Part shown: positions 1-64,000 of the stretch, one piece after another | Numbering within the stretch: the first letter of the stretch is position 1 | How the letters are laid out: each line of letters begins with the position of its first letter | From: an uncultured delta proteobacterium | GTDB taxonomy: Bacteria > Desulfobacterota > Binatia > DP-6 | Assembly: GCA_963811605.1 (NCBI GenBank) | Contig: CAWESA010000011.1 | Span: forward strand, 159,698-223,697 | DNA: 64,000 nt | Direction: 5' to 3' | Notes under the pieces: model-generated | Told to the model about the DNA's origin: nothing | Databases searched by the model: none | What the model saw: the letters and a program-made list of their open reading frames with translations, nothing else | Translations under genes and position numbers: made by a program

Positions 1-180
1 GTACGAGCGCACCCGCGCGCGCAGGTTCACCGCCTTGCCGACGTAGATCACCTTCCCGTGGCTGTCCTTCAAGAGGTACACGCCCGGCGACGGGGGCACG
101 GTGGCGATGCGCTCCTCCGGGGTCACTGTCGCCCGATCGGGCGCGGGGGAAGCTCCGTCCTCGGTGGACACGTGATTCAC
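1..180 (-). CDS. uvrC: excinuclease ABC subunit C (UvrC), N-terminal GIY-YIG fragment; gene runs off the left edge
   Basis: Minus-strand translation from the GTG at 178-180 gives [60 protein letters not shown]. This contains the GIY-YIG signature (GVYL.KD..G.VIYVGKA.NL..RV.SY) of the UvrC N-terminus. The start codon is uncertain (GTG). Confidence 0.6.
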
Positions 181-247
181 ATCCTATCGGGAGCGGGGCG
201 GGAACGGGAGGCTGCGACGGACGGCCAGGCGAGTCAACCGCCCGGGC

Positions 248-2278
248 TCAGACCGGCTCGCCTTCCGGCACCGCCACGCCCAGCAGCCGCTCCTCGAGCG
301 CCCGGATCTCGTCCCGCAGGGAGGCGGCCTGCTCGAACTCGAGCTGACGCGCCGCCTCGCGCATCTCGCCGCGCAGCGCGACGATGCGCCTGGCGAGCAC
401 CGCCGGGTCGACCGGAGCGTCGGCGGCCAGCGCGCCCCGGTCGACCGGGACGGTGACGTAGTCGCCCTCGCACGCCACGACCAGCGGATCGCCGATCGCC
501 TTCTGGATGCTCTGCGGCGTGATGCCGTGCGCCGCATTGTAGGCCCCCTGCACCTCGCGCCGGCGATTGGTCTCGCCGATCGCCTTCCGCATCGACTCGG
601 TGGTCACGTCGGCGTACATGAGCACGGTACCCTTCACGTTGCGCGCCGCCCGACCGATGGTCTGGATGAGGGAGCGCTCCGACCGCAGGTAGCCCTCCTT
701 GTCGGCGTCGAGGATGGCCACCAGCGACACCTCGGGCAGGTCGAGCCCCTCACGCAGCAGGTTGATCCCGACCAGGACGTCGAACGTGCCGCGCCGCAGC
801 TCCCGGATGATCTCGCTGCGCTCGATCGTGTCGATGTCGGCGTGGATGTAGCGCACGCGGATCCCGATGTCCTGCAGATAATCGGTCAGGTCCTCGGCCA
901 TCTTCTTGGTGAGCGTGGTCACCAGCACACGCTCCGACTCCGCCACGCGCACGCGGATCTCCTCCACCAGGTCGTCGACCTGGTGTCGCGCCGGCCGCAC
1001 GATCACCTCGGGGTCCGTGAGGCCGGTGGGCCGGATGAGCTGCTCGGCCACCCGGCCCTTCGCCATGCGCAGCTCCCAGTCGCCCGGCGTGGCCGAGACG
1101 TAGAGCGCCTGCGGGATGCGGAGCAGAAATTCCTCGAAGTTCAGCGGCCGGTTGTCGAGCGCCGACGGCAGGCGGAAGCCGAACTCGACCAGCGTCTCCT
1201 TGCGCGCCCGATCCCCGCGATACATGCCGCCGATCTGCGGCACGGTGACGTGGCTCTCGTCGATCACGAGCAGGAAGTCCTTCGGGAAGTAGTCGAGCAG
1301 CGTGAACGGCGGCTCGCCGGGCTGGCGCCCGTCGAGGTGCCGCGAGTAGTTCTCGATGCCCGGACAGAACCCCATCTCGGCGAGCAGCTCGAGGTCGTAG
1401 AGCGTGCGCTGCTCGAGCCGTTGCGCCTCGAGCAGCTTGCGCGCGTCGCGCAGCTCGTCGAGCCGGTCCTGCAGCTCGACCCGGATCCCGTCCACCGCCT
1501 TCTTGAGCGTCGGGGTCGTCGCCACGTAGTGGCTCGCCGGGTAGATCGCGATCTGGTCGATCCGCCGCAGCACCTTGCCGCGCAGCGGATCGATCTCGGC
1601 GATCGACTCCACCGTGTCGCCGAACAGCTCGACACGGATCGCGCGTCCTTCCTCGTAGGCCGGGTAGATCTCGATGACGTCGCCGCGGACCCGGAACGTG
1701 CCGCGATGAAAGTCGTAGTCGTTGCGCTGGTACTGCATGTCGACCAGCTTGCGCAGCACGCTGTCACGCTCGACGGTGTCGTTGCGCTCGAGCACGACCA
1801 GCATGTCGAAGTACGACGTCGGGGAGCCGAGACCGTAGATGCAGGAGACGCTCGCCACCACCAGGACATCGTTGCGTTCCAGCAGGGCCTTGGTGGCCGC
1901 GTGGCGCATCTTGTCGATCTCGTCGTTGATGGAGGCGTCCTTGGCGATGTAGGTGTCGCTCGACGGGACGTAGGCCTCGGGCTGGTAGTAGTCGTAGTAG
2001 CTGACGAAGTAGCGGACCGCGTTGTCGGGAAAGAAGGCCCGGAACTCGTGGAACAGCTGCGCCGCGAGCGTCTTGTTGGGCGCGATCACCAGCGTCGGCT
2101 TGTTCACCGCGGCCACCACCTCGGACACGGTGAACGTCTTGCCGCTGCCGGTCACCCCGAGCAGCACCTGATGGCGCTCACCCGCCTGCACGCCCGCCGC
2201 GAGGAGCCCGATGGCCTGCGGCTGGTCACCCTGGGGAGTGAAATCCGCACGGAGGCGGAACGAGCCTTCACGTCGCAT
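248..2278 (-). CDS. uvrB: excinuclease ABC subunit B (UvrB)
   Basis: 676 aa. Begins MRREGSFRL and contains the helicase motif [10 protein letters not shown]-terminus is UVR-domain-like ([18 protein letters not shown]). The start was mapped to the CAT at 2276-2278. The longer 1107-aa ORF call is an upstream artefact. Confidence 0.95.
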
Positions 2279-2386
2279 GGCGGTCGCCGAGCATAGCAGC
2301 GCGCGCCGGGCGACGCAGCCCGCGCGCGCGTTGCGCCGCGTGCTGCTGGTGTGGTTGAGCCGGACCAGCCCCACAGGAGGAGTCTG

Positions 2387-2752
2387 ATGCGACGATTCGC
2401 GATCGGCTTGGCGGTGGTGTCCGGCCTCACTCTCGCGACGGCCGCCCGGCGCGCGCACGCCGACGACATGAGCTTCACGGTGGTGAACGTCGAGTACGAG
2501 GGGACCAAGCTCTGGCTGCCTGGCACGCTCGTCGTGAAGAAGGGCTCGAAGGTCAAGATCAAGCTCGTCAACAACGTGCCGGGCGACCCCGCCCAGCACG
2601 GGTTCGCCATCCCGGCATACAACGTGGCCGAGATCGTCAACCGGGGAGAGCCCAGGCAGGTCGAGTTCACCGCCGGCAAGGAGGGCGTCTTCCCCATCAT
2701 CTGCCAGCTGCACCCGGCCCACGTGGGCGGCGAGCTGGTCGTCGTGCCGTGA
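2387..2752 (+). CDS. secreted cupredoxin-like (blue-copper-type) protein
   Basis: AGGAGG ribosome-binding site at 2374-2380, followed by ATG at 2387. Signal peptide [25 protein letters not shown]. His and Cys ligand-like motifs QHGFAIP and [17 protein letters not shown] are typical of the cupredoxin fold. No axial Met is visible. Confidence 0.55.
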
Positions 2753-2836
2753 GGACACCGGCAGCGTTGACACCCGGCACGGACGGAGGGTAAGGCTCCC
2801 GGCGCCACCCGCCAGCGCCCTCCGGAGACGTCCCGC

Positions 2837-4165
2837 ATGCGCATGCTGCTCGCTCTCGCCGCCCTCCTCCTCCTCCAGCCGCTGGCGCACGCGGAGGGGC
2901 TGGCCGTCCTCACCGAGGGCAAGGTGGCCGTGTTCAAGCACGGTGGCGGCACCGTACGGGTCGGCCGCGATCCGCAGCTCGCCAGCGCGCCCTCCCCGGC
3001 CTGCCCGACCGAGTCGGGCGTCGTCCTCTCGTCCTATCCCGAGCCCACCCAGCGCGTCGTCACGGCGACGACGGTCACGCTCGACTGCGCGCGGTGGAAG
3101 AAGAAGGGCAACGCCTTCGTCTACAACGACCCCGCCGCCACCGGGGGCGTGCGCGCGATCCGCTACGGTCGCAAGGGCCTGCGGATCCGCTTCGAGGGCA
3201 CCGCCCCCGCGGCACCGGCCGGCTATCTCCAGGCCTGGCTCACCGTCGGGTCCACCCGCTTCAACGCCCGCTTTCACAACTTCGTCCGCAACCAGCCCGG
3301 CGTCCTGATCACCCGCAAGCCATCTGCGGCGGCCGCCACCGGTGAGCGCGCCTTCTGGAGCGTGCTGCATCGCGACTGGAGCACCGCCTCGCAGAAGGCG
3401 GACCTCGAGCAGGTCGCGCTCGATTGCTTCACCCGCGCCGCCAGGCACGACAAGCGCGATGGCTGGTCCCGCTTTCTTCTCGGCATGACCCACCTGTATC
3501 GCTTCGGCCAGGCGATCGAGCGCTACGACGCCGTGAGCGACTTCGCGCGCGGCGAGATCGACGCCGCCCACGCCGCCTTCCAGGACGCCCTGCCGCTGGT
3601 CTGGAACGGCGCCACCGGCGATTCACGCGCGCCCGGCTTCGCCGCCGCCGGCACGTTTGTCCTGGGCGTCGTGCGCGACGATCCGGCTCTCCAGGCGCAG
3701 GGCCTCGAGGAGCTCGACGCCGCCTTCCGCGTGAATCCGTTCTTCAACGTCTTCGACTACATCCCCCTGGCGCAGGCGCTGCCGGCGTTCGATCCGCGCT
3801 TCCAGGGGGTGTTCGACAAGGTGAACGCTTACCTCACCGACCCGGCCACGCTGCAGTGCCTCGGCACCCAGCCGGAGATCTGCAACAACGACGGGTATGC
3901 GCCGCGCAACACGTCGGGCTCGCTGGCGCTCTTCGGCGACCTCGACGCCAAGGGCGGCGATGCGGTGGGCGCTCAGCGCTGGTACACCCTCGCGCTCGCC
4001 TACGGGCGCGGTGGCAGCCGGGCCTATCCCTTCCTGTCCGCGCTCGAGGCCCGCGTCACCTCGGTGCCCGAGCGGGTCGCCCTCTTCCGGGATGCCGACG
4101 CCTCCAACGACCCGACCGTCATCGGCGCCGGCCCGGAAGCCTGCTCCGCCTGTCACAACCGGTGA
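2837..4165 (+). CDS. secreted hypothetical protein (442 aa)
   Basis: N-terminal signal peptide [21 protein letters not shown]. Protein-like composition throughout. Ends CSACHNR. I do not recognise a family. Confidence 0.5.
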
Positions 4166-4168
4166 CGC

Positions 4169-4495
4169 TCAGCGGCCGCCACCGCGCTGCTTCCAGCGCC
4201 GGTACTTCTCGTTGAACTGCTCACGCATTGCCGGATCCTGGCGACGGTAGTTCTCGTAGTTCTGCCGCAGGCGCTCCTGCTCCTGCGGCGGCATGCCCTG
4301 GAAGCGCTGGAAGCGGTTCTCGTACATGTCGCGCCGTTGCTGCGGCAGCTGCTGGTAGTGACGGTAGTTGTCCCACGCGCGGCGCTTCTCCTCGGGCGAC
4401 AGCTGCTGCCAGTCACGGCCGGACCATTGCGCGGCCGCCGGCGCGACGGCCGCGAGACAGACGGCCAGAGCCAGCGCGCCGACTGCCGCTCTCAT
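4169..4495 (-). CDS. small periplasmic protein, DUF3106-like (ECF-sigma-associated)
   Basis: 108 aa with signal peptide MRAAVGALALAVCLAAVAPAAA. The remainder is charged repeats (QWSGRDWQQLSPEEKRRAWDNYRHYQQLP...RFQRFQGMPPQEQERLRQNYENYRR). It is the third gene after the sigma/anti-sigma pair on the same strand. Confidence 0.5.
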   Translation of the reverse strand: MRAAVGALALAVCLAAVAPAAAQWSGRDWQQLSPEEKRRAWDNYRHYQQLPQQRRDMYENRFQRFQGMPPQEQERLRQNYENYRRQDPAMREQFNEKYRRWKQRGGGR

Positions 4496-5115
4496 CCGTT
4501 CGACTGATCCCCCCGCTGCCCGTCGAGCGTGGTGGTCTCGATCGCGTCGTAGTGCTGGAGCTTGTCGAGATTGCGCAGCATGGGCAGGTTGATGAACAGA
4601 TCGGGCCGGGCCGCGAGCTCGGGGGGCGGATCGCTCGGCACCGTGCGACGACGCGGTGCCGGCGCATGCGGCGCGGGGGAGGGCGGCGGCGCGGGGGCGC
4701 GCCGCGTGACCTGCGCCAGCGCGTTCACTCGCGGGGCGGGCGGCGGCGGGGTCTTCGCTGCGGGCGCCGCCGGCATGTCCGGCGGCGCGCCGGCCTGCAG
4801 CGCGATCACGAGCGCGCCGGCCGCGGCCAGGGCCGGTGCAGCCACGAACACCCAGCGGCGACCCCGGCGTGGCTCGCTCCCGCCCGCCGCCACGCGCACC
4901 CGCCGCAGCGTGTCCTGCTCCAGGCGCGGAGACAGCGCCGCCGTCATCGGCAGCAGCCCCAGCGCGCGATCGAGCGCTGCGTACGCCGCCTGCTCGCGCC
5001 GACAGCCTTCGCAACGCTCGAGGTGCCGTTCGAGACGCGTCAGCCGGCGTGACGAGAGCTCGCCGGCGAGGCCCCGTGGAATCCAGCGTTGTGCCGTTCG
5101 GCATCGCATCTGCAT
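4492..5115 (-). CDS. anti-sigma factor with zf-HC2 zinc-finger
   Basis: Starts MQMRC at 5115. Motif RLERHLERCEGCRREQAAY (H-x3-C-x2-C) is the zf-HC2 anti-sigma signature. A predicted transmembrane segment (WVFVAAPALAAAGALVIAL) is followed by a Pro/Ala-rich periplasmic tail. It lies immediately downstream of the ECF sigma gene. Confidence 0.65.
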   Translation of the reverse strand: MQMRCRTAQRWIPRGLAGELSSRRLTRLERHLERCEGCRREQAAYAALDRALGLLPMTAALSPRLEQDTLRRVRVAAGGSEPRRGRRWVFVAAPALAAAGALVIALQAGAPPDMPAAPAAKTPPPPAPRVNALAQVTRRAPAPPPSPAPHAPAPRRRTVPSDPPPELAARPDLFINLPMLRNLDKLQHYDAIETTTLDGQRGDQSNG

Positions 5116-5134
5116 GACGGATCCTCCCTCGAAG

Positions 5135-5782
5135 CTACAGGAAATCGCGCAGCCTGTCCCGGAGCCCGTGGGTGGCCCGAAACAGCAGCGCCTTGACCGC
5201 GCCCTCGGTCGTTCCGAGCGCTTCGGCCACGTCGCGGTAGGCCATGCCGTCGAGCCGGGACAGCAGCAGCGCGGCGCGCTGCTTCGGCGGCAGCCCGGCC
5301 ACGGCGGTCTCGAGTGCACGGACCATCTCACGCCCCGCCGCACCTCGCTCCGGGTCGATGGCGGCCGGATCCGGCAGGGGCGGCTCCGCGGGCGCGGCGC
5401 CCGCCTCGGCCGCGCGCCCGTCCCAGAGATCGACCCGTAGCTGGTGCTCGGGCCGCCGGAGCTCGTTCAGGCAGAGGTTGGTCGCGATCGTGAATATCCA
5501 GGTCGAGAGTCGACTCTCCGGCCGGTAGCGGTCGCGAAAGCGGTACACCTGGACGAAGACGTCCTGGGTGATCTCCTCCGCGCGGGCCTCGGCGCCGACC
5601 AGTCGCCGGACGTACTGCAGCACCCGGGGCCCGAAGCGCTGGAACAGCACGGGGAACGCTTCCTCGTCGCCCTGCTGCACCCGGAGCATGAGCTGGACGT
5701 CGGGGTCGGCCGCAGCGGATTCCGGGATGGTGTCTCCGGGCCGCGCAGGCTGCGGGCGACCCGGGGGCCCGATCCGCGTCAT
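5135..5782 (-). CDS. ECF (sigma-70 family, RpoE-like) RNA polymerase sigma factor
   Basis: 215 aa. Region 2 (VFVQVYRFRDRYRPESRLSTWIFTIATNLCLNELRR) and region 4 (LPPKQRAALLLSRLDGMAYRDVAEALGTTEGAVKALLFRA) are recognisable. Start mapped to MTRIG at 5782. Confidence 0.85.
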   Translation of the reverse strand: MTRIGPPGRPQPARPGDTIPESAAADPDVQLMLRVQQGDEEAFPVLFQRFGPRVLQYVRRLVGAEARAEEITQDVFVQVYRFRDRYRPESRLSTWIFTIATNLCLNELRRPEHQLRVDLWDGRAAEAGAAPAEPPLPDPAAIDPERGAAGREMVRALETAVAGLPPKQRAALLLSRLDGMAYRDVAEALGTTEGAVKALLFRATHGLRDRLRDFL

Positions 5783-5830
5783 CGCGAGGGGGATTCTAGG
5801 CCAGGGGAGCGGAAGGGGATAGGCAGCCGC

Positions 5831-5846
5831 CGGCACGATCGCTGCA
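5831..5846 (+). promoter_or_regulatory. candidate sigma-54 (-24/-12) promoter upstream of the histidine kinase/NtrC operon
   Basis: cGGCACGatcgCTGCA compared with the consensus TGGCACG-N4-TTGCA. GG to GC spacing is exactly 12 nt. It sits about 65 nt upstream of the kinase start, in the divergent region shared with the ECF sigma operon. There are two mismatches to consensus. Confidence 0.3.
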
Positions 5847-5912
5847 ACACATCGCGTCCAGGGTGGTTGCGCGGCCTGGCCTGGCCCCCGGGAAGCTGCT
5901 AACGCCTGGCCC

Positions 5913-7517
5913 GTGACCGGCGGCCACCCCGACCCGTCCCTGGCAGCCCATCTCGCGCGCATCACGGCCTATAGCACCGGGACCGGGCTGGTGGATCCCC
6001 GGCTCGATCGAGCCGACCTGCGACGGGCTCTGGCCGCCTTCGTCACGCTCCGCGCCCCGGCCCTGCTGGATCGGTGGACCGCCGACCTCGGCTGTGGCCT
6101 CGGCCTGCCCGCGCACGAGTGGCCGCGCGTGAAGGCCGACCAGGAGGCCGCCCTCGTGCGCTGGGCCCGCCACGTGGCCGATCCGACCAACCTCGAGACC
6201 TACCTCTTTCTCCGCAGTCACACGCGGCGCGGCTTCATCGCCCAGTTTCCGGCATCGCGGTTTCTGGCCTCGCAGATGCGCTTCGTGCAGCTGCTCGCCG
6301 AGGACCTGCAGCGCGAATACGCGCACGACCCGGCCCGGGCGCGCGCCCTGACGGCGCTGCTGGAGCAGGAATTCGCCATCCGCATCCTCCACATCACCGA
6401 CTTCTTCGTCGAGGCGCGCGAGGATCTGCTGCTCGAGCAGGAGGCCAGCTACCGCCGGGCGATCGACCATGCGCCGGCGTGCATCTTCATGGCCGATGCG
6501 GCCGATGGACGCATCTTCACCGCCAACCAGGTGGCGGAACGCATGCTCGGCTTCCCCCACGCCGCGCTGGAGGGACGGCTGGTCGCGGAGCTGCACCCGC
6601 CCCCGGAGCGCGTCCGGGTCGCCACGCTGCTACGGACCGCGCAGGATCAGGGCCACGCGAGTCGGGACGATCTCCACCTGCTGACGCGCACGGGCCAACC
6701 GGTGCCGGTCTTCATCACCGCCGGCTTCATCGAGTACGGCGACCGGCACTGGCACCAGCTGATGTACGTCGACATCTCGGACCGCAAGCGCCTCGAAAGC
6801 CAGCTCATCCAGTCGGAGAAGCTGGCGGCCATCGGACAGCTCGCGGCAGGCATCGCGCACGAGCTGCGCAACCCGCTCGCGATCGTGATGAACGCGCTCT
6901 ACGACGTGCGCCAGGTGCTGGGCGCGGCGCCGCCGGAGGTCCTGGAAGACCTCCACATCGCGGAGGAAGAGATCAGCCGAGCCCAGGCGATCATCAAGAA
7001 CCTGCTGGAGTTCTCCCGCGAGTCGGGCGCGGACGTCGAGCACGTCGACGTCAACGACCTGGTCAGCCGGACCGTCCAGCTGATGCAGAAGTATCTCCAG
7101 AACGCCGGCGTCCGCGTCACGGCCGACCTGGGCGAGATCCCGGCCTGCGCCGTGAACCCGAACGCCATGCGCCAGATCCTCCTCAACCTGATCACCAACG
7201 CCGTCCAGGCGATGCCGAAGGGCGGCGAGCTCTTCGTGCGCACGGGGCGCGCCAACGGCGAGCGCGTTCTCCTCGAGGTCCGCGACACCGGCGTCGGCAT
7301 TCCGGCGGCCCACCTGCACGACATCTTCAACCCGTTCTACACCACGAAGGCGCCCGGCCAGGGCACCGGCCTCGGCCTCTCGGTGGTCCACTCGATCCTG
7401 CAGCGCTACCGCGGCGAGATCCGGGTGACCAGCGAGCTCGGCACCGGGACCACCTTCACCATCGAGTTACCCTGCCCCTGTCACGACGAGGCCGGGGGAG
7501 ACCTCACCACGACCTGA
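5913..7517 (+). CDS. PAS-domain sensor histidine kinase
   Basis: PAS region (AIDHAPACIFMADAADGRIFTANQVAERMLGF). HisKA H-box SEKLAAIGQLAAGIAHELRNPL. HATPase_c motifs (ILLNLITNAVQAM, RDTGVGI, GTGLGLSVV). Confidence 0.85.
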   Translation: MTGGHPDPSLAAHLARITAYSTGTGLVDPRLDRADLRRALAAFVTLRAPALLDRWTADLGCGLGLPAHEWPRVKADQEAALVRWARHVADPTNLETYLFLRSHTRRGFIAQFPASRFLASQMRFVQLLAEDLQREYAHDPARARALTALLEQEFAIRILHITDFFVEAREDLLLEQEASYRRAIDHAPACIFMADAADGRIFTANQVAERMLGFPHAALEGRLVAELHPPPERVRVATLLRTAQDQGHASRDDLHLLTRTGQPVPVFITAGFIEYGDRHWHQLMYVDISDRKRLESQLIQSEKLAAIGQLAAGIAHELRNPLAIVMNALYDVRQVLGAAPPEVLEDLHIAEEEISRAQAIIKNLLEFSRESGADVEHVDVNDLVSRTVQLMQKYLQNAGVRVTADLGEIPACAVNPNAMRQILLNLITNAVQAMPKGGELFVRTGRANGERVLLEVRDTGVGIPAAHLHDIFNPFYTTKAPGQGTGLGLSVVHSILQRYRGEIRVTSELGTGTTFTIELPCPCHDEAGGDLTTT

Positions 7518-7523
7518 CCCACG

Positions 7524-8873
7524 ATGCCGGCGCGCATCCTGCTCGTCGAGGACGAGCTCAACATGGCTCGCACGCTGGCCAAGAACCTGGAGCGCGCGGG
7601 GTACGACGTGGAGCATGCGCCGCACGGCGAGGCGGCGCTCGCCCGTCTCGGCAGCGTCACCTTCGACGTGGTGCTGACCGATCTCAAGATGCCCGTGATG
7701 GACGGCATGGATCTGCTGCGGGCGATGCACGAGCGCGAGATCGGCGCCGCGGCGGTGGTGCTCACGGGCTACGGCACCATCGAGTCGGCGGTGGAGGCGA
7801 TGAAGCTCGGCGCCGCCGACTACCTGATCAAGGATGCGCGGCCGCAGGAGATCCTGTTGACGCTCGAGCGGGTCCTCCGCCTGTCGTCGCTCAAGCGCGA
7901 GAACGAGCGCCTGCGGCGCGAGATCGGACGCCTGCGGGGCTTCGGCGAGCTGATCGGCGAGAGCGGCAGCATGCAGGGCGTCTATCGCCTGATCGACGCC
8001 GTCAGCCAGAACAAGAGCACCGTGCTGCTCACCGGGGAGAGCGGCACCGGGAAGGAGCTGGTGGCGCGGACGATCCATCAGCGCGGCATCCTGCGCGACG
8101 CGCCCTTCGTCGCGATCAACTGCGCGGGGCTCTCGGAGACGCTCCTCGACAGCCAGCTCTTCGGCCACCGTCGCGGCGCGTTCACCGGCGCCGTCGCCGA
8201 TCACGACGGCGTCTTCCGCGCCGCCACCGGCGGCACGCTGCTGCTCGACGAGGTGGCCGAGGTGCCGCTCGGCCTGCAGGCGAAGTTCCTGCGCGCCATC
8301 CAGGAGCGCGAGGTGACGCCGCTCGGTTCCAGCCGTCCGGTCGCCGTCGACGTCCGCCTGATCGCGGCCACCAACCGCGATCTCGAAGCCGAGGTCCGCG
8401 ACGGCCGCTTCCGCGCCGACCTGTTCTACCGTCTCAACGTCGTGCACATCGAGCTGCCGTCGCTGCGCGCCCGGCGCGACGACATTCCCCCGCTCGTGGA
8501 CCACTTCCTGGCACGCTACTCGGAGCAGTACCAGGTCGGGCCCAAGCGCCTGGCACCCGACGCCCTCGCCGCCCTGGTGGCCTTCGACTGGCCCGGCAAC
8601 ATCCGCCAGCTCCAGAACGCCATCGAGCGCGCCTTCGCCCTGTCGGCGGCGGACGTGGTGACGCTCGACGATCTCCCGCCGGCCATCCGCGGTGTCACGG
8701 CGGCGACGCCGGCGCCGGCGGCGACCGACACCGTCCTGCGCCTCGCCGATGCGGAGCGCACGCTCATCGAGGCCGCCCTCCGGAAGTCCGGCGGCAACAA
8801 GAACGAGGCGGCGCGGCTGCTCGGGATCGATCGCCAGCGGCTCTACCGCAAGATCGAGAAGTACCGTCTGTGA
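7524..8873 (+). CDS. sigma-54-dependent response regulator (NtrC family; REC + AAA+ sigma54-activator + Fis HTH)
   Basis: REC domain (ILLVEDELNMA...VLTDLKMPVMDG). Walker A GESGTGKE. GAFTGA motif. ESGTGKELVARTIH. C-terminal Fis-type HTH (NKNEAARLLGIDRQRLYRKI). Confidence 0.9.
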   Translation: MPARILLVEDELNMARTLAKNLERAGYDVEHAPHGEAALARLGSVTFDVVLTDLKMPVMDGMDLLRAMHEREIGAAAVVLTGYGTIESAVEAMKLGAADYLIKDARPQEILLTLERVLRLSSLKRENERLRREIGRLRGFGELIGESGSMQGVYRLIDAVSQNKSTVLLTGESGTGKELVARTIHQRGILRDAPFVAINCAGLSETLLDSQLFGHRRGAFTGAVADHDGVFRAATGGTLLLDEVAEVPLGLQAKFLRAIQEREVTPLGSSRPVAVDVRLIAATNRDLEAEVRDGRFRADLFYRLNVVHIELPSLRARRDDIPPLVDHFLARYSEQYQVGPKRLAPDALAALVAFDWPGNIRQLQNAIERAFALSAADVVTLDDLPPAIRGVTAATPAPAATDTVLRLADAERTLIEAALRKSGGNKNEAARLLGIDRQRLYRKIEKYRL

Positions 8874-9546
8874 GCGGCTGCGCGCCGGACCGGCGGATGG
8901 TGGAGAGCGCGATCGTCTCCCAGACGCCGTCGGCCGGGACGCGATGCGAGGTGGTGTCGACGCCCAGCCCGCACGCCGCGAGCTCGGGATAGAAGGCGCG
9001 CGTGTCGATCCGCCCGCCGTCGGCCAGGAGGGCGACGCCGCGCGGCGCGAGCAACGCCTCGATCGCGCGGGCGATGGCCGGAAACGCCGCACGGTCGTAG
9101 AGCACCTCGGCCAGGAGCACGAGGTCGAACCTGCCGCGGACGGCGCCGGCCGTCAGGTCTGTTTCGACCAGGTCGACGGCGCCGAGCCCGTTCGCCTGCG
9201 CACTGGCGCGCACGAAGACGAGCGGCGCGTGCTCGCGATCGACGAACGTCACCGTCGCACCGCGGCGCGCGGCGACCAGTCCGGGCAAGCCGAGGCCGCA
9301 GCCGAGCTCGATGGCGCGTCCGCCGCCGGCGGGCACGGCGGTCGCCAGCACGCGCGCACCCCTCCACAGGTGGGCCCAGTACGGCGGCTCGGGAGCGTCG
9401 TCGCCGGCGAGGAGCGCGCGGCGATCGACGTGACGCTCGAGGTCCGCGACCTGCCACAGCGCCACGCTCCCGTCGCCCGTCGCGACGGAGCCCAGTCTGG
9501 CGTCGAAACCGGCCAGCGTGCAGCTCCCTTCTCTATTGTCAGTCAT
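8764..9546 (-). CDS. class I SAM-dependent methyltransferase (3' end uncertain)
   Basis: Starts MTDNREGS at 9546. SAM-binding motif RAIELGCGLGLPGLVAARRGATVTFVDRE, followed by DLVLLAEVLYD. The called ORF runs 110 nt into the convergent response-regulator gene. Its Arg/Ser-rich tail may be an artefact. Confidence 0.6.
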   Translation of the reverse strand: MTDNREGSCTLAGFDARLGSVATGDGSVALWQVADLERHVDRRALLAGDDAPEPPYWAHLWRGARVLATAVPAGGGRAIELGCGLGLPGLVAARRGATVTFVDREHAPLVFVRASAQANGLGAVDLVETDLTAGAVRGRFDLVLLAEVLYDRAAFPAIARAIEALLAPRGVALLADGGRIDTRAFYPELAACGLGVDTTSHRVPADGVWETIALSTIRRSGAQPLTDGTSRSCGRAAGDRSRAAAPPRSCCRRTSGGRPR

Positions 9547-9746
9547 CGGGTCAGGTGCTATGGACGCGCCCGTTCGACACGGGCTGGGAGGGAGTCGATG
9601 GATGAGACGTCGCGGCTGACCGTTCAGATCGTCGATCCCGCAGGCCCGGTCAACCATCCGCACACGAAGTCGGATCCCCAGCCGGACGCGAGGTGCGTGC
9701 GCTCCTCGCGACTCGGGTGAGGGATCGGGCACGACGCGTTCCGCTC

Positions 9747-10238
9747 GTGCTCGGCCATCCGTCTCGCCTGCTCGGTCTCGCCGCGCTCGCGTTCGCACTC
9801 GCCGGCTGTGCCGGAAGCGGCTCCGACTCGGGCGGCGGTGGTGGCAACGGGGGCGGCGGGACCAACTGCAAGAATCCCCCGCCCCCGACCGTGTCCTTCG
9901 CTGGCAACATCCAGCCCATCTACAACCGCTCCTGCGCCACCTCGACGGCGTGCCACATCGGCCCCACCTCGGGGGCAGGGCTCCAGCTCCAGCAGGGCAT
10001 CGCGTACGGCGCGACGGTGAACGTGCCGTCGACGCAGCAGCCGAGGCAGCTCCTGGTGAAGCCGGGCGACCCGGACGCCAGCTATCTCCTGCGCAAGGTC
10101 GAGGGGAGCGCCGGGATCTCCGGCCTGCAGATGCCGCAGGGCTGTCCGGGCACGCCGCTGGGCGGCGCCGTCTGCCCCAGCCCGGACGAGATCACCGCCA
10201 TCCGGACCTGGATCATGGAATGCGCGCCGAACAACTGA
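9747..10238 (+). CDS. lipoprotein with a cytochrome-c-like Cys motif domain (PSCyt-like)
   Basis: With a GTG start at 9747 the lipoprotein signal is MLGHPSRLLGLAALAFALAGC, with a LAGC lipobox. A Gly-rich linker follows. The domain reads NIQPIYNRSCATSTACHIGPTSGAGLQLQQG...LLVKPGDPDASYLLRKVEG...MPQGCPG. Confidence 0.5.
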   Translation: MLGHPSRLLGLAALAFALAGCAGSGSDSGGGGGNGGGGTNCKNPPPPTVSFAGNIQPIYNRSCATSTACHIGPTSGAGLQLQQGIAYGATVNVPSTQQPRQLLVKPGDPDASYLLRKVEGSAGISGLQMPQGCPGTPLGGAVCPSPDEITAIRTWIMECAPNN

Positions 10239-11353
10239 TCTCCACCGCCGCCCTGCTGCTGGCGCTCGTGGCCACGCATGCCGCGGCCGAGCCCTACCTG
10301 GCGGTGCGGTCGGGCGCCAAGTGCAGCGACTGCCACACCAACCTCGACGGCGGCGGCAAGCGCACGGCGTTCGCCCACATCCACGCCCACGACATCCTCC
10401 ACGATCTGCGCATCCTCCCGCTCCCGAAGGGCGTCGAGAGCTTCAACGGCGAGATCAATCCCTACGTCTCCATCGGCGGCGATCTGCGCGTGCGGAGCAC
10501 GTCGACGTTCGATTCCGCCATCGACTCCGAGGGTCGCGTGCCCATGAACAGGGCCTTCCGGAGCCACTTCGCCTCCGAGGAGCTCGACGTCCAGGAGGCG
10601 CTCGGCTACATCCAGGTCGACCTCTGGCCCGACGTCCTCTCGCTGTACGGCGACTTCAACGCCGCCGGCGGCGGAGTCACCGCGCGCGAGACGTTCGCGC
10701 TGCTCAAGCTTCCCTGGGATACCTTCGTCAAGGGCGGCCGCTTCTTCCCGCCCTTCGGGCTCCGCATCTACGAGGATGCAGCCTACATCCGCACCGACAC
10801 CGGGTTCACGTTCCAGAATCCCGACGAGGGCATCGAGTTCGGGGCCATGCCGGGGCCGTTCTACATCGCCGCCTCGGTGACCAACGGCGCCGGCGGCGAT
10901 CGCGACGTGCTGACCTCGCTCAATGCCTACGGCATGTTCGAGGACGTTCCCGTGGTCCGGAACGTCCTCGTCGGCGCCTCGGTCGCGCGCCAGTCGAACA
11001 AGCGCACGGTGTCGGCGTTCTACGCCGGCGCGAACCTCTGGAAGTTCACCTATCTCGGCGAGTTCGACGTCTACGACGACCGCACCGTGCTGCCGCCCGA
11101 CACCGGCAGGGACCACTTCGCCTCCTACGCCGAGGTCAACCTCCTCCTCTTCGACTGGCTCAACCTGCGCGGCACGTTCGACTTCCTCAGGGTGTCGGGC
11201 AACCGCAACACGACGCGCTACACGATCGGCACCGAGCCGTTCATCGACCGGTTCTTCCAGCCCCGCCTCTACTACGTCATCAACAACGGGCCCGGGAACG
11301 AGCCGCAGCTCAACACGACGGCGATCGTGTTCGAGCTGCACTTCTTCTTCTAG
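10220..11353 (+). CDS. outer-membrane beta-barrel protein
   Basis: Starts MRAEQLISTAALLLALVATHAAA (signal peptide). Alternating amphipathic beta-strand pattern. C-terminal ...TTAIVFELHFFF (terminal Phe) is typical of OMPs. It overlaps the upstream lipoprotein gene by 19 nt, which suggests an operon. Confidence 0.5.
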   Translation: MRAEQLISTAALLLALVATHAAAEPYLAVRSGAKCSDCHTNLDGGGKRTAFAHIHAHDILHDLRILPLPKGVESFNGEINPYVSIGGDLRVRSTSTFDSAIDSEGRVPMNRAFRSHFASEELDVQEALGYIQVDLWPDVLSLYGDFNAAGGGVTARETFALLKLPWDTFVKGGRFFPPFGLRIYEDAAYIRTDTGFTFQNPDEGIEFGAMPGPFYIAASVTNGAGGDRDVLTSLNAYGMFEDVPVVRNVLVGASVARQSNKRTVSAFYAGANLWKFTYLGEFDVYDDRTVLPPDTGRDHFASYAEVNLLLFDWLNLRGTFDFLRVSGNRNTTRYTIGTEPFIDRFFQPRLYYVINNGPGNEPQLNTTAIVFELHFFF

Positions 11354-11355
11354 CG

Positions 11356-11709
11356 CTACTTCACGTCCTCGACGATCAAGCCGTTCACACCGCCCTGGGT
11401 CACCTTCTTCCCCTCCACCGTGATCGTCTTGGCGGCCGCCTCGAGCGCCGTCGCGTAGGCCTTCGGGTTCTCGTGATCCTCGAGCAGGAGAAATACCTGG
11501 CTGTCGTCGGTGAGGATGCCCATGGGCAGCCCCTTCTTGGCGCACGTCTCGGCGCACTTCTTGTGGCTCGGACCCTTGCTCGTCTCGGGGTGGTGCAGGT
11601 AGCAGGACATGTCGATCACTTCGCCGGTGACGCTGTCATCGGCTCGCGCCGTCACGATACCGCCCGCAAGCAGCGCCGCGGCCACGATCGTCGTTCGCAT
11701 CGCTCGCAT
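11356..11709 (-). CDS. small secreted protein, possible metal-binding (hypothetical)
   Basis: Signal peptide MRAMRTTIVAAALLAGGIVTARA. Cys/His cluster MSCYLHHPETSKGPSHKKCAETCAKKG. Protein-like composition otherwise. Confidence 0.4.
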   Translation of the reverse strand: MRAMRTTIVAAALLAGGIVTARADDSVTGEVIDMSCYLHHPETSKGPSHKKCAETCAKKGLPMGILTDDSQVFLLLEDHENPKAYATALEAAAKTITVEGKKVTQGGVNGLIVEDVK

Positions 11710-11735
11710 TTCGTCTTCCTCCTGACCTCTCCCGC

Positions 11736-12077
11736 CTAACGGCGGCCTCCCTTGGAGTCAACTTCGTGCTCCGGCACCAGGTCGGGGGCGTCGAGCGCCG
11801 GCGTGAACACCACCAGGGTCACGGCCGGCTCCGGGCCACGGCGGGCGAACCAGTGCACCCGATCGCGTGCCACCAGCATCGCGTCGCCGGGTCGGAGCTT
11901 GATCACCGAGCCGTCGAGCGTGAGCACCCCCTCCCCACGCAGCAGTGCTGGCGGTGGCGGTGCGTCCAGCCCCCCGGGCACGGCCCTGACCACCCGGGGC
12001 TCTGCCGGACGCATACAGGCGGCCGCGACGAGGCTCACCACGAGCGCCGCCACCCGGATCGGGATGCGCTGCGGCAT
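11736..12077 (-). CDS. secreted cupin-domain protein
   Basis: Signal peptide MPQRIPIRVAALVVSLVAAAC. Cupin-like beta pattern (GVLTLDGSVIKLRPGDAMLVARDRVHWFARRG). Confidence 0.45.
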   Translation of the reverse strand: MPQRIPIRVAALVVSLVAAACMRPAEPRVVRAVPGGLDAPPPPALLRGEGVLTLDGSVIKLRPGDAMLVARDRVHWFARRGPEPAVTLVVFTPALDAPDLVPEHEVDSKGGRR

Positions 12078-12456
12078 GAGACGTTCTGCTCTCCGGCATG
12101 GCCCCCGGCAAGGCCCCGCGACGCATCGCGACGCACGCTCGTCACACGACGATCGGCAAATTTTCAGTTGACGGCGGCGACCGACCTGCGCGAGGATGCG
12201 TTGCCATCACCGAGGGGGTACCACCAAGATGACCGGGATCGACGCCCTGTTCCTCGAACGACTCGTCATCGGCGGATTGCTGGCCGCGCTCGCAGTGTGT
12301 GTCGCATTCGGCCCCGAGCTCCGCCGCGCGCTGGCTCGCATCCGCCAACCCCGGACTGCCGACGAGCGGACCGCCATCGGCGTCGAGCCGACCGCGTCCT
12401 GACCTTCCCGCGTCCGCGAGTTTCGCCTCTGCGGCACCGCTGCTAGAGTCGCCGAC

Positions 12457-14841
12457 GTGGTGACCAGCCGCGCCCTGCCGCGCGGGGGGTGTCGCATCGC
12501 GACGACCGCGCTGATGGCGCTGGCCGCGGTGTTCGCCTGCCGCTCCGTACCTCCGCTCGCTGCCGCCCCGCCGGGAGCCACCGTGCCGCCGGTCGACGTG
12601 TCGCGGCTCCAGGTCCTGATGATCAACGGAGGCGGCAGCAAGAGCCAGAACTACCAATCCCATCTCCTGCACCTGCGCGGCCTGTACGACGTGCTGGAGC
12701 GCGCCGGCATTCCCGGCCCCATGATCTCGCTCTACGTCAGCGACGGGACCGATCCCGCACCGGACGTGGCCGTGCGCGAGGCCCAGCCAGAGGCGGACTT
12801 CTGGCTGCTCGAGGGTAGCCGCCTGGCGGGGCCACTGCGCACGCCCGTGGTGTACGAGAACACCGTCGTTCCCGGGGCGACGCTGTCGGCGGCGACGCGC
12901 GCCGCGCTCCAGCACTGGTTCGACACCACCGGGCGCACGATGCGTCCCGGCGACACCCTCCTGCTCTACGTGACCGATCATGGGGTGCGGAACAAGGAGG
13001 ATCCGAGCAACAACGCGATCACGTTGTGGGGCGACAACGAGCGCTTGTCGGTGAAGGACCTCACCGCCATGCTCGGGCAGCTCGACCCCGGCGTGCGCGT
13101 CGTCGCTCTCATGTCGCAGTGCTACTCGGGAGGCTTCGCGGAGCTCGCCCGTGTCCGCTCGACGGGCGCCCTGCCGGACGGCTCGACCTGCGGATACTTC
13201 TCGTCGACCCCCGATCGCCCCGCCTACGGCTGCTATCCGGAGAACCGCGGCCGCGACAACGTCGGGCACTCCTTCCACTTCATCGAGGCGATCGCCGAGG
13301 GTGGAGAGTTCCTCCGCGCGCATGAGGAGGTCCTGGTGCGCGACGCCAGCCCCGACGTCCCGCTGCGCACCTCCGACGTATTCCTCGGCCACCTCCTGCG
13401 CCGCGCCGCCGACTCGGCGAAGCAGGATCCGAGCGCCTTCGCCGATCGCTTCCTGCGTGCCGCCCGGGCCGATCCGGCATCGTTCGAGCCCGAGCTGCGC
13501 CTGCTCGATCGCATCGGACAGGCGTATGGATTCGCCGGCCCGCGGTCGCTGCACGAGCTCGATCAGCAAGCCGGTCGCGTGCCCGACCTGGCGGCGCAGC
13601 TGCGCACTCAGCACGCCGCGTGGGAGGCGGCCCTCGATTCCGCCGCCCGGGCCAATCTCGACCGCTTCCTCGAGCGCGAGCCGAGCTGGAAGACGCGCAC
13701 CGACGAGCAGACGCTGCGCAGCCTCACGCCGGCGGCCGCACGCACGCTGACCGGCGAGCTGCTGCGCGACCTCGGACCGTCGACCCGCGCCGATGCGAGC
13801 GTCGAGCACCGCCTGGAGGTGCTGCGATCGCGCACCGAGGAGTCCGGCGAGGTGGCCTATCGCATGGATGTCCGCGACGGCGTCCGGCTCCGGCTCCAGG
13901 CCCTCCTCACGACCGTCGCCGGGCGCGCCTATCTCGCCGAGCGCGGCACCCCGGAGGAACGCGCCGCCTACGAGGCCCTGCGCCGCTGCGAGGCGTTCGC
14001 GATCTCCCCCGTGCCGTTGCCACCGGAGCTGCAGCTGTCGCGTCCCGAGGCGTTTCCTGCCTTCGATGCCGATCTCGCGGCGGTCGCGCGCGTCACGCCC
14101 GGGTGGATGGGCATTCAATTTCGCCAGGCGTCGGACTCCGCACGCGCCGCCGCCGGCCTGTCGCCCGGCGCGGCGAGCGTCCTGTCGGTGTACGACGGCT
14201 CGCCCGCACGCCGGGCCGGCCTGCGCCCGGGCGACATCGTGCTCGGACCGCCGCATCTGCACTTCGCGGAGCGCGACCAGATCCGGGAGTGGACGATGCT
14301 GTCCGCGGTCGACGAGCCCGCCAGGTTGGACGTGCTGCGTGACGGGCGTCCGCTCGACGTCACGCTCACGCCGAAGCCGTTCCCGCAGAAGCTCCCGGCC
14401 CTCCCGGGCCCGCCCAAGGTCGGGAGCGCCGCCCCGCCGCTGCGGCTCGGCGCGTATCGCGGGACGCCGCCGCGCTCGCTCGCCACCGGCACGCCGCACC
14501 TCCTCTTCTTCTGGGCGACGTGGTGTGCCGTCTGCAAGTCCGCGCTTCCCGAGATCGTCGCCTTCGAGCACGACCGCCGAACACCGGTGGTGGCGATCAC
14601 CGACGAGGACACGAACCGGCTGGATCCGTTCTTCGCGCAGCACGTCGGCCCCTTCCCCGCCCTGGTGGCGACCGACGAGACCCGTCAGGCCTTCCTGACG
14701 TACGGCGTCAGCGGCATGCCCACCTTCGTGCTGGTCGACGGCAAGGGCATCGTCCGCGGCTACGCGACGGGCTACTCCCCGGCCAAAGGCCTCCCGCTCG
14801 ACGGCTGGCGCTGGGCCAAGGCGCCGGCGCCGAAGTCCTGA
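12457..14841 (+). CDS. secreted multidomain protein: caspase-fold peptidase (C13/legumain-like), PDZ, TlpA-like thioredoxin
   Basis: 794 aa with a signal peptide. Catalytic-dyad-like motifs LLLYVTDHGV and VVALMSQCYSGGF match the legumain/GPI8 spacing. PDZ domain (WMGIQFRQ...SVLSVYDGSPARRAGLRPGDIVLG). C-terminal redoxin domain with WATWCAVCKS (CxxC) and GMPTFVLVD. Confidence 0.75.
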   Translation: MVTSRALPRGGCRIATTALMALAAVFACRSVPPLAAAPPGATVPPVDVSRLQVLMINGGGSKSQNYQSHLLHLRGLYDVLERAGIPGPMISLYVSDGTDPAPDVAVREAQPEADFWLLEGSRLAGPLRTPVVYENTVVPGATLSAATRAALQHWFDTTGRTMRPGDTLLLYVTDHGVRNKEDPSNNAITLWGDNERLSVKDLTAMLGQLDPGVRVVALMSQCYSGGFAELARVRSTGALPDGSTCGYFSSTPDRPAYGCYPENRGRDNVGHSFHFIEAIAEGGEFLRAHEEVLVRDASPDVPLRTSDVFLGHLLRRAADSAKQDPSAFADRFLRAARADPASFEPELRLLDRIGQAYGFAGPRSLHELDQQAGRVPDLAAQLRTQHAAWEAALDSAARANLDRFLEREPSWKTRTDEQTLRSLTPAAARTLTGELLRDLGPSTRADASVEHRLEVLRSRTEESGEVAYRMDVRDGVRLRLQALLTTVAGRAYLAERGTPEERAAYEALRRCEAFAISPVPLPPELQLSRPEAFPAFDADLAAVARVTPGWMGIQFRQASDSARAAAGLSPGAASVLSVYDGSPARRAGLRPGDIVLGPPHLHFAERDQIREWTMLSAVDEPARLDVLRDGRPLDVTLTPKPFPQKLPALPGPPKVGSAAPPLRLGAYRGTPPRSLATGTPHLLFFWATWCAVCKSALPEIVAFEHDRRTPVVAITDEDTNRLDPFFAQHVGPFPALVATDETRQAFLTYGVSGMPTFVLVDGKGIVRGYATGYSPAKGLPLDGWRWAKAPAPKS

Positions 14842-14882
14842 TCTCGCACGCGGAGCTCCGCAGTTCCGTTGACCCGGCCTGC

Positions 14883-14896
14883 GTTAGCATGCTAAC
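14883..14896. promoter_or_regulatory. perfect 14-bp palindrome GTTAGCATGCTAAC upstream of the Cys-rich protein gene
   Basis: The sequence read directly is self-complementary. It lies about 30 bp upstream of the start at 14927 and could be a regulator-binding site. Confidence 0.25.
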
Positions 14897-14926
14897 TGCC
14901 GCCCGCTGGCAGCACCGCGTCCAGCC

Positions 14927-15859
14927 TTGCCTCGAGGAGACCAGCCCGTGCCGACCGCGCTCCGCTGCCTCACCTTGGTCCTCGCCGCCGTGCTCTGCGT
15001 GGGGGCCGCCCGCGCCCACGCGGACGGCTGCGGCGACGGCGTGCTCGATGCCGGCGAGACCTGTGACGACGGCTCGGCCAACGGGGCCTTCGTCTCGTGC
15101 TGTACGGCGACCTGCGCGCTGCGCGACGCCGGGGAGATCTGCCGCGCGTCCAGCGGCGCCTGCGACGTGCCCGAGACGTGCGACGGAACATCTCCGACCT
15201 GTCCCGCGGACATCGTCCTCCCGGACGGCGACGCCGACGGCATCTGCGACCCGTTCGATTCCTGCCCCTCGACACCCGACCCGGTTCAGGCCGACGACGA
15301 CGCAGATGGACTGGGCAACGCCTGTGATCCCTGCGCCAACGTCGTCCCCACCATCGTGCGGAAGGCCGTGCTGAAGATCTCGAAGCTGTTCACCGGACCG
15401 GGAGACGATCGCCTGAAGCTGAAGCTCACCGCCGAGGCCGTCCCGGCGCAGCCCGCACTCGATCTGACGGCGCAGGGCATCCGCTTCCTGCTCGCCGACG
15501 CCCTGGGCACCGTCATCATCGACGCGCGCCTGCCCGGCGGCCAGTACACCTCCAGCGTCCGCGCCGGGTGGAAGGGCAGCGGCTCCGGATGGAGCTACGC
15601 CAACGGAGGGCAAGTCCTGCCGCTCATCCAGGGCATCACGAAGGCCTCGGTCAAGGGACGCGCGTCCCGCCCGGGCACGTTCACCATCGCCGTGGTCGGC
15701 AAGAAGGGCAGCTACGGGGTCGTTCCCGGTGGCTTGCCGCTGTTCGCAACCGTGGTGCTGGACCCGCCCGTGGCAACCACGGGGCAGTGCGTCGAGGTGG
15801 CATTCGCCCCTCCGTCCGGCTGCTTTCTCTCCAGCAACGGGTCGGTCATCTGCAAGTGA
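14927..15859 (+). CDS. secreted cysteine-rich repeat protein (Myxococcus-type Cys-rich repeat + TSP3-like Asp-rich repeat + C-terminal domain shared with the next gene)
   Basis: Signal peptide. Cys-rich repeat DGCGDGVLDAGETCDDGSANGAFVSCCTATC. One CRASSGACDVPETCDGTSPTCPAD unit. Acidic repeat DGDADGICDPFDSCP...DDDADGLGNACDPC (thrombospondin type-3-like). The C-terminal 190 aa are paralogous to the C-terminus of the protein encoded at 15991-18465. Confidence 0.7.
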   Translation: MPRGDQPVPTALRCLTLVLAAVLCVGAARAHADGCGDGVLDAGETCDDGSANGAFVSCCTATCALRDAGEICRASSGACDVPETCDGTSPTCPADIVLPDGDADGICDPFDSCPSTPDPVQADDDADGLGNACDPCANVVPTIVRKAVLKISKLFTGPGDDRLKLKLTAEAVPAQPALDLTAQGIRFLLADALGTVIIDARLPGGQYTSSVRAGWKGSGSGWSYANGGQVLPLIQGITKASVKGRASRPGTFTIAVVGKKGSYGVVPGGLPLFATVVLDPPVATTGQCVEVAFAPPSGCFLSSNGSVICK

Positions 15860-15990
15860 GGCGGCCCGGGACGCAATTTTCTTGCCTGCTGTCGCGTTTT
15901 TCTTGACACGCACACCGGGGCTCGTGGTACCTCGCCCCCGCCAGACCCGGCTCGACTGGACGAGCGGGGCACACCAGAGGGGGGAACCGG

Positions 15991-18465
15991 ATGACCGGAG
16001 CACGTCGACGCACCATCGGCACGGGAATCGCCGCACTCGCGAGCCTCGTGCTCCTGTCCGCCGGCCCGGCCCGTGCGCAGTCGATCACGGGCCTCGCCGC
16101 GGTCAAGAACGCCGGTAACAACCCGGACAACTTCCAGGACGGCCTCACCGTCAGCTACCAGCGCACCAGCACCGTCGGCGTGCTGTCGAACAACGGCGTC
16201 GTGGCGCGCGTGCGCTACCAGGAAGCCGTCGGCGTCGACGTGGGCGCGTTCTCCTCGCAGAGCAACTCGCTCGCCAGCGATTACAACGTCAACTTCTCCG
16301 TCACGGCTCCGGGCGCCTACGACCTCAACATCACGACCAGCCTGAACGGCGCCTTCACGATCGAGGACGACGGCGACGGGCCGGGCACCGCCGACGCCAC
16401 CGGGGTCACCGGCACGCAGACGGGCGGCACGCTCGCCAGCGGCACGCTCAACCTCACCGATCCGGGTGGCCCGGTCACGTCGGGCAACGTCGGCTTCCTG
16501 CGCACGTCGGCAGCCACCATCCAGGGAACCAGCAACGGGTCGCCCATCGCGCACACGCTCCGCTTCACCTGGAGCGCGAGCTGCAGCAGCAGCAACGGCT
16601 TCGTCACCGGCGGCGACGAGTGCGCCGTGCGGCTTGGCCTGCCCATCACCTACTCGGGGCAGACGGCCGGCAACTACCCCGGCGTCGGCGGTCGCACTGC
16701 CGCCAACGACGGGCACTTCGTGACCATCTCGCTGGTGTCGCTGTGCGGCGACGGCGTGGCGCAGGGAGCGCGTGGCGAGCAGTGCGATCTCGGCGGCGGC
16801 CTCAACGGCATGCCGGGGACCTGCTGCTCCTCGAGCTGCCAGCTGGTCTCCAACGGCACGACCTGCCGGGCCGCGGCGGGTGACTGCGACCTGGCCGAGA
16901 CCTGCAACGGCTCGAGCCCGAACTGCCCGGCCGACCTCAAGAGCACCGCGCTCTGCCGTGCCGCGCCCGGGGTGTGCGACGTCGCCGAGTTCTGCAACGG
17001 CGTGAGCAACACCTGTCCGGCCGATGGCTTCGCACCGGCGAGCACCGTCTGCCGCGCCGCAGCGGGCAGCTGCGACGTGGCCGAGAACTGCACCGGCACG
17101 GGTCCGAACTGTCCCGCCGACGTCATCCGGTCGAACGGCTTCGTGTGCCGGGGCAGCGCCGGCGTGTGTGACGTCGCCGAGACCTGCAACGGCGTGAGCA
17201 CCGCCTGCCCGGCCGATGGCTTCCTCCCGTCCAGCACTTCGTGTCGCGCCGCCGCGGGCGATTGCGACGTCGCCGAGAACTGCACCGGCAGCGGGCCGGC
17301 CTGCCCGGCCGACGCCGTGGAGCCCAGCACGACCGTCTGTCGTCCCGCCAGCGGGGACTGCGACGAGGCGGAGCACTGCGACGGCGCCGGCGTCGCCTGT
17401 CCGCCGGACGCCTTCCTCGGCAGCACGAGCGGCTCGTTCGTGTGCCGGCCGTCGGCCGGCGCCTGCGACACGCAGGAAGTGTGCGACGGGTCGGGTCCGA
17501 ACTGTCCGCCGGATCTCGTCGCCGGTGCGGGGACCCCGTGCCGCGCCTCGGCGGGCGTGTGTGACCTGGCCGAGACCTGCGACGGCTCGAGCGCGGCGTG
17601 CCCGCCCGACGCCAAGAGCACCGGCGTCTGCCGGCCGGCTGCCGGTATCTGCGACGTGGCAGAAAGCTGCAACGGCGTGAGCAACACCTGCCCGGCCGAT
17701 GCCTTCGCCCCCGCCAGCACCGTGTGTCGTGCATCGACCGGCGCGTGTGACGTCGCCGAGAACTGCACCGGCTCGAGCGCATCCTGCCCGGCCGACACCG
17801 GCCTGCCCGACACCGACGGCGATACGGTGTGCGACGCCATCGACAACTGCATCTCGATCCCGAACGCGTCGCAGGCCAACAACGACAGCGACCCGCTCGG
17901 CGACGCGTGCGATCCCTGCACCAACATCGTTCCCACCGTGCAGGCCAAGGCCAAGCTCAGCATGACCAAGCTCCTGGCGCCGACGGGCGACGACAAGCTG
18001 ACCTTCTCGAGCTACTTCACCGGCGTGCCGGGCACCCCCACCGTCGATCCGATCACCAACGGCGCCCGCTTCATCGTCGTCGACTCCACCGGCGCATTCC
18101 CGGTCGACGTGACGATCCCGGGCGGCGCCTACAACACGGCCAACAAGGTCGGCTGGAAGGCCAACGGCAGCGGCACGTCCTTCACCTACAAGAACGCCGG
18201 CACCGTGGTCCCCCTGATCAACGGCATCAACAAGGTGCAGATCAAGGCCATCCCCTCGACCCCCGGGAAGTTCAAGACGTCGGTCAAGGGCAAGAACGGC
18301 ACCTATCCGGTGAACTCGGCGAACCTGCCGCTGGTCGGCACGATCGTGATCGATCCGCCGTTCGCCAGCACCGGTCAGTGCGGCGAGGCACAGTTCCCGG
18401 CCGCGCCGCCCGCCAAGCCCAGCTGCATCACCGTGGGCGCTGGCAAGACGGTCAAGTGCAAGTAG
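15991..18465 (+). CDS. large secreted cysteine-rich tandem-repeat protein (824 aa)
   Basis: Ribosome-binding site AGAGGGGGGAA. Signal peptide MTGARRRTIGTGIAALASLVLLSAGPARA. About ten tandem ~32-40 aa units with the pattern C[RP]xxxGxCDxAExCxGxxxxCPxD. A TSP3-like repeat (DTDGDTVCDAIDNC...NNDSDPLGDACDPC). The C-terminal domain is homologous to that of the 14927-15859 gene. Confidence 0.8.
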   Translation: MTGARRRTIGTGIAALASLVLLSAGPARAQSITGLAAVKNAGNNPDNFQDGLTVSYQRTSTVGVLSNNGVVARVRYQEAVGVDVGAFSSQSNSLASDYNVNFSVTAPGAYDLNITTSLNGAFTIEDDGDGPGTADATGVTGTQTGGTLASGTLNLTDPGGPVTSGNVGFLRTSAATIQGTSNGSPIAHTLRFTWSASCSSSNGFVTGGDECAVRLGLPITYSGQTAGNYPGVGGRTAANDGHFVTISLVSLCGDGVAQGARGEQCDLGGGLNGMPGTCCSSSCQLVSNGTTCRAAAGDCDLAETCNGSSPNCPADLKSTALCRAAPGVCDVAEFCNGVSNTCPADGFAPASTVCRAAAGSCDVAENCTGTGPNCPADVIRSNGFVCRGSAGVCDVAETCNGVSTACPADGFLPSSTSCRAAAGDCDVAENCTGSGPACPADAVEPSTTVCRPASGDCDEAEHCDGAGVACPPDAFLGSTSGSFVCRPSAGACDTQEVCDGSGPNCPPDLVAGAGTPCRASAGVCDLAETCDGSSAACPPDAKSTGVCRPAAGICDVAESCNGVSNTCPADAFAPASTVCRASTGACDVAENCTGSSASCPADTGLPDTDGDTVCDAIDNCISIPNASQANNDSDPLGDACDPCTNIVPTVQAKAKLSMTKLLAPTGDDKLTFSSYFTGVPGTPTVDPITNGARFIVVDSTGAFPVDVTIPGGAYNTANKVGWKANGSGTSFTYKNAGTVVPLINGINKVQIKAIPSTPGKFKTSVKGKNGTYPVNSANLPLVGTIVIDPPFASTGQCGEAQFPAAPPAKPSCITVGAGKTVKCK
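16861..17810 (+). repeat. in-frame tandem coding repeats (~100-120 nt units, ~10 copies) encoding the 4-Cys CxxxxGxCDxAExCxGxxxxCPxD module
   Basis: Repeated tgccg.gccgc...tgcgacgt.gccgagaactgcaccgg.....tgcccggccga nucleotide units are visible. The repeated peptide units are listed in the CDS entry for 15991-18465. Confidence 0.7.
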
Positions 18466-18550
18466 GGTAGCCGGGACCCACCCAGGCCGCGCACGACCAG
18501 CGCGGGCCCCGGTCGCCTCGGCGATCGGGGCCCGCCCGCGTCTCGAGGCG

Positions 18551-19139
18551 CTACTTCGAGTACTTCACCGAGCAGCCGTACGGCTTGGTCTCGGCCACCG
18601 CCACGGGCTTGCCCGCGGTGATCTCGTCGAGCGCCTCGCCGACGTAGTTGCGCGGGGAGTCGCTCGCGCCGGCGGCGTCATCGTCGATCGCGCCCTGGTA
18701 GACGACCGTGCCCGTCTTGTCGATGACGAACATGTGCGGCGTCGTCCTCGCGCCGTACGCGCCGCCCACGGCGCCCCCGCTGTCATCGAGGATCGGGTAC
18801 TTCATGGCCTGCTCGGCGTGCCAGGCGCGATCCTTGGCCGCGTCCATGTAGCTGGTGCTGTTGACCGCGAGCCACACGACGTCCTTGTCCTTGAAGCGAT
18901 CCGCGAGCGAGCTCATGGTCTTGGCGCGGTAGTGGCGCTGCACGAACGGACAGTCGGGATTCGTCCACTCGAGCACGACGATCTTGCCGCGCAGCTTCGC
19001 GAGGTCGACCTCGCGTCCGTCCTGATCCTTGGCCGTGAACTCCGGGCGCGGGCTGCCCCACGCTCACGGCCGCCCACGATGCGCCCGTCGCGGCAAGAGA
19101 CAGCGCTGCCGCCGCGAGCCACACGCTTCCTCGTGTCAT
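18551..19139 (-). pseudogene. TlpA/ResA-like thioredoxin-family (redoxin) protein with a +1 frameshift
   Basis: Frame A gives signal peptide MTRGSVWLAAAALSLAATGASWAAVSVGQPAP and then goes off-frame. Frame B continues EFTAKDQDGREVDLAKLRGKIVVLEWTNPDCPFVQRHY...HMFVIDKTGTVVYQGAIDDD. The sequence gcgcccgGagttcacggcc carries one extra base, around 19040-19050 on the plus strand. Confidence 0.6.
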
Positions 19140-19987
19140 CTAGGTCTCCTTTCCATCCAGGTCGATGGGAACGCGCAGGCCGTGGCGCGCGCCGTGCTCA
19201 TCGGTCCAGGCCACGACGCTCTCCAGCGTCGATCCCTCCGGGCGCTCGCCCGGCAGGCGCTTGGCGCGAAAGCTGAGCCGCGTCCGGGTTCCGTCGGTCT
19301 CGCTGCTCGCCGACTCGACCGTCAAGCGCCCGGTCGTCGGGTGGGAACCACTCGACGCTCGCGGGTGCCTCGCTTCCAGTCGACGGTCACGGTCACGTCG
19401 CCGACACTGCCGTCCGCCGGCACCGCGCCTCGTGCGTGAGCGTCGCGGGGCCGCCGGCGCCGGCCGCCTCGATCGGGAAGCGTGGAGCCCACTGCGTGAA
19501 GAGCGCGGGATCGGCCGCGGCCCCGTCGGCGCCGACGGTCAAGCTCCAGCGACTTCTTGCCCCGGATGCACAGGCGCTCGCACGCCAGCCAGCCGACCTC
19601 GGCGCGCAGCGCCACCGCGGTCGCGTCGGGGACCGCCGCCGGCGGGGTCACGGTCGCACGCAGGAGCACGACGTCATCGTAGCCGTAGCCGACGACTCCG
19701 CCGGGTTGCTGGAAGCGCCGCGGCACCGGCCAGGCGAGGGGACCGATGCGGTAGCCTTCCGGCGCCGTCCAGCGGACCGAGGTCGGCAGTCCGGAGTCTC
19801 CGGGGTTGAGCCAGTAGACGTGCCAGCCCGGCTGCATGCGAAGCACGACGCCGACATCGAACGGCTTCCCCGGCTCGACACGGGCCGTGCTCGCCACTGC
19901 CGTCGCCTCGACCGGCTGGACGGCCGGCGCCGCGACGGCACGCGCCGCTGCGAACGCGATGATCAATCCCCCGAACAGGCGCCGCAT
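19140..19987 (-). pseudogene. DsbD N-terminal (alpha) domain-like thiol:disulfide interchange protein, reading frame disrupted in its 3' half
   Basis: Signal peptide MRRLFGGLIIAFAAARAVAA. Hallmark PGWHVYWLNPGDSGLPTSVRWTAPEGY and the W..C....C motif (VGWLACERLCI). After about residue 150 the called frame becomes poly-Arg. Protein-like sequence continues in two other frames (LTVGADGAAADPALFTQWAPRFPIEAAG...; VTVTVDWKRG...; ...LESVVAWTDEHGARHGLRVPIDLDGKET ending at 19140). Confidence 0.5.
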
Positions 19988-20020
19988 CGGTCCTGGATCT
20001 GCTGCCTCGTCGATGCCGAC

Positions 20021-21312
20021 TCAACCCCAGACCAGCGGACCACGCAGCGCGACCGTGGGAACCTCGATCTCGCGCAGCCCCTCGCGGGCGAGGACCGCGT
20101 TGGCGGCGAGCCGGCCGCTCACCACGGCCGCCTCCATCAGAGCGGCGGGCACGTCGAGCCGCACGTGGTCACCGGCGAGGAAGAGGTTCGCTATCGCCGT
20201 CCGGGTGGCCGCCCGGTGGGCGTGATCACCCGGCGCCCAGCGCGTGAAGTCGTCGCGGCGCTGGAACTCCTGGTGCCGCACACGCGTCCCCGCCAGCTCG
20301 GGCACCAGTCGGCGCTGCTCGTCGATCAGCCCGCCGGCCACGTCGCCCGCCGCCGCCTCGGACGTCATCGCATAGGCGTGCACCTCCACCACCGCGCCGC
20401 GGGTCCGGCGCGCCCACGCCCGGAAGGGCTCCTGGAAGTGCGAGTAGATCGCGATCGAATCGGTGTAGCGGTAGCCGGACACGGTGGCGAATGCGTCGCG
20501 CACCGGCGCCACCGGGCGATCGAGCCAGAGTCGCAGCACGGCATACGGATCGGCCTCCCCCAGCCGGGCGATGCGATCCGCCAGCTCCGGCGTACCGAGC
20601 TCCGAGGCCGCGGCGAGGGCCCGCACCCCGCGCACGTCGCACGCCACGATGCAGTGGTCGCACGCCACCCGCTCCGTGCGCCGGCCGGCCGGTGCCGTCA
20701 CCACCACGTCGGCTCCCTCCAGTCGCGCGTCCAGCGCCGCCAGCGCCCGTCGAGCGCGATCGGGCCGCCGGCGGCGAGCGCGACGAACAGGGGCATGCCG
20801 CTCGATCCGGGGAGCGCACGCCGGCCGCTGGCCGGCAGGGAGCGGTGCGGCACGCGCGCCCCGGCGCCGGTCGTGGTGCGGCCGAAGCGTTCCGCGACCC
20901 GATCCCCGTAGGGCACGGGGTAGCCGGCCGACTCGATCAGGTCGCCGTCGGCGCCCGCTGCCGCCAGGAGCTGCGCGAGGCTGTAGTACTGGGCGAAGAA
21001 TCCGTGGAAGCCATGCTCCACGGGGAAATCCTCGCCGAGGGCGCGGACCTGCCAGCCGCCGAGCTTGCCGCCCAGCTCGGACCCCTGCTCCACCAGGGTC
21101 ACCTGGAAGCCACGGCCGGCCAGCTCGGAGGCGGCCGCGATGCCCGCCAGCCCGCCTCCGATCACGACCACGCGTCGGGGTGTCGGGACCCGCTCCGGCA
21201 GCCCGGCAGACTCGCCGGGCACGCGGCTCCGGCGCGGCTGGATCGCCGCCAGGCCCCCGGCGGCGACCAGCAGACTCGCGCCCACTCCGCTCAGGAAGCG
21301 CCGGCGGTGCAC
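20021..21312 (-). pseudogene. Tat-exported FAD-dependent oxidoreductase (amine-oxidase/phytoene-desaturase-like fold) with a frameshift
   Basis: N-terminal frame has a Tat-like RRRFLSGVGASLLVAAGG and the Rossmann motif VVVIGGGLAGIAAASELAGRGFQVTLVEQGSELGGK. C-terminal frame has ...ADVVVTAPAG...DSIAIYSHFQEPF...IANLFLAGDHVRLDVPAALMEAAVVSGRLAAN. The two parts are in different frames. The junction is at about 20780-20870. Confidence 0.6.
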
Positions 21313-21321
21313 CCGTCCAGA

Positions 21322-21690
21322 CTACCCGTCGCGGTGCACGCTGTCCGGCGAGAACGCGGGGAGGCAGACGGCGACGTACTCCGCCCCCTCCGCGTCCGGC
21401 GACGAGTAGCGCACCCATTCCCCGGCGCGGGCGATCACCGCCTGTCCGGCATGGACGTCCAGGGTGCCGTCCCGATGCGCCACCCGCAGCATGCCGCGCA
21501 GGACGATCGTGTACTCGTCGAACTCCGGAGTCTGTCCAGGCTCTTCCCATCCCGCGGGGCTGCGCATGTGCGCGATGCTCACCGCGGAGGTGCCGGAATT
21601 GACCCGCCCGACGAACTCGTCGATCGCCTTCGGCTTGTTGCCAGCTGCCACGACCCGGGTCGGCTGATCGACCAGTCTCGGCATGGCCAT
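21322..21690 (-). CDS. cupin-domain protein
   Basis: 122 aa. Cupin-like beta sandwich pattern (YTIVLRGMLRVAHRDGTLDVHAGQAVIARAGEWVRY). Confidence 0.55.
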   Translation of the reverse strand: MAMPRLVDQPTRVVAAGNKPKAIDEFVGRVNSGTSAVSIAHMRSPAGWEEPGQTPEFDEYTIVLRGMLRVAHRDGTLDVHAGQAVIARAGEWVRYSSPDAEGAEYVAVCLPAFSPDSVHRDG

Positions 21691-21737
21691 GAATTTAGTG
21701 TGTTGACAGGCCCTGATTCAACCGGAAGCTTTCCCGC

Positions 21738-22241
21738 ATGACTGGCACGCAGGAGATACGCTCAACGAATGGCACGTGGCAGGACTGGATGCGGAGCCTC
21801 GGCCGGCACACACGCCGCATGCGGGAGTTCCTCGGGCTGACGCAGGAGGAGCTCGGCCGCCGCGCCGGCGTGAGTCAGGGCGCGATCAGCCGGCTCGAGG
21901 CCGGCCGCGGGCTCGCGACGCCACTGCTGGTGGTGGTCAAGATCGCAGGCGCTCTGCAGCAGGCACTGTCGACGCTCGATCAGGCCTTGCTGTCGCCCGA
22001 GGCGAGACGCCTGGTCGAGGAGGGCATTCGCCTGACCCCTCCGGGAGGCGCCGATGCGCGCCGCGACTCGCCGCTCACGAGCGATCCGTCGCTCGAGGAA
22101 TACGTGCAGCTGTTCCATCGCGTTCCCGACAAGCGCCGCGCCACGTTCCTGGCCGTCGTGCGCGCCACGTCGGAGGCAGTGCGGCACCAGGACGTGAGCG
22201 ACGACCCGGTGGAGCGCGAGCCCGAACGAGTCAACCTCTGA
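21738..22241 (+). CDS. XRE-family helix-turn-helix transcriptional regulator
   Basis: HTH_XRE motif LGLTQEELGRRAGVSQGAISRLEAGR. It is divergent from the cupin gene, with a 47-bp intergenic region. Confidence 0.7.
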   Translation: MTGTQEIRSTNGTWQDWMRSLGRHTRRMREFLGLTQEELGRRAGVSQGAISRLEAGRGLATPLLVVVKIAGALQQALSTLDQALLSPEARRLVEEGIRLTPPGGADARRDSPLTSDPSLEEYVQLFHRVPDKRRATFLAVVRATSEAVRHQDVSDDPVEREPERVNL

Positions 22242-22256
22242 CGTGACCAGCGGCCA

Positions 22257-22517
22257 TCAGGCCAGCACCTCGCGCCATCGACTGGGTGCGCGCCGAAGCG
22301 TCGCCGGAAGCACCGCGAACGCCTGGCGACCGCGATGGGCGAAGGCCTTCAGGCGGCCCACGACGCCGAGCCCGCGGCGCTCCTCGGGCCCGATGCGCCC
22401 CATCGCGAAGACGTCGTATGGCCAGGCGCGGACGCAGTCCTCCTTGCCCTCGCAGCGGTTGCGGTCGATCACCGGTAGCATCGCCCCGGCGTCGTGCTTG
22501 CAGTCCGGCTCGCCCAT
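22257..22517 (-). CDS. small hypothetical protein (possible Cys-containing metal-binding motif)
   Basis: 86 aa. Contains CKHDAG...IDRNRCEGKEDCVRAWPYDVF. No family recognised. Confidence 0.3.
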   Translation of the reverse strand: MGEPDCKHDAGAMLPVIDRNRCEGKEDCVRAWPYDVFAMGRIGPEERRGLGVVGRLKAFAHRGRQAFAVLPATLRRAPSRWREVLA

Positions 22518-22518
22518 G

Positions 22519-23337
22519 TCACACCCGCGCCGGGAGTGGCATGAGTCCCGGAGTGTCCACGCTGGTCTCGAACACGGTCGCGCCGCGTTCGGGCTGCTCC
22601 GTGTTGTCGGTGGTCGTCACGTACAGCGTCCGGCCGCCGTCCCCGCCGAAGCAGAGACTGGTCACGAAGCGCGACGGCACGTCGAGCCTCTGATCGAGCG
22701 CACCGGCGGGCGTGAACCGCCCGACGCAGCCCGCGTCCCCCAGCGCTACCCACACGCCCCCCGCCTCGTCGACGGCGAGCCCGTCGGGATTGCCGTGTGG
22801 CACCCGCGCGAGCTGGCGGCGCGCGCCGGTCTCGGCGTCGATCGCCAGCACCTCGGCACCGCTGTAGTTCGACAGGTAGAGCGTGCGGCCGTCGGGGGCG
22901 AAGCCGCAGCCGTTCGGGAAGGCCACCCCGTCGCACACCTGGACGGCCGCACCGCTGGCGTCGACACGCCATAGCTCGCTCGGCACGCGATGCTCGACCT
23001 CCATGGCGCCCGACCGCATCGACCCGACGTAGACGCGGCCCTGCGCGTCGGTGGTCAGGTCGTTGAAACCGAGGGCTCCGTCGACGGTGAGCAGCTGGCG
23101 CGACTGGCCGTCGCGCACGTGGCACAGGTCGCGCCCCGAGACGACGAGTCCGCCGTCGGCGTGCAGCACGAGGCCGCCGACACCCCGCCGTTTCGGGATG
23201 ACGGTCGCGACCTCGGCGCCCGGCGTCCAGTGGTAGACGCCGCCGGCGATGATGTCGCTGAAGTACAGACCGCCCGCCGGGTCCCAGCGCGGCGCCTCCA
23301 GGAACGTGTAGCCCCACACGACCGGGGTCATGGTCAT
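22519..23337 (-). CDS. SMP-30/gluconolactonase/LRE-like (SGL) beta-propeller hydrolase
   Basis: 272 aa. Start MTMTP mapped to 23337. Contains LEAPRWDPAGGLYFSDI, NGCGFAPDGRTLYLSN and PDGLAVDEAGGVWVA, which are typical SGL propeller blades. Confidence 0.75.
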   Translation of the reverse strand: MTMTPVVWGYTFLEAPRWDPAGGLYFSDIIAGGVYHWTPGAEVATVIPKRRGVGGLVLHADGGLVVSGRDLCHVRDGQSRQLLTVDGALGFNDLTTDAQGRVYVGSMRSGAMEVEHRVPSELWRVDASGAAVQVCDGVAFPNGCGFAPDGRTLYLSNYSGAEVLAIDAETGARRQLARVPHGNPDGLAVDEAGGVWVALGDAGCVGRFTPAGALDQRLDVPSRFVTSLCFGGDGGRTLYVTTTDNTEQPERGATVFETSVDTPGLMPLPARV

Positions 23338-24347
23338 GCGTTCGAGCCTGGCTCGACCAGCGCATCGATGGCGCCGAGGTGGGCATCGGGGATGCGCACG
23401 TCCAGCGCACGCAGGGAGTCCTCCAGGTGCCGCATCTCGCGCACCCCGACGATCGCCGACGTCACGGCCGGGTTGCGCAGCACCCAGGCGGTCGCGTAGC
23501 GGGCCAGCGGCGCGTCGACCTCGGCGGCGAGGCGCGCGAGCTCCTCGACGATGTCGAGCCGCCGCGCTCCCGCCGGCGTGCTCATGTCGAAGCGGGGCGC
23601 CACGAAGGCTCCGAACTCGGTCTGGTTGCGTGCGCGAGAGTCCTCGGGAACGGGCTTGCCCTTGCGGTACCGGCCGGCGAGCCAGCCGCCCTCGAGCGGG
23701 CTCCACACGATGGCACCGAATCCGTGCGCCTGGCAGACCGGGAAGATCTCGCGCTCCGCCTCACGCGTGAAGATCGAGTAGGGCGGCTGCGTCGAGACGA
23801 AGCGCTCCAGGTTGCGGCGCTCGCTGATCCAGAGCGACTCGACCATGCGCCAGCCGCCGAAGTGCATGCCGCGCGACTCCGCGAGCGTCCCGGTCGAGAC
23901 TCCGAGGTAGCGGACCTTGCCCTGGTGGACGAGATCGGTGAACGCGCCGAGCGTCTCCTCGAGCGGCGTGTCCTTGTCGTGGCGATGGAGCTGGTAGACG
24001 TCGATCCAGTCGGTGCGCAGGCGGCGGAGACTCTCCTCGACCTGGAGCATGATGTGGCGGCGCGACGTGCCCCGGTCGAGCATGCCGCCTGGCCCTGGCA
24101 TGAAGACCTTGGTGGCGATCACCGCCTCGTCCCGCCGCCCCTCGAGGGCCTTGCCGACGATCTCCTCCGACTCGCCCATGCCGTAGCGATTGGCCGTGTC
24201 GAGGAACGTGACGCCTTCGTCGAGCGCGCGGCGAATGATGCGCGCGCAGTCGTCGTGATCCGTATTGCCCCAGCGGCCGAAGGTCATGGTGCCGAGGCAG
24301 AGCCGCGAGACGCGGAGCCCGCTGTGCCCGAGCCGGACGTACTCCAT
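23334..24347 (-). CDS. aldo/keto reductase
   Basis: MEYVRLGHSGLRVSRLCLGTMTFG...GVTFLDTANRYGMGESEEIVGKAL. Full-length AKR fold. Confidence 0.9.
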   Translation of the reverse strand: MEYVRLGHSGLRVSRLCLGTMTFGRWGNTDHDDCARIIRRALDEGVTFLDTANRYGMGESEEIVGKALEGRRDEAVIATKVFMPGPGGMLDRGTSRRHIMLQVEESLRRLRTDWIDVYQLHRHDKDTPLEETLGAFTDLVHQGKVRYLGVSTGTLAESRGMHFGGWRMVESLWISERRNLERFVSTQPPYSIFTREAEREIFPVCQAHGFGAIVWSPLEGGWLAGRYRKGKPVPEDSRARNQTEFGAFVAPRFDMSTPAGARRLDIVEELARLAAEVDAPLARYATAWVLRNPAVTSAIVGVREMRHLEDSLRALDVRIPDAHLGAIDALVEPGSNA

Positions 24348-24352
24348 GACGC

Positions 24353-24826
24353 CTACGCCGCCAGGGCGCCGTCGATCGCCCGTCGCAGCTCGCGGTCGCC
24401 GGGCGCCACGTTGCTCGGGAAGAAGGCGCGCACCTCACCGTCCTTGCCGACCAGGAACTTGCAGAAGTTCCAGTTCGGCACGTCACCCGAGCGGGTGAGG
24501 AAGGCGTACACCGGCGACTGTCCGGGGCCCGGCTTGGTCTCACCCTTGGCGAAGAGCGGGAAGGCGACGCCGTAGTTGCGCTCGCAGAACGTCTTGATCT
24601 GCTCGGCCGACCCGGGCTCCTGACCGCCGAACTCGTTGCTCGGGAACCCGAGCACCGCGAAGCCTTTCCCGGCCAGCTCGTCGTTGAGCGCCTGCAGGCC
24701 GGCATACTGCGGCGTGAAGCCGCACTCGCTGGCGACGTTGACCACCAGGGTGACCTTGCCGCGGAACTCGCCCAGATCGGCGGCGCTGCCGTCGAGACGC
24801 TGCGTCCTCAGATCGTACAATCCCAT
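24353..24826 (-). CDS. glutathione peroxidase
   Basis: VTLVVNVASECGFTPQY...LGFPSNEFGGQEPG...WNFCKFLV. Start taken at MGLYDL. Confidence 0.9.
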   Translation of the reverse strand: MGLYDLRTQRLDGSAADLGEFRGKVTLVVNVASECGFTPQYAGLQALNDELAGKGFAVLGFPSNEFGGQEPGSAEQIKTFCERNYGVAFPLFAKGETKPGPGQSPVYAFLTRSGDVPNWNFCKFLVGKDGEVRAFFPSNVAPGDRELRRAIDGALAA

Positions 24827-24833
24827 GGCGTTC

Positions 24834-25295
24834 CTATCGCCCGGTTCCTCGGCCTGCGGCAAGCCCCGCGGCCCGTCGCGCCAGCGCCTGGTTCATCGCC
24901 TCGTATGCCGGCAGCAGGGTACGCCGCATCCAGCCGTCGAGCAGCGCCAGCGACAGGCCGCCGAAGTCCTCGCCGTGCAGGAAGCGACACGAGCCCGGGC
25001 CCTCGGGCGCGACGCCGAAGAAGTGCTCGCCGCGAAAGACGACGCCCTTCCAGCGCGCGATCGGGCCCGCCCAGCGGAACTCCTGGCCCGGCAGCACCGC
25101 CAGCATGCGAGCGTCGAGCGGCACGTCACGACGGCCGAGACGGACCGTCATCGCCACCGGGGCGCCGGGAACGAGCCGGGTCTCGACGCGCACCAGAAAG
25201 GGATTCCACTCCGGATAGCGCGGGAAGTCGGTGAGGACGTCCCAGACCGCCTCCGCCGGCGCGTCGACCACCGTCTCGGTGCGGATCGCCCGCAT
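24834..25295 (-). CDS. SRPBCC (START/Bet v1-like, polyketide cyclase/dehydrase family) protein
   Basis: AEAVWDVLTDFPRYPEWNPFLVRVE, characteristic of the SRPBCC N-terminus. Confidence 0.7.
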   Translation of the reverse strand: MRAIRTETVVDAPAEAVWDVLTDFPRYPEWNPFLVRVETRLVPGAPVAMTVRLGRRDVPLDARMLAVLPGQEFRWAGPIARWKGVVFRGEHFFGVAPEGPGSCRFLHGEDFGGLSLALLDGWMRRTLLPAYEAMNQALARRAAGLAAGRGTGR

Positions 25296-25307
25296 CGCGC
25301 CGCGCCG

Positions 25308-26207
25308 TCAGCACATCGCCACGCGCGCAAACGCGCGCAGGGCATCGATGTATTCCGCCCGCGAGTCCCCGGCGACACCGACCGTGAGCCACGTGACGCC
25401 GAGCGCCTCGAGCGCCTGGACGCGGTCGCGAATGCTGGCGGCGTCGCGGGACTCGGGCGGCAGCAGGAGCGCGTAGCAGATGTCGAGGGACCCCTGCCGC
25501 GACACCGCCGCCGCGTGTGCGCGGGCGAACGCCACGCGCGCGGCGAGGTCGTCGAGCGTCTCCATCGCCGGCGTCCGGGTGAACTTCGCCATCGCCGCCG
25601 TGTTCGGAAACGGCACCCAGCCGTCGCCGAGCTCGACGGCGCGGCGGATGGCGCGGCGGCTGTTGCCGCCCACCCAGATGGGCGGATGCGGTCGCTGCAC
25701 CGGCCGGAAGCCCATGCTGTTGCCGATCGCCGTGAAGCCGCGGCCGTCGTAGCGCACGTCGTCTTCCGCCCAGGCGCGCTTCATGGCGCGGATGGCGTCG
25801 TCCGAGACGTCGTCACGCGCCTCGAAGTCGGCGCCGAGCGCCGCGAACTCGCCGCGCAGGTATCCGGCGGCCACGCCCAGCGTCACGCGGCCTCCGGACA
25901 GCACGTCGAGGCTCAGGATCGACTTCGCCGCCAGGAAGGGGTTGCGATACGGCAGCACCAGGATGTGCGTCTGGAGTCGCAGCCTCGTGGTCACGGCGGC
26001 GGCGAACGACAGGGCGACGAACGGATCGAGCGCGTGGTGGCCGCCGCCGTACAGCCAGCGATGGGGCGGGAACGGATGGTCGGTCACGTAGCAGGCGTCG
26101 AAGCCGGCCTCCTCGGCCGCCCGGGCGATCTCGCACACCGCGGCCTGGCTGACGAACTCGTCGGCGCGATCGATACGCTCGGTGGGGAGGGAGACGGAGA
26201 AGCGCAT
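25308..26207 (-). CDS. LLM-class (luciferase-like) F420-dependent oxidoreductase
   Basis: 299 aa. GFDACYVTDHPFPP...LQTHILVLPYRNPFLAAKSILSLDVLSGGRVTLGVAAGY resembles the luciferase-like monooxygenase fold. Confidence 0.8.
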   Translation of the reverse strand: MRFSVSLPTERIDRADEFVSQAAVCEIARAAEEAGFDACYVTDHPFPPHRWLYGGGHHALDPFVALSFAAAVTTRLRLQTHILVLPYRNPFLAAKSILSLDVLSGGRVTLGVAAGYLRGEFAALGADFEARDDVSDDAIRAMKRAWAEDDVRYDGRGFTAIGNSMGFRPVQRPHPPIWVGGNSRRAIRRAVELGDGWVPFPNTAAMAKFTRTPAMETLDDLAARVAFARAHAAAVSRQGSLDICYALLLPPESRDAASIRDRVQALEALGVTWLTVGVAGDSRAEYIDALRAFARVAMC

Positions 26208-26209
26208 GC

Positions 26210-27412
26210 TCAGTTCGGGTTCGGGGCGCGGAAGGTGAAGATCAAGCGCGAGCGGCGCGGGATCCCCTGCACCGCGCTGAGGCTGGTGACGTACTCGTTG
26301 CGCTCCGTGCGACGACGTCCCGGCGCGAGGTCATACGTTCCGAAGAGCGCGGAGCGATTCGGCCGCACCGAGACCAGCTTGAGATCGTCCCAGCGCAGCC
26401 GGATGGTCACCTTCCGCTGGGCGGCGCCGCCTGCCATGCCGACCGATGCCCGGCAGAACACCCGGCCTCCCGTGCAGTCGACGAGGACGCCGGAGCGCAC
26501 CGACTCGACGACGCGGCGGATGTTCCGGACCACCAGCGCCGGCTGATCGAGCTGGAGGTAGTCCGAGCTCCGTCTGGCGATCACGTGCCGCCCGCCTGCC
26601 GCGAGCGTCGCCAGCTCGGCCTGACCCGTGGCCCAGGCGTCCTCGAGGGCAGGCGAGAAGTCCGGCGGCACTCCGGCGGGAAGCTCTTCGGGAAGACCGC
26701 GCGAGAGGACGGCGTACGGGACGCGCCGCAGCGGCGAGCCGGCGGCGGCGGCGAGCATCGACGCCGCGGCGGCCTCGAGGTCGATGGTCTCCAGATCCGG
26801 CACGCCCTCGAGCCCGGCGGTGCTCTGCACGACCTGCTGGTAGATCGACCAGTTCGTCGGCCCGAGGAAGCTCTCGAGCCGTTCCGGCCAGGCGTCCACC
26901 AGGACCAACCCTGCGACCTCGCCGGGGTGGGCGCTGGTGAACAGGCGGGCGAACAATCCTCCCAGCTGATGCCCCGCGAGCACGTAGGGCCCCGGCACCT
27001 CCGCGACCCGCAGGAGCGCGTCGAGGTCGGCGACGATGTCGTCCGCGGTCCGCGGCATCGGCACGGGATCGCTGCGGCCGAGCTGCTGCTGGTCGAAGTA
27101 CGTTCCCGGTCGATCGTAGGTGCACACGCGGGTGAACTTGGCGACCTGAGCGGCCACCGGTACGCCGCGCGCCACGGGCCCCGCCCAGACGCGGCCGTCG
27201 TTGCGGTATCCCGACTCGAGGATCACCGTGGGGCCGCCGTTGCCGTGACACTCGAGGTAGAGACGACGCCCTCCCCCGATGTCGAAGAGCTCCCCGAAGT
27301 CGGCGGCGGAGGCCGCCGGCTCGCCGACCTGGGCGCGCGGCTCGCTGCTGGCGACGCCGATCGACCACACGATGAGCGCAACGGCAAGGCAAGCGCGGGC
27401 GACTCGGTGCAT
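26210..27412 (-). CDS. secreted alpha/beta hydrolase with a C-terminal extension
   Basis: Signal peptide MHRVARACLAVALIVWSIGVASS. Nucleophile-elbow-like GHQLGG (GxSxG position with Q), so the active site is atypical. The hydrolase core is followed by about 110 aa of extra C-terminal sequence. Confidence 0.65.
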   Translation of the reverse strand: MHRVARACLAVALIVWSIGVASSEPRAQVGEPAASAADFGELFDIGGGRRLYLECHGNGGPTVILESGYRNDGRVWAGPVARGVPVAAQVAKFTRVCTYDRPGTYFDQQQLGRSDPVPMPRTADDIVADLDALLRVAEVPGPYVLAGHQLGGLFARLFTSAHPGEVAGLVLVDAWPERLESFLGPTNWSIYQQVVQSTAGLEGVPDLETIDLEAAAASMLAAAAGSPLRRVPYAVLSRGLPEELPAGVPPDFSPALEDAWATGQAELATLAAGGRHVIARRSSDYLQLDQPALVVRNIRRVVESVRSGVLVDCTGGRVFCRASVGMAGGAAQRKVTIRLRWDDLKLVSVRPNRSALFGTYDLAPGRRRTERNEYVTSLSAVQGIPRRSRLIFTFRAPNPN

Positions 27413-27510
27413 GCGGCGTCCACCATTCATCTCCGGCCGCCGTCGCGTCAAGCAACACGGGCGAGCAGACCCCCTGGCGATTGGCAGGCGGCCGGGGCAT
27501 GAGTCCAGGT

Positions 27511-28447
27511 GCGATGCAGGCCGCTCGCGTCCACCGCTTCGGCTCGCCCGACGTCATCGCGATCGAGGACGTTCCTCGACCCGCACCCGGTACGGATGAG
27601 GTCCTCGTGCGCGTGCAGGCCGCCGGCGTCGGCCCGTGGGACGCCTGGATCCGAGCCGGCAGGAGCGTCCTGCCCCAGCCGCTGCCGCTGACTCTCGGCT
27701 CCGACCTCTCCGGCAGCGTGCAGGCCGTCGGCTCGGCGGTGAGGGGCTTCGCGCCGGGGGACCCGGTCTTCGGCGTCACCAATCCCCGCTTCACCGGCGC
27801 CTACGCGGAGTACGCGGTCGCCGTGAGCGGCATGATCGCGCGCCGACCCGCGCACGTGGATGCGGTCGAGGCGGCGGCGGTCCCCGTGGTTGCCGTCACC
27901 GCCTGGCAGATGTTGTTCGAGCGGGCGCGCGTGGGCGCCGGCACGACCGTCCTGGTCCACGGCGGCGGGGGGAGCGTGGGTAGCGATCGCCGTCCAGCTC
28001 GCGCGGCGCGAAGGCGCCAGCGTGATCGCGACGGCGGGTGCCGACGATGTCGACTACGTCAGGGGTCTCGGCGCCGCACTGGTCGTCGACCATCGCGCGG
28101 CACGCTTCGAGGAGGTCACCGGTCCGGTGGACGTCGTCATCGACACCGTCGGGGGCGACGTCCAGCGCCGTTCGTTCTCCGTCCTCGCGCGGGGCGGCGT
28201 GCTGGTCTCGATCGTCTCCGAGCCGGATGCCGGCGAGGCGGCGCGACACGGCGTGCACGCGACGTTCCTGCTCGTCAAGGTCACGACGGCGCACCTGGCA
28301 CGCATCGCCGCGCTGCTCGACGACGGCAGCCTCACGACGCGCATCGGCACGGTCCTGCCCCTGTCCGAGGCGCGGTCGGCACACGAGATGCTCGACGGGA
28401 GCCGTGCACGCCCGCGCGGGAAGATCGTCCTGCGCGCCCGGAGCTGA
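27511..28447 (+). pseudogene. NADPH:quinone oxidoreductase / zinc-type alcohol dehydrogenase (MDR family) with a +1 frameshift
   Basis: N-terminal frame MQAARVHRFGSPDVIAIEDVPRPAPGTDEVLVRVQAAGV...VLVHGGGGSVGS. The rest continues in the +1 frame: IAVQLARREGASVIATAGADDVDYVRGLGA...GKIVLRARS. There is an extra base in ggtagcGatcgcc, at about 27984-27988. Confidence 0.7.
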
Positions 28448-28483
28448 TCGCCCTCCGGGGCGAGCCGGCTCCGCACTGCCACG

Positions 28484-31400
28484 CTAGCTGCCGCAGAACC
28501 GTGCCGGCGGGATGGGCGTGTCGGCGCACGCGCCGAGCAGCTTCCCCTGTGCCCGGATCAAGGGGGCGTTCCAGCCCGGCGCGCTCTGGCGAATACATCC
28601 CGCCGGCGGGCCCAGGGGCCGGTGGTCCTGATCGTCGGCAACGAACTTCTCCGGGCCCGGGAATGTCACCCCGAAGCCGTACACGCCCCCGTCGGGCCAG
28701 TCGACGTCCTTGCCTGCCCATTGGCCGCAGAGGTCGTTGTCCTTGCAGATCTTCGCGAAGTCTCCGTCCTCGTTGCACACGCAGTCCTTCTTGCGGCTGC
28801 CCAGCGGGAGGTCGCGTGCCTTGCAGAAGCTCGCGGGCTGGCAGAAGTCCCGTTGCGCCTGCGCGAACTCGGTCTTGAACGTGTCGAACCCCATGTCGAC
28901 CGTGACGGTCAGGATGCCGGTGGTGGAATCGTACACGCGCAGCCATCCCTGTGGCCAGGTGTTGCGATCGTCGGTGAACTGGAAATGGCTGGAACCGGGG
29001 AACACGCGCGTCAGGAAGACGTTCGTCTCGGCGTAGCCCGGGTCGAGCCCCGCGCCGACGTAGAGCTGATACACCTGGTGGGTGGTCGGCGTCGCGTAGA
29101 TGAAGAGGACGTAGTACGTCCGGTCGGCCTCGAAGATGTTCTTGAACGGGCTGCTCGCCTGCTTCATGGGACCGGCGGCGGTGTCGATGTAGTAGATGCC
29201 GTTGTTCGCGGTGAGCGTGCTCCGCTGCCAGAGGTTCGCGCCCATCATCCGGATCGCCTGCGTGCCGCCGAACTGCTCCCCGCTGGTCAGTCCCTGCCGG
29301 TAGAGCGGAACCCCGTAGCACGTGCCGGTGGTGCAGTCGCTCCACCAGTTCGGGTTCTGGAGCGGCTCCGGCGTCACCGGGTCCGCCGGCAGGCGATAGC
29401 CGCAGGCCGGCCCCATCTCCGGCGGCTGGGGACCATTCAGCTGCGCACACGCCGGATAGACGACGGTCGTCAGGTACTCGTACGGGCTCGTCTTGGCCGT
29501 GCCCGCCGGAAAGTCCGCCGGCGGATTCGCGACGTCGGAGCCGCACTCGACCGCCTCGATCGGTGCGTCGAAGTAGCCATCGAAGTTGACCGAGATGGTC
29601 TCGCGCTCCGCCCCCTTCGCGCCGTCCGGATTCGCGATCAGTCCGGTGAGCGAGCCGTCGTCGTCGTTCAGCACCGTCTGCCGGTCGACGTCGGTGAACC
29701 CCTTGAAGAGACCCTGGGCCGGATCCACCGGGGTCGGATACGTGCAGTAGCGCTTCTCCACTCGTCCCTCGTCGGTGTTGAACGTGCCCGGAGCGAACTC
29801 CGGCTGGATCACGAAGTGACGGATGTCCGCCTTGTCGAAGTAGAGGTTCTGCGAGTGGAACGCCGGCGGGTAGAAGAACCCGTTCGGCTGCTTCCACCCG
29901 ATCGCGGCGTTCGGCAGGTAGCAGGTGCCGGTTGCGTCCTTCGGCATCCCTCCGAGGCGGCCGTACAGCTTCATCGCGCCGGGACATGCATTCCCCTGGG
30001 TCTTCTGACACTGCGACGCGAGGTCCGGGAGCCTCGCCGGCACGATGTCCAGGTAGGCGTTGGAATCCTGGTAGGAGGGTCCGTCGTAGATGCTGAACAG
30101 GCGCTGGTTGGTGGCGAAGTTCGCGACCTCGAAGTCGACCCCGTCGTCCGCAGCGATGCAGTGATTGGGGAGGGCGTTGAGCGTGGAGTCGTTGATCGGG
30201 CATTGCAGGCCCGAGTGCGGGTTGAACGGACCGACGTCCGCCGCATATGGATTCGCCTTCGGATCCTCGCTCACGTCCTTCTGGGTTCGGCCCACGAAGG
30301 CGCTCTTCGCCGCCACCGACCAGACCCCGTCGATGACCGAGGACCGGGTGTAGTCACCGCCGGTCACGAAGGTGAGGCCGCCGTTCTGCACATCGGTGAT
30401 CGCGCTGTTCGAGAGCACGTACCAGAACTGTCGCAGCCACACGGCCGCGAAGTTCGTATCGGCCCAGTTGAACGACGAGGTATAGCGATCGAGGACCGTG
30501 ACCATGCAGTTGGCGATCTGTCGATCCTCGGGCGGCGGCAGCGGAGCCGGTCCGTTGGCGCCGCACTTCTTGACCGTGGCGTCGTCCCCGCAGTCGAGGT
30601 CCGCCACCTTCTTCGGATCGGGGCCGCAGCGGGTCGCCGGACGCGACCCGCCCGCGACCACTCGTGGATAGTAGACTTCCAGATCGATGTTGCCCTGAAC
30701 GACCGGGGCGAGCGGGTTCGGGACGGGCGCCAGGTGCTCCTTGTCGCCGGGGTTGACGAGGGGCGCGACCCCGTTGCAGTCGGCGAACTGGCCGACGGTC
30801 TGGAACGAGTTCATCGCCGACGTGCACGTATTGCCGACGAAGTTCATCAGCGGCGTCGTTCCCGCGCGTCCGAGATTGCTCTGCATCGAGGCATAGCCCG
30901 TCCAGGCCATCTTCGAGTACGGCGCGCACATGAAGCCCTCGCCGCTCGACAGCTGGCACTCGGATTTCCCTTCTCGCGGCGGCGGCTGGTTGAGGCACGC
31001 GGCACCGCGCTTGCCGGTCGCCGGATCGTAGCAGGAGAACGAGTTCTCCCGGCCGCTGTTGTACCCGGGGAGGAGCCAGTAGCAGGCGCCGCAGCTCCCC
31101 GCGCCGGCGGCGAAGTTGTAGCGGAAATCGTTCCAGCCATTCATGATCCAGAACACGGTCGGGGTCTCGGAATCGGAGTGGTACGGCGAGTTGTGCTGAC
31201 GATCCGTGAAGGTCGCCGAGAGAATGCCGGGAACCTTGCGGGGATTCTGGCTGTTGTCGACCGCGGCGCGGGCGAGGATCCCGATGTTCGAGTACAGCTT
31301 GTTGTCCGTCTCCGTACCGTCCTCGATGTAGTAGCCATGGCCGATGGACATGTAGCCGACGTTGCGCGCGAGCAGGACGTCCTGGGTGGCGTGCAACGTG

Positions 31401-32707
31401 ATCCAGCGGGTCATCGAGTCGTGGATCGAGCAATCCTTCACGAAGGTGTTGTTCGGCGCGTTCCGGACCATGTGGAAGTGCACGGGATAGTGCCCGATCC
31501 GGCCGCCCTGCCCGGCCTGGTAGAGCTCGACGCCCTGCATCTGGTAGGCCCGGAAGCCCTGGCGCACCAGGGTGTGCGCGCCGTGCGAGTAGCCGGTCTT
31601 CGCATCCGGGAAGTCGGCGTCCCGCGTGTCACCGGCCGAGACGATGCGCACGCTACGCGTGAGCAACGCCACCGCGGCGCGGGTATCGACGGCGTCGATG
31701 TTGAGATCGAGCCGCTCGATTCCCGGATGGTCCTTCTTGCTGAGCGAGTACTGCTCTCCCTGATGATGGTACTCGACGCCGCACGACGGTGAGTCACCCG
31801 GCGGGCAGGTCGCCTTCGTGAAGTGGATCTTGGTTCGCTTCTTCGCCAGATTGACGAACGTTCCGGTGATGATCAGCTCCTCGGAGTGTCCCGGCAGGTA
31901 GTCGGTGGTGGTGACGACGATGTGATCGTCCTCGCGCCAGTCGACGATGCCGTCGACCACCAGCGTATCGTCGCCGGGTACGAGCGACTCGTCGAGTCGC
32001 CGCCAGCTCCGTCCCGAGTTGGACGGATCGTCGTCGCCGGACCCGTACAGCGCACCCCGCTTGCCGAAGATGCGTAGCGTGCCGCCGTAGGAGACCGCCA
32101 GCACCTTCGTTCCGAAGTAGCTGGGTGTGCCCTGCCCCTCGGTGAGCGGCATCACGTCGTAGTTGTAGAAGAAGTCCGGCCCGCCAGGGAGCTGCGACTT
32201 GACGGGCGGCTTGGTGGGATCGGCGTTGGAGTTCCAGATCACTGCCTCGACGCCGCAGGTCGGTCCCGACTTGCAGGCGATCGGCTCGTCGCCCTCGGCG
32301 CCGTACAGCCGGATCGTGAGCACCGATCCCTCCCGACGACCGATGGGCCGCGGTTTTCCATTCGTCATCGACGACCATCCTGCGAGCAGGAAGCCGTAGT
32401 TCTCGACCAGGATCGAGCGGGCCGAGAACGTGATCTTTGCATCCCTGAACTTCAAGGTGGCCGGCGTCTTGTCGGTGCCGAAGATGTTCACGTTGCCGTA
32501 GGAGTACGTGCCCGCGTCCACGACGCAGGTCCCGGTGACCTCCAGGTCCTGCCCGTCGCCGCCTTTCGGCAGCATCTGGCTTCCGCCCGACGGACACGTC
32601 ACCGCGAGAGCGTCGGGGGCCGCGGTGATCATGGTCACGACCAGCAACGCGGCCGCGGCAAGGCGGAGAAGGGTCGGGTGAGAGTCGTCAGCAGGCGTTC
32701 GAGGCAT
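28484..32707 (-). CDS. giant secreted right-handed beta-helix protein (1407 aa), possibly G8-domain / CEMIP-TMEM2-like
   Basis: Start MPRTPADD mapped to 32707. Signal peptide LLRLAAAALLVVTMITAAPDALA. Contains W..GD.IVV.TTDY (VDGIVDWREDDHIVVTTTDYLPGHSEELIITG) and GRIGHYPVHFHM. Cys-rich C-terminal region (CKARDLPLGSRKKDCVCNEDGDFAKICKDNDLCGQW). The 1513-aa ORF call includes an upstream artefact. Confidence 0.7.
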   Translation of the reverse strand: MPRTPADDSHPTLLRLAAAALLVVTMITAAPDALAVTCPSGGSQMLPKGGDGQDLEVTGTCVVDAGTYSYGNVNIFGTDKTPATLKFRDAKITFSARSILVENYGFLLAGWSSMTNGKPRPIGRREGSVLTIRLYGAEGDEPIACKSGPTCGVEAVIWNSNADPTKPPVKSQLPGGPDFFYNYDVMPLTEGQGTPSYFGTKVLAVSYGGTLRIFGKRGALYGSGDDDPSNSGRSWRRLDESLVPGDDTLVVDGIVDWREDDHIVVTTTDYLPGHSEELIITGTFVNLAKKRTKIHFTKATCPPGDSPSCGVEYHHQGEQYSLSKKDHPGIERLDLNIDAVDTRAAVALLTRSVRIVSAGDTRDADFPDAKTGYSHGAHTLVRQGFRAYQMQGVELYQAGQGGRIGHYPVHFHMVRNAPNNTFVKDCSIHDSMTRWITLHATQDVLLARNVGYMSIGHGYYIEDGTETDNKLYSNIGILARAAVDNSQNPRKVPGILSATFTDRQHNSPYHSDSETPTVFWIMNGWNDFRYNFAAGAGSCGACYWLLPGYNSGRENSFSCYDPATGKRGAACLNQPPPREGKSECQLSSGEGFMCAPYSKMAWTGYASMQSNLGRAGTTPLMNFVGNTCTSAMNSFQTVGQFADCNGVAPLVNPGDKEHLAPVPNPLAPVVQGNIDLEVYYPRVVAGGSRPATRCGPDPKKVADLDCGDDATVKKCGANGPAPLPPPEDRQIANCMVTVLDRYTSSFNWADTNFAAVWLRQFWYVLSNSAITDVQNGGLTFVTGGDYTRSSVIDGVWSVAAKSAFVGRTQKDVSEDPKANPYAADVGPFNPHSGLQCPINDSTLNALPNHCIAADDGVDFEVANFATNQRLFSIYDGPSYQDSNAYLDIVPARLPDLASQCQKTQGNACPGAMKLYGRLGGMPKDATGTCYLPNAAIGWKQPNGFFYPPAFHSQNLYFDKADIRHFVIQPEFAPGTFNTDEGRVEKRYCTYPTPVDPAQGLFKGFTDVDRQTVLNDDDGSLTGLIANPDGAKGAERETISVNFDGYFDAPIEAVECGSDVANPPADFPAGTAKTSPYEYLTTVVYPACAQLNGPQPPEMGPACGYRLPADPVTPEPLQNPNWWSDCTTGTCYGVPLYRQGLTSGEQFGGTQAIRMMGANLWQRSTLTANNGIYYIDTAAGPMKQASSPFKNIFEADRTYYVLFIYATPTTHQVYQLYVGAGLDPGYAETNVFLTRVFPGSSHFQFTDDRNTWPQGWLRVYDSTTGILTVTVDMGFDTFKTEFAQAQRDFCQPASFCKARDLPLGSRKKDCVCNEDGDFAKICKDNDLCGQWAGKDVDWPDGGVYGFGVTFPGPEKFVADDQDHRPLGPPAGCIRQSAPGWNAPLIRAQGKLLGACADTPIPPARFCGS

Positions 32708-33259
32708 CGTGCGCTCCTGGTTCAGATGACGGCGGCCACGTTCATACTCGCCGGGTCGATCGCGGCCAGCACCTGTCCGTTTCAACGATCCCGCCCCTTG
32801 CAGTCGTGTGGTGCTGCAGATGACTCCGGCATAGGCGGTTGTGGCGAGAGGAGCTTCCTGACGAAGCCGAGCAGCTCCGCGGCCGAGCCGAAGCGTGCGG
32901 CGACACCGGAGGCGATGTGCTCGGCGCGGCCGATGAAGAGGTCGCCGCCTGGGGTGCCCGGCGCCCGGAGCTGGATCACGAAGGCACGGTCGGGTGGAAG
33001 CGGCCCGTCCATGTCCACGACCCACGGTGGGTCGGCGCTGCGGTCGTCGGGTGCCATGGTCTTCCCCCTACCGCCCGAGCGACGCCCCGGTCCGTAAAGA
33101 ACGCGAAGAGTTCGCGTAAAATCGAGACTCCTCGGGGGACCTCAGTCGGGGCGAGGGGCAGGCGATGCGGCGGTCACTCGCCGTCGGATCACCGGGGCCT
33201 GTTGCGGCCCGTTGGAGCAAGCCGCCCGACACGGTATCTAGCCGATCACCCGATCGACC

Positions 33260-36159
33260 ATGCCACCGGAGGTCTCGACGTCCCCCCACGTGATCGCCTT
33301 TCCGCCCTTTCGAGCTGGACCTGCGGGCGGGGCTGCTTCGTCGAGGCGCCAGCCCGGTGCCCCTGCGGCCGAAGACCTTCGCCGTCCTGCAGTATCTCGC
33401 GGCGCACCCGGGCGACCTGATCTCGAAGCAGGCCTTGCTCGATGCGGTCTGGGGCGACGTGGCGGTCTCGGAGGACGTCGTCCGCCTGTCGATCGGCGAG
33501 CTGCGGGTGGCACTCGGCGACGACCGCGCCGCGGCCCGCTTCATCGAGACCGTTCCCCGGCGCGGATATCGCTTCACCGCCATCACGGAGACGGCGGGCC
33601 CCCCGCTGGACGGCCCGCCGGCGGCGACCGGCGTGGTGGTCGGCCGCGTGCGCGAGCGGGCCGCACTCGCCGACGCGTTCCGGCTGGCTGCCGCTGGCCG
33701 CCGGCAGCTGATGTTCGTCTCCGGGGAGGCGGGGATCGGGAAGACGACCCTCGTCGACACCGCGGTCGGCGAGCTCCTCCGCGCCTCGGGACCCCGGCCG
33801 CGCGTCGGGCGCGGCCACTGCGTCGAGCAGTACGGCGGGGGCGAGCCGTACCTGCCGATCCTCGAAGCGATCGCCGGCCTCAGTCGCGGTGCGGACGGTC
33901 CGGCGGTCCAGGAATCGCTGGAGCGGCACGCACCCGACTGGTTGCTGCGCGTGCTCGGGCTGCTTCCACCCGGCAGGTCCGCGGCGGCGGCCGGCACGCA
34001 GGAGCACACGCTGCACCGGCTCGCAGCCAGTCTCGACGCCCTCGCCACGGAGACGCCGCTCGTGCTGGTTCTCGAGGACGTGCAGTGGAGCGACTACGCG
34101 ACCCTCGACCTCCTCTCGGTCCTCGTCCAGCGCCGCGAGCCGGCGCGGCTGCAGCTCATCTGCACCCTGCGCCCGGCGGACGCGATCGTGCGCGCGCACC
34201 CGGTCTCACGCATGAAACGCGAGTTGCGGCGGAAGGACCTGTGCCGGGAGATCCTGCTCGGCGGCCTGTCGCCATCGGATGTCGCGAGCTACCTCGCGGC
34301 GCGCTTCGCGCAGCCCGACTTTCCCGACGCGCTGCTGCGCCTGTTCGTCGAACGCAGCGAGGGGAATCCGTTCTTCATGGTGGCGCTCGTCGACCACCTG
34401 CTCGCGGACGGGCTGCTCGTGCAGCGCGACGGACGATGGGAGGTCCAGGGCGACCTCGAGGCGCTCCGCACGGCGATCCCCGAGGGATCGCGTGCAGTCA
34501 TCGAGCCGCAGCTCGAGCGCCTCGGGGACGAGGAGCGTCACCTGCTCGAGGCGGCGAGCGTGGTGGGACTGGAGTTTCCGGCTCACGCCCTCGCCGCGGT
34601 CGCCGGCGACGGCGACCCGGCCGACGTCGAGCGCGTGGAGGCGGTGTGCGAGGCGCTCGTGCGCCGCCAGGAGATCCTGCGCGCGGCGGGCGAGAGCGCG
34701 TGGCCCGACGGCACGGCCGGCGCACGCTACGCCTTCCGGCACGCGCTGTACCGGCAGGTCGTCTACCAGCGGCTGTCGTCCTCGACCCGACGGCGCCTCC
34801 ACCAGGGCATCGGGGAGCGCATGGAGGCAGCATTCGGAGAGCGCATCTCGGAGATCGCGAGCGAGCTGGCGGCGCACTTCGAGCGCAGCGGCGACGTCGA
34901 GCGCGCGGTCCGCCACCACTGCGAGGCAGCGGCCCGCGCGGGGGCGCGGTTCGCCTACCAGGAGACCCGCCTCCACCTCGAGGCGGCGCTCGGTCTCATC
35001 CACGAGCAGCCGGAGACGCTACCCCGCCTGCGCCAGCAGCTCCCGCTGCTCGAGACCCTCGGCACGACCTTGTTCGCCACCCGGGGCTACGGCGACGAGG
35101 GTGCAGCGCAGGCGTTTGCACGCGTCCAGGAGATCGCCGAGCGGCTCGACGGCGCCGAGGCGCGGTTGCAGGCGATGGGGGGTCAGCTGATCGTGCACAC
35201 GATGCGTGCGGAGCTCACGACCGCGCGTGCCCTCGGCGAGGCGATGGTCGTCCTGGCCGAGCAGCTCGGGAAGCCGGCAGAGCTCGCCAGCGCCCACACC
35301 ATGCTGGCTGCGGCGCTGTTCGGCCTCGGCGAGGTCGAGGCGGCGCGACTCCACGCCGAGCGGGGACGGGCGCTGTTCGATCCCGGGGCTCCGCCGCTGC
35401 CGACGAACACCGGCGTGCAGAGCTCCATTCTCGTGGCGTCGGCATGCGGCTATCTCGGCCTCGTCGAGCAGGCATGGGCCATGAACCGCGACGCCCTGGC
35501 GCGTGCCGCGACGCTGGGCACCCCGTTTCATCGTGCCCTCGCGACCAACCTCGCGGCGCAGGTCTGCATGCTCCTCGACGACGCGAGCGGCGCGCACCCG
35601 CTGGCCGAGGAAGCCGAGCAGCTCGCCGCCGCCTACGACCTGGCCGTGTTCCGGCTCACCGCGACCATGGTGCGCGCCTGGTGCGAGGTCGCGCAGGGAC
35701 GCGTTCGGGACGGCCTCCCCCTCCTGCAAGACGCCTTCGACGAATACGGCACGACCGGGCAGCGCTTCGGCACCACCAGCTTCAGCATGATCCTGGCTCG
35801 GTCGCACCTGGCCGGCGACGACCCTGCACGCGCGGCTGCCGTCGCCGACGCCGCCCTGTCCTTCGCCGCCGAGACCGGTGAGCGTGTCTACGAGCCCGAG
35901 CTCCTTCGCTTGAAGGGCGAGTGCCTCCTCGCCAGCCTCCTCGTCCCGCGGCCGCAAGGACGCGACGACATGCTTCGAGCGGGCACTGGCGATCGCCGCC
36001 GACCGCAAGGCCCTGCTCTTCGAGCTCCGGGCCGCACTCAGCCTCCTGCGGCTCGGCGGGCACTCGGTGCGCGCGCGCGTCGTCCGCCTGGTGGACCGGT
36101 TCGCTACCGGGGCCGATTGCCTGGACCTGCGCGCAGCGCGGGCCCTGCTCTTCCGCTAG
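33260..36159 (+). CDS. STAND-type regulator: OmpR/PhoB-type winged-helix DNA-binding domain + P-loop NTPase + TPR (two apparent frameshifts)
   Basis: Winged helix: F(R)PFELDLRAGLLRRGASPVPLRPKTFAVLQYLAAHPGDLISKQALLDAVWGDVAVSEDVVRLSIGELRVALGDD...PRRGYRF. Walker A: VSGEAGIGKTTLVD. Walker B: LVLVLEDVQWSD. Long TPR-like tail. A TGA at 33291 precedes the domain, and the protein-like N-terminus MPPEVSTSPHVIAFPPF is in a different frame (shift near 33300-33315). The true C-terminus (...CFERALAIAADRKALLFELRAALSLLRLGG...LDLRAARALLFR*) is in another frame (shift near 35925-35950). The stop is at 36157-36159. Confidence 0.7.
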
Positions 36160-36333
36160 GCCGGCGCGCCGCGGTGGCGCGTCGAGACGTCGCATGCTCG
36201 CAGTCTCCAAGCGAGCACTGCCGGCTGCGAAGCGCGGCTATTCACTGAGGATTGACACGTTCGGGGACCGTCCACCGTCTCTTCCGGTATCTCGTTCCTC
36301 CGTACACATCGGCACGCCAAGGCATCACGCAGC

Positions 36334-38113
36334 ATGACTCTCGACTCGCGAGGGTCGGCCGGCGCTGCCTCTGCCGCCCGCGCTCGTGACTCCGCCACGC
36401 GGTCGCGGCGATCCGTTCCCGTTTCCCTGCTCCTGTGCGCCATCGCAGGGGCCACGGGATTCGGCCCGTCGCGGGACGCCCTGGCCGATCCCGCGGTCTC
36501 GTCACTCCAGCGCGTGCCGGTATGCGGCGATCAGGACGCCTCGTCGGTACAGCTCAAGTGCGCCGACTTCCTGCCCATCTCCGACATCGAGCTCTTCCGC
36601 GTTCCGGGCCAGGGCCCGGTGGACCTGACCTTCGACTTCGTCTTCGCCGAGGCAGCCGTCCCCAACGAGCTCGGCCTCTTCCGGGTCGACGCGATCGACG
36701 GCAGGATCGGGAACCTCAGTCCCGCCGAGCCGGGGTATCTCGCCGCCGCGCTTGCCCGCACGCAGACCATCTTTGCCTCGGGTTCGGATGCCTTCGTCGG
36801 CGACCGGATGGTCCAGCGTCGACGGCGGCGACCTCCTGGTCTTCCTCATCGTGCACGGCGGCAGCCTCGCGGAGCTGCGGGCGGCGAACCCGACCAACGA
36901 TCCCGCCATGACGCCGGTCGCCTTCTTCTCGCTCACGCGAATCAATCCCGATCCCGGCTCGCGCTACGGCGGCGACCATCTCGTCGGCTTCCAGAGCGCG
37001 TCGTCACCGCTCACCGAGTTCGCCTTCGAGGACACCGGTCTGTTCAGCGACTGGGACTTCGACGACGTCGTCTACACGGTCTCGGCACGCCTCGAGCGCC
37101 CCGCCTGCGACGGCCAGGACGGCGACGACGATGGCGTGGCCGACGTCTGCGACACCTGCCCGGCGGTCGCCAATCCCGATCAGCGCGACAGCGATGGCGA
37201 CCTGGTCGGCGACACGTGCGACAACTGCCTGCGGGTTCCGAACCTGGCGCAGACGGACTCCGACGGCGACGGCCGCGGGGACGCGTGCAGCCTCGAGGTG
37301 TGCGGGGACGGCCGCGACAACGACGGCAACGGCCTCGTCGATGCCGCCGACCCGTTGTGCCCGACCCTGCGGATCGAGAAGCTGGCGCAGCCGCTCAGCG
37401 GCGCCAGGATCGGCGCGACGGTCCGGGTGAAGGGACGGGGCTTCGGCACCACCCGCGGAGCCGTCGAGCTGGGCACGGAGGACGTCTCCGTCGACGGCTG
37501 GCGCGACAGGAAGGTCACCTTCTCGGTGCCGCCGCTGGCCGGCGGCGTCTATCTGGTGCGCGTGCTCCGGGGCGAGGCACGCAGCGAGCACGAGGCTCTG
37601 TTCGTGCCAGGGACGCCCGTCTACCGGAGGAAGGCCACGCTCCGGGCGCTCGCCGACGTGCTCGGCACGACGTCCTGGTGGCCGTACTACGACGGCCTGG
37701 CGCGCCGCGCGCCGGCGCTGGCGAATCCGTTCTGGCTGCACGACTCGCTGGTCTCCGATCCCGGCACCGCGGGCTTCGTGACCTCGGCCATCGCGTCCAT
37801 CGACGCCACGACCTACGGGAGGTCCGGACGGCAGCGCCGCCGCGCGGCCAAGACGTTCAGCGCGTGCGAGCGGCACTACCTCCGCCAGATGCCCGACGAG
37901 GTGCTCGATCGATACCTCGCCTGCGCCGCCTATCCGGGCCCCAAGAAGCGCTTCCGCGCGCTTCCCCCGGACGTGCAGCTGGCCATCCTCAATGCGGGCG
38001 CACCCGCAACCGGCAGATACTGCTTCGCGGGGTCGGCGTACCAGAGCGCGTGTCGCGACGTCCTGCGCGCCGGTGGCATCAGCGACGCCGCTCTCGCCAC
38101 GCTCGGGTTCTGA
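36334..38113 (+). CDS. secreted DUF4114 + thrombospondin type-3-like repeat protein (frameshift near 36805-36815)
   Basis: Frame A: signal peptide, then [23 protein letters not shown]...[12 protein letters not shown]. Frame B continues ...[58 protein letters not shown]...[19 protein letters not shown] (DUF4114-like). Then acidic TSP3-like repeats ([37 protein letters not shown]...[11 protein letters not shown]). Then an IPT/TIG-like segment and a C-terminal domain. Confidence 0.6.
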
Positions 38114-38201
38114 CGCCCGGACGCCGCCAGCCGGAAGCCCTGCGTCTCGGCTCGAAGGCGCCGCCGTCCGAGGCGCCGGACGAGCTGGTCGCGAGCGGCG
38201 G

Positions 38202-38765
38202 CTAGAGGAACGCCCCCGACGGGCTCGCGGGGCATCCCCCCTTCGGCGGGACGCACTTGAACACGAACACGTCGGTGTCCGCGCGATTGCTGACACTCGC
38301 CGGCGCCTTGACGCGGGAGGTGCAGCGGTCGCGCGCGGCCCGCCGCTTGGCCGAGCCCCTGAGCGCGACGTCGAAATCGACGAAGGCGCCGCACGCCGAG
38401 CCGGTCAGACGGGTGGGGGCCTCGAGCGGACAGCGCTTGTTGAGCTTCACGCTCTCGACCGAGGGGGGCGGCGTGCAGCCCGTCACTCCCGAGAGTCCCA
38501 GGCACAGCCGGGCGCGAAAGCGGCAGGTGCCGTTGCAGGAGCCGTCCTGGTCACAGGTCGGATCGCCATCGGTGCAGACGAGGTACTTCGCGTTGGTCAC
38601 CGCGTGCGTGCCCGCCGTGCTGGCGTAGGCGTAGCAGTCGACGAAGGGCGCATCCCCGTCGGGGAGCGGCCCTCCGCCCGGCATGGTGGACGCGCGGCTC
38701 ACCACCGCCGCCGCAACGATCAGACATCCCGCCGCGGCCGGCAGGACGATGGAACGAAGCCACAT
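38202..38765 (-). CDS. secreted cysteine-rich hypothetical protein
   Basis: Signal peptide MWLRSIVLPAAAGCLIVAAAVVSRAST. More than 14 Cys in about 160 mature residues (CTDGDPTCDQDGSCNGTCRFRARLC...). The start codon is uncertain. Confidence 0.45.
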   Translation of the reverse strand: MWLRSIVLPAAAGCLIVAAAVVSRASTMPGGGPLPDGDAPFVDCYAYASTAGTHAVTNAKYLVCTDGDPTCDQDGSCNGTCRFRARLCLGLSGVTGCTPPPSVESVKLNKRCPLEAPTRLTGSACGAFVDFDVALRGSAKRRAARDRCTSRVKAPASVSNRADTDVFVFKCVPPKGGCPASPSGAFL

Positions 38766-38914
38766 CGCGCATCGAGCAGGCAGCTGCATCCGACACCTCC
38801 GAGAAGGCGGGAGTGACCACCGCGCACGGCGTGTACCAAGGCTCACGCCCGCAGGTCAATCAGATCGCGCGACACGAGCAATAGACGCCGCGGGTCGCAG
38901 CATCCTACTCGAGC

Positions 38915-39562
38915 ATGGAGAATCGCGTGCACCCCCACCATCAACGAAGCTCGTCGCGCCGCCGGTTGATCTTCCTCGCGGCCCTTGCCCTCGCCTGCCT
39001 TCCCCGCCTGGCACGCGAGGCTCACGCGCACGACCCCGCTGCGCTGTCCGTCCCCGCCGGTCTCGAGGTACCCGCGGGCAACCGGCTGTTCCTCCTGGGA
39101 CACGCCGCCGGGACGCAGAACTACGTCTGTCTTCCCAGCGCGACTGCTCCCTCCGGATTCGCCTGGACCTTCTTCGCGCCGCAGGCCACCCTGTTCGGCC
39201 CGTTCGGACCCCAGATGATCACCCACTTCCTGAGCCCCAACCCCGACGAGGCTGGCACGCCACGCGCCACCTGGCAGAGCTCCCGGGACAGCAGCGCGGC
39301 CTGGGCCGTGGTGTTCAAGTCGTCCGCGGATCCCGAGTTCGTGGAGCCGGGCGCCGTTCCGTGGCTGCTGCTCGACGTCGTGGGCACCAGGCCGGGACCG
39401 ACGGGTGGCCGTGCGCTCGCCGCCACCACCTACGTCCAGCGCGTCCACACGTCGGGAGGCGTCGCGCCGGCGAGCGGATGCGGCGCGGCCACCGACGTCG
39501 GCGCCAAGACGCTCGTCCCCTACGTCGCCGACTACTACTTCTACCGGCACGGTCTGCGATAG
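38915..39562 (+). CDS. DUF3455-family secreted protein
   Basis: Signal peptide. Family-typical motifs GTQNYVC, AVPWLLLDVVG, YVQRVHTSGGVAPASGCG and PYVADYYFYR. Confidence 0.7.
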   Translation: MENRVHPHHQRSSSRRRLIFLAALALACLPRLAREAHAHDPAALSVPAGLEVPAGNRLFLLGHAAGTQNYVCLPSATAPSGFAWTFFAPQATLFGPFGPQMITHFLSPNPDEAGTPRATWQSSRDSSAAWAVVFKSSADPEFVEPGAVPWLLLDVVGTRPGPTGGRALAATTYVQRVHTSGGVAPASGCGAATDVGAKTLVPYVADYYFYRHGLR

Positions 39563-39698
39563 CCGCGGACACGGCGGGGCGCCGGTCAGCGTCGACGGCG
39601 CCGTCTGGCCGCACGGCGGACGGAGGTTTCCCCGGGCCTCCGCCTCCGCCGTGCGGCCGACGTCGTCACGCGCGCGACGATCTCCCGGGTCCGGGCGG

Positions 39699-40593
39699 TC
39701 ACGCGAGCCCGGTCTGCTCGCGGAAGAACTGGATCACCCGTTGCTCGGCGCGCTTGGTGGGTCCGGCGGGATCGTCGTCCTTCAGGTGGATGGTCAGCAC
39801 CGAGTGGGGAGCGGCACGCGGATCGTGCTGCGCCTGCGCGGGGTCGATCTCGATCGCCTCGAAGCGATCACGCGAAAATGCGCTTGTACGAGTCGAAGCG
39901 GGCATCGGGCACGGCGCGGTCGCCGAAGAAGCGGAGGCCGATCATCGAGAGGTCCTCGTTCTCGAAGCGACGCTTCGCGCAGGCGATCTCGTCCGGGGAG
40001 ACGCCGATCGCCACGCTGCGCCGCGCCCCCAGCGGGAGCGGGAGCGAGGGCTGCGACAGCACCGGCGCCACCACGGCGGGCTCCGTCATCATGGCGAGCG
40101 CGAAGCCGCCGGTGAAACACATGCCGACCGCCCCGACGCCTTTGCCGCCGCACTCGGCATGCGCGCGACGGGCCAGCGCGCGCAGCCAGTCCACGATCGG
40201 ACTCGACTCGTCGGTCGCCCAGGCCTTGAACTCGCGGCTGATGCAGAGTGTTCGGACCAGCGTACCGAGGACGTAGCCGATGCTCACCTCGCGGCCAGGT
40301 TCGCCGAACAAGCTCGGACAGAACGCCGTCATGCCCGCCGCGGCGACCCGGTTGGCGAACCGGATCACGAGCGGGTGCAGCCCCGGCATCTCGTGGATCA
40401 CGATCACCGCGGGGCCGGTCCCCTTGCGATACACGGGCCGCGTCCACGGGCCATCCTGGAACTCGAAGCGCTGGTAGCTCGCCAGCGGATCCGTCCCGGT
40501 CGCTCCGCCCGGCCCGCTCACCGGACCACCTCGCGCCAGGCCAGACGCGGCTGGATCGCGCAGCGGCGGCCGGTACCACGAACCCCGATACAA
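39699..40593 (-). pseudogene. dienelactone hydrolase family protein with a frameshift near its 3' end
   Basis: Main frame ...TGPAVIVIHEMPGLHPLVIRFANRVAAAGMTAFCPSLFG...GKGVGAVGMCFTGGFALAM...DARFDSYKRIFA. The conserved C-terminus (...RDRFEAIEIDPAQAQHDPRAAPHSVLTIHLKDDDPAGPTKRAEQRVIQFFREQ) lies in another frame, ending at 39699. The shift is at about 39880-39905. The N-terminal start is uncertain. Confidence 0.6.
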
Positions 40594-40990
40594 CAGATGG
40601 TCGAGAATCGCGTCACGCGCATCACGTTGGCCCTTTCGACGATCGCCCGGACCTCGGTCGGTCGAGCTCGGGTCCTAGTACGCGGCGTGTACCAGATCAC
40701 CTGGATGAAGTCGTCGCCTCGTCGTCGCCAGGGTGCGCGATGGGCGCGACGAGAGGCAAGTCGATCGTGGTGGCGCGGCGGCATCGTCACCGAGCTGCGC
40801 TCGCCCACTGTCGCCCGGCCCGCGCCGCGACAGCGTCCACCGGACGCGACGGGCTGTCCGGCGGTGGCGACACTCCCCGCGCGTGCGATGCCCGTGCCGG
40901 CGGGAAACGAGTCGCCCGAGCGTTGGCCGCGCTCTTGCTTGGGGGCCGATCGCTGGGCGTCCTGCCGCACGAGACGCCGGGAGGTATGCG

Positions 40991-43060
40991 ATGGCGGAAT
41001 GGAAGGCCGGTACGCGGCGGCGAGCCCGCTCCTGGTGGCTGCTCCTCGGGCTGGTCCTGGTCGCGCCCGGAGTCGCGGCCGGCCAGGCAACCACCGCCGT
41101 CACGGGACAGTTCGTCGTCTACTGGGTGGACGGCTTCTCGGACGGTGGAAGTCACCCGGCATACCGACTGCGCGAGACGGAGAGCGGCCGCAGCCTCGAG
41201 CTGATATTCGGCACGCCGCCCGCCGACCTGCGCAGCGGTGATCGCGTGGTCCTACACGGTGTCGAGTCTCCCGCCGGCGTCCTCCGCGTGGAGCGCTACG
41301 AACCAGCCGGCGCCGTGGCGGGAACCCCCTTCGCTGCCGCAAGCACGCCCGCCCCGCCCAGCGGCGAGCAACGAACGGCGATCCTGCTTCTCAACTTCCT
41401 CGACGCCACCCTCACCTGCACCACGGCCCAGATCGAGGACCGGCTGTTCGCTGCCGCCGACTCGGTCAGCCACGCATACGCGGAGACGTCGTCCGGCCGC
41501 GTCTGGTTCGGCGGAAAGGCGTTCGGCCCCTTCCTGATCAAGGACCGGCGCTCGGAGCACTGCGACCCGTTCGGCTGGGCGGCGCGGGCCGACCTGCTGG
41601 CCGCCACCTCCGGGATCGACCTGCGCTTCTACCCCCGCCGGCTGTACGTGGTCGCGACCAACCCGTCGTGGTCGTGCGGCTGGGGCGGCATCAGCGAGCT
41701 CGGCGTGACGCCCAGCGCATCCGTCGTCGAGGACTATGGCCGGTGCGGCTACGACCACGTCCACGCCCACGAGCTCGGACACGCCCTCGGCATGAGTCAC
41801 GCGGGCATCGACCCGGGCGACGTGGGCGAGCTCGCCGACGAGTACGGCGACGCCTCCGACTTCATGGGCGGGAGCTACCTCCCTCTCAGCCACACCAACG
41901 CCCCGCACAAGTTCCAGATGGGCTGGGTATCTCCCGAGGCGGCGCCCATCGTCGACCATAACGGGCGCTTTCCCCTCCGCCCGCTGGAGACACCGCTCGA
42001 TTCCCCGTGGTGGCCGGCGATGCTGCGCATCGCCCGGCCGGGATCCGAGGCCGCCTATTTCGTGTCGTTCCGTCGTCGCATCGGGTTCGACGCCAACCTC
42101 GACGACGTGTTCAGCGAGCACACCAGCATCCACCGCTGGGGAAACGACGAGGACGGCGGCCGCACGGCGCTCATCCGCACGCTGGGCGACGACGACACGT
42201 TCGCTGGCCCGGGCTTCGTCGTCTCGCAGCTCGATCGCTCGCCGGGCGGGGCCTTCGTCGAGGTGGCGTTCTCGTGCGAGCCGTTCGCTCCGCGCCTCGA
42301 CGCGTCTGCTCCATCACCGGACGGGCGCTCTCGCCTGCACGTCGACCTGGGGATCCGCAACGACGACACCGCCCTGTGTCCGCCCTCCTCGTTCTCGGTC
42401 GACGCCGTCGGACCGCCCGGCTGGTCGGTCACGGCATCCCCGCCGACGCTGGCGATCGGGGCCAAGGCTCGGGCCACCGCGACGCTGCAGATCGAGATGC
42501 CGGCCGGCACTCCGCCCGGGGCCTACGAGCTCACCGTCGCGGTGGCGGGCGCTGCGAGCACGCAGCACGCGCAGGTCGTGGTCCCGGTTCCGGTCAGCAC
42601 CCTGCCAGGCGGAGGGGGCGGGGGCGGTCAGCCCGGCGACGGCGGAGACGGCGGAAGCGGCGGGGGCGACTCCGAGGAGTGCACCGCCGCCTCGATCGCC
42701 CCGCTCGACCGTGCCCGCTGCCTCACCGCCCGGTTGCTCGCCGACGGTCCGTGCGCAGCGGACGGGTTGCGGCACACCGTCGCGGGGCGCCTGCGCAGGG
42801 ACGTCGAGACACTCGACCGTCTGCTCGGGAAGATCGCGCGGGCGAGTCGGCGGCGCGCTCACGTTCTCGCCGGGCGCGCCGCGAGGCTCGCGAACGGCCT
42901 GATGCGCTTCGTGCGCCGGCAGTCGGAGCGGAGGCGGATACCGGCGACATGCGCCAACCCCACGATAGCGACGGTCAATCAGCTTCGGCCGCTGCTTCAG
43001 GGCTTCGGGTCGGGAACGGCGAAGTCGGATCGAAGCGGCCCGGCGGGGTCGGGCGGCTAG
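40991..43060 (+). CDS. secreted zinc metalloprotease, M11 (gametolysin)-like metzincin, with Gly-rich linker and C-terminal helical domain
   Basis: Start MAEWKAG at 40991. Signal peptide WWLLLGLVLVAPGVAAG. Zinc site HAHELGHALGMSH (HExxHxxGxxH). Linker GGGGGGQPGDGGDGGSGGGD. The 775-aa ORF call includes an upstream artefact. Confidence 0.7.
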   Translation: MAEWKAGTRRRARSWWLLLGLVLVAPGVAAGQATTAVTGQFVVYWVDGFSDGGSHPAYRLRETESGRSLELIFGTPPADLRSGDRVVLHGVESPAGVLRVERYEPAGAVAGTPFAAASTPAPPSGEQRTAILLLNFLDATLTCTTAQIEDRLFAAADSVSHAYAETSSGRVWFGGKAFGPFLIKDRRSEHCDPFGWAARADLLAATSGIDLRFYPRRLYVVATNPSWSCGWGGISELGVTPSASVVEDYGRCGYDHVHAHELGHALGMSHAGIDPGDVGELADEYGDASDFMGGSYLPLSHTNAPHKFQMGWVSPEAAPIVDHNGRFPLRPLETPLDSPWWPAMLRIARPGSEAAYFVSFRRRIGFDANLDDVFSEHTSIHRWGNDEDGGRTALIRTLGDDDTFAGPGFVVSQLDRSPGGAFVEVAFSCEPFAPRLDASAPSPDGRSRLHVDLGIRNDDTALCPPSSFSVDAVGPPGWSVTASPPTLAIGAKARATATLQIEMPAGTPPGAYELTVAVAGAASTQHAQVVVPVPVSTLPGGGGGGGQPGDGGDGGSGGGDSEECTAASIAPLDRARCLTARLLADGPCAADGLRHTVAGRLRRDVETLDRLLGKIARASRRRAHVLAGRAARLANGLMRFVRRQSERRRIPATCANPTIATVNQLRPLLQGFGSGTAKSDRSGPAGSGG

Positions 43061-44283
43061 CTGCGTGGCACGGCGTGCGCGGGGCTGTCGGGCACGATCG
43101 CGGGGAGCCCGCCCGGGTCGTAGCCGTACTGCGCCACCGCACCCCGCTCCATCCAGCCGGGTGGACCGTAGCGCATCACGCCGTCGCGCAGCGCGACCAG
43201 CACGGGATGCTTCCAGAGACCCACGCGCCCCCACCAACGAGACATCCGCACCAGCTGCGCGGTGCGCCGCGAGCGATGCTCGTGAAAGCGTGTGAACGCG
43301 TCCTCGCAGTCTCGGGCCTCGACGACGGAGCGCGCCAGCACGATCGCGTCTTCGATCGCCATGCAGGCGCCCTGGCCGAGATTGGGCGTCGTCGGATGCG
43401 CCGCATCGCCGAGCAGGACGGCCCGTCCGCGATGCCATCGTGCGGCTGGCTTTCGATCGAAGATGTCGTTCTGCAGGATGCAGCGCTCCGGCGTCCTGGC
43501 GATGATCTCGGGAATGTCGAACGCCCAGCCCGCGAATGCCTCTTCGAGATAGGTGCGCCTCCCGGGCTGCGGGATGTCCGTCCCTCGAGCGAGCGGGGCC
43601 GTGGCCCACCAGTAGACGCGTCCCGTGCCCAGGTCATAGTAGGCGGCACGCCGCCCGGCACCGAACAGCTCGCGACTGGTCTCGGGCCGCTTCAAGGTGA
43701 AGTCGCTGATGCCGCGGAAGATCGTCTCGCCCGCGTAGCGCGGTGGACCGTCGCCGAGCACTCGCCCGCGAACCACGGAGTGCAAGCCATCGGCGCCGAC
43801 CAGGAGGTCGCCCGCGATCGCCGTCGATTGGTCTCGCAGGCGCACCCGCACCTCGCCGCTCGTCTCCTCCATCGAGACGACCTCGGAGCCCGTCCGAATC
43901 GCATGCCGCGGCACGCGGGCGGCCAGCGCGGCGTGGAGCGCGCCGCGATGGAGCACGTATCCCGGGCACCCTACCCGTTCGAAGATCCGCGTGAAGCTCA
44001 CCTCCGCAAGCTCCTGGCCGCGGCTCGAGCACACGACGAACCGGCGAAACGGCGCCCCACGCGCGAACAGCTCCTCGCCGACGCCGAGCGTTCCGAGGGC
44101 TCGAACCGCCCCGGGCAACACACCCAGGCCCGATCCGACCTCGCCGAGCTCCGGAGCGCGTTCGAGCAGGACGAACGGCAGACGGAGCCGTGCCAGGGCC
44201 GCGGCGAACGCCATGCCGCCGATGCCACCGCCGACGATGATGATCCGCCCGGGGTTCACGGGAAGCCCCCGGTCGGCCGCCAC
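43057..44283 (-). CDS. FAD-dependent aromatic-ring monooxygenase (salicylate/2-polyprenyl-phenol hydroxylase-like)
   Basis: RIIIVGGGIGGMAFAAALARLRLPFVLLER (dinucleotide-binding fold). DG motif GADGLHSVVR. RAVLLGDAAHPTTPNLGQGACMAIEDA. Confidence 0.85.
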   Translation of the reverse strand: MAADRGLPVNPGRIIIVGGGIGGMAFAAALARLRLPFVLLERAPELGEVGSGLGVLPGAVRALGTLGVGEELFARGAPFRRFVVCSSRGQELAEVSFTRIFERVGCPGYVLHRGALHAALAARVPRHAIRTGSEVVSMEETSGEVRVRLRDQSTAIAGDLLVGADGLHSVVRGRVLGDGPPRYAGETIFRGISDFTLKRPETSRELFGAGRRAAYYDLGTGRVYWWATAPLARGTDIPQPGRRTYLEEAFAGWAFDIPEIIARTPERCILQNDIFDRKPAARWHRGRAVLLGDAAHPTTPNLGQGACMAIEDAIVLARSVVEARDCEDAFTRFHEHRSRRTAQLVRMSRWWGRVGLWKHPVLVALRDGVMRYGPPGWMERGAVAQYGYDPGGLPAIVPDSPAHAVPRS

Positions 44284-44440
44284 CCCGAGCGTCCCGACCG
44301 AGCCTCGCGCGCTCGCGGCAGCATCGCCTCCTCATAGTCGTCGACGCGCCGGTCTGGGAAGTCGCCTGGCCGCACGCTACCGGCCTCAGGCGGGAGCATG
44401 TCGCCGGAGCCCCGGCGAGGTGCCCGACCGGAGCGCGCGC

Positions 44441-47400
44441 TCAGACGGAGAGCTCCCGCAGCAGCGCTCTCGCCTCTCGGAGATCGCGGGTGTCGCAAGC
44501 CGCCGGGAACCAGCCGCAGACGTCGCCGAGGTGCCGCCGGGCCTCGTCGGAACGCCGAGAAGCCTCGAGCCAGCGGGCATAGCTGGTGGCCGCCCGCAGC
44601 TCGAGCGAGCGAGCCGTCTGGTGGCGCGCCAGCTCGAGCGCGTCGCGGAAAGCCGCCTCGACCCGTCCCGGATCCGCTCCGCGCCGGACGAGCAGCTCGG
44701 CACGCAGACGATGCAGCTCGGGTTCGAACAGGCGCTCGTCGGTCGCCATGGCGAGGGCCTCCTCCACCGTGGCGGTCGCCTCCTCGATCGCGCCCGCGTC
44801 GGCGTACGCCTGCGCCAGCCAGGAGAGATAGAGACGGTGCGAAACCCGCTGGCCAGTGGCACGGAAGATGGCGAGCCCCTTGCGGAGCTCGTCGAGGGCC
44901 TCCTCGCACCGGCCGTCCTCGGAGAGGGCGGCTCCGCGCACGATCGTCGCCAGGCCAACGAAGAGCGGGAACTGATGCTCGCTGGAGAGCGCGATCAGCG
45001 GGTCGACGTGCTCGAGCGACCGGCGAGGCTCCCGCAGGAAGACGTGGAGTGCGGCCGTGAAGAAACCGGCCCAGGCGACCGCGAGCGGGTTGCGCAGGTG
45101 TTCCGCCAGCTCCAGCGACGCGCGGCTGTGCTCGCGTGCCTCGTCGACGAGCCCGAGCGTCCACGAGTTGACCGTCGCGTAGCTGAGCGCCATGATCCCG
45201 GGATCGGACGGGCTCGCGGGTCGCTCGACCTCCCGGTAGAGGACGACGACCTGGGCGAGGTGTTCTCGTGCCGCCGCCGCGTCGCCGAGCGAGTAATGAT
45301 TGATCCCGTGGGCCAGGTGTCCCCAGACCATCTCGCTGCGCCTCCCGGCCTGATCCGCCGCCACCAGAAGCTCGTCCGCCAGGTCGCGGGCGACGCGCAG
45401 CTCCCCCTGTCCGGCGATCGAGGTCCAGAGACCGAACAGCACCGAGAGGAGCTCGGGCGTGCCGCCGACTCGCCGGGCGAGCTCTCGTGCGCGGGCAAAG
45501 GCGTCGGTCACCTCGCGTGCCCCGTAGCCCTTGGTCGCCGCCAGCGCCTGGCCGAGAAGAATCTGCAGGTTCAGAGCCTGCTGGGGTCGAGCCGGTGCGT
45601 CCGGGAGCATGGCGAGCACCCGCAGCGCCGTCGCGAAGTGACCGGCGGCTTCGCGCAGGGCCGAGCGTGCGACGGCGAGCTCCCCCGCGCGTTGCCACGC
45701 TCGCCAGGCGGTCTCGAGCTCGCTCGCTTCCGTGTAGTGGTGCGCGAGCAGCTCCGGCATCGCCTCCGCGGTCTCCGGGAAGCGCTCGGTCAGGGCGCGG
45801 GCGATGGCTAGGTGCAGCTCACGGCGGCGCCTCTTGAGGAGCGAGCCGTACGCCGCATCGCGGATGAGCGCGTGCTTGAAGACGTAGGTCGCCTCCGGCG
45901 GAAAGCCTCGCGCGTAGAGCAGCTCGGCGGTGGCAAGGCGCGCGAGCGCAGCGTCGAGGTCCGGCATCGGCGATCCGGCGACCGCCTCCAGCAGGCCGTA
46001 CGAGAAGTCGCGCCCGATCGCCGCTCCGATCTGCGCGATCCGTCGCGCCGAGCCGAGGCGGTCCAGGCGCGCTGCCAGCAGATCCTGGAGCGTCGCCGGG
46101 ATCTGGCCCTGCGCCACGCGCCCGATCTCGTCGGTCATGAGGCGCGTCAGCTCTTCCGCGAAGAGCGGTACGCCGTCGCTGCGCGCGACCAGCATCTCCA
46201 CCAGCTCCGGCAGCGCGCTCGTCATCATCTGGCGCACCTGCTGCTGGCTGAGCCGGTCGAGGGTGGCCACCGTGAAGTTCGACCGCGGCGGCCACGTGCA
46301 CCGGAACTCGGGGCGGGCCGTGCACAGCATCAGCACCGGCGCCGTCGCCGCCTGCTGTCCGATGAGCTCGAGAAGCTCGATCGTCGAGGGATCGGCCCAC
46401 ATCAGATCCTCGACGACCAGCACCACCGGTTGGATGGCAGCCGCCCCCAGGAGCCACCTGACCAGCGTCGTCATCAACCGCTGCCGCTGCTGCCCCGGGG
46501 AGCCGACGAGCGTCGGCGAGCGGTCGGGCGGCAACGTGAGGCCGATCAGCTCCGCCACGCACGGCGCTGCCTCGTCCGGATCCAGCCCGGCCGTCGCGAG
46601 CGCGCGGTCGAGCAGCAGGAGCCGCTGATCCGTCGCTTCACCGCACTGCTTGGCGAGTGCCTGCTGGAGCATCTCGATCACACAGAAGAAGGGCGTGTTC
46701 GGGTGATAGGAGGACGCAGCGCACTCGATCCAGGTGTGGTCACGGTCGGCGATGTCACCCCGGAAGACCTCCAGCAGCCGTGACTTGCCGATCCCGGGCT
46801 CGCCACTGATCAGGAACACTTGACCCTCGCCCCCCTGCACGCGCTCCCATCGGCTGAGCAGGAGCGCACGCTCCGCCTCGCGACCGACGAAGGGCGTCAG
46901 CCCGTGCGCGCCGGCGGCCTGCAACCGGCCCCGCGCTCCGCTCGGCTGCAGCACGCGGTAGAGCGCCACGGGCTCCGGGATGCCCCGCAGGACATGGGCG
47001 CCACGCTCCTCCACCAGGAAGAGCCCGGCGACGAGGCGGCGCGTGCTCTCGGTGATCAGGACTTCGTTCGACCCGGCGATCTGCTGGACCCGTGCAGCCA
47101 GGTGAACCGCTTCGCCGAACACATCGGTCTCGTTCCCGCCCCCCTCGCCGATCACCACCTCGCCGGTGTGGACCCCGACCCGGACCGCGAGCTGGACCCC
47201 GTACTGCTTCTCGAGACGCTCGTTGAGCGCCGCCAGCGCGTCGAGGATCGCGATCCCCGCCCGCACGCCGCGTTCCGGGCTGTCATCGTGAACCGTCGGG
47301 TAGCCGAAGTAGGTGAGGAAACCATCTCCCAGAAACCTGGCGATGAAGCCCCCGAAGCGCTCGACGGCCTCCGTGCCGCACCGCTGATACTGTGCGTTGA

Positions 47401-47694
47401 TCGCCTGCCAGTCCTCCGGATCGAGCCGCGCCACCAGCTCCGTCGACCCCACGATGTCGCAGAACAGCACGGTCAGCTGCCGGCGTTCTCCGCCCAGGCG
47501 ATCCGCGGCGGACGCCTCCCCGGGCTCGATCGCTGCCGTGCCGGCGGCGAGCCGCCCGCCGCAGGCGCTGCAGAACTGCGCCTCCGAGCCGTTCGCATGG
47601 CTGCACGTCAGGCAGATCCGCTCCAACCCGACGCCGCAGCCGCTGCAGAAGCGAGCTCCGGCCAGGTTGTCGAAGCTACATGCGGCGCAGCGCA
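44441..47694 (-). CDS. double zinc-ribbon + class III adenylyl/guanylyl cyclase + AAA ATPase + TPR signalling protein
   Basis: GTG start at about 47694 (VRCAACSFDNLAGARFCSGCG...CLTCSHANGSEAQFCSACG). Cyclase homology domain (RRQLTVLFCDIVGSTEL...FLGDGFLTYFGYP...VGVHTGEVVIGE). Walker A FLISGEPGIGKSRLLE. Walker B VVLVVEDLMWAD. Long TPR region. Normal C-terminus ...LLRELSV*. Confidence 0.85.
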
Positions 47695-47807
47695 CGCGGC
47701 GCCCTCCTCCGCGCCCCGCCGGACGTGGGCGGCCCGGACCGCGGGGCCGACGTCGCCACCGGCAGTCTTTGCGAAGCCCGATCGACGCCGGTAAGTGCAC
47801 GAGGCCG

Positions 47808-48665
47808 ATGACGCTCGACGACGCGCGCACACTGGCTTGTCCGGCATGCCGCGGGCCGCTCGAGTTCGAGGGCACGCTCGCCGACGACGAGCTCTCGAGT
47901 GGCGCGCTCTGCTGCACGCGCTGCGTGCGTCGCTGGCCGGTGCGCGACGGTCTGCCGCGTCTGGTCGACGAGGCCCGGGTTCCGCGCGCCGACCGCTTCA
48001 TGCGGGCGCTGTACGACTGGCTCGCCCCGCTGCACGACCCGATCACGCGCGCGCTCTTTCCACCGCTCCAGGGCACGTCGGAGCGCGCCGCGCGCGACGG
48101 ATACATGCCGCGCCTCGCCCTCGGCGATCTCCGCCCTCCCGATGGCGGCGAGCCCCTGCGCGTCCTGGAGGTCGGGGTCGGCGCCGGCGCGAACCTGCCG
48201 CTCCTCGAGCGCGATCTGCCCCGGGACCTCGACGTCGAGCTGTGGGGTCTCGACCTGAGCGATGGGATGCTCGGCCGCTGCCGCCGTCGCCTCGCCCACC
48301 ACCCGGGTCGCCCGATGCGCCTGCTGGTTGCCGACGCGCACGTCCTCCCGTTCCCGGACGCCTCCTTCGACCGCGTCTTCCACGTCGGCGGCATCGGCGG
48401 GTACGGCGACCCGCGCCGGGGCCTGGCGGAGATGGCGCGGGTCGCACGGCCCGACACGCCCATCGTCGTCGTCGACGAGCAGCTCGACCCCGCGCATCGC
48501 GATTCGTCGTTCCACCGCGTGGCGTTCCGTGTGCTCACCTTCTACAGTGCCGCATCGATCAGCCCCGTCGCCCAGCTGCCCCCCGGCGCCACCGCCGTGG
48601 TGTCGGAGCAGGTGAGCCGCTACTATTACTGTCTCACCTTTCGCATGCCGCGGCCCGCGGCGTGA
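47808..48665 (+). CDS. Trm112-like zinc-ribbon + class I SAM-dependent methyltransferase
   Basis: N-terminus MTLDDARTLACPACRGPLEFEG...LCCTRCVRRWPVRDGLPRLV (Trm112 fold). Methyltransferase motif I VLEVGVGAGANL. FHVGGIGGYGD. Confidence 0.8.
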   Translation: MTLDDARTLACPACRGPLEFEGTLADDELSSGALCCTRCVRRWPVRDGLPRLVDEARVPRADRFMRALYDWLAPLHDPITRALFPPLQGTSERAARDGYMPRLALGDLRPPDGGEPLRVLEVGVGAGANLPLLERDLPRDLDVELWGLDLSDGMLGRCRRRLAHHPGRPMRLLVADAHVLPFPDASFDRVFHVGGIGGYGDPRRGLAEMARVARPDTPIVVVDEQLDPAHRDSSFHRVAFRVLTFYSAASISPVAQLPPGATAVVSEQVSRYYYCLTFRMPRPAA

Positions 48666-48679
48666 GAGCCGGCGGTCGT

Positions 48680-49156
48680 TCACGGCGGGCTCGGCGGCGG
48701 CCTGAAGGCTGCCATCAGGTCGGAGACGACCTGGCTGACGGTACAGGATGGCGGGGAAACCGCCGCGCAGGCGAGCACCCCGAGCGTCCTCATCTCGGCG
48801 GCGAGACCGTCGCTGATGCGATCCACCCCCGTGTAGATGCCGCCGAGGAAGATGACGTCGGCGATCTCCTGCGGCGAGAGACCCTCCATCAATCCGCAAT
48901 AGACGTGCAGCGCGAGGTTGAGACCCGCGTCCCGTGAAGCGAGGATCGCGATGAGACAACGCTCGCGGTCCTTCGCCGACATGCTCTCGGCGCTCCCGTC
49001 GTAGAAGGCCTTCCGGATCGCGGCGATGAAGTCGGCCGTCCTGTCGTCGAGGCCCGGTATGCCGCTGCTCAGGAGCCCGACCATGTCCTCCTCGAAGTAC
49101 GCGCGCCGCAGCGTGTCGAGCTGTGCGCTCGAGAGCACGCTATCGATCTTGCCCAT
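48680..49156 (-). CDS. carboxymuconolactone decarboxylase (CMD/AhpD-like) family protein
   Basis: Starts MGKIDSVLSS. The helical CMD-like core is ...CLIAILASRDAGLNLALHVYCGLMEGLSPQEIADVIFLGGIYTGVDR. Confidence 0.55.
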   Translation of the reverse strand: MGKIDSVLSSAQLDTLRRAYFEEDMVGLLSSGIPGLDDRTADFIAAIRKAFYDGSAESMSAKDRERCLIAILASRDAGLNLALHVYCGLMEGLSPQEIADVIFLGGIYTGVDRISDGLAAEMRTLGVLACAAVSPPSCTVSQVVSDLMAAFRPPPSPP

Positions 49157-49182
49157 CCGGATGACCTCCTTCGCCCCCGACC

Positions 49183-50010
49183 TCACTCGGGTCGCAGGAT
49201 GATGTCGAGGAGCCGCAGCGTCATGCCCCCCGTGTAGTCGATGGTCGCTCCGTTGAACCACCCGCCCTCGTCACGCGCAAGGAACCCGACGATGCGGCCG
49301 ACGTCCTCGAACGTGCACGAGCGACCGGCCGGGATCATCTCGCGGACCGACGCCTCGAGCCGCGCGACGCCGGCGGGGCCGAGCATGCGCGCCAGGGCCG
49401 GCGTGACGACGGAGCCGAACTTGAGCAGGTTGACGCGATGGCCGTACGGTCCGAGCTCGAGCGCGAGGTGCCGCACGTACATCTGGAGGGCGGCCTTCGC
49501 CGCCGCGATCAGACCACAGTTGTGGAGCAGGGAGTCGTGCAGGAGGTTGGTCAGCCCGAGGAGCCGGGCCCCCGGCGCGAGGAGGTCGAGCGCGTGGAGC
49601 GCCCGTGCCCAGTACACGAAGGAATGCGCGAGGTAGTTGAACGTCTTCTCGAACTGCCGGGGATGGAGCTCCGCGCCCTCGGTGGCGAGAAAGTGTCCGA
49701 GCGACGCGCCACTCAGCGCGTGCACCATGAGCGCGACGCTGCGAGGCCCGGCCACCTCGCGGAGGCGCGTCGCGCCGGCGAGCGCACCGTCCGCATCGCC
49801 CGCATCGCCGATGTGCATGGCGACCCGGCGGCCGGTGGCACGCACCTCGTCCTCGAGGGCCCTGGCCTCGTCGGCGAAATGACCCCGGTGGATGCCGTAG
49901 ACGTGCAACCCGGGATCACGCGCCACGGCCCGGGCGATGGCCGCGCCGGTGCCGGTCGACGCCCCGAGGATGAGCGCCCACCGTGCGCCGCCGTCCTCAG
50001 GCTGCGTCAT
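49183..50010 (-). CDS. short-chain dehydrogenase/reductase (SDR; enoyl-reductase-like, atypical)
   Basis: ALILGASTGTGAAIARAV (Gly-rich NAD(P)-binding motif). 275 aa. Start MTQPEDGG mapped to 50010. Confidence 0.75.
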   Translation of the reverse strand: MTQPEDGGARWALILGASTGTGAAIARAVARDPGLHVYGIHRGHFADEARALEDEVRATGRRVAMHIGDAGDADGALAGATRLREVAGPRSVALMVHALSGASLGHFLATEGAELHPRQFEKTFNYLAHSFVYWARALHALDLLAPGARLLGLTNLLHDSLLHNCGLIAAAKAALQMYVRHLALELGPYGHRVNLLKFGSVVTPALARMLGPAGVARLEASVREMIPAGRSCTFEDVGRIVGFLARDEGGWFNGATIDYTGGMTLRLLDIILRPE

Positions 50011-50782
50011 GCCGTCGCGTGTCCTCCGTCGCCCCGGGACCCCCTCCACGCGCACGGTCGAGCAGCTCCTGCACGGCGCCCTGGACGACGCCGTGGAGGC
50101 GCAGCAGGCCCGGGCGGTCGTCGAGAGCGATGTCCCCGTCGCGACGGGGATCGATGGGCTCGCCGACGAGCTGCCGCATGCGGACGGGAAAGGGCGGCGA
50201 GAGCGGGTAGGGTCCGAGCGGACCGAGACCGAGCCACGGAAGCCAACTCCAGTCGCGCGGCAGCCCGAGCCGCCGCCCGAGCCGATCGGCGTCGTTGAGC
50301 CCGATGTACGCCCCGTCGGCGCCCGCCGCCGCCACCGGGACGATGGGCAGCCGGTGGCGCAGCGCGAGGCGGAGATAGCCGACGCGGCCTCCCCAGTCGA
50401 CGCGATAGCGGCTCCGGAGGCCGCGGCATCCCTCGCGCGCACCGCCGGGGGTCACCATGATGTGCTCGCCACGCGCCACGGCCCGGGCAACGTCGTCGTC
50501 GTCGCCGGTCAGGAAGCCGAGGCCGTCGACCAGCCATCGCAGCACCGGAAGCTGCTTCATCCCCCGATGCACGAAGCCGTGCGGCAGGTAGCCCAGCCGC
50601 TCGTAGAGGGCCACGGTGAGCATGCACATGTCGTACGCGAACGGACGCCCGTGGTAGCCGACGATCAGCGCCGCGCATGCACCGTCGAGGTGCGCGAGCC
50701 CTTCCACGGTGTAGCGGTGATAGCGCCGGAGCACTCGCCAGTACGCCAGCCAGAGACGCAGCGGGACCCGGCTCGCCGCCAT
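49997..50782 (-). CDS. lysophospholipid acyltransferase (PlsC/LPLAT family)
   Basis: Acyltransferase motifs VGYHGRPFAYDM (motif I-like) and HIMVTPGGAREG (motif III-like). The start overlaps the upstream gene's stop (ATGA at 50780-50784). The 3' end overlaps the SDR start by 14 nt. Confidence 0.7.
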   Translation of the reverse strand: MAASRVPLRLWLAYWRVLRRYHRYTVEGLAHLDGACAALIVGYHGRPFAYDMCMLTVALYERLGYLPHGFVHRGMKQLPVLRWLVDGLGFLTGDDDDVARAVARGEHIMVTPGGAREGCRGLRSRYRVDWGGRVGYLRLALRHRLPIVPVAAAGADGAYIGLNDADRLGRRLGLPRDWSWLPWLGLGPLGPYPLSPPFPVRMRQLVGEPIDPRRDGDIALDDRPGLLRLHGVVQGAVQELLDRARGGGPGATEDTRRHDAA

Positions 50783-51774
50783 CACGCCGCCCGGAGGAGC
50801 GTCGCCCCCGAGGAGAGGCCCGCACCCACGCCGACCATGAGGATGCGATCGCCGGCACGGACGCGCCCGGAGGACATCAGCCGGTCGAGGCTGATCGGGA
50901 TCGAGGCCGCACCCACGCTGCCGGTCTCGTGGACCACGGGGACGACCCGCTCCGCGGCGACGCCGAGCGTGCGCACGAACGCGTCCAGCATGACGCCGTT
51001 CGGCTGATGCGGCAGGACCCACTCGACGTCGGCGAGGCGCAGTCCCGCCTGCGCGAGCACCGTGTCGGTGCTGTCCCGCACGAGCTCGAGCGCGAGGTCG
51101 AGCATGCGCGCATTCGGCTTCGTGAAGCGAATCGTCTCGCGTGTCGCGGTGTGCCCTGGATGAGCGAGCGTCACCCCGCCGGCGTTTCCCGGCTCGTTCC
51201 GCAGGACGGAGCCGAGGATGCCCTCGCCGTCCCGACCTTCCGTCACGATGACGGCCGCGGCCCCGTCTCCGAAGACGAAGAACGGCCGCGGATCGTCGGG
51301 CGTGATGAATCGCGATCCGAGCTCCGCAACGACGATCGCGACGGCTTGCTGTCCCGTGGCCACCCCGCGCGCCGCGACGTCGAGGGCCGAGAGGAAGCCC
51401 AGGCAGGCGTTGTTCAGGTCGAAGCAGTCGCAGCCATGCGTGATCCCGAGCGCACCCATGACGTCGTTGGCCGTCGCGGGAATCAGCCGGTCGCCGCCGA
51501 GCGAGTCGACGAAGATGATGCGCGTCAACGCGTCGGCCGGCAGGCGGGCGGCGTCGAGCGCGATCCGCAGCGCGGCGGCGCCGAGCCCGGCTGCGGTGGT
51601 GCCGGGCGCGACGAAGTGCCGCACCGCGATGCCGGTGCGAGTCTCGATGCGCGCCGCGTCCCACGTTCCCGGCACCTGCGCGACCAGCTCTGCGGTCGTG
51701 ACGGACCGCTCGGGCATGACGCTGCCGGTTCCGGCGATGCGCACGCAGAGTCCCGTCTTTCTGCGGTCGGTCAC
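50782..51774 (-). CDS. 3-oxoacyl-ACP synthase III (FabH-like KAS III)
   Basis: 330 aa. MPERSVTTAELVAQ... Active-site Cys region DLNNACLGFLSAL. HQPNGVMLD and VHETGSVGAASIPISL (His/Asn triad region). Confidence 0.85.
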   Translation of the reverse strand: MTDRRKTGLCVRIAGTGSVMPERSVTTAELVAQVPGTWDAARIETRTGIAVRHFVAPGTTAAGLGAAALRIALDAARLPADALTRIIFVDSLGGDRLIPATANDVMGALGITHGCDCFDLNNACLGFLSALDVAARGVATGQQAVAIVVAELGSRFITPDDPRPFFVFGDGAAAVIVTEGRDGEGILGSVLRNEPGNAGGVTLAHPGHTATRETIRFTKPNARMLDLALELVRDSTDTVLAQAGLRLADVEWVLPHQPNGVMLDAFVRTLGVAAERVVPVVHETGSVGAASIPISLDRLMSSGRVRAGDRILMVGVGAGLSSGATLLRAA

Positions 51775-51892
51775 AGCGCGCTTGCTCTACCGCCCGGTAG
51801 ACAGCGGGGTCAACCTCCTGGACGAGCACCGTCTTGCCTTCCCCCCGTCGCACACGCTGGCGTATAAGCATCGCGCGACGAGCCCGACGCCG

Positions 51893-54715
51893 ATGAATCC
51901 GCTGCCGATCGATCCGTGGGATTTCGAGCTGCCCGAGTACCTTCGTCGGGTCGGCGTTGCCCCGAGCGATCTCCATCCGCACTACGCCACCCTCGACCCG
52001 CTGCGCGACTTCGGCGATCGATACTACCAGGACGATCGGCACATCACGGGGGCGGCGCTGCCGCTCCATCCGCTCCTCGGCACCGAGACGCAGCGGGCGG
52101 TCTACGCCGTCCTGTCGGGCATGCACGACTGGCCCTCGGGCACGCGGTTCACCGAGCTGGACACGAGCACGGACCCGGCGATCCACCTCCTCATCCGGGG
52201 TCGCGCCCGGCTCGTCGCCACGCTGTGCGCGACCGGGACGGTGCGCCGGTGGGTGGTCGCGCAGTACCGGACCGGGCAATGGATCGGCCTGCCCCGCCTG
52301 CTCCGCGAGTACGATCGCACCGCGCGCCCGTGCGCGGAGTGGCCCGACGGACGCGTCCGTCTCGAGGTGGAGGCGCTGGGTCCCGTGCGCACCCAGTGCC
52401 TGCGCCTCGACGATGCCCTCTCGCTCGTGCGCACCTCGTCGGACTTCCGTCGTTTCGTCGAGCACCACGTGGCGGTGCGCTTCGCCCGGCGGCGTGAGGT
52501 GCTCCGGCGTCTGGACGCGAATCCGCTCTTGCGCCTCTTGAACCCGGCCGACCGCGAGTATCTGCTCCAGCTCGGCGCCATCGTCGCGGTCGGGAACGAC
52601 GTCTCCGCGCCCTATCTTGCCTCCGGACCCCCCGCGCGCCGGGCCGCGCTCCTGCTCCGGGGAGAAGGCGGGCTGCTCGTGTCCGGCACGGGAGACGTGC
52701 GCCGCTACGGCGCCGCGCTCCGCCCCGGAGACCTCGTCGGTCACGAGGGTCTGGTGATGGACGCCGAGCTTCAGAGCCCGCCTGCGGACCGCTTCGACAT
52801 CGTCGAGCCGCCTCGCACGACCGAGGTACGGCTCGCGCCCGGGACACAGCTGCTGCAGTTCTACTGGTACGCGCTGCGCTGGGTGCTGGACGATCGAGCC
52901 TCGGTGTGGGAGCGGGTGAAGCGCATCATGTCGGGCGATCCCGCCGACATCACCGCGCCGATGCCGACCATCGTCAGCTTCCACGCTGGCCGCGCGGGAC
53001 TCGGCACCACCCTCCTGGCGTACGGCACCGGCGCCGAGCTCGCGCGCGCGGGGAGCCGGTCCGTCTCCGTGATCGACCTGCAGGGCCCGGAGAACTTCAC
53101 GGCGCGCTGGAAGGATCGCGGCTTCGCGGTGAAGGATGCCGCCATCCCCCTCCAGGTCGGCCCGCGCATGCTGCGCGCGGAAGGACGTCGCACCACGCTC
53201 GACTGCCATGTCCTGGTGCCGCCGTCGGACGCCGCGTGGCCAACGGGACTGGAGATCGCGTGGCCGGTGGCCACCGACCCGGACGCCGTCGAGGACCTCG
53301 TGGACGCCCTCGAGATGCGGGAGGACGTCAGCCACGTCGTCGTGGCGGGAAGCGGCGCCGAACCGCACGGCCTCATGAGCCAGGTGCTCGACCGGCTCCA
53401 TGGTCGCTGCAGCGCGGTGTTCTGGGTGTCCGACGACGGGGCCGCCGCCTACCCGCGGGCCGAGCCGGAGCACCTCACGTGGGTCTACCGCATGACGCCC
53501 GCGTACCGGGCCTCCGAGGCGCGCCAGGCGAGACGCGTCTGGTTCGACTGGCTCTTCGCCGGGGTGATCGACGCCACCTCGACCCCCGTGCACGATGCGA
53601 TCGAGAGCCTGCTCGGCTACAGCCCCGGCTCGGAGCTGGAGCGCGAGTCGGTCGAGGGGCCCCGGCGAACGGTCCGGGTCCCGGACGATCCGATCGGCGC
53701 CCGGATGTTCGATCAGGGTGGACTCGGGACGCTCGTGGGCCCGGATGCGCAGCGCCTCCCGCTGGGACGCGCCGTGGGGCGGCTGGCCCGCGTCGTCGAC
53801 CGACGGACGGTGGGCCTGGCGCTGGGCGGCGGAGGCGCATGGGGATTCTCCCACGTTGCCCTCCTCCGCAACCTGGAAGCGCAGGGCGTTCCGATCGACT
53901 ATATCGCGGGCACCTCGTTCGGTGCGGTGGTGGGCGGCCTCTACGCGGCCGGCGGCATGCCGGCCCTGGAGCGCCTCGTGGACGAGAACTCGGCGACGAG
54001 CCCGGGGATCGGCTCGTCGCTCCGCGCGATCGTCACGGGCAGCCTGAACCGGGCCCTGTTCATCGCTCCGCTCTCGTCGGCGGCGGTGGAGACCTTCGTG
54101 CACGGTGAGCTGCGCGCCGTCGGCGCCGGCGATCCGCCCTGCCTGGGCACGACGGAGATTCCCTTCTATCCCGTCGGCACCAACCTCGGCACGCATGAGC
54201 CCCTCGCCCTGCCGCACGCGACGGTGGGCTGGGGCGTGCGCATGTCGGGGAGTCTCCCGCCGATCTTCCCGACACTCCTGCGAGGCGACGACCGCGTCGC
54301 CGACGGCGCCTTCATCGCCAACGTGCCGTCGCGCGTTGTGCGCGAGATGGGAGCGCACTTCGTGATCGCGGCCAACGTCGTGCCGCCGCCGCCCACGTCC
54401 ACGCCGCCCAGCTTCGACCCGAGGAGCCTCGCGACCTGGCTGCCGCGCAGGCTCGTCGAGCGGCTCGAGGACTCGGTACGCGGCCTCTTCGTGCTCGCGT
54501 GGAAGGCGGGCCAGGACCAGGGCGCGCTGGCGGCCGACTACCGCCTCGATCTCCGTCCGACGGTGGCAAACCTGTTCGAGATGTGGCGCGGGCGCGACAT
54601 CGTGGAGGAGATCGAGGCCAAGCACTTCACGGGCGCGAACGAGCCGCGGATTCGCCACGCCTGGGACCGCTTCCGCGGAAACGGCGCGCGGCGAGCCCGC
54701 TGGACGGTCGACTGA
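51893..54715 (+). CDS. NTE-like phospholipase: cyclic-nucleotide-binding-like domains + patatin domain
   Basis: 941 aa. cNMP-binding-like segments (GAALRPGDLVGHEGLVMD and others). Patatin motifs LALGGGGAWGFSHVALLRNLEAQGVPIDYIAGTSFGAVVGGLYAAG (GGGxxG...GxSxG) and the catalytic Asp region DGAFIANVP. Confidence 0.8.
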   Translation: MNPLPIDPWDFELPEYLRRVGVAPSDLHPHYATLDPLRDFGDRYYQDDRHITGAALPLHPLLGTETQRAVYAVLSGMHDWPSGTRFTELDTSTDPAIHLLIRGRARLVATLCATGTVRRWVVAQYRTGQWIGLPRLLREYDRTARPCAEWPDGRVRLEVEALGPVRTQCLRLDDALSLVRTSSDFRRFVEHHVAVRFARRREVLRRLDANPLLRLLNPADREYLLQLGAIVAVGNDVSAPYLASGPPARRAALLLRGEGGLLVSGTGDVRRYGAALRPGDLVGHEGLVMDAELQSPPADRFDIVEPPRTTEVRLAPGTQLLQFYWYALRWVLDDRASVWERVKRIMSGDPADITAPMPTIVSFHAGRAGLGTTLLAYGTGAELARAGSRSVSVIDLQGPENFTARWKDRGFAVKDAAIPLQVGPRMLRAEGRRTTLDCHVLVPPSDAAWPTGLEIAWPVATDPDAVEDLVDALEMREDVSHVVVAGSGAEPHGLMSQVLDRLHGRCSAVFWVSDDGAAAYPRAEPEHLTWVYRMTPAYRASEARQARRVWFDWLFAGVIDATSTPVHDAIESLLGYSPGSELERESVEGPRRTVRVPDDPIGARMFDQGGLGTLVGPDAQRLPLGRAVGRLARVVDRRTVGLALGGGGAWGFSHVALLRNLEAQGVPIDYIAGTSFGAVVGGLYAAGGMPALERLVDENSATSPGIGSSLRAIVTGSLNRALFIAPLSSAAVETFVHGELRAVGAGDPPCLGTTEIPFYPVGTNLGTHEPLALPHATVGWGVRMSGSLPPIFPTLLRGDDRVADGAFIANVPSRVVREMGAHFVIAANVVPPPPTSTPPSFDPRSLATWLPRRLVERLEDSVRGLFVLAWKAGQDQGALAADYRLDLRPTVANLFEMWRGRDIVEEIEAKHFTGANEPRIRHAWDRFRGNGARRARWTVD

Positions 54716-55595
54716 CGTCGCACCGACGACGCGGGAGACGTGACGTCTCCCGCGAGATCGTGTCACGGAGCTCCGACAAGAGGCGCCGGTTGTCGAGGTG
54801 CCGCCACGGATGGAAATCCGGCCGATGATAGGCGGCGATGGCGCGCCATCCACCCCGCAGCACGCCGCCACGCCCGAAGACAAAGCGGAGGAGGCGTCGT
54901 CCCGCGTGGAGGTCCCGCGCCGCGCCCGCGCTGGCAAGGATGCGGTACGAGACCGACGGGACCGCGAGGGCGACGAGCACGACGGCGATCCACAGGCCGG
55001 CGATGCGAACGGCGTAGGTGTAGAGCCCGTGGCCGCGGACAGCGTGGAACGCGTCGAAGAGCACCGCCTTGTGCTCCACCTCCTCGTAGCCGTGCCACCG
55101 GAACAGGCGGGCGATGCGCGGGTCGACGTCGTCGAGCAGCTCGGACCGCGAGAGGATCACGTTGCCGAGCTCGCCGAGGAAGTGCTCTCCTGCGATGGCG
55201 ACGGCGCTCCTGAGATCGCTCGAGGTCCAGTCGACGATGGCGAGCCATCGCAGGACGGAATCGGCGGCGGCGTCGGTCGGCACGCCCCACCGCATGAGCA
55301 CCCGGTTGAACGCGGCGTGCATGTTGGCGTGCGCCGCCTCCTGGCGAAGGAAGGCATCGACCTCTGCGCGCGACCCCGCTTCGGCGATGCGCGGCAGGAG
55401 GCGACGGGCATCGTCGATGACGAAGACCTCCACCACCGGCGCGAGCACCGAGAGCGCCTCGAGAAACGCCGTGGGCCCGATGCCGGCCGGATGCCAGGCG
55501 CGCGGCACTTCGTGCTCGAGGCCATCGAAGTCGAAGCCGGGCCGCCTCGGCGTCACGGTGATGCCAAGCCTGCGGGTGGAGGTCGAATCCGACAT
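54627..55595 (-). CDS. predicted metal-dependent hydrolase (PF10118-like)
   Basis: FLRQEAAHANMHAAFN and WHGYEEVEHKAVLFDAFH match the E..H / EE.EHK signature. Start MSDSTST at 55595. The basic tail overlaps the convergent patatin gene by 89 nt, so the 3' end is uncertain. Confidence 0.6.
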   Translation of the reverse strand: MSDSTSTRRLGITVTPRRPGFDFDGLEHEVPRAWHPAGIGPTAFLEALSVLAPVVEVFVIDDARRLLPRIAEAGSRAEVDAFLRQEAAHANMHAAFNRVLMRWGVPTDAAADSVLRWLAIVDWTSSDLRSAVAIAGEHFLGELGNVILSRSELLDDVDPRIARLFRWHGYEEVEHKAVLFDAFHAVRGHGLYTYAVRIAGLWIAVVLVALAVPSVSYRILASAGAARDLHAGRRLLRFVFGRGGVLRGGWRAIAAYHRPDFHPWRHLDNRRLLSELRDTISRETSRLPRRRCDVSRPSSGLAARRFRGSGPRRGESAARSRP

Positions 55596-55693
55596 GGCTT
55601 CTTGATCCACCTTCTCCGAACCAGCGCGCGTCGGCAAGAGACGATGCACCCGACACGTTCACGCGCCAGGCGAATCGGCTCCCCGGTCGACCA

Positions 55694-56794
55694 TCATTCG
55701 GCGGGACGCCACACACCGATGCGGTCGTCGAAGACGGCGCCGAGATAGAACCGGCCGTCGAGCTCTGCCGCCGAGGCGACGGCTCCGACGAGCTGCCCGT
55801 CGTGCCGGAGCAGCACCGTCGTGTCGAGCGTCATCGGATCGATCTCGACGATCGACCACGCGCTGCGGCACGGACGAGCGACCAGGCACGCGAGGAGCCC
55901 GGCGTCCCCCGTGTGAACGCCCGCGAGGAGCGTCTTGCGGGAGCTCCAGGAGAGATTGTCCGGATGGCCGCCCGTGGGGGCGACGTCGGGCACGACTCCG
56001 GCGGGAAGACTTGCGAGTGGCAGGCGGGCGACCCGCCCCGCGCCTGTCTCGGCATAGAAGAGCGTCGTCCCGTCGGGCGACACGGCGACGCCGTTCGCAC
56101 CGGCGGCCGAGGTGCCGGGCACGTGGTGCCAGCCCTCGCCCGCGCGCCACACGATCACGTCGCCCGTCGGCCACCCGAGTCCGGAGCGCACCATGTGGTA
56201 GGCGCCTCGCAGCCCGCTCATGGTCGGCTGGAAATTCGACACGACGACGTCGCCGGCGAGCGTGAGCACGACGTCGTTACCCACTTCGTCGGGCGGCAGC
56301 GGGACGCAGCCACGCCAGGTGAGCCGGGCCAGGTTGCCGGTCCCCACCAGGTCGAAGAGCTCGACCGCCTCCCGCACTCCGTGGCCGACGGCAGCGATGT
56401 GCACGAGCCCGCGCACGGTGGTCTGCACCGACGCGATTCCATGCGGGGCGAAGCCGTCCGACGGCGGCGGAGCGGTGCAGGTGGGATCGCCAGCCGGTGG
56501 TCCCGCGCCCACGTCGCGCCCGGTGTCACCCGTCGGCCAGAGCGGGCGGGGCGTGGTGAGCGGCGGGACGAGCGTGACGAGTCGACCTCCGGCACCGTCG
56601 CGCCCACGCATCTCGCTCACGATGAGCAGCCCGGCCGCCGGCACCGCCTCGACGTCTTCGGGGTTGGTGAACCCGCAGATCGTCCCGAGGCTCCCGAGCG
56701 GAGGCACGGGCTCACACGCACCGCGGAGATGCGAGTCGCAACCGAGGGTGAGGACGACGAGCGGAAGAAGGGTTGGCCAGAGGCGACGCCGCAT
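55694..56794 (-). CDS. lipoprotein with an SGL/arylesterase-like beta-propeller
   Basis: Lipobox LVVLTLGCDS. Propeller-like repeats (PDGTTLFYAETGAGRV, GANGVAVSPDG). Confidence 0.55.
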   Translation of the reverse strand: MRRRLWPTLLPLVVLTLGCDSHLRGACEPVPPLGSLGTICGFTNPEDVEAVPAAGLLIVSEMRGRDGAGGRLVTLVPPLTTPRPLWPTGDTGRDVGAGPPAGDPTCTAPPPSDGFAPHGIASVQTTVRGLVHIAAVGHGVREAVELFDLVGTGNLARLTWRGCVPLPPDEVGNDVVLTLAGDVVVSNFQPTMSGLRGAYHMVRSGLGWPTGDVIVWRAGEGWHHVPGTSAAGANGVAVSPDGTTLFYAETGAGRVARLPLASLPAGVVPDVAPTGGHPDNLSWSSRKTLLAGVHTGDAGLLACLVARPCRSAWSIVEIDPMTLDTTVLLRHDGQLVGAVASAAELDGRFYLGAVFDDRIGVWRPAE

Positions 56795-57003
56795 CGTGTG
56801 CGCCGAACAGACTCCCGGGGGGCGGTGCGACGCAAGAGACAGGCCCCGGGGCGGTGACGCGGCGAGTCGGATGGCACCCCCGACGAAAGACAGCTCGACG
56901 GCACTTTTGGTTTCACGCCGCGTCGGCCCCGTGGTAGCCCCTCTCGTGCCGTCCGGATCTGCAGCTCCGCGCGGACACGAAGAGCGGCGGCTCGGGAGCG
57001 CTG

Positions 57004-60000
57004 ATGTCGAACAGCTGGAAGACGGTGATCGGCCTCTTGATCCTCTGTTCCGCGCCGCCGGCCGCGCGCGGCGCCGGGCCGCTCTGCCCCGCGGGCGAGA
57101 GCACCCTCGGCCCCGGAACGCTGCACGCCATCCGTCGTGGCGCCGGCGCGGGCAAGGTGACGAGCACGCACGCGACCTTCGTCCTCCCGACCGGCATCGC
57201 GATCGTTCCGGACGGCCAACCGCTCGTGTTCGCGATCGAGGCCGACCGTCACCCGATCGGGAAGGTCACGCTGGACGCCGGCGCCCTCGTCTCCTACCGG
57301 GGCGGGAAGCACTTCGCGTACCGCAACGGCGCGTCGAGACTGTCTCTCGGCCATGCGCGTGGCGGCTACCGGCTGGCGGCGACCTTCGACGACTTCGATC
57401 TGACGGCCCTCGATCTCGTCCACCCGCCGCGGTTCATGAAGCAGATCCTGAAGATCGGCGACGCCTGCTTCTCCTCCGTGCTGGCATGCACCGGCAAGCC
57501 GAAGGGGGTCGTGTGCAAGCCCGAGCGCACCGTGTTGCTGGCCGGGCGCGTCGAGCGATCGGGGCACGTGCCGCTGTCCGGGACGATGGTGACCCTGATC
57601 GACGACCAGCGCCTCGAAACCGTCTCGGTCTTCGCCAAGGAGGACGGGCGCTACGTGTTTCCGCGCCAGCGTCCCGGGACCTACAGGCTGCGGGCGCGGC
57701 TCATCGGCTACGAGGACGCGGTGCAGCCCGACGTGGTGGTGGCGAAGAACCGTGCGACGCGCGTCGCGTTCACGATGGTGCCGACCGCGAACACGAACGA
57801 CCAGCTCCCCGCGAGCGCCTGGTTCTCGCTCATCCTCGACAAGTGGCCGGATCCCAAGATCCGCGGAGACTTCACGCTCTCGTGCGGCAACTGCCATCAG
57901 ATCGCCAGCTACCGCTTCCGGCGCGCCAAGACCGAGGAGCAGTGGCGCAGCGTCCTGACGCGCATGATGACGAACCTGCCGCCATACTTCCAGGAGACGC
58001 GCGAGCTCCTGGTCAAGAACGTGATCGATACCTACGGACCGAACGCCACCTATCCTACCCTGCCGATCCCGCCGCCGCCGTCGGGCGACGTCCTGAACGC
58101 CGTCATCTACGAGTACATCCTCGGCACTCAGACCAGCAGCCCCGGCTGCCACGACCTCGAGCTCGGGGCCGACGACCGCGTGTACGCGGACGCCGGCTTG
58201 CGCTGGATCGATCCGCGCACGAGCGAGCGCGGCGTGTACCCGTTCGTCGGCGGCTCGCACTCCATCGAGCGGGGCCCGGACGGCAACATGTGGATCACGC
58301 AGGCGGGCAGTGACAGCCTCGCCGAGGTCTATGTCGACGGATCCGCTCCGCGCTACTTCTCGCTGCCGAGGATCGGAGACGACCAGGGTGCATATCCCCA
58401 CACGCTGCGCTTCAACTCCCAGCATCAGATATGGATGACCATGACGAAGTCGAACCACATCGCGCTGTTCGACCCGCCGACGGCGGCGTGGACCTACCAC
58501 CGCTTGCCGGAGGCGGACCCTGCCGAGGTGGGCCTATCCATCCCGGTCGCGTATGGCTGCGACACCGCACCCGACGACACCGTCTGGTGGTCGCAGCTCT
58601 TCGGCGACCGCATCGGACACTATGACCCTGCCACCGACACCCTGAAGGCCTGGCGGCCTCCCTTCTACGGGCCGCGGCGACTCGCCGCGGATCAGGACGG
58701 CATCGCCTGGGTTCCCGGCTACGGCTCCGGCGTGCTCGGCCGCTTCGACCCGACGACCGAGCGCTGGAAAGTCTACCCCATGCCCACCGGGATTCCCGGC
58801 CCGCCGGGCTTCGGAACCTCGGAGACGCCCTACAACCTGAACGCCAACCGGCAGACCGGCCAGGTGTGGATCAACGGCTCCAATTCCGACACCCTGATTC
58901 GCTACGACCCGCAGAGCGCGCGCTTCACGGCCTTTCCGCTCCCGACTCGCGCCAGCTTCACCCGCGAGATCGAGTTCGACGCGGACAACAACGTCTGGAC
59001 CTGTACCTCCAACGAGCCGCCGGGGCCGGACGAGCGCGGGCAAGGCAAATTCGTGAAGCTCGAGCTGCCGCCGCCGGGCGCCGAATGCGGCAACGGCCGG
59101 CTCGAGCTGGGCGAGGAATGCGACGACGGCAACGCGACCGACTGCGACGGGTGCAGCACGGACTGCCGCGCCGAGACCGGATGCGGCGACGGCGTGCGCT
59201 GCGGCGGCGAGCAGTGCGACGACGGCAACACCGACGACTGCGACGGGTGCTCGGCGACGTGTCATGGCGAGACCGGTCTTCTCTGCGGCGACGGGATCGT
59301 CAACACGGACTGCGGCGAGGAGTGCGAGCCGCCCGGGGCAGCGGGATGCAGCCTCCAGTGCGCGTACGTGGTCGGCTGCGGCAACGGCATCGTCGAGGCC
59401 GGCGAGGCGTGTGACGACGGGAACACCGACGAGTGCGACGGGTGCACGTCGAAGTGCACCGTCACCGCGGGCTGCGGCGACGGCGTCCGCTGCGGGTCCG
59501 AGGAGTGCGATGACGGCAACACGACGAGCTGCGACGGCTGCTCGAGCATGTGCGTCAAGGAGGAAGGGGCCATCTGCGGCGATGGCGTCGTGAACTCGAC
59601 CTGCGGCGAGGAGTGCGATCCGCCCCAGCCGGGAACGTGCGCATACAACTGCCGCACGGGCGCCGCGACGCCGCTCGGAACTCGCCACTTCTCGTTCGGC
59701 GGGGCTCTCTACTCCTCCGCACTGGGCACCGGTGTGCCGCTCGGGCTCCCCGCGGGTGCCCTCGACCTCGCGGCCGATGCTCCGGATGCCGCCGGGAGCG
59801 CGACCGTCAGCGTCGCCGGTCCGGTGTACTTCAGCATCCCGATCCTCGACGGCGCGTTCGGCTACTTCTGCGGCCGGATCTCGTCGTGCACCGGTCACGT
59901 CTACTGCAACGGCGGGCCGCCCGCCGACGTGCTCGTCGAGCAGGACAGCGCCGGGCCTGGCCGCCAGGGAAACCCCGTCATCACCACCACGGGTCTCGGC

Positions 60001-60315
60001 TCCGACAGCGGGCCGGGCACCGTCGTCCTCACGTGCGATCAGTCGACGATCCAGGTGAGTCCGCCGGCACCCGACTGCACGACGCAGGCCTATCCTGCCG
60101 ATCAGCCGTTGGTGTACACGAGCGGGTCGGTGACCGGCGACTACCTCAACGGCGACCCACGCATCGGCAACGGGCAGATCACGGTCGCGGGCGAGCCCTT
60201 CGTCTGTGCGCAGTGGACGATCGAAGACGGCCCGGGAATCCTCGCGGGCTCGTTCCTCCAGGAGGCGGATCCGCAGGCCGGGGACACGGCGAACGGCCTG
60301 CGGCTCGACGACTGA
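57004..60315 (+). CDS. large secreted multidomain protein: carboxypeptidase-regulatory-like domain + single CxxCH haem-binding motif + Vgb-lyase-like beta-propeller + six Myxococcus-type Cys-rich repeats + C-terminal domain
   Basis: Signal peptide MSNSWKTVIGLLILCSAPPAARG. CarbopepD_reg-like LLAGRVERSGHVPLSGTMVTLIDDQRLETVSVFAKEDGRYVF. LSCGNCHQIASY. Propeller repeats (GPDGNMWITQAGSDSLAEV; IWMTMTKSNHIALFDP; TVWWSQLFGDRIGHYDP; GIAWVPGYGSGVLGRFDP; QVWINGSNSDTLIRYDP; NNVWTCTS). Repeats CGNGRLELGEECDDGNATDCDGCSTDC (x6). Confidence 0.8.
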   Translation: MSNSWKTVIGLLILCSAPPAARGAGPLCPAGESTLGPGTLHAIRRGAGAGKVTSTHATFVLPTGIAIVPDGQPLVFAIEADRHPIGKVTLDAGALVSYRGGKHFAYRNGASRLSLGHARGGYRLAATFDDFDLTALDLVHPPRFMKQILKIGDACFSSVLACTGKPKGVVCKPERTVLLAGRVERSGHVPLSGTMVTLIDDQRLETVSVFAKEDGRYVFPRQRPGTYRLRARLIGYEDAVQPDVVVAKNRATRVAFTMVPTANTNDQLPASAWFSLILDKWPDPKIRGDFTLSCGNCHQIASYRFRRAKTEEQWRSVLTRMMTNLPPYFQETRELLVKNVIDTYGPNATYPTLPIPPPPSGDVLNAVIYEYILGTQTSSPGCHDLELGADDRVYADAGLRWIDPRTSERGVYPFVGGSHSIERGPDGNMWITQAGSDSLAEVYVDGSAPRYFSLPRIGDDQGAYPHTLRFNSQHQIWMTMTKSNHIALFDPPTAAWTYHRLPEADPAEVGLSIPVAYGCDTAPDDTVWWSQLFGDRIGHYDPATDTLKAWRPPFYGPRRLAADQDGIAWVPGYGSGVLGRFDPTTERWKVYPMPTGIPGPPGFGTSETPYNLNANRQTGQVWINGSNSDTLIRYDPQSARFTAFPLPTRASFTREIEFDADNNVWTCTSNEPPGPDERGQGKFVKLELPPPGAECGNGRLELGEECDDGNATDCDGCSTDCRAETGCGDGVRCGGEQCDDGNTDDCDGCSATCHGETGLLCGDGIVNTDCGEECEPPGAAGCSLQCAYVVGCGNGIVEAGEACDDGNTDECDGCTSKCTVTAGCGDGVRCGSEECDDGNTTSCDGCSSMCVKEEGAICGDGVVNSTCGEECDPPQPGTCAYNCRTGAATPLGTRHFSFGGALYSSALGTGVPLGLPAGALDLAADAPDAAGSATVSVAGPVYFSIPILDGAFGYFCGRISSCTGHVYCNGGPPADVLVEQDSAGPGRQGNPVITTTGLGSDSGPGTVVLTCDQSTIQVSPPAPDCTTQAYPADQPLVYTSGSVTGDYLNGDPRIGNGQITVAGEPFVCAQWTIEDGPGILAGSFLQEADPQAGDTANGLRLDD
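59080..59640 (+). repeat. six in-frame tandem ~90-100 nt coding repeats (CGDG...CDDGN...CDGCS..C)
   Basis: Recurring tgcggcgacggc....gagtgcgacgacggcaac.....tgcgacgggtgc units seen directly in the sequence. Confidence 0.7.
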
Positions 60316-60406
60316 ATCCGCGTCGGACTGCCGGCGATTCCTCCTGGCGCGCCGGGCGCCCGGCGTCCACCGCCACGTGGACACGCCGAACCGGGGGCAC
60401 TGCCCT

Positions 60407-62455
60407 TCATCGGCGGGACCGGGTCGGCGGGGCGATGAAGCGCGCGCTGGCCGAGGCCGTCGCGGTCGTGCGCGACGACGCCTCGCCGGAGCCTTCTTCG
60501 CCGAGCGCGACCCGCTTCTCCACGTACTGCAGCACCACGCGCACGAAGGCGGAGTGGCTCCAGGTGAGCGGTGACACGGACAGCGGGGCGCCGGTCACGG
60601 GATGCACCTGCTCCGCCAGCACGCCAGAGGGAAGCGCGTTTCGCGCGCACCACTCGAGATGCGGCAGGGCGTCGTGGAGCTCCGCCACGTTCTCCGCACG
60701 CGCGATGAGGTACTCCCCCAGCCACAGCGTCGCGATGAACCACGGATTGCCGGGCACATCCGCCGGAACGTCCTCGTCCCATTGATACCGATCACCCCGA
60801 TATCTGGCCACACCTCCCACCGCCGTCTCGAGCGACAGCTCGCGGCGCACCGCCTCCACGGTCTCCACGACCCGTGTATCCTTCAGAGGCAAGACCCCGA
60901 GGGTCGCGAGGCCGAGCAGGCTGACGTCGATCACCTCGTCGAGGCGGTATCCCGCCTCCGTGCGGTAACCCGAGCGCGCATACCGCCGGAGCGCGGGGTG
61001 ATAGAGATGCCTCTCGATGCCGACGACCATCTGACCGGCCGCCGTCTCGTAGGTCTCGGCGCGTGCCGCATCGTGAAACAGCCGCGCGAACCGGGCCGCG
61101 CCACGAAGCCCCGCAACGACGGACGCCACCGTATACGTGTGGACACCGTGGCGCTCCTCCCAGAGGTCATACGACGGCAGGGGGAGGAGAGTCTCGGGAT
61201 CGCGATGCGTCACCAGAAAGTCAGCCGCCTTCAGGATGAGCGGCTCGTACAGCGGCCGGATGAACTCCACGTCCCGAGCGCACTCGTAGTGGATCCAGAG
61301 CGCCCACAGGATCAGCGCGGTCGAGTCTTCCTGGATCGGCAGGACCTGCTTTCCGTCCAGCAACCACGGGTGCCAGTTGCTGGCCAGCGATCCATCCGGG
61401 TTGTAGTGCTGGAAGAGGTACCCCTCCTCCGACAGCACCTTGTTGCAGAATTCAAAGAACGTCCGGCACAGCGCCGAGTATCCGGCCTGCTCCAGCGCGG
61501 CAGCGACGAACGCACCGTCACGCCCCCACATGTAGGAATAGGTGTCACCGTGGAACCGGATGATGTCCGAGTCGTTTGCCGCGACGATGGCGCCCCGGTT
61601 GTCGATCTGGCTTCTGAGGACGAGGAGACTTCGGTTGAAGACGTCGGTGACGATGTCCGGGAGGTCCGTGAAGGCTCTCGATTCCTTTCCGACCCAGGCG
61701 CGCCAGTAGTCCGCGGTTCGTTCGATCAGCCCGGCGGGGGTCTTCTCGGCCACGATCCGGTTGAGGTGCGCCACCTCCCCGTAGTGCGTGCCTGCGGCCA
61801 CCCAGTACGAGGCGACCGCCCGGCCACCGGGAGGGAGACGGAGATGCACCCCGACGGTGGACTCCGCAAAGCCCCACGCGATCGGGCTCCCGATGAGCTC
61901 CCCATCCTCCGCGTCTTTCCACGATGGCTCTCTCCCGGGTGTCGCCCTGACACCGCAGGAGAATGCGTCGGCCACCGTTCCATCGGGGCCGCAGCAGCCG
62001 ACGAGAAAGTACCGGTTGATCTTGTAGTGCACTATGCAGTGGGTGCGCGGATCGAAATATGCCGTGTCGCCGACCTCGTTGCCGTAGAGTCGGAAATCGT
62101 GGCCGAAGAACAGGCGGACATCTCGTGCCCTGTCCTCCAGATCGATGACCTCGACGAGCCTCACATAGACGTTCAGGTTGACGTCGACGGCGTCCTGGCA
62201 CCGAAGCTCCAGTCCGAGCGCCACGTTCGTGAGAGTCACCTGCGTGACGAGGGTGTCATCGCGGTACCGGAGGTCGATGTCCCAGTCCGGTCCCATCCAG
62301 GAGAAGCGACCGTCCGCCCAGATGCCGAAGCGAAACTCGTGCCCCCCGCCGTGGTTCTCCTGGCCAACCCAGGGGAAGTAGACATCACGAATCCGGTAGT
62401 GCAGGTCGAAGTTGAGGAGCAGGTTGCCGTTGCCTACCGGGATGTCTTTGGGCAT
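60407..62455 (-). CDS. glycoside hydrolase family 15 (glucoamylase/glucodextranase-like)
   Basis: 682 aa. (alpha/alpha)6-barrel motifs: IRFHGDTYSYMWGRDGAF, WHPWLLDGKQVLPIQEDSTALILWALWIHY, YDLWEERHGVHTYT. The Ala/Ser/Thr-rich C-terminal tail may not be real. Confidence 0.85.
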   Translation of the reverse strand: MPKDIPVGNGNLLLNFDLHYRIRDVYFPWVGQENHGGGHEFRFGIWADGRFSWMGPDWDIDLRYRDDTLVTQVTLTNVALGLELRCQDAVDVNLNVYVRLVEVIDLEDRARDVRLFFGHDFRLYGNEVGDTAYFDPRTHCIVHYKINRYFLVGCCGPDGTVADAFSCGVRATPGREPSWKDAEDGELIGSPIAWGFAESTVGVHLRLPPGGRAVASYWVAAGTHYGEVAHLNRIVAEKTPAGLIERTADYWRAWVGKESRAFTDLPDIVTDVFNRSLLVLRSQIDNRGAIVAANDSDIIRFHGDTYSYMWGRDGAFVAAALEQAGYSALCRTFFEFCNKVLSEEGYLFQHYNPDGSLASNWHPWLLDGKQVLPIQEDSTALILWALWIHYECARDVEFIRPLYEPLILKAADFLVTHRDPETLLPLPSYDLWEERHGVHTYTVASVVAGLRGAARFARLFHDAARAETYETAAGQMVVGIERHLYHPALRRYARSGYRTEAGYRLDEVIDVSLLGLATLGVLPLKDTRVVETVEAVRRELSLETAVGGVARYRGDRYQWDEDVPADVPGNPWFIATLWLGEYLIARAENVAELHDALPHLEWCARNALPSGVLAEQVHPVTGAPLSVSPLTWSHSAFVRVVLQYVEKRVALGEEGSGEASSRTTATASASARFIAPPTRSRR

Positions 62456-62470
62456 CAGGCGCTCCCGATG

Positions 62471-63727
62471 TCAGGACGCGCCGACACGGTTGCTCGTGGC
62501 ACGAGGCGACTGGAGGAAGGGCTGCGCGCTGCGATATGGACGGTTTCGGGCCAGCGACCGGTACAGGGCCGCATATCGCGCGGACATCCTCTCGACGGAG
62601 AACCGCGCGGCCACGTCCGCGCGGCACGCACGACGATCGATCTGCTCGACGAGCGCCACCGCCGCGACCATGTCGGCGCGCGATGCGACGACGAAACCCG
62701 TCGCCCCGTGCGTCACGATCTCCGGGACGGCGCCTTCACCGAACGCGACGATGGGGGTTCCACACGCCATCGACTCGATCAGGACCATCCCGAAGGGCTC
62801 GCCCCAGCGGACCGGAAACAGCGTCGCCTTCGCGTGGCGATACCAGTGCTTCTTGGCTTCGCTGTCGACCTCGCCGATGTAGATGATCTGCCGGTCACAC
62901 GACAGGATCGGCTTCATCACCTTGTCGTAATAGGCGTCGTCAACCGGCTGGCGACTGACGTCGACCACGAGATCGACGCGGCGCTTGATCTCCTCGAAGA
63001 ACACCCTGTCGTCCGTCTTGTCCTGGACGCACCCCGCGAGGATCAGCTTCGAGCCGGACGCACGCGCGACTTCAATGGCCGTATCCTGCCCTTTGACGCG
63101 GGTGATCCGCGCGATCGCGAACAGGTAGCTCGCCGCGTCGACCTCGTCCTGCACGGGATAGCCCGCAAGGTCGAGGCCGTGTGGGACGATCTTCGCGATC
63201 GGCACGAGATCGGCGTATTGCCGCCGCTGGTAGTCGCTGATCGCGGCGAAGTGGATGGCGGCTGGCATCAGCGTCGCCGGAGCGCGACGCGCCAATCCGC
63301 TGTCGGAAGCGGGCACGTGGAGGGTCATCACGATCGGCAGCTGTGGATTGAAGCTGCCGTCGTCGACGTGCTCCAGCCATTCGTGCATGTGCACGATGTC
63401 GATGTCGCCCATCGTGGCCCGCGCGAGCGTTTTCGAGAGGTGGAGAGCGACCGTGGCCTGCGCGCCCGGCGTACCCCCACGGCAGTAGTCGCCCAGACTC
63501 CTGGCGACCGTCGTGTGCGTGCGGCCAGCAACGACGGAGTCGGCCGAGCATGCGACGATCGACTGATGACCGAGGGCGGTGAGGCCCTTGTGGATGTTGC
63601 CGATGACCGTTTCGATCGGCCCGTATCCGAGATGCGGGGTGATCGGCTTGTTGAGCGTCGCGACGTGGAGAATCTTCAGCGGCCTGTCGATCGCGGACGT
63701 CGCCAGCGAAGGCTCGCGCAGGGACAC
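62471..63727 (-). CDS. family 4 (GT-B) glycosyltransferase
   Basis: LKILHVATLNKPITPHLGYGPIETVIGNIHKGLTALGH... Retaining GT4 C-terminal motif RWGEPFGMVLIESMACGTPIVAFGEGAVPEIVTHGATGFVV (E-x7-E). Confidence 0.85.
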   Translation of the reverse strand: MSLREPSLATSAIDRPLKILHVATLNKPITPHLGYGPIETVIGNIHKGLTALGHQSIVACSADSVVAGRTHTTVARSLGDYCRGGTPGAQATVALHLSKTLARATMGDIDIVHMHEWLEHVDDGSFNPQLPIVMTLHVPASDSGLARRAPATLMPAAIHFAAISDYQRRQYADLVPIAKIVPHGLDLAGYPVQDEVDAASYLFAIARITRVKGQDTAIEVARASGSKLILAGCVQDKTDDRVFFEEIKRRVDLVVDVSRQPVDDAYYDKVMKPILSCDRQIIYIGEVDSEAKKHWYRHAKATLFPVRWGEPFGMVLIESMACGTPIVAFGEGAVPEIVTHGATGFVVASRADMVAAVALVEQIDRRACRADVAARFSVERMSARYAALYRSLARNRPYRSAQPFLQSPRATSNRVGAS

Positions 63728-64000
63728 GCCCCCCCGAGACGTCGGGAGCGATCAAGGTCCCAGCCGGGACGCGCGGGCGGCCGCCTCGCGCTGCCCCTCG
63801 CGCAGCTCGGCCCAGAAGCGCGCGCGCGAGCCGGCGCGTCCCGTGCGGTCCTCCGTGTCGAGCGCCGGGCCGCCGGCAGGAGCCCGCCGGCGTCGGAGCC
63901 ATCGCCCGACCGTTTCCCACAGACGATGCAGGGGTCCAGGCATCCTACTCGACTCCCGGGACATCGGACGGTCGCCGTCGCAGGCGGCAACGGCGATCGT

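Follow-up and report, generated by a model that had tools for sequence, protein, structure and literature searches.

Seven genes in a 64,000-nucleotide stretch of DNA from an uncultured delta proteobacterium (this whole stretch is referred to as the window) occur in the same order in every orthologous locus with enough flanking sequence, about ten loci in all. Judged from sequence and a structural model, we are inclined to see in them one module, in which a STAND sensor, via the output of its cyclase, would control a patatin lipase that works with five enzymes.

Gene content and conservation of the block

Gene calls for positions 44441 to 54715 were made from a GC3 frame plot and translations, and Pfam matches were judged against the curated gathering score (GA). 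All genes and architectures lay where a preliminary description of this DNA had placed them; its gene list did not include the methyltransferase, the seventh gene of the block. FabH-like, PlsC-acyltransferase, SDR and CMD genes were found divergent from the patatin gene as described, with a borderline match for the acyltransferase. A scan of 43-56 kb against Rfam returned zero RNA families, and a promoter/terminator consensus scan gave a site count that was not above chance. The divergent promoter region between the KAS III and patatin genes contains a perfect 16-bp palindrome (chance expectation 0.02), whose half-sites are kept in 7 of 8 aligned loci.

Table 1 Coordinates and supporting evidence for the genes, domains and motifs of the block.
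Feature	Position	Strand	Evidence
Cyclase-STAND protein, 1084 aa	44441..47695	-	Pfam; NCBIfam TIGR03903; orthologue clusters
Double zinc ribbon, aa 3-46	47558..47689	-	PF12773 DZR 30.8 bits (GA 27.3)
Class III cyclase catalytic domain, aa 73-246	46958..47479	-	PF00211 Guanylate_cyc 63.9 bits (GA 21.9)
AAA_16 STAND NTPase, aa 268-456	46328..46894	-	PF13191 84.9 bits (GA 32.6)
Walker A GEPGIGKS of AAA_16	46781-46804	-	Motif position
Walker B LVVEDLMWAD of AAA_16	46391-46420	-	Motif position
C-terminal helical/TPR (MalT-like) sensor-like region, aa ~560-1084, boundary approximate	44444..46018	-	TPR_12, TIGR03903
Trm112-type Zn-ribbon and class I SAM methyltransferase (UbiE/COQ5-like), 285 aa	47808..48665	+	Pfam
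CMD/AhpD-like protein, 158 aa	48680..49156	-	PF02627 29 bits (GA 23); syntenic
Divergent SDR (adh_short_C2 / enoyl-ACP-reductase-like), 274 aa	49183..50007	-	PF13561 97.1 bits
Acyltransferase (LPLAT superfamily), 261 aa	49997..50782	-	PF01553 24.6 bits (GA 23)
KAS III (FabH)-like protein, 330 aa	50782..51774	-	ACP_syn_III 62.2 bits, ACP_syn_III_C 94.3 bits
16-bp palindrome TCTACCGCCCGGTAGA, putative operator	51786..51801	.	KAS III/patatin divergent promoter region
CNB-CNB-ParA-like-patatin protein ("NTE-like"), 940 aa	51893..54715	+	Pfam, family alignment, AlphaFold2, Foldseek
CNB-like domain A, aa ~60-180	52070..52432	+	PF00027 stretch 1 in orthologues; model, Foldseek
CNB-like domain B, aa ~205-335	52505..52897	+	PF00027 stretch 2 in orthologues; hhalign E 2.3e-5
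Domain B cassette part GDLVGHEGL	52727-52753	+	Conserved, non-canonical
Domain B cassette part EPPRTTEV, after insertion	52805-52828	+	Conserved, non-canonical
ParA/MinD-fold domain, aa ~355-600	52955..53692	+	Model pLDDT 85.6; Foldseek
Patatin domain, aa 642-813	53816..54331	+	PF01734 56.8 bits (GA 27.7)

The flanks of the block are housekeeping genes that differ at each locus on both sides, and the block ends at the cyclase and patatin genes. The proximity of cyclase and NTE-like genes, from which the preliminary description had drawn a possible local circuit, thus recurs in independent loci with unrelated flanks. The two orthogroups are similar in size, with 26 clusters for the cyclase (66-100% identity, followed by a fall to at most 52%) and about 22 for the patatin protein, and one MAG has the complete block twice. 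Taken from the patatin side, each orthologous locus with sufficient flank showed the complete block in unchanged gene order; a search from the cyclase side placed the orthologues P0050 and P0031 inside the block and the 49%-identical paralogue P0058 outside any such block, in an unrelated context. A 38%-identical CNB-patatin of a Polyangium MAG is located beside PntAB and fumarase; the 7 kb upstream of it contain none of the partner genes. Within the block all seven proteins diverge in parallel, and the GC content is host-like.

Proximity could nevertheless be meaningless if the cyclase were one of many paralogues that the close kinship of the sampled genomes keeps beside a lipid operon. More than 6000 homologues are found at E ≤ 1e-30 (43-52% identical, many in Binatia-type MAGs), and the syntenic loci all belong to one clade, in which the patatin protein is 59-84% identical. 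Close kinship does not sit well with flanks that change at every locus around seven genes that never separate, with the exact ends of the block, with the context of P0058, with the duplication of the block as a unit, or with the equivalent slot of a sister clade, which again holds a STAND protein. This explanation is already disfavoured, and we regard it as very unlikely.

The cyclase-STAND protein and the CNB-patatin protein

Pfam agrees with the class III cyclase, Zn-ribbons, ATPase and TPR previously assigned to 44.4-47.7 kb, although TPR_12 (aa 920-985, 28.8 bits) falls just below its GA of 30.1. The CxxC pairs of the double zinc ribbon are kept across the aligned orthologues, Walker A and Walker B of AAA_16 are both intact, and the P-loop NTPase is followed by helical repeats, the arrangement that identifies a STAND protein. 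TIGR03903 aligns over aa 51-1037 (model positions 262-1262) with 480.4 bits, below its cut-off of 705.75. No Pkinase domain was matched by Pfam, nor any HTH family at E ≤ 0.01. Because a C-terminal LuxR-type HTH is absent, the output of this STAND protein is unlikely to be direct DNA binding.

The cyclase domain matched 56 solved cyclase sequences, the best being Rv1900c (1ybt, 1.4e-21), and its residues were assigned from alignments to 1ybt, 3r5g and 2w01 together with the orthologue alignment. The catalytic residues on which the preliminary description had made the cyclase assignment depend are retained in part. Asp80 and Asp124, which bind metal, and the transition-state Arg202 are kept in 7 of 7 module cyclases, and with these three residues the window protein is no obvious pseudo-cyclase. 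The residue pairs that normally specify the substrate (Lys/Asp for ATP, Glu/Cys-Ser-Gly for GTP) are not conserved in the module cyclases, and the transition-state Asn is absent. At the substrate-specifying Lys position the window protein has Arg120, with R/Q/Q/H/Q/N/K among the orthologues; the second substrate position is Asp191, with D/E across orthologues; and the transition-state Asn is replaced by His198 in all module orthologues, as it is in the aligned Rv1900c, an active cyclase. Since the Lys position varies among orthologues the product is unpredictable, and neither activity nor product is readable from the sequence.

For the 940-aa protein, a resemblance of the N-terminal half to cyclic-nucleotide-binding domains had been proposed. 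PF00027 did not match aa 1-170, 160-370 or 1-370 of the window protein even at E ≤ 10, an outcome that the preliminary description had named as refuting its proposal and that applies here in the literal sense; a Mur_ligase_C match to N-terminal fragments at the same limit was rejected as spurious. CNB homology was rescued only at the level of family and fold. PF00027 was matched at E ≤ 1 in 18 of 23 family members and exceeded its GA of 27.5 bits in five of the eight scanned singly, each with two stretches at about aa 75-145 and 237-312. The AlphaFold2 model (pTM 0.81) has as its best PDB matches in Foldseek the tandem CNB domains of PKA-RII-beta, PKG and PKA-RI-alpha (E 9e-11 to 1e-8, ~290 aligned columns), and hhalign aligned the family profile with a canonical CNB domain. 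A search of PDB sequences with the family profile gave patatin matches only and no CNB. For the N-terminal 636 aa, a search of 1.84 billion cluster representatives gave only 38 relatives at E ≤ 1e-3.

The two CNB-like domains were compared with the canonical phosphate-binding cassette, which has a fixed length and reads G-E-x-A-L ... R-[ST]-A. Domain A carries the motif GQWIGLP, and the Glu/Arg cassette residues are missing from its alignment. In domain B, all 23 sequences of the family share G-D-L-x-G-H-E and E-P-x-R-x-T, which are largely retained at 27-41% identity; Gly283 and Arg308-Thr309/310 are invariant, His284 occupies the canonical ribose-binding Glu position (hhalign) with Glu285 next to it, and a 15-aa insertion, 7-60 aa long among relatives, splits the cassette. 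Because of this His and the insertion, binding of cAMP or cGMP is unproven, and the ligand may be neither of them, or not a nucleotide at all.

The block might therefore also be read as a conserved lipid or secondary-metabolite cluster with the STAND protein as its pathway-specific regulator, in which the CNB-like domains dock proteins or have some other small molecule as their ligand (nucleoside, lipid-derived compound or pathway intermediate), while the cNMP acts elsewhere, e.g., on a CRP-type transcription factor. The missing PF00027 match of the window protein, its altered cassette and its degenerate domain A fit this reading, and the best fold matches include trypanosome PKA-R subunits, which bind nucleosides and not cAMP (6hyq, 6hyi, 6flo), and the chlorophenol-binding CprK. 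In SWS, mutation of the CNB sites abolishes function, although a publication of December 2025 still gives as unknown what these sites do in eukaryotic NTE/SWS and which ligand they recognise (PMC12710771). The conserved palindrome in the divergent promoter also suggests a separate transcription factor, but the block is without any transcription-factor gene. The cassette Arg-Thr is moreover invariant, and one clade has CNB and cyclase side by side, whereas its sister has replacements for the two. We consider this cluster reading a serious but clearly less probable alternative to control of the patatin lipase by the cyclase output.

The middle of the 940-aa protein matched ParA (3ea0, E 3.8e-6) as well as BcsQ, FleN, FlhG, Soj, MinD and NifH in a Foldseek search of the PDB, and has a degenerate Walker A, GRAGLGTT, without the Lys. 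For the patatin domain, the family profile matched PlpD (5fqu) at E 1.8e-24, and GTSFG (Ser675) and DGA (Asp804) are present in close and nearly all remote relatives (40 aligned). The glycine-rich motif is GGGGAWG, where nearly all members of the family have Trp in place of a basic residue; the canonical oxyanion motif of patatins is GGGxR/KG, and RssA-type patatins have Arg where the window protein has Trp. No N-terminal membrane anchor was seen by eye in the 940-aa protein.

Intervening enzymes, the sister clade and a proposed mechanism

Alignment of the KAS III-like protein with its orthologues and with E. coli FabH gave a Cys-His-Ser triad in place of Cys-His-Asn, with Ser286 as the equivalent of Asn274 and Gly285-Ser286 invariant in the wider family. 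Its NCBIfam scores remain under the FabH cut-offs (204.5 vs 249 and 194.6 vs 292.1 bits). Because of the Cys-His-Ser triad it probably transfers acyl groups and does not catalyse decarboxylating condensation. The acyltransferase motif YHGRPFAYD has a His-Asp spacing that exceeds HX4D (by eye), NCBIfam gave no match to this protein, and its orthologues show weak or faint DAGAT matches. With such a triad and a borderline PlsC-type acyltransferase, the earlier proposal of membrane-lipid remodelling exceeds the evidence. All NCBIfam matches of the methyltransferase are far under their cut-offs; its gene is divergent from the cyclase gene and syntenic in all loci. The SDR is 80-89% identical between orthologous loci. 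Aryl-polyene, OleABCD, dialkylresorcinol and tetronate clusters, compared by gene content, were rejected as models for the five enzymes, as the block lacks ACP, dehydratase, AMP-ligase and partner genes.

Loci with a KAS III protein 44-65% identical to that of the window form a sister clade, in which the KAS III/AT/SDR/CMD/MTase set is accompanied by a Pkinase-AAA_16-TPR STAND protein (methyltransferase and CMD are fused at one locus, L020). In the patatin of this clade neither a CNB nor a ParA-like region is detectable, and its gene adjoins KAS III-AT-SDR on the same strand; hhalign of its N-termini against the CNB and mid-domain profiles gave no signal, a weak test with single-sequence templates. 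As kinase-STAND and cyclase-STAND proteins share 26-30% identity, the exchange looks like displacement by a paralogous STAND protein and no clean domain swap. The dichotomy follows the two clades and may for this reason be a single evolutionary event, not repeated co-variation. Two sister-clade loci (L019, L038) have small stand-alone cyclases beside a CNB-less patatin or without any patatin.

A sensor, a nucleotide messenger and a patatin are also the parts of an anti-phage system of the abortive-infection type, Pycsar- or CBASS-like, in which an Avs-like STAND sensor would trigger cNMP production on infection and the CNB-patatin would destroy the membrane. STAND-TPR sensing, nucleotide messengers and patatin effectors are known defence logic, and CapV is a nucleotide-activated patatin (PMC12480259); a CapV entry (9iom) is among the PDB patatin matches of the family profile. 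The neighbourhood of the module differs at every locus, and the cyclase domain matches Pycsar PycC models (6e-17, 60 bits), but this score is no better than that of the generic Pfam cyclase and thus unspecific. PADLOC did not match the patatin protein or the five enzymes, except for a generic methyltransferase. The retention of five metabolic enzymes between sensor and effector at all loci, the position of the sister-clade patatin, as expected for a pathway enzyme, the parallel divergence of seven proteins of host-like GC, and flanks of housekeeping genes and no defence islands all argue against defence, which we hold to be the least probable of the explanations considered.

Returning to control of the patatin lipase by the STAND sensor, we infer from the architectures, the retained catalytic residues and the conserved linkage the following sequence of events. 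The TPR region of the STAND protein would sense a ligand, and nucleotide exchange and oligomerisation of AAA_16 would bring the N-terminal cyclase domains together; class III cyclase domains are active only as dimers. The cyclic nucleotide then made, with cAMP as the default guess although the substrate-specifying position is not conserved, would bind to the conserved GHE...EPxRxT cassette in CNB-like domain B of the 940-aa protein. This would free the patatin domain (Ser675/Asp804) from autoinhibition, possibly with the ParA/MinD-like domain as a dimerisation switch, and an acyl or lyso-lipid product would pass to the KAS III-like protein, acyltransferase, SDR, CMD and methyltransferase. Cross-talk is possible, because paralogous cyclases and other CNB proteins (e.g., L016) number in the thousands in these genomes.

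More tentatively, the module may represent an undescribed class of STAND-governed lipid processing, in which the sensor's output domain, whether cyclase or Ser/Thr kinase, would be paired with the regulatory N-terminus of a dedicated patatin lipase. In the cyclase version, the cNMP of a non-canonical cyclase, possibly not cAMP, would be read by a non-canonical CNB cassette and gate lipolysis post-translationally. Such modules may occur widely among uncultured soil bacteria, of Binatia or "deltaproteobacterial" type. If true, an NTE-type lipase would have its first defined cyclase/receptor pair. The human neurodegeneration gene NTE/PNPLA6 joins CNB and patatin esterase in the same way, and here a CNB-patatin of analogous architecture is locked in a conserved block together with a cyclase of its own and the probable users of the lipase product. 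The module would offer a compact, clonable system for the making of a nucleotide, its binding and the switching of a lipase, and it points to an uncharacterised lipid pathway common in soil metagenomes. As a natural experiment, the replacement of cyclase by kinase would bear on the wiring of STAND sensors to metabolic enzymes.

Comparison with known systems

Literature searches returned nothing specific on a characterised bacterial cNMP-regulated patatin or on the seven-gene module. The NTE family (PNPLA6/NTE, Drosophila SWS, yeast Nte1 and bacterial proteins such as P0026 that combine cNMP_binding, NTE_Ploop and Patatin; reviewed in PMC9025805) shares with the 940-aa protein the order of CNB-fold, P-loop-like alpha/beta and patatin domains and the Ser-Asp dyad of the patatin. 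The label NTE-like therefore holds for the architecture but not for family membership: NTE_Ploop (PF24179) was absent in 23 members (E ≤ 1) and nine remote relatives (E ≤ 0.01), although the mid fold is still a P-loop NTPase of the ParA/MinD type. The protein also has two CNB domains in place of three, a non-canonical cassette and an N-terminal 636 aa that make up a small family of their own. Hhalign of the mid domain against the P-loop region of P0026 gave a probability of 0.1%, a weak test with a single-sequence template, and hhalign of A1 against P0026 reported the patatin domain alone. No cyclase lies in the 8.5 kb covered at the locus of P0026, whose neighbourhood includes a CMAS-type lipid methyltransferase. 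Four further candidates (P0024, P0025, P0027 and P0028) were rejected as NTE-type, being PlpD-type patatin-POTRA/Omp85 proteins.

With FabH and PlsC enzymes the module shares LPLAT-superfamily homology and the KAS III fold, in which Cys and His are kept, but unlike FabH/PlsC synthesis the block has no ACP, dehydratase or malonyl-transferase genes. Pycsar and CBASS follow the same logic of a cyclase, a nucleotide messenger and an effector with a nucleotide sensor; the Pycsar sensor is a CNB domain, and a CBASS effector can be a patatin phospholipase. In contrast to both, the module has its cyclase fused to a STAND NTPase and the pair split by five conserved metabolic genes, next to the generic PycC match and the missing PADLOC match of the patatin protein. 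The cyclase-AAA-TPR part also aligns with TIGR03903, the "TOMM system kinase/cyclase fusion protein", of which the sister clade has a kinase-STAND version; the window locus differs from such systems in having no nearby TOMM (thiazole/oxazole peptide) genes and no kinase domain.

The mycobacterial STAND-type cyclases Rv0386, Rv1358 and Rv2488c are composed of cyclase, ATPase, TPR and LuxR HTH, and Rv1900c/LipJ is a lipase-cyclase fusion. The STAND-type proteins carry an N-terminal class III cyclase on an AAA/TPR STAND, as does the window protein, which adds an N-terminal double Zn-ribbon and, compared with Rv0386 and MalT, lacks the C-terminal LuxR-type HTH. Non-canonical substrate-specifying residues are common to Rv0386 (Gln/Asn), Rv1900c (Asn/Asp in the alignment) and the window cyclase, and Rv1900c has the same His at the Asn position. 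In Rv1900c, the best solved-structure match, an alpha/beta-hydrolase is fused to the cyclase, whereas the lipase of the module is a separate CNB-patatin; as a fusion to a lipase-type hydrolase, Rv1900c represents another pairing of cyclase and lipase.

Gene content, conservation and borders of the block

Because the G+C content of the window is about 71%, raw open reading frame lists were mostly noise, and genes were resolved by a codon-position GC plot combined with translations. The genes named in the preliminary description were borne out by this approach and by Pfam, with the domains tabulated below; the methyltransferase gene was missing from its list and completes a block of seven genes at 44441-54715. 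The block is bordered by genes that look unrelated to it: upstream, those for an FAD monooxygenase and M11 peptidase; downstream, those for a Metal_hydrol protein and one of SGL-like type.

Coordinates of features in the window and in homologous loci (L numbers)
Feature	Location	Strand	Remarks
STAND-type cyclase protein, 1084 aa	44441-47695	-	DZR, Guanylate_cyc, AAA_16, near-threshold TPR_12 (Pfam)
Trm112-Zn-ribbon/SAM methyltransferase, 285 aa	47808-48665	+	divergent from cyclase gene
CMD protein, 158 aa	48680-49156	-	Pfam CMD
SDR, 274 aa	49183-50007	-	Pfam adh_short_C2
Acyltransferase, 261 aa	49997-50782	-	Pfam Acyltransferase
KAS III-like protein, 330 aa	50782-51774	-	Pfam ACP_syn_III
Patatin protein, 940 aa	51893-54715	+	Pfam Patatin at aa 642-813
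Glycine-rich patatin motif	53825-53845		GGGGAWG
Perfect 16-bp palindrome TCTACCGCCCGGTAGA	51786-51801		12 nt upstream of KAS III GTG start
One-mismatch copy of TCTACCGCCCGGTAGA	45225-45240		inside cyclase gene
Cyclase/methyltransferase intergenic region	47696-47807		conserved blocks CTTTGCGAAG and CCGGTATGTG
Second STAND-type protein	33294-36248	+	OmpR-type Trans_reg_C DNA-binding domain, AAA_16
1125-aa protein	56938-60315	+	CarboxypepD_reg, Vgb_lyase-type beta-propeller, DUF4215 Cys-rich repeat
Canonical bacterial NTE-family protein	L015 480-3706		cNMP_binding x2, NTE_Ploop, Patatin
Glutaminase-cNMP_binding fusion	L016 20905-22767		near module in related genome
Alpha/beta-hydrolase with weak cyclase domain	L017 13828-15210		LipJ/Rv1900c-like; near module in related genome
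Stand-alone class III cyclase, 244 aa	L019 5840-6574		sister locus
Stand-alone class III cyclase	L038 2017-2508
Methyltransferase-CMD fusion, 458 aa	L020 12670-14046		sister locus

A survey from the patatin side covered the contigs of six homologues and a scan of species-representative genomes. Order and orientation of the complete seven-gene set were conserved in every orthologous locus with enough flank (L001/2, L003, L004, L005/6, L008, L010, L011 and two contigs of the homologous protein P0013), with protein identities of 55-89%. The neighbours on the upstream side of the block, next to the cyclase, differ by locus (YceI plus methyltransferase, HEAT-repeat protein, P-type ATPase, DHOR, SDR), as do those downstream of the patatin gene (tocopherol-cyclase-like protein, Lon, DUF3237, radical-SAM protein, DPBB). 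Since the flanks differ at each locus, the conserved block ends exactly at the cyclase and patatin genes, the pair picked out in the preliminary description. One MAG (MFD00822.bin.1.250) carries two complete copies, L010 on CAWFFN010000012.1 and L011 on CAWFFN010000002.1. Frameshifts fragment the cyclase, methyltransferase and acyltransferase genes in the former, and the patatin gene is fragmented in the latter, which could reflect long-read indel errors, pseudogenes or a mixed bin.

When the search started from the cyclase, it gave 26 clusters at 66-100% identity, followed by a sharp fall to at most 52%, into more than 6000 paralogues. The orthologues P0050 and P0031 sit within the block; the 49%-identical paralogue P0058 lies outside any such block. 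In a Polyangium MAG, the 7 kb upstream of a 38%-identical CNB-patatin (CNB, cyclic-nucleotide-binding domain) contain none of the partner genes. We are highly confident that the seven genes form one functional module. Two further proteins with cyclic-nucleotide-related domains are encoded near the module in related genomes (L016, L017; table).

The palindrome TCTACCGCCCGGTAGA is flanked by TTGACC (-35-like, on the minus strand) and a TAGAGC box, and its half-sites are conserved in seven of eight orthologous loci; it is a putative operator and is not CRP-like. Close to the methyltransferase ATG, on its upstream side, lie the conserved blocks CTTTGCGAAG and CCGGTATGTG, which may be promoter elements. 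Elsewhere in the window, the second STAND-type protein has an AfsR/SARP-like architecture, and the 1125-aa protein is probably secreted; a 4312-aa DUF4215 protein is encoded near the related module in L019.

The two terminal proteins: cyclase-STAND and CNB-patatin

The catalytic domain of the cyclase protein resembles 56 solved class III cyclases, the closest being Rv1900c/LipJ (1ybt, 1.4e-21), followed by CyaB and Cya2. In a comparison of solved cyclases with the window protein and six orthologues from related loci, the metal-binding Asp80 and Asp124 and the transition-state Arg202 were invariant. The transition-state Asn is replaced by His in the window cyclase and all six orthologues, and likewise in the aligned sequence of Rv1900c, which is an active adenylyl cyclase. 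At the substrate-specifying Lys position, the window cyclase has Arg and the orthologues have Q/Q/H/Q/N/K; Asp or Glu occupies the second specificity position. On these residues the window protein is no obvious pseudo-cyclase, but they do not allow its product to be predicted. The STAND NTPase motifs are intact (Walker A GEPGIGKS, Walker B LVVEDLMWAD). Residues 51-1037 align, below cut-off, to the cyclase-AAA-TPR part of the NCBIfam model TIGR03903 ('kinase/cyclase fusion'), whereas its kinase part is absent from the window protein, in which no HTH domain was found either.

The 940-aa protein itself has no match to the cNMP_binding model (PF00027) even at E<=10. Taken literally, this refutes the resemblance to cNMP-binding domains claimed for its N-terminal half; family, fold and profile evidence reverses that conclusion. 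The close family comprises 22 clusters at 59-100% identity and one at 37% (5.8 billion proteins searched). PF00027 is matched at E<=1 by 18 of 23 aligned members, and five of eight individually scanned members exceed its gathering score in two stretches each, at about aa 75-145 and 237-312. The structure was predicted with AlphaFold2 from the family alignment (pTM 0.81; pLDDT mostly 80-95 over the N-terminal 640 residues), and the PDB entries that match this model best are tandem CNB domains, those of PKA-RII-beta, PKG-I-beta, PKA-RI-alpha and trypanosome PKA-R (E 9e-11 to 1e-8, about 290 columns). A 40-sequence family profile also matched the canonical CNB domain of the bacterial NTE-family protein P0026 (hhalign, E 2.3e-5).

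This alignment pairs GDLVG-H-E of the second CNB domain (domain B) with G-E-T-V-G-E-M of P0026, which puts His284 at the canonical ribose-binding Glu position and Glu285 next to it. A 15-residue insertion precedes the conserved Pro-Arg-Thr-Thr; the length of this insertion ranges from about 7 to 60 residues. All members of the close family share the pattern G-[DE]-L-x-G-H-E ... E-P-x-R-x-T, and relatives at 27-41% identity mostly retain it. No comparable cassette is present in domain A (GQWIGLP). The reading of canonical cNMP binding is weakened by the non-canonical cassette of domain B. A serious alternative is that the CNB-fold domains have a ligand different from the product of the cyclase; it is favored by the same cassette and by CNB folds that bind other ligands, as among the PDB matches of the model.

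The segment at aa 346-636, modelled separately (pLDDT 85.6), resembles ParA, BcsQ, FleN, FlhG, Soj, MinD and NifH (best E 3.8e-6, TM about 0.54) and lacks the Walker A lysine (G-L-G-T-T). The patatin domain keeps its nucleophile, Ser675 (GTSFG), as well as Asp804 (DGA). Its glycine-rich motif is the same in nearly all family members; patatins usually have a basic residue at the Trp position of this motif. The window protein shares with the NTE family the domain order CNB, P-loop-like, patatin. However, Pfam NTE_Ploop was found in no scanned family member, hhalign of the middle domain against an NTE_Ploop domain was null, and an exhaustive phmmer search of 1.84 billion cluster representatives returned only 38 relatives of the N-terminal 636 aa. 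On these sequence comparisons, we therefore assign the protein to a small separate lineage, whose likeness to NTE holds for architecture and not for family membership.

Intervening enzymes and a sister version of the module

Of the FabH triad, Cys and His are retained in the KAS III-like protein, and Asn274 is replaced by Ser, as it is in every orthologue and across the wider family; scores are below FabH cut-offs. By analogy with known KAS III-like acyltransferases, acyl transfer is more likely than decarboxylative condensation. The acyltransferase gives a borderline PF01553 match and its orthologues weak DAGAT matches; in the SDR, no obvious catalytic Tyr was seen at the expected spacing in an alignment read by eye. 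The NCBIfam matches of the methyltransferase (UbiE, PmtA, Mtf2 and others) are all far below cut-offs. The block contains no ACP gene. With Ser for Asn in the KAS III-like protein and a borderline acyltransferase, the earlier 'membrane lipid' label loses ground, and membrane-lipid remodelling becomes one possibility among several for the role of the module. Another patatin and lipid methyltransferase pairing occurs in L015, where the canonical NTE-family gene is directly followed by that of a CMAS-type (cyclopropane/mycolic-acid synthase-like) methyltransferase.

The KAS III-like proteins, of which there are roughly 90 clusters, include a wider family at 53-66% identity. Two loci from it (L019, L020), together with a scan of metagenomes in which 70 loci were retrieved, revealed a sister clade. 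The set of KAS III, acyltransferase, SDR, CMD and methyltransferase genes is also present here, with identities to the window proteins of 44-72%, or 31-42% for CMD. The STAND partner is instead a Pkinase-AAA_16-TPR protein of about 1220 aa, found in L019, L020, L035, L040, L045, L055, L064 and L074 and partially in L036, L042, L044 and L050; L067 has no STAND gene within 2 kb of the methyltransferase. The sister patatin gene lies directly next to that for KAS III, in the same orientation, and its product shows no N-terminal CNB or ParA-like signal (Pfam E<=0.1; tblastn; hhalign <2% probability). In contrast, loci with KAS III at >=76% identity encode cyclase-STAND and CNB-patatin, never the kinase, wherever the relevant flank is available. 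A patatin enzyme together with some STAND regulator is thus constant in the module, and both the STAND output domain and the patatin regulatory region differ between clades. The two STAND proteins are only 26-30% identical, which argues for displacement by a paralogue. The cyclase/kinase split tracks the two clades and may represent a single evolutionary event.

The fusion of Trm112-methyltransferase and CMD in L020 supports cooperation of these two proteins in the window module. As a further caveat to the split, small stand-alone class III cyclases are encoded just upstream of the patatin/KAS III genes in L019 and L038. In L019, a 157-aa ORF stops 4 nt before the patatin ORF, which suggests a split or frameshifted gene.

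Proposed signaling chain and relation to known systems

What we infer beyond architecture, residue conservation and linkage is the following. Ligand sensing at the TPR region would lead to STAND oligomerization and so switch on the cyclase domains through induced proximity; this is proposed by analogy to STAND proteins in general and because class III cyclases require dimers. The cNMP made in this way would bind domain B at its cassette and activate the patatin domain, perhaps via the ParA-like domain as a dimerization switch. The five enzymes would then process the acyl or lyso-lipid that the patatin sets free. The locus observation of the preliminary description is confirmed. Its interpretation is partly supported: synteny and the paired replacement in the sister clade strengthen it considerably, and it is weakened as to canonical cNMP binding and the 'membrane lipid' label. 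We lean slightly towards the chain from cyclase through cNMP to CNB-patatin. A Pycsar/CBASS-like defence system, which would likewise join a cyclase to a nucleotide-responsive effector, is not supported, as the PycC matches are generic, PADLOC gave no match for the patatin protein, and the block includes its five metabolic genes in every case.

CNB-patatin proteins of M. tuberculosis (Rv2565, Rv3239c, Rv3728) were predicted around 2000 and are, to our knowledge, still poorly characterized. Our literature searches returned no description of the seven-gene module or of a characterized bacterial cNMP-regulated patatin. In NTE/SWS, the CNB sites are needed for function, their role being described as still unknown (PMC12710771; PMC9025805), and CapV is a nucleotide-activated patatin without a CNB domain (PMC12480259). 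STAND cyclase and CNB-patatin are each of a known kind; their combination in a conserved module is previously undescribed.

Follow-up and report, generated by a model that had tools for sequence, protein, structure and literature searches.

The window, the whole 64-kb stretch of DNA that was analysed, carries on its forward strand a complete open reading frame (57004..60315, +) encoding 1103 aa plus a stop codon, with a GC3 of 0.91, as is usual for coding frames in the window. Full-length orthologues of its product were found on six MAG contigs, at 52-89% identity. The protein begins with a Sec-type signal peptide, read by inspection (aa 1-23; 57004..57072, +; MSNSWKTVIGLLILCSAPPAARG followed by AGPLCPAGE), with a basic n-region, a hydrophobic core and a cleavage site of the form A-x-G/A. 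This layout is kept in four orthologues (L004, L005, L006 and L008); a lipobox is unlikely, since Cys15 is not conserved. The signal peptide is followed by a lineage-specific domain (aa 24-172; 57073..57519, +), which found no match in Pfam and NCBIfam searches and gave just nine database hits, five of them of 160 aa or less. Four carry a CarboxypepD_reg domain, which also lies downstream of this domain in the window protein. The domain is missing in orthologue L007 and in the ~550-aa core family described below. Neither of these two features appeared in an earlier note on this DNA, made from the sequence alone.

Next comes a CarboxypepD_reg beta-sandwich (aa ~176-262; 57529..57789, +), which the earlier note had recognised as carboxypeptidase-regulatory-like and which an HMM search confirmed (PF13620, E 5.6e-13, aa 180-258). 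In the AF2 model it spans core residues 8-87 and comprises seven strands. The modelled core of three domains, CarboxypepD_reg, cytochrome c and propeller, reached a pLDDT of 92.7 and a pTM of 0.93.

The predicted haem c domain

The second domain of the core is a divergent c-type cytochrome domain of ~80 aa (aa ~264-345; 57793..58038, +), built of five helices in the AF2 model (core residues 93-173). Exactly one CxxCH occurs in the whole protein, as had been noted before, and it lies here: the haem c attachment motif C294-G-N-C297-H298 (CGNCH, aa 294-298; 57883..57897, +). All homologues in which this region is covered, more than 100 of them and down to 34% identity, carry the motif, and among diverse family representatives chosen at 50% identity its C, C and H are each found in 72/72. 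By chance, 0.034 CxxCH motifs would be expected in the whole protein and 0.003 in aa 1-690; what decides the matter is the conservation rather than this figure. The earlier note had allowed that the motif might be coincidental if it were not conserved in orthologues. It is kept there and in distant homologues, within a cytochrome-related domain, so a coincidental motif is not supported and the lone CGNCH is, as far as sequence can tell, a genuine predicted haem-c site. His298 would be the proximal ligand, and Met321 (57964..57966, +) is the candidate distal ligand: it is Met in 74/75 diverse representatives, and in the 1jju_A alignment it falls on the Met of 'TVTRM'. Trp314 is likewise kept, in 69/72 representatives.

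In sequence, the haem segment comes closest to the alpha haem domain of quinohaemoprotein amine dehydrogenase, QH-AmDH (1jju_A / 1pby; PF09098). A profile of the segment matched 1jju_A at E 1.2e-5, with both the CxxCH and '...W..v..RM' aligned, the common pattern being C-x-x-C-H ... R(K)T..(D/E)W...V..RM; weaker matches included the cytochromes ScyA and SorB. The window segment itself scored 12.8 bits against PF09098, under the Pfam gathering threshold of 25.2 bits. When 24 single members were searched, c-type cytochrome Pfams dominated the match list with weak matches (MCR 15/24, Cytochrome_CBB3 12/24, Dehyd-heme_bind 6/24 and Cytochrom_C 4/24), and unrelated families were scattered through it, with one or two members each; six of the 24 scored weakly against PF09098. 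QH-AmDH carries two such haem domains, N-terminal in a subunit of a CTQ-dependent enzyme complex, whereas the window protein has a single copy between a beta-sandwich and a propeller.

The propeller and its conserved ring

The propeller (aa ~366-690; 58099..59073, +) is of the Vgb/NHL type. Its match to Vgb_lyase (PF24684, 67.7 bits against a cut-off of 50) bears out the earlier assignment to a Vgb-lyase-type propeller, and in Foldseek the propeller is best matched by two Vgb lyases, 2z2n and 2qc5 (E 1e-18, 15-17% identity), with a TM of 0.88 normalised to the target and an rmsd of 2.6 Å. The family profile also matched the lyase PAL (3fvz_A, E 4.6e-6) and, weakly, regucalcin; the best match of the SGL family was 14 bits, below its Pfam threshold of 26.3. 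The earlier count of six blades did not hold. By our count and assignment from the DSSP list of the AF2 model, 27 strands follow the cytochrome domain, which fits seven blades of four strands plus an N-terminal closing strand (aa 367-372, closing blade 7) and therefore indicates seven blades. A count of motifs yields six because the W-x-T/S motif is missing from blade 1 (aa ~383-411). The Vgb active site is described on blades 6 and 7 (PMC8916777), so Vgb too has at least seven blades.

Alignment A1 and the diverse representatives revealed a conserved ring on the propeller, a putative active or cofactor site (58150..58968, +), made up of H383/D384, H419/S420, Y464-P-H466, Y517, R558/R559, Y610 and R654/E655. 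These residues are invariant or nearly so in alignment A1. Among the diverse representatives the His are kept in 71/78 (H383), 57/78 (H419) and 67/78 (H466), the Tyr in 70/80 (Y517) and 71/78 (Y610), and the Arg in 74/80 (R558), 72/80 (R559) and 71/75 (R654). In the modelled strands, every one of them is among the first residues of its blade's innermost strand, the three His on the consecutive blades 1-3, and the ring would thus be expected from the model to cluster in space and line the mouth of the channel. No known cofactor-binding signature was recognised in the protein. In about six of ~72 representatives the ring is degenerate while the haem motif is retained, which suggests that the haem can function without the ring.

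The window protein and Vgb (2z2n / 2z2p / 2qc5) have the same propeller fold and repeat motif, and by our mapping of motifs their functional residues lie at innermost-strand starts on the same face. In Vgb, conserved polar residues on blades 6-7 hold the substrate and Mg2+ (PMC8916777), and the ring appears to occupy the same kind of position. Vgb is a cytoplasmic, single-domain Mg2+ lyase of 300 aa; the window propeller, unlike it, belongs to an exported chain that also contains a beta-sandwich and a cytochrome c domain. The catalytic His/Glu of Vgb are on blades 6-7; by the HMM register, the window protein has Arg, Thr and Tyr in their place, and its own conserved His are on blades 1-3. PAL, with an NHL-type propeller like that of the window protein, places at its channel an active site of one Tyr, one Arg and three Zn-binding His, similar in make-up to the His3/Tyr/Arg set of the ring. 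Unlike the window protein, PAL has six blades and His ligands on non-adjacent blades, is non-redox and has no haem domain.

C-terminal modules, family and gene neighbourhoods

Downstream of the propeller are six Cys-rich acidic repeats (aa 695-886; 59086..59661, +), identified before as Myxococcus-type and now as bona fide members of the DUF4215 / myxo_disulf_rpt repeats (TIGR02232, E 1.4e-30; PF13948, E 6e-14). They are a duplicated triplet, A-B-C/A-B-C, whose halves share 59% aa and 72% nt identity. In most matches elsewhere, such repeats stand beside other domains or alone. The protein ends in an all-beta domain with six Cys (aa 887-1103; 59662..60312, +), modelled by AF2 with 13 strands (pLDDT 93.2, pTM 0.89). 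Pfam and NCBIfam searches with these ~217 aa gave no match, in line with the earlier mention of about 230 aa of unknown sequence. Foldseek in the PDB gave no fold match (best E 0.011, TM <= 0.36), and the best match in BFVD was at E 0.11. The domain occurs only at the C-terminus of the sub-family of the window protein. In our reading, the repeat stalk and this domain would act as a spacer with a module for anchoring or binding.

The order CarboxypepD_reg, cytochrome c, Vgb-like propeller, over ~550 aa, recurs in several bacterial phyla and constitutes a large, widespread and uncharacterised cytochrome c-propeller family, which databases name by its flanking domains only. The N-terminal domain, the disulphide-rich stalk with its six Cys repeats and the new C-terminal beta domain are additions of a Binatia-like lineage. 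The earlier note had called the protein unusual, which holds for the lineage-specific repeat and C-terminal elaboration and does not hold for the core. A different elaboration, an extra C-terminal cytochrome c domain, is found in 9/120 homologues; in homologue P0101 it matches TIGR02603 (E 2.5e-26).

Gene neighbourhoods are heterogeneous across family members. In the window the gene has unrelated neighbours (a GH15 enzyme, a glycosyltransferase and a metal hydrolase); the 30 ORFs scanned there include no ccm gene, and no other cytochrome c gene was seen in the 64 kb. The window also encodes several other Cys-rich, eukaryote-like extracellular proteins, among whose domains are Disintegrin, TSP3 and CEMIP. 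In a related genome (L013), CcmE, CcmF and CcmH are encoded 3-6 kb upstream of the orthologue, and ACIII and complex IV are encoded in all Binatota genomes analysed (PMC8262859). Together with the invariant motif in its cytochrome-related domain, the ccm genes near the L013 orthologue and the conserved Sec signal argue, at the level of sequence, for the exported redox-active protein that had been proposed. Furthermore, a c-type cytochrome gene lies within ~1 kb at 4/10 unrelated family loci: a CCP_MauG in L014, its homologues in L016 and L019, and an overlapping small cytochrome c in L015. Dehydrogenase genes also adjoin family members, with a PQQ enzyme 2 bp downstream in an apparent operon (L003), a PQQ_2 dehydrogenase also in an apparent operon (L019), and a third apparent operon of a GMC oxidoreductase, a 208-aa ORF and the family member, whose stops and starts overlap (L018). 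Some of the co-location may be due to chance, because PQQ-repeat proteins are common in these phyla. Neither in the window nor at the orthologous loci is there an adjoining dehydrogenase gene, and the only conserved neighbour in the closest orthologues encodes an SGL-like lipoprotein.

Proposed function and its alternatives

Taken together, we consider it about an even chance (a probability of roughly 0.5) that the gene product is a Sec-exported, multi-domain c-type cytochrome-propeller protein with a putative haem-c redox module; its role is probably electron transfer outside the cytoplasm rather than antibiotic lyase activity. The protein would leave the cytoplasm via the Sec pathway, for a final location in the periplasm or at the cell surface, and a cytochrome c maturation system would link haem covalently to Cys294 and Cys297. 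The result would be a low-spin haem with His298 and Met321 as axial ligands inside the helical domain, held between the beta-sandwich and the seven-bladed propeller. The ring at the channel mouth, made of three each of His, Tyr and Arg with one Asp and one Glu, differs from the Vgb lyase site; what it binds is most likely a metal, an anionic substrate or some organic cofactor. Single electrons could then travel through the haem, in one direction or the other, linking other periplasmic c-type cytochromes with the ring or with a dehydrogenase docked as a partner; cytochrome cd1 and the quinohaemoprotein dehydrogenases are built on the same principle.

The protein might instead combine two functions, a tentative reading that we hold possible but less likely: the cytochrome would be an electron acceptor or mediator for neighbouring periplasmic PQQ/GMC dehydrogenases, and the propeller a non-redox, metal-dependent lactonase/lyase-type hydrolase handling their lactone or ester product, with haem and ring electronically uncoupled. 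The characterised members of the Vgb/SGL/NHL superfamily are mostly non-redox lyases and lactonases, and the Vgb_lyase match, the weak SGL score, the PAL and regucalcin matches, the dehydrogenases in L003, L018 and L019, the members with haem motif and degenerate ring and the SGL-like lipoprotein are all consistent with such a division of labour. However, all three domains invariably occur in one chain and in one order, and the model shows them as a single rigid body (the pTM of 0.93), which exceeds what co-localisation of a pathway would require; the catalytic residues of Vgb are not kept, SGL stays below threshold, and the window and orthologue loci have no adjoining dehydrogenase. It is unlikely that the protein is mainly a non-catalytic surface or matrix component, whose propeller, repeats and C-terminal domain would attach to the cell envelope or to a ligand, with the haem serving as a redox or gas sensor or as a structural cofactor. 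DUF4215 repeats are a typical feature of secreted proteins of myxobacteria and have also been found in a diatom adhesive-trail protein (bioRxiv 10.1101/2023.03.06.531300), other Cys-rich extracellular proteins are encoded in the window, and the C-terminal domain has no enzymatic signature. Yet the ancient conserved unit is the haem with the ring-bearing propeller, the repeats and C-terminal domain being lineage-specific, and a strictly conserved polar ring of His/Tyr/Arg/Asp where the channel opens is what one sees in catalysis or in the binding of a cofactor, not in adhesion.

Kinship with the lactonase-type (clade III) nitrous-oxide reductase L-NosZ, or with another copper-cluster propeller enzyme, is very improbable. 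Cytochrome genes are reported near clade III nosZ loci (PMC13477213), the three invariant His lie on consecutive blades, and homologue P0101 weakly matches the L-NosZ model NF052460 (E 0.0019); that match, however, scores 16.8 bits against a cut-off of 700 and covers ~85 residues only, and the window protein has no NF052460 match at E <= 1. Just three ring positions are His and a CuA-type domain is absent, whereas the CuZ site requires seven His ligands. Least probable of all is a streptogramin-B (Vgb-type) lyase with a coincidental CxxCH, a candidate suggested in part by the earlier note and refuted as far as the sequence goes. The Pfam match and the structural similarity speak for it; against it stand the universal conservation of the CxxCH and Met, the 15-17% identity, and NCBIfam Vgb(A)/(B) scores of 34.9 and 33.6 bits against a 600-bit cut-off. 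Additionally, the residues that we take to be catalytic in Vgb, H228, E268 and H270, are replaced in the HMM register by R558, T608 and Y610.

The preferred reading of an exported cytochrome-propeller redox protein has parallels in known enzymes. Cytochrome cd1 nitrite reductase and the type II quinohaemoprotein alcohol dehydrogenases also join a mono-haem cytochrome c domain and a propeller in one chain, place a catalytic cofactor at the central channel, and are exported and wired to periplasmic cytochromes. Their propellers have eight blades, belong to families unrelated to that of the window protein and hold haem d1 or PQQ/Ca2+. Neither a relationship in sequence nor a d1 or PQQ signature was seen in the window protein, and the likeness is one of analogy, not of membership. 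No homology was detected either to CcPDH, a fungal extracellular quinohaemoprotein pyranose dehydrogenase, which consists of an AA8 cytochrome, an AA12 PQQ propeller and a CBM1 (PMC4332668). CcPDH has haem b rather than haem c and a six-bladed, sGDH-like propeller, and it is eukaryotic. As secreted proteins, both would share a three-part logic of haem domain, catalytic propeller and C-terminal binding module.

Domain layout and predicted export of the protein

The target gene, 57004-60315 (+), encodes 1103 aa, and its GC3 of 0.91 is typical of the real genes in the window, which has a G+C content of ~70%. Very long ORFs that overlap real genes, whether antisense to them or in another frame, such as 49997-54937 (-), 56220-58313 (+) and 58534-60384 (-), are artefacts of this ~70% G+C and not genes. 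An exact-sequence look-up of the target protein in public assemblies returned no record. Its closest orthologues, at 52-89% identity, come from "uncultured delta proteobacterium" and Candidatus Binatia MAGs. Three of the orthologous genes are broken by changes of frame (L005, ~10372-10398; L008, ~11620-11880; L009, 10717-11018), which we suspect to be assembly errors rather than signs of pseudogenes.

HMM searches placed both domain types named in an earlier note, made from the sequence alone, above their Pfam thresholds: CarboxypepD_reg (PF13620) at aa 180-258 (E 5.6e-13; 49.5 bits against a gathering threshold of 32.3) and the Vgb_lyase repeat (PF24684) in the propeller (67.7 bits against a cut-off of 50). 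The six Cys-rich repeats that it described were recovered as six units at aa 695-886, with 5-6 Cys each, matching DUF4215/myxo_disulf_rpt PF13948 (52.5 bits against 27) and the NCBIfam Myxococcus cysteine-rich repeat TIGR02232 (E 1.4e-30; 104.8 bits against 20.8). These units form an A-B-C triplet that has been duplicated, the halves being 59% identical at the amino acid level. As the note had it, the protein contains exactly one CxxCH, namely CGNCH at aa 294-298 (nt 57883-57897). The note's overall description was accurate, apart from the number of propeller blades and from a signal peptide and a 150-aa N-terminal domain that it overlooked.

Inspection of the N-termini shows a signal of the Sec type, with a putative cleavage site (A-x-G/A) ahead of "PLCPAGE", in the target and in its orthologues at L004, L005, L006 and L008. 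The sequence "LLILC" was considered as a lipobox and rejected, since Cys15 is not kept in the orthologues and Leu at -1 is non-canonical. The N-terminal domain that follows (aa 24-172) has only nine database matches, five of them of <=160 aa; in four of the nine, CarboxypepD_reg lies downstream, as in the target.

At the other end of the protein, the C-terminal domain (aa 887-1103, 217 aa) occurs only at the C-terminus of the target's sub-family. Its AF2 model is all-beta with 13 strands (pLDDT 93.2) and gave no significant structural match in the PDB (best E 0.011, TM <= 0.36) or in BFVD; going by the model, the domain may represent a new fold. The insignificant matches were mostly membrane beta-barrels. 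An outer-membrane or autotransporter beta-barrel was nevertheless rejected as unsupported, given TM values <= 0.38, six Cys and few aromatic residues; the weak and uneven amphipathicity of the strands and the last residue, Asp in place of Phe or Trp, also speak against it. We read the Cys repeats and the C-terminal domain as a putative stalk and a module that would anchor the protein or bind a partner.

The probable haem c segment and the ring of the propeller

Judged from conservation and profile comparison, the lone CxxCH is very probably a genuine haem c site. A search with the core of the protein (aa 175-690) yielded 367 proteins, and the pattern F..xCxxCHQxG...[FW]R......[DE]W..v..RM was found in every match covering the region, down to 34% identity. 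Myxococcota, Binatia, Planctomycetota, Limisphaerales, Nitrospirae and Hydrogenedentota are among the taxon names attached to these matches by their sources. Searching 1.84 billion representatives exhaustively with HMMER, and then aligning with hmmalign, gave a more diverse homologue set; the 1972 proteins found at E <= 1e-30 are inflated by giant CarboxypepD_reg-repeat proteins and do not measure the size of the family. Among the aligned representatives, the Cys, Cys and His of the haem motif were each kept in 72/72, Trp314 was kept in 69/72, and the position of Met321 was Met in 74/75. From composition, 0.003 CxxCH motifs would be expected by chance in aa 1-690.

Furthermore, a profile of the ~105-aa segment around the motif, compared with PDB sequences, matched the haem domain of 1jju_A, the alpha subunit of quinohaemoprotein amine dehydrogenase (QH-AmDH), at E 1.2e-5, with the CxxCH and the Met of "RKTPEGWdmTVTRM" in 1jju_A lining up with those of the family; the cytochromes ScyA and SorB were among the weaker matches. 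His298 and Met321 would be the axial haem ligands. The earlier note had held that a CxxCH not kept in orthologues would mark the motif as coincidental; with the motif in every covering homologue and in all 72 representatives, it is clearly kept. Pfam models do not reach the segment: that of the target scored 12.8 bits with PF09098 (cut-off 25.2), and single family members gave sub-threshold matches throughout, in the main to families of cytochromes (PF13442, PF00034, PF18509), with a few scattered over unrelated ones.

An AF2 model of aa 172-692, run with 69 homologues, was obtained with pLDDT 92.7 and pTM 0.93. In this model a seven-strand beta-sandwich is followed by five helices and then by 27 beta-strands, with the CxxCH at the end of the third helix, so that the order proposed in the note, with the motif between the carboxypeptidase-regulatory-like domain and the blades, is preserved. 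We assign the 27 predicted strands to seven four-stranded blades, closed by an N-terminal strand at aa 367-372. The note had counted six, because blade 1 lacks the W-x-T/S motif. The best structural matches of the core model were the virginiamycin B (streptogramin B) lyases (Vgb) 2z2n and 2qc5 (E 1e-18, TM 0.88 normalised to the target, rmsd 2.6 A), at a sequence identity of 15-17%. The active site of Vgb is placed on blades 6 and 7 (PMC8916777), and Vgb therefore has at least seven blades.

The invariant alignment columns of the propeller fall on the first residues of each blade's innermost strand: H383/D384, H419/S420, Y464-P-H466, Y517, R558/R559, Y610 and R654/E655. Residues of this ring were kept at 73-95% in the diverse representatives. 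They would cluster around the mouth of the central channel, on its "top" side, and our own mapping of the repeat motif puts the substrate and Mg2+ of Vgb at the same kind of position. With three each of His, Tyr and Arg besides a single Asp and a single Glu, the ring has a make-up that suggests binding of a metal, an organic cofactor or an anionic substrate.

Redox gene neighbourhoods and competing readings

Several features of the family concern its redox surroundings. An extra C-terminal cytochrome c domain was present in 9 of 120 homologues, that of the homologue P0101 matching TIGR02603 at E 2.5e-26, and a c-type cytochrome gene lay within ~1 kb at 4/10 non-orthologous family loci. At L014 a di-haem CCP_MauG protein is encoded 164 bp downstream of the cytochrome-propeller gene, mono-haem relatives of this cytochrome are found at L016 and L019, and at L015 a small Cytochrome_CBB3-type gene overlaps the stop codon of the cytochrome-propeller gene. 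Dehydrogenase-type neighbours include a PQQ enzyme 2 bp downstream of the family gene in an apparent operon at L003, a PQQ_2 gene with a sulfatase and the family gene in another at L019, and, in a Nitrospirae MAG (L018, 3429-7758), a GMC oxidoreductase, a 208-aa ORF without a family and the family gene, joined by overlapping stops and starts into an apparent operon. This last layout is reminiscent of the three-subunit flavoprotein-cytochrome c dehydrogenases. Taken together, the neighbouring cytochromes and dehydrogenases and the extra cytochrome domains argue for a role in periplasmic electron transfer, in a pattern that is not universal and that is absent around the window gene itself.

The related cytochromes adjoining these genes in three unrelated contigs (L014, 9877-11232; L016, 10610-11278 (-); L019, 8774-10015) resemble the C-terminal half of CCP/MauG and have the motif "...YVNRMP...LIKLP.G...Y..FK.F...VG.C..CH" in common; the one at L019 also has a CarboxypepD_reg domain in the same chain. 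Next to the target, a divergent lipoprotein gene at 55694-56794 (-), with an "LTLGC" lipobox and a weak SMP-30/gluconolactonase-like propeller match (E 6e-4), is the sole neighbour common to target and orthologues, and only at the two closest loci, L004 and L005. Family neighbours being otherwise heterogeneous, a conserved operon around the window gene was rejected.

Both alternative complex III (ACIII) and complex IV need c-type cytochromes. No ccm or ccs genes were found among the 30 window ORFs scanned, nor ccm genes in the orthologous loci L004-L009. On the 656-kb contig of a relative (L013), CcmE, CcmF and CcmH are encoded 3-6 kb upstream of the target's orthologue. ACIII and complex IV are reported to be encoded by all Binatota genomes analysed (PMC8262859). 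The CcmE/CcmF/CcmH genes of L013 and, farther upstream, an exosortase (EpsH) gene and an XrtH-associated gene lie at 2153-5303 and 701-1808, and the orthologue there is annotated as two separate genes (P0026 and P0128), with a frameshift or a real split as the probable cause.

We favour, at a probability of about 0.5, the reading that the target is exported and serves as a redox module, its haem c passing electrons between periplasmic cytochromes and either the site at the ring or a dehydrogenase docked to the protein. The ring is compatible with, and no proof of, a redox cofactor held in the propeller as in cytochrome cd1 nitrite reductase or quinohaemoprotein alcohol dehydrogenase, to which the likeness is a functional analogy only. 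The main competing explanation assigns the cytochrome to adjacent dehydrogenases and makes the propeller a non-redox hydrolase of lactonase or lyase type. This is the usual chemistry of the superfamily, and about six family members with a degenerate ring still keep the haem; we consider it plausible on these grounds and, on balance, doubtful. That the protein sits at the surface without a catalytic function, its haem being a sensor, is distinctly unlikely. The lyase identity suggested in the earlier note fares worse than the fold and repeat, which stand (67.7 bits, TM 0.88): the target scored 34.9 and 33.6 bits with the NCBIfam Vgb(A)/Vgb(B) models against a cut-off of 600, and other family members were likewise below it. 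Taking the catalytic and Mg2+-binding residues of Vgb to be His228, Glu268 and His270, the HMM register aligns them with R558, T608 and Y610, and the catalytic set was not reproduced in either register checked (HMM or blade-for-blade), the register among repeats being ambiguous. Since the ring residues differ from the catalytic ones, the protein is Vgb-like in fold and no Vgb lyase, and a true Vgb lyase with a chance CxxCH is hardly credible. A copper enzyme resembling the clade III lactonase-type nitrous-oxide reductase L-NosZ is also very improbable and was rejected: the target had no match to NF052460 at E <= 1, and P0101 reached 16.8 bits against a cut-off of 700.

Cytochrome cd1 and the quinohaemoprotein dehydrogenases already embody the principle of haem c combined with a propeller. 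The present scaffold, which joins a Vgb/NHL propeller with a new residue ring to a QH-AmDH-like haem domain placed here after CarboxypepD_reg, is undescribed; no NCBIfam or Pfam model covers the cytochrome segment or the fused family, and no paper that describes a cytochrome/Vgb-lyase combination turned up in full-text literature searches. More tentatively, the family might be a new class of exported haem-c-dependent enzymes, with an undescribed redox centre in the propeller (a metal or organic cofactor in the His3/Asp/Tyr3/Arg3 ring) wired through the mono-haem domain to periplasmic cytochromes; in the Binatia-like lineage, a disulphide-rich stalk tipped by a new-fold domain would display the enzyme.

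A lone CxxCH would normally be dismissed, and public annotation of the family mostly names flanking domains only ("carboxypeptidase regulatory-like domain-containing protein", "virginiamycin B lyase family protein", "streptogramin lyase"). Should our reading hold, many environmental bacteria of several phyla, as named by the sources, carry a cytochrome c domain missed by Pfam and fused to a lyase/lactonase-type propeller with a rebuilt active site, and a misleading annotation suggestive of antibiotic resistance would be corrected. The few redox enzymes that pair haem c with a propeller would also gain a new scaffold, and the ring, the haem ligands and the adjacent cytochromes and dehydrogenases would offer a defined target in the search for a new extracytoplasmic reaction, both in uncultured Binatia and in groups to which the hit records refer, such as Planctomycetota, Limisphaerales, Nitrospirae, Hydrogenedentota and Myxococcota.

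Other genes in the window

Two further ORFs, both without a Pfam match, have a single CxxCH: 2771-4165 (+), with CSACH at aa 458 of 465, and 9620-11353 (+), with CSDCH at aa 235 of 578. The gene at 12403-14841 (+) encodes 812 aa with a PDZ domain and a C-terminal thioredoxin/AhpC-TSA-like domain, and another peroxiredoxin is encoded at 18551-19063 (-). Eukaryote-like extracellular domains occur in a 1527-aa CEMIP beta-helix protein (28484-33067 (-)), a protein with TSP type-3 and DUF4114 domains (36629-38113 (+)) and a gametolysin-type M11 peptidase with an NPCBM-associated domain (40709-43060 (+)). Additionally, the adjacent ORFs at 14888-15859 (+) and 15907-18465 (+) contain eukaryote-type Disintegrin domains (PF00200), in five copies in the latter (E 4e-61); these are unusual for a bacterium and enlarge the window's set of Cys-rich extracellular proteins.
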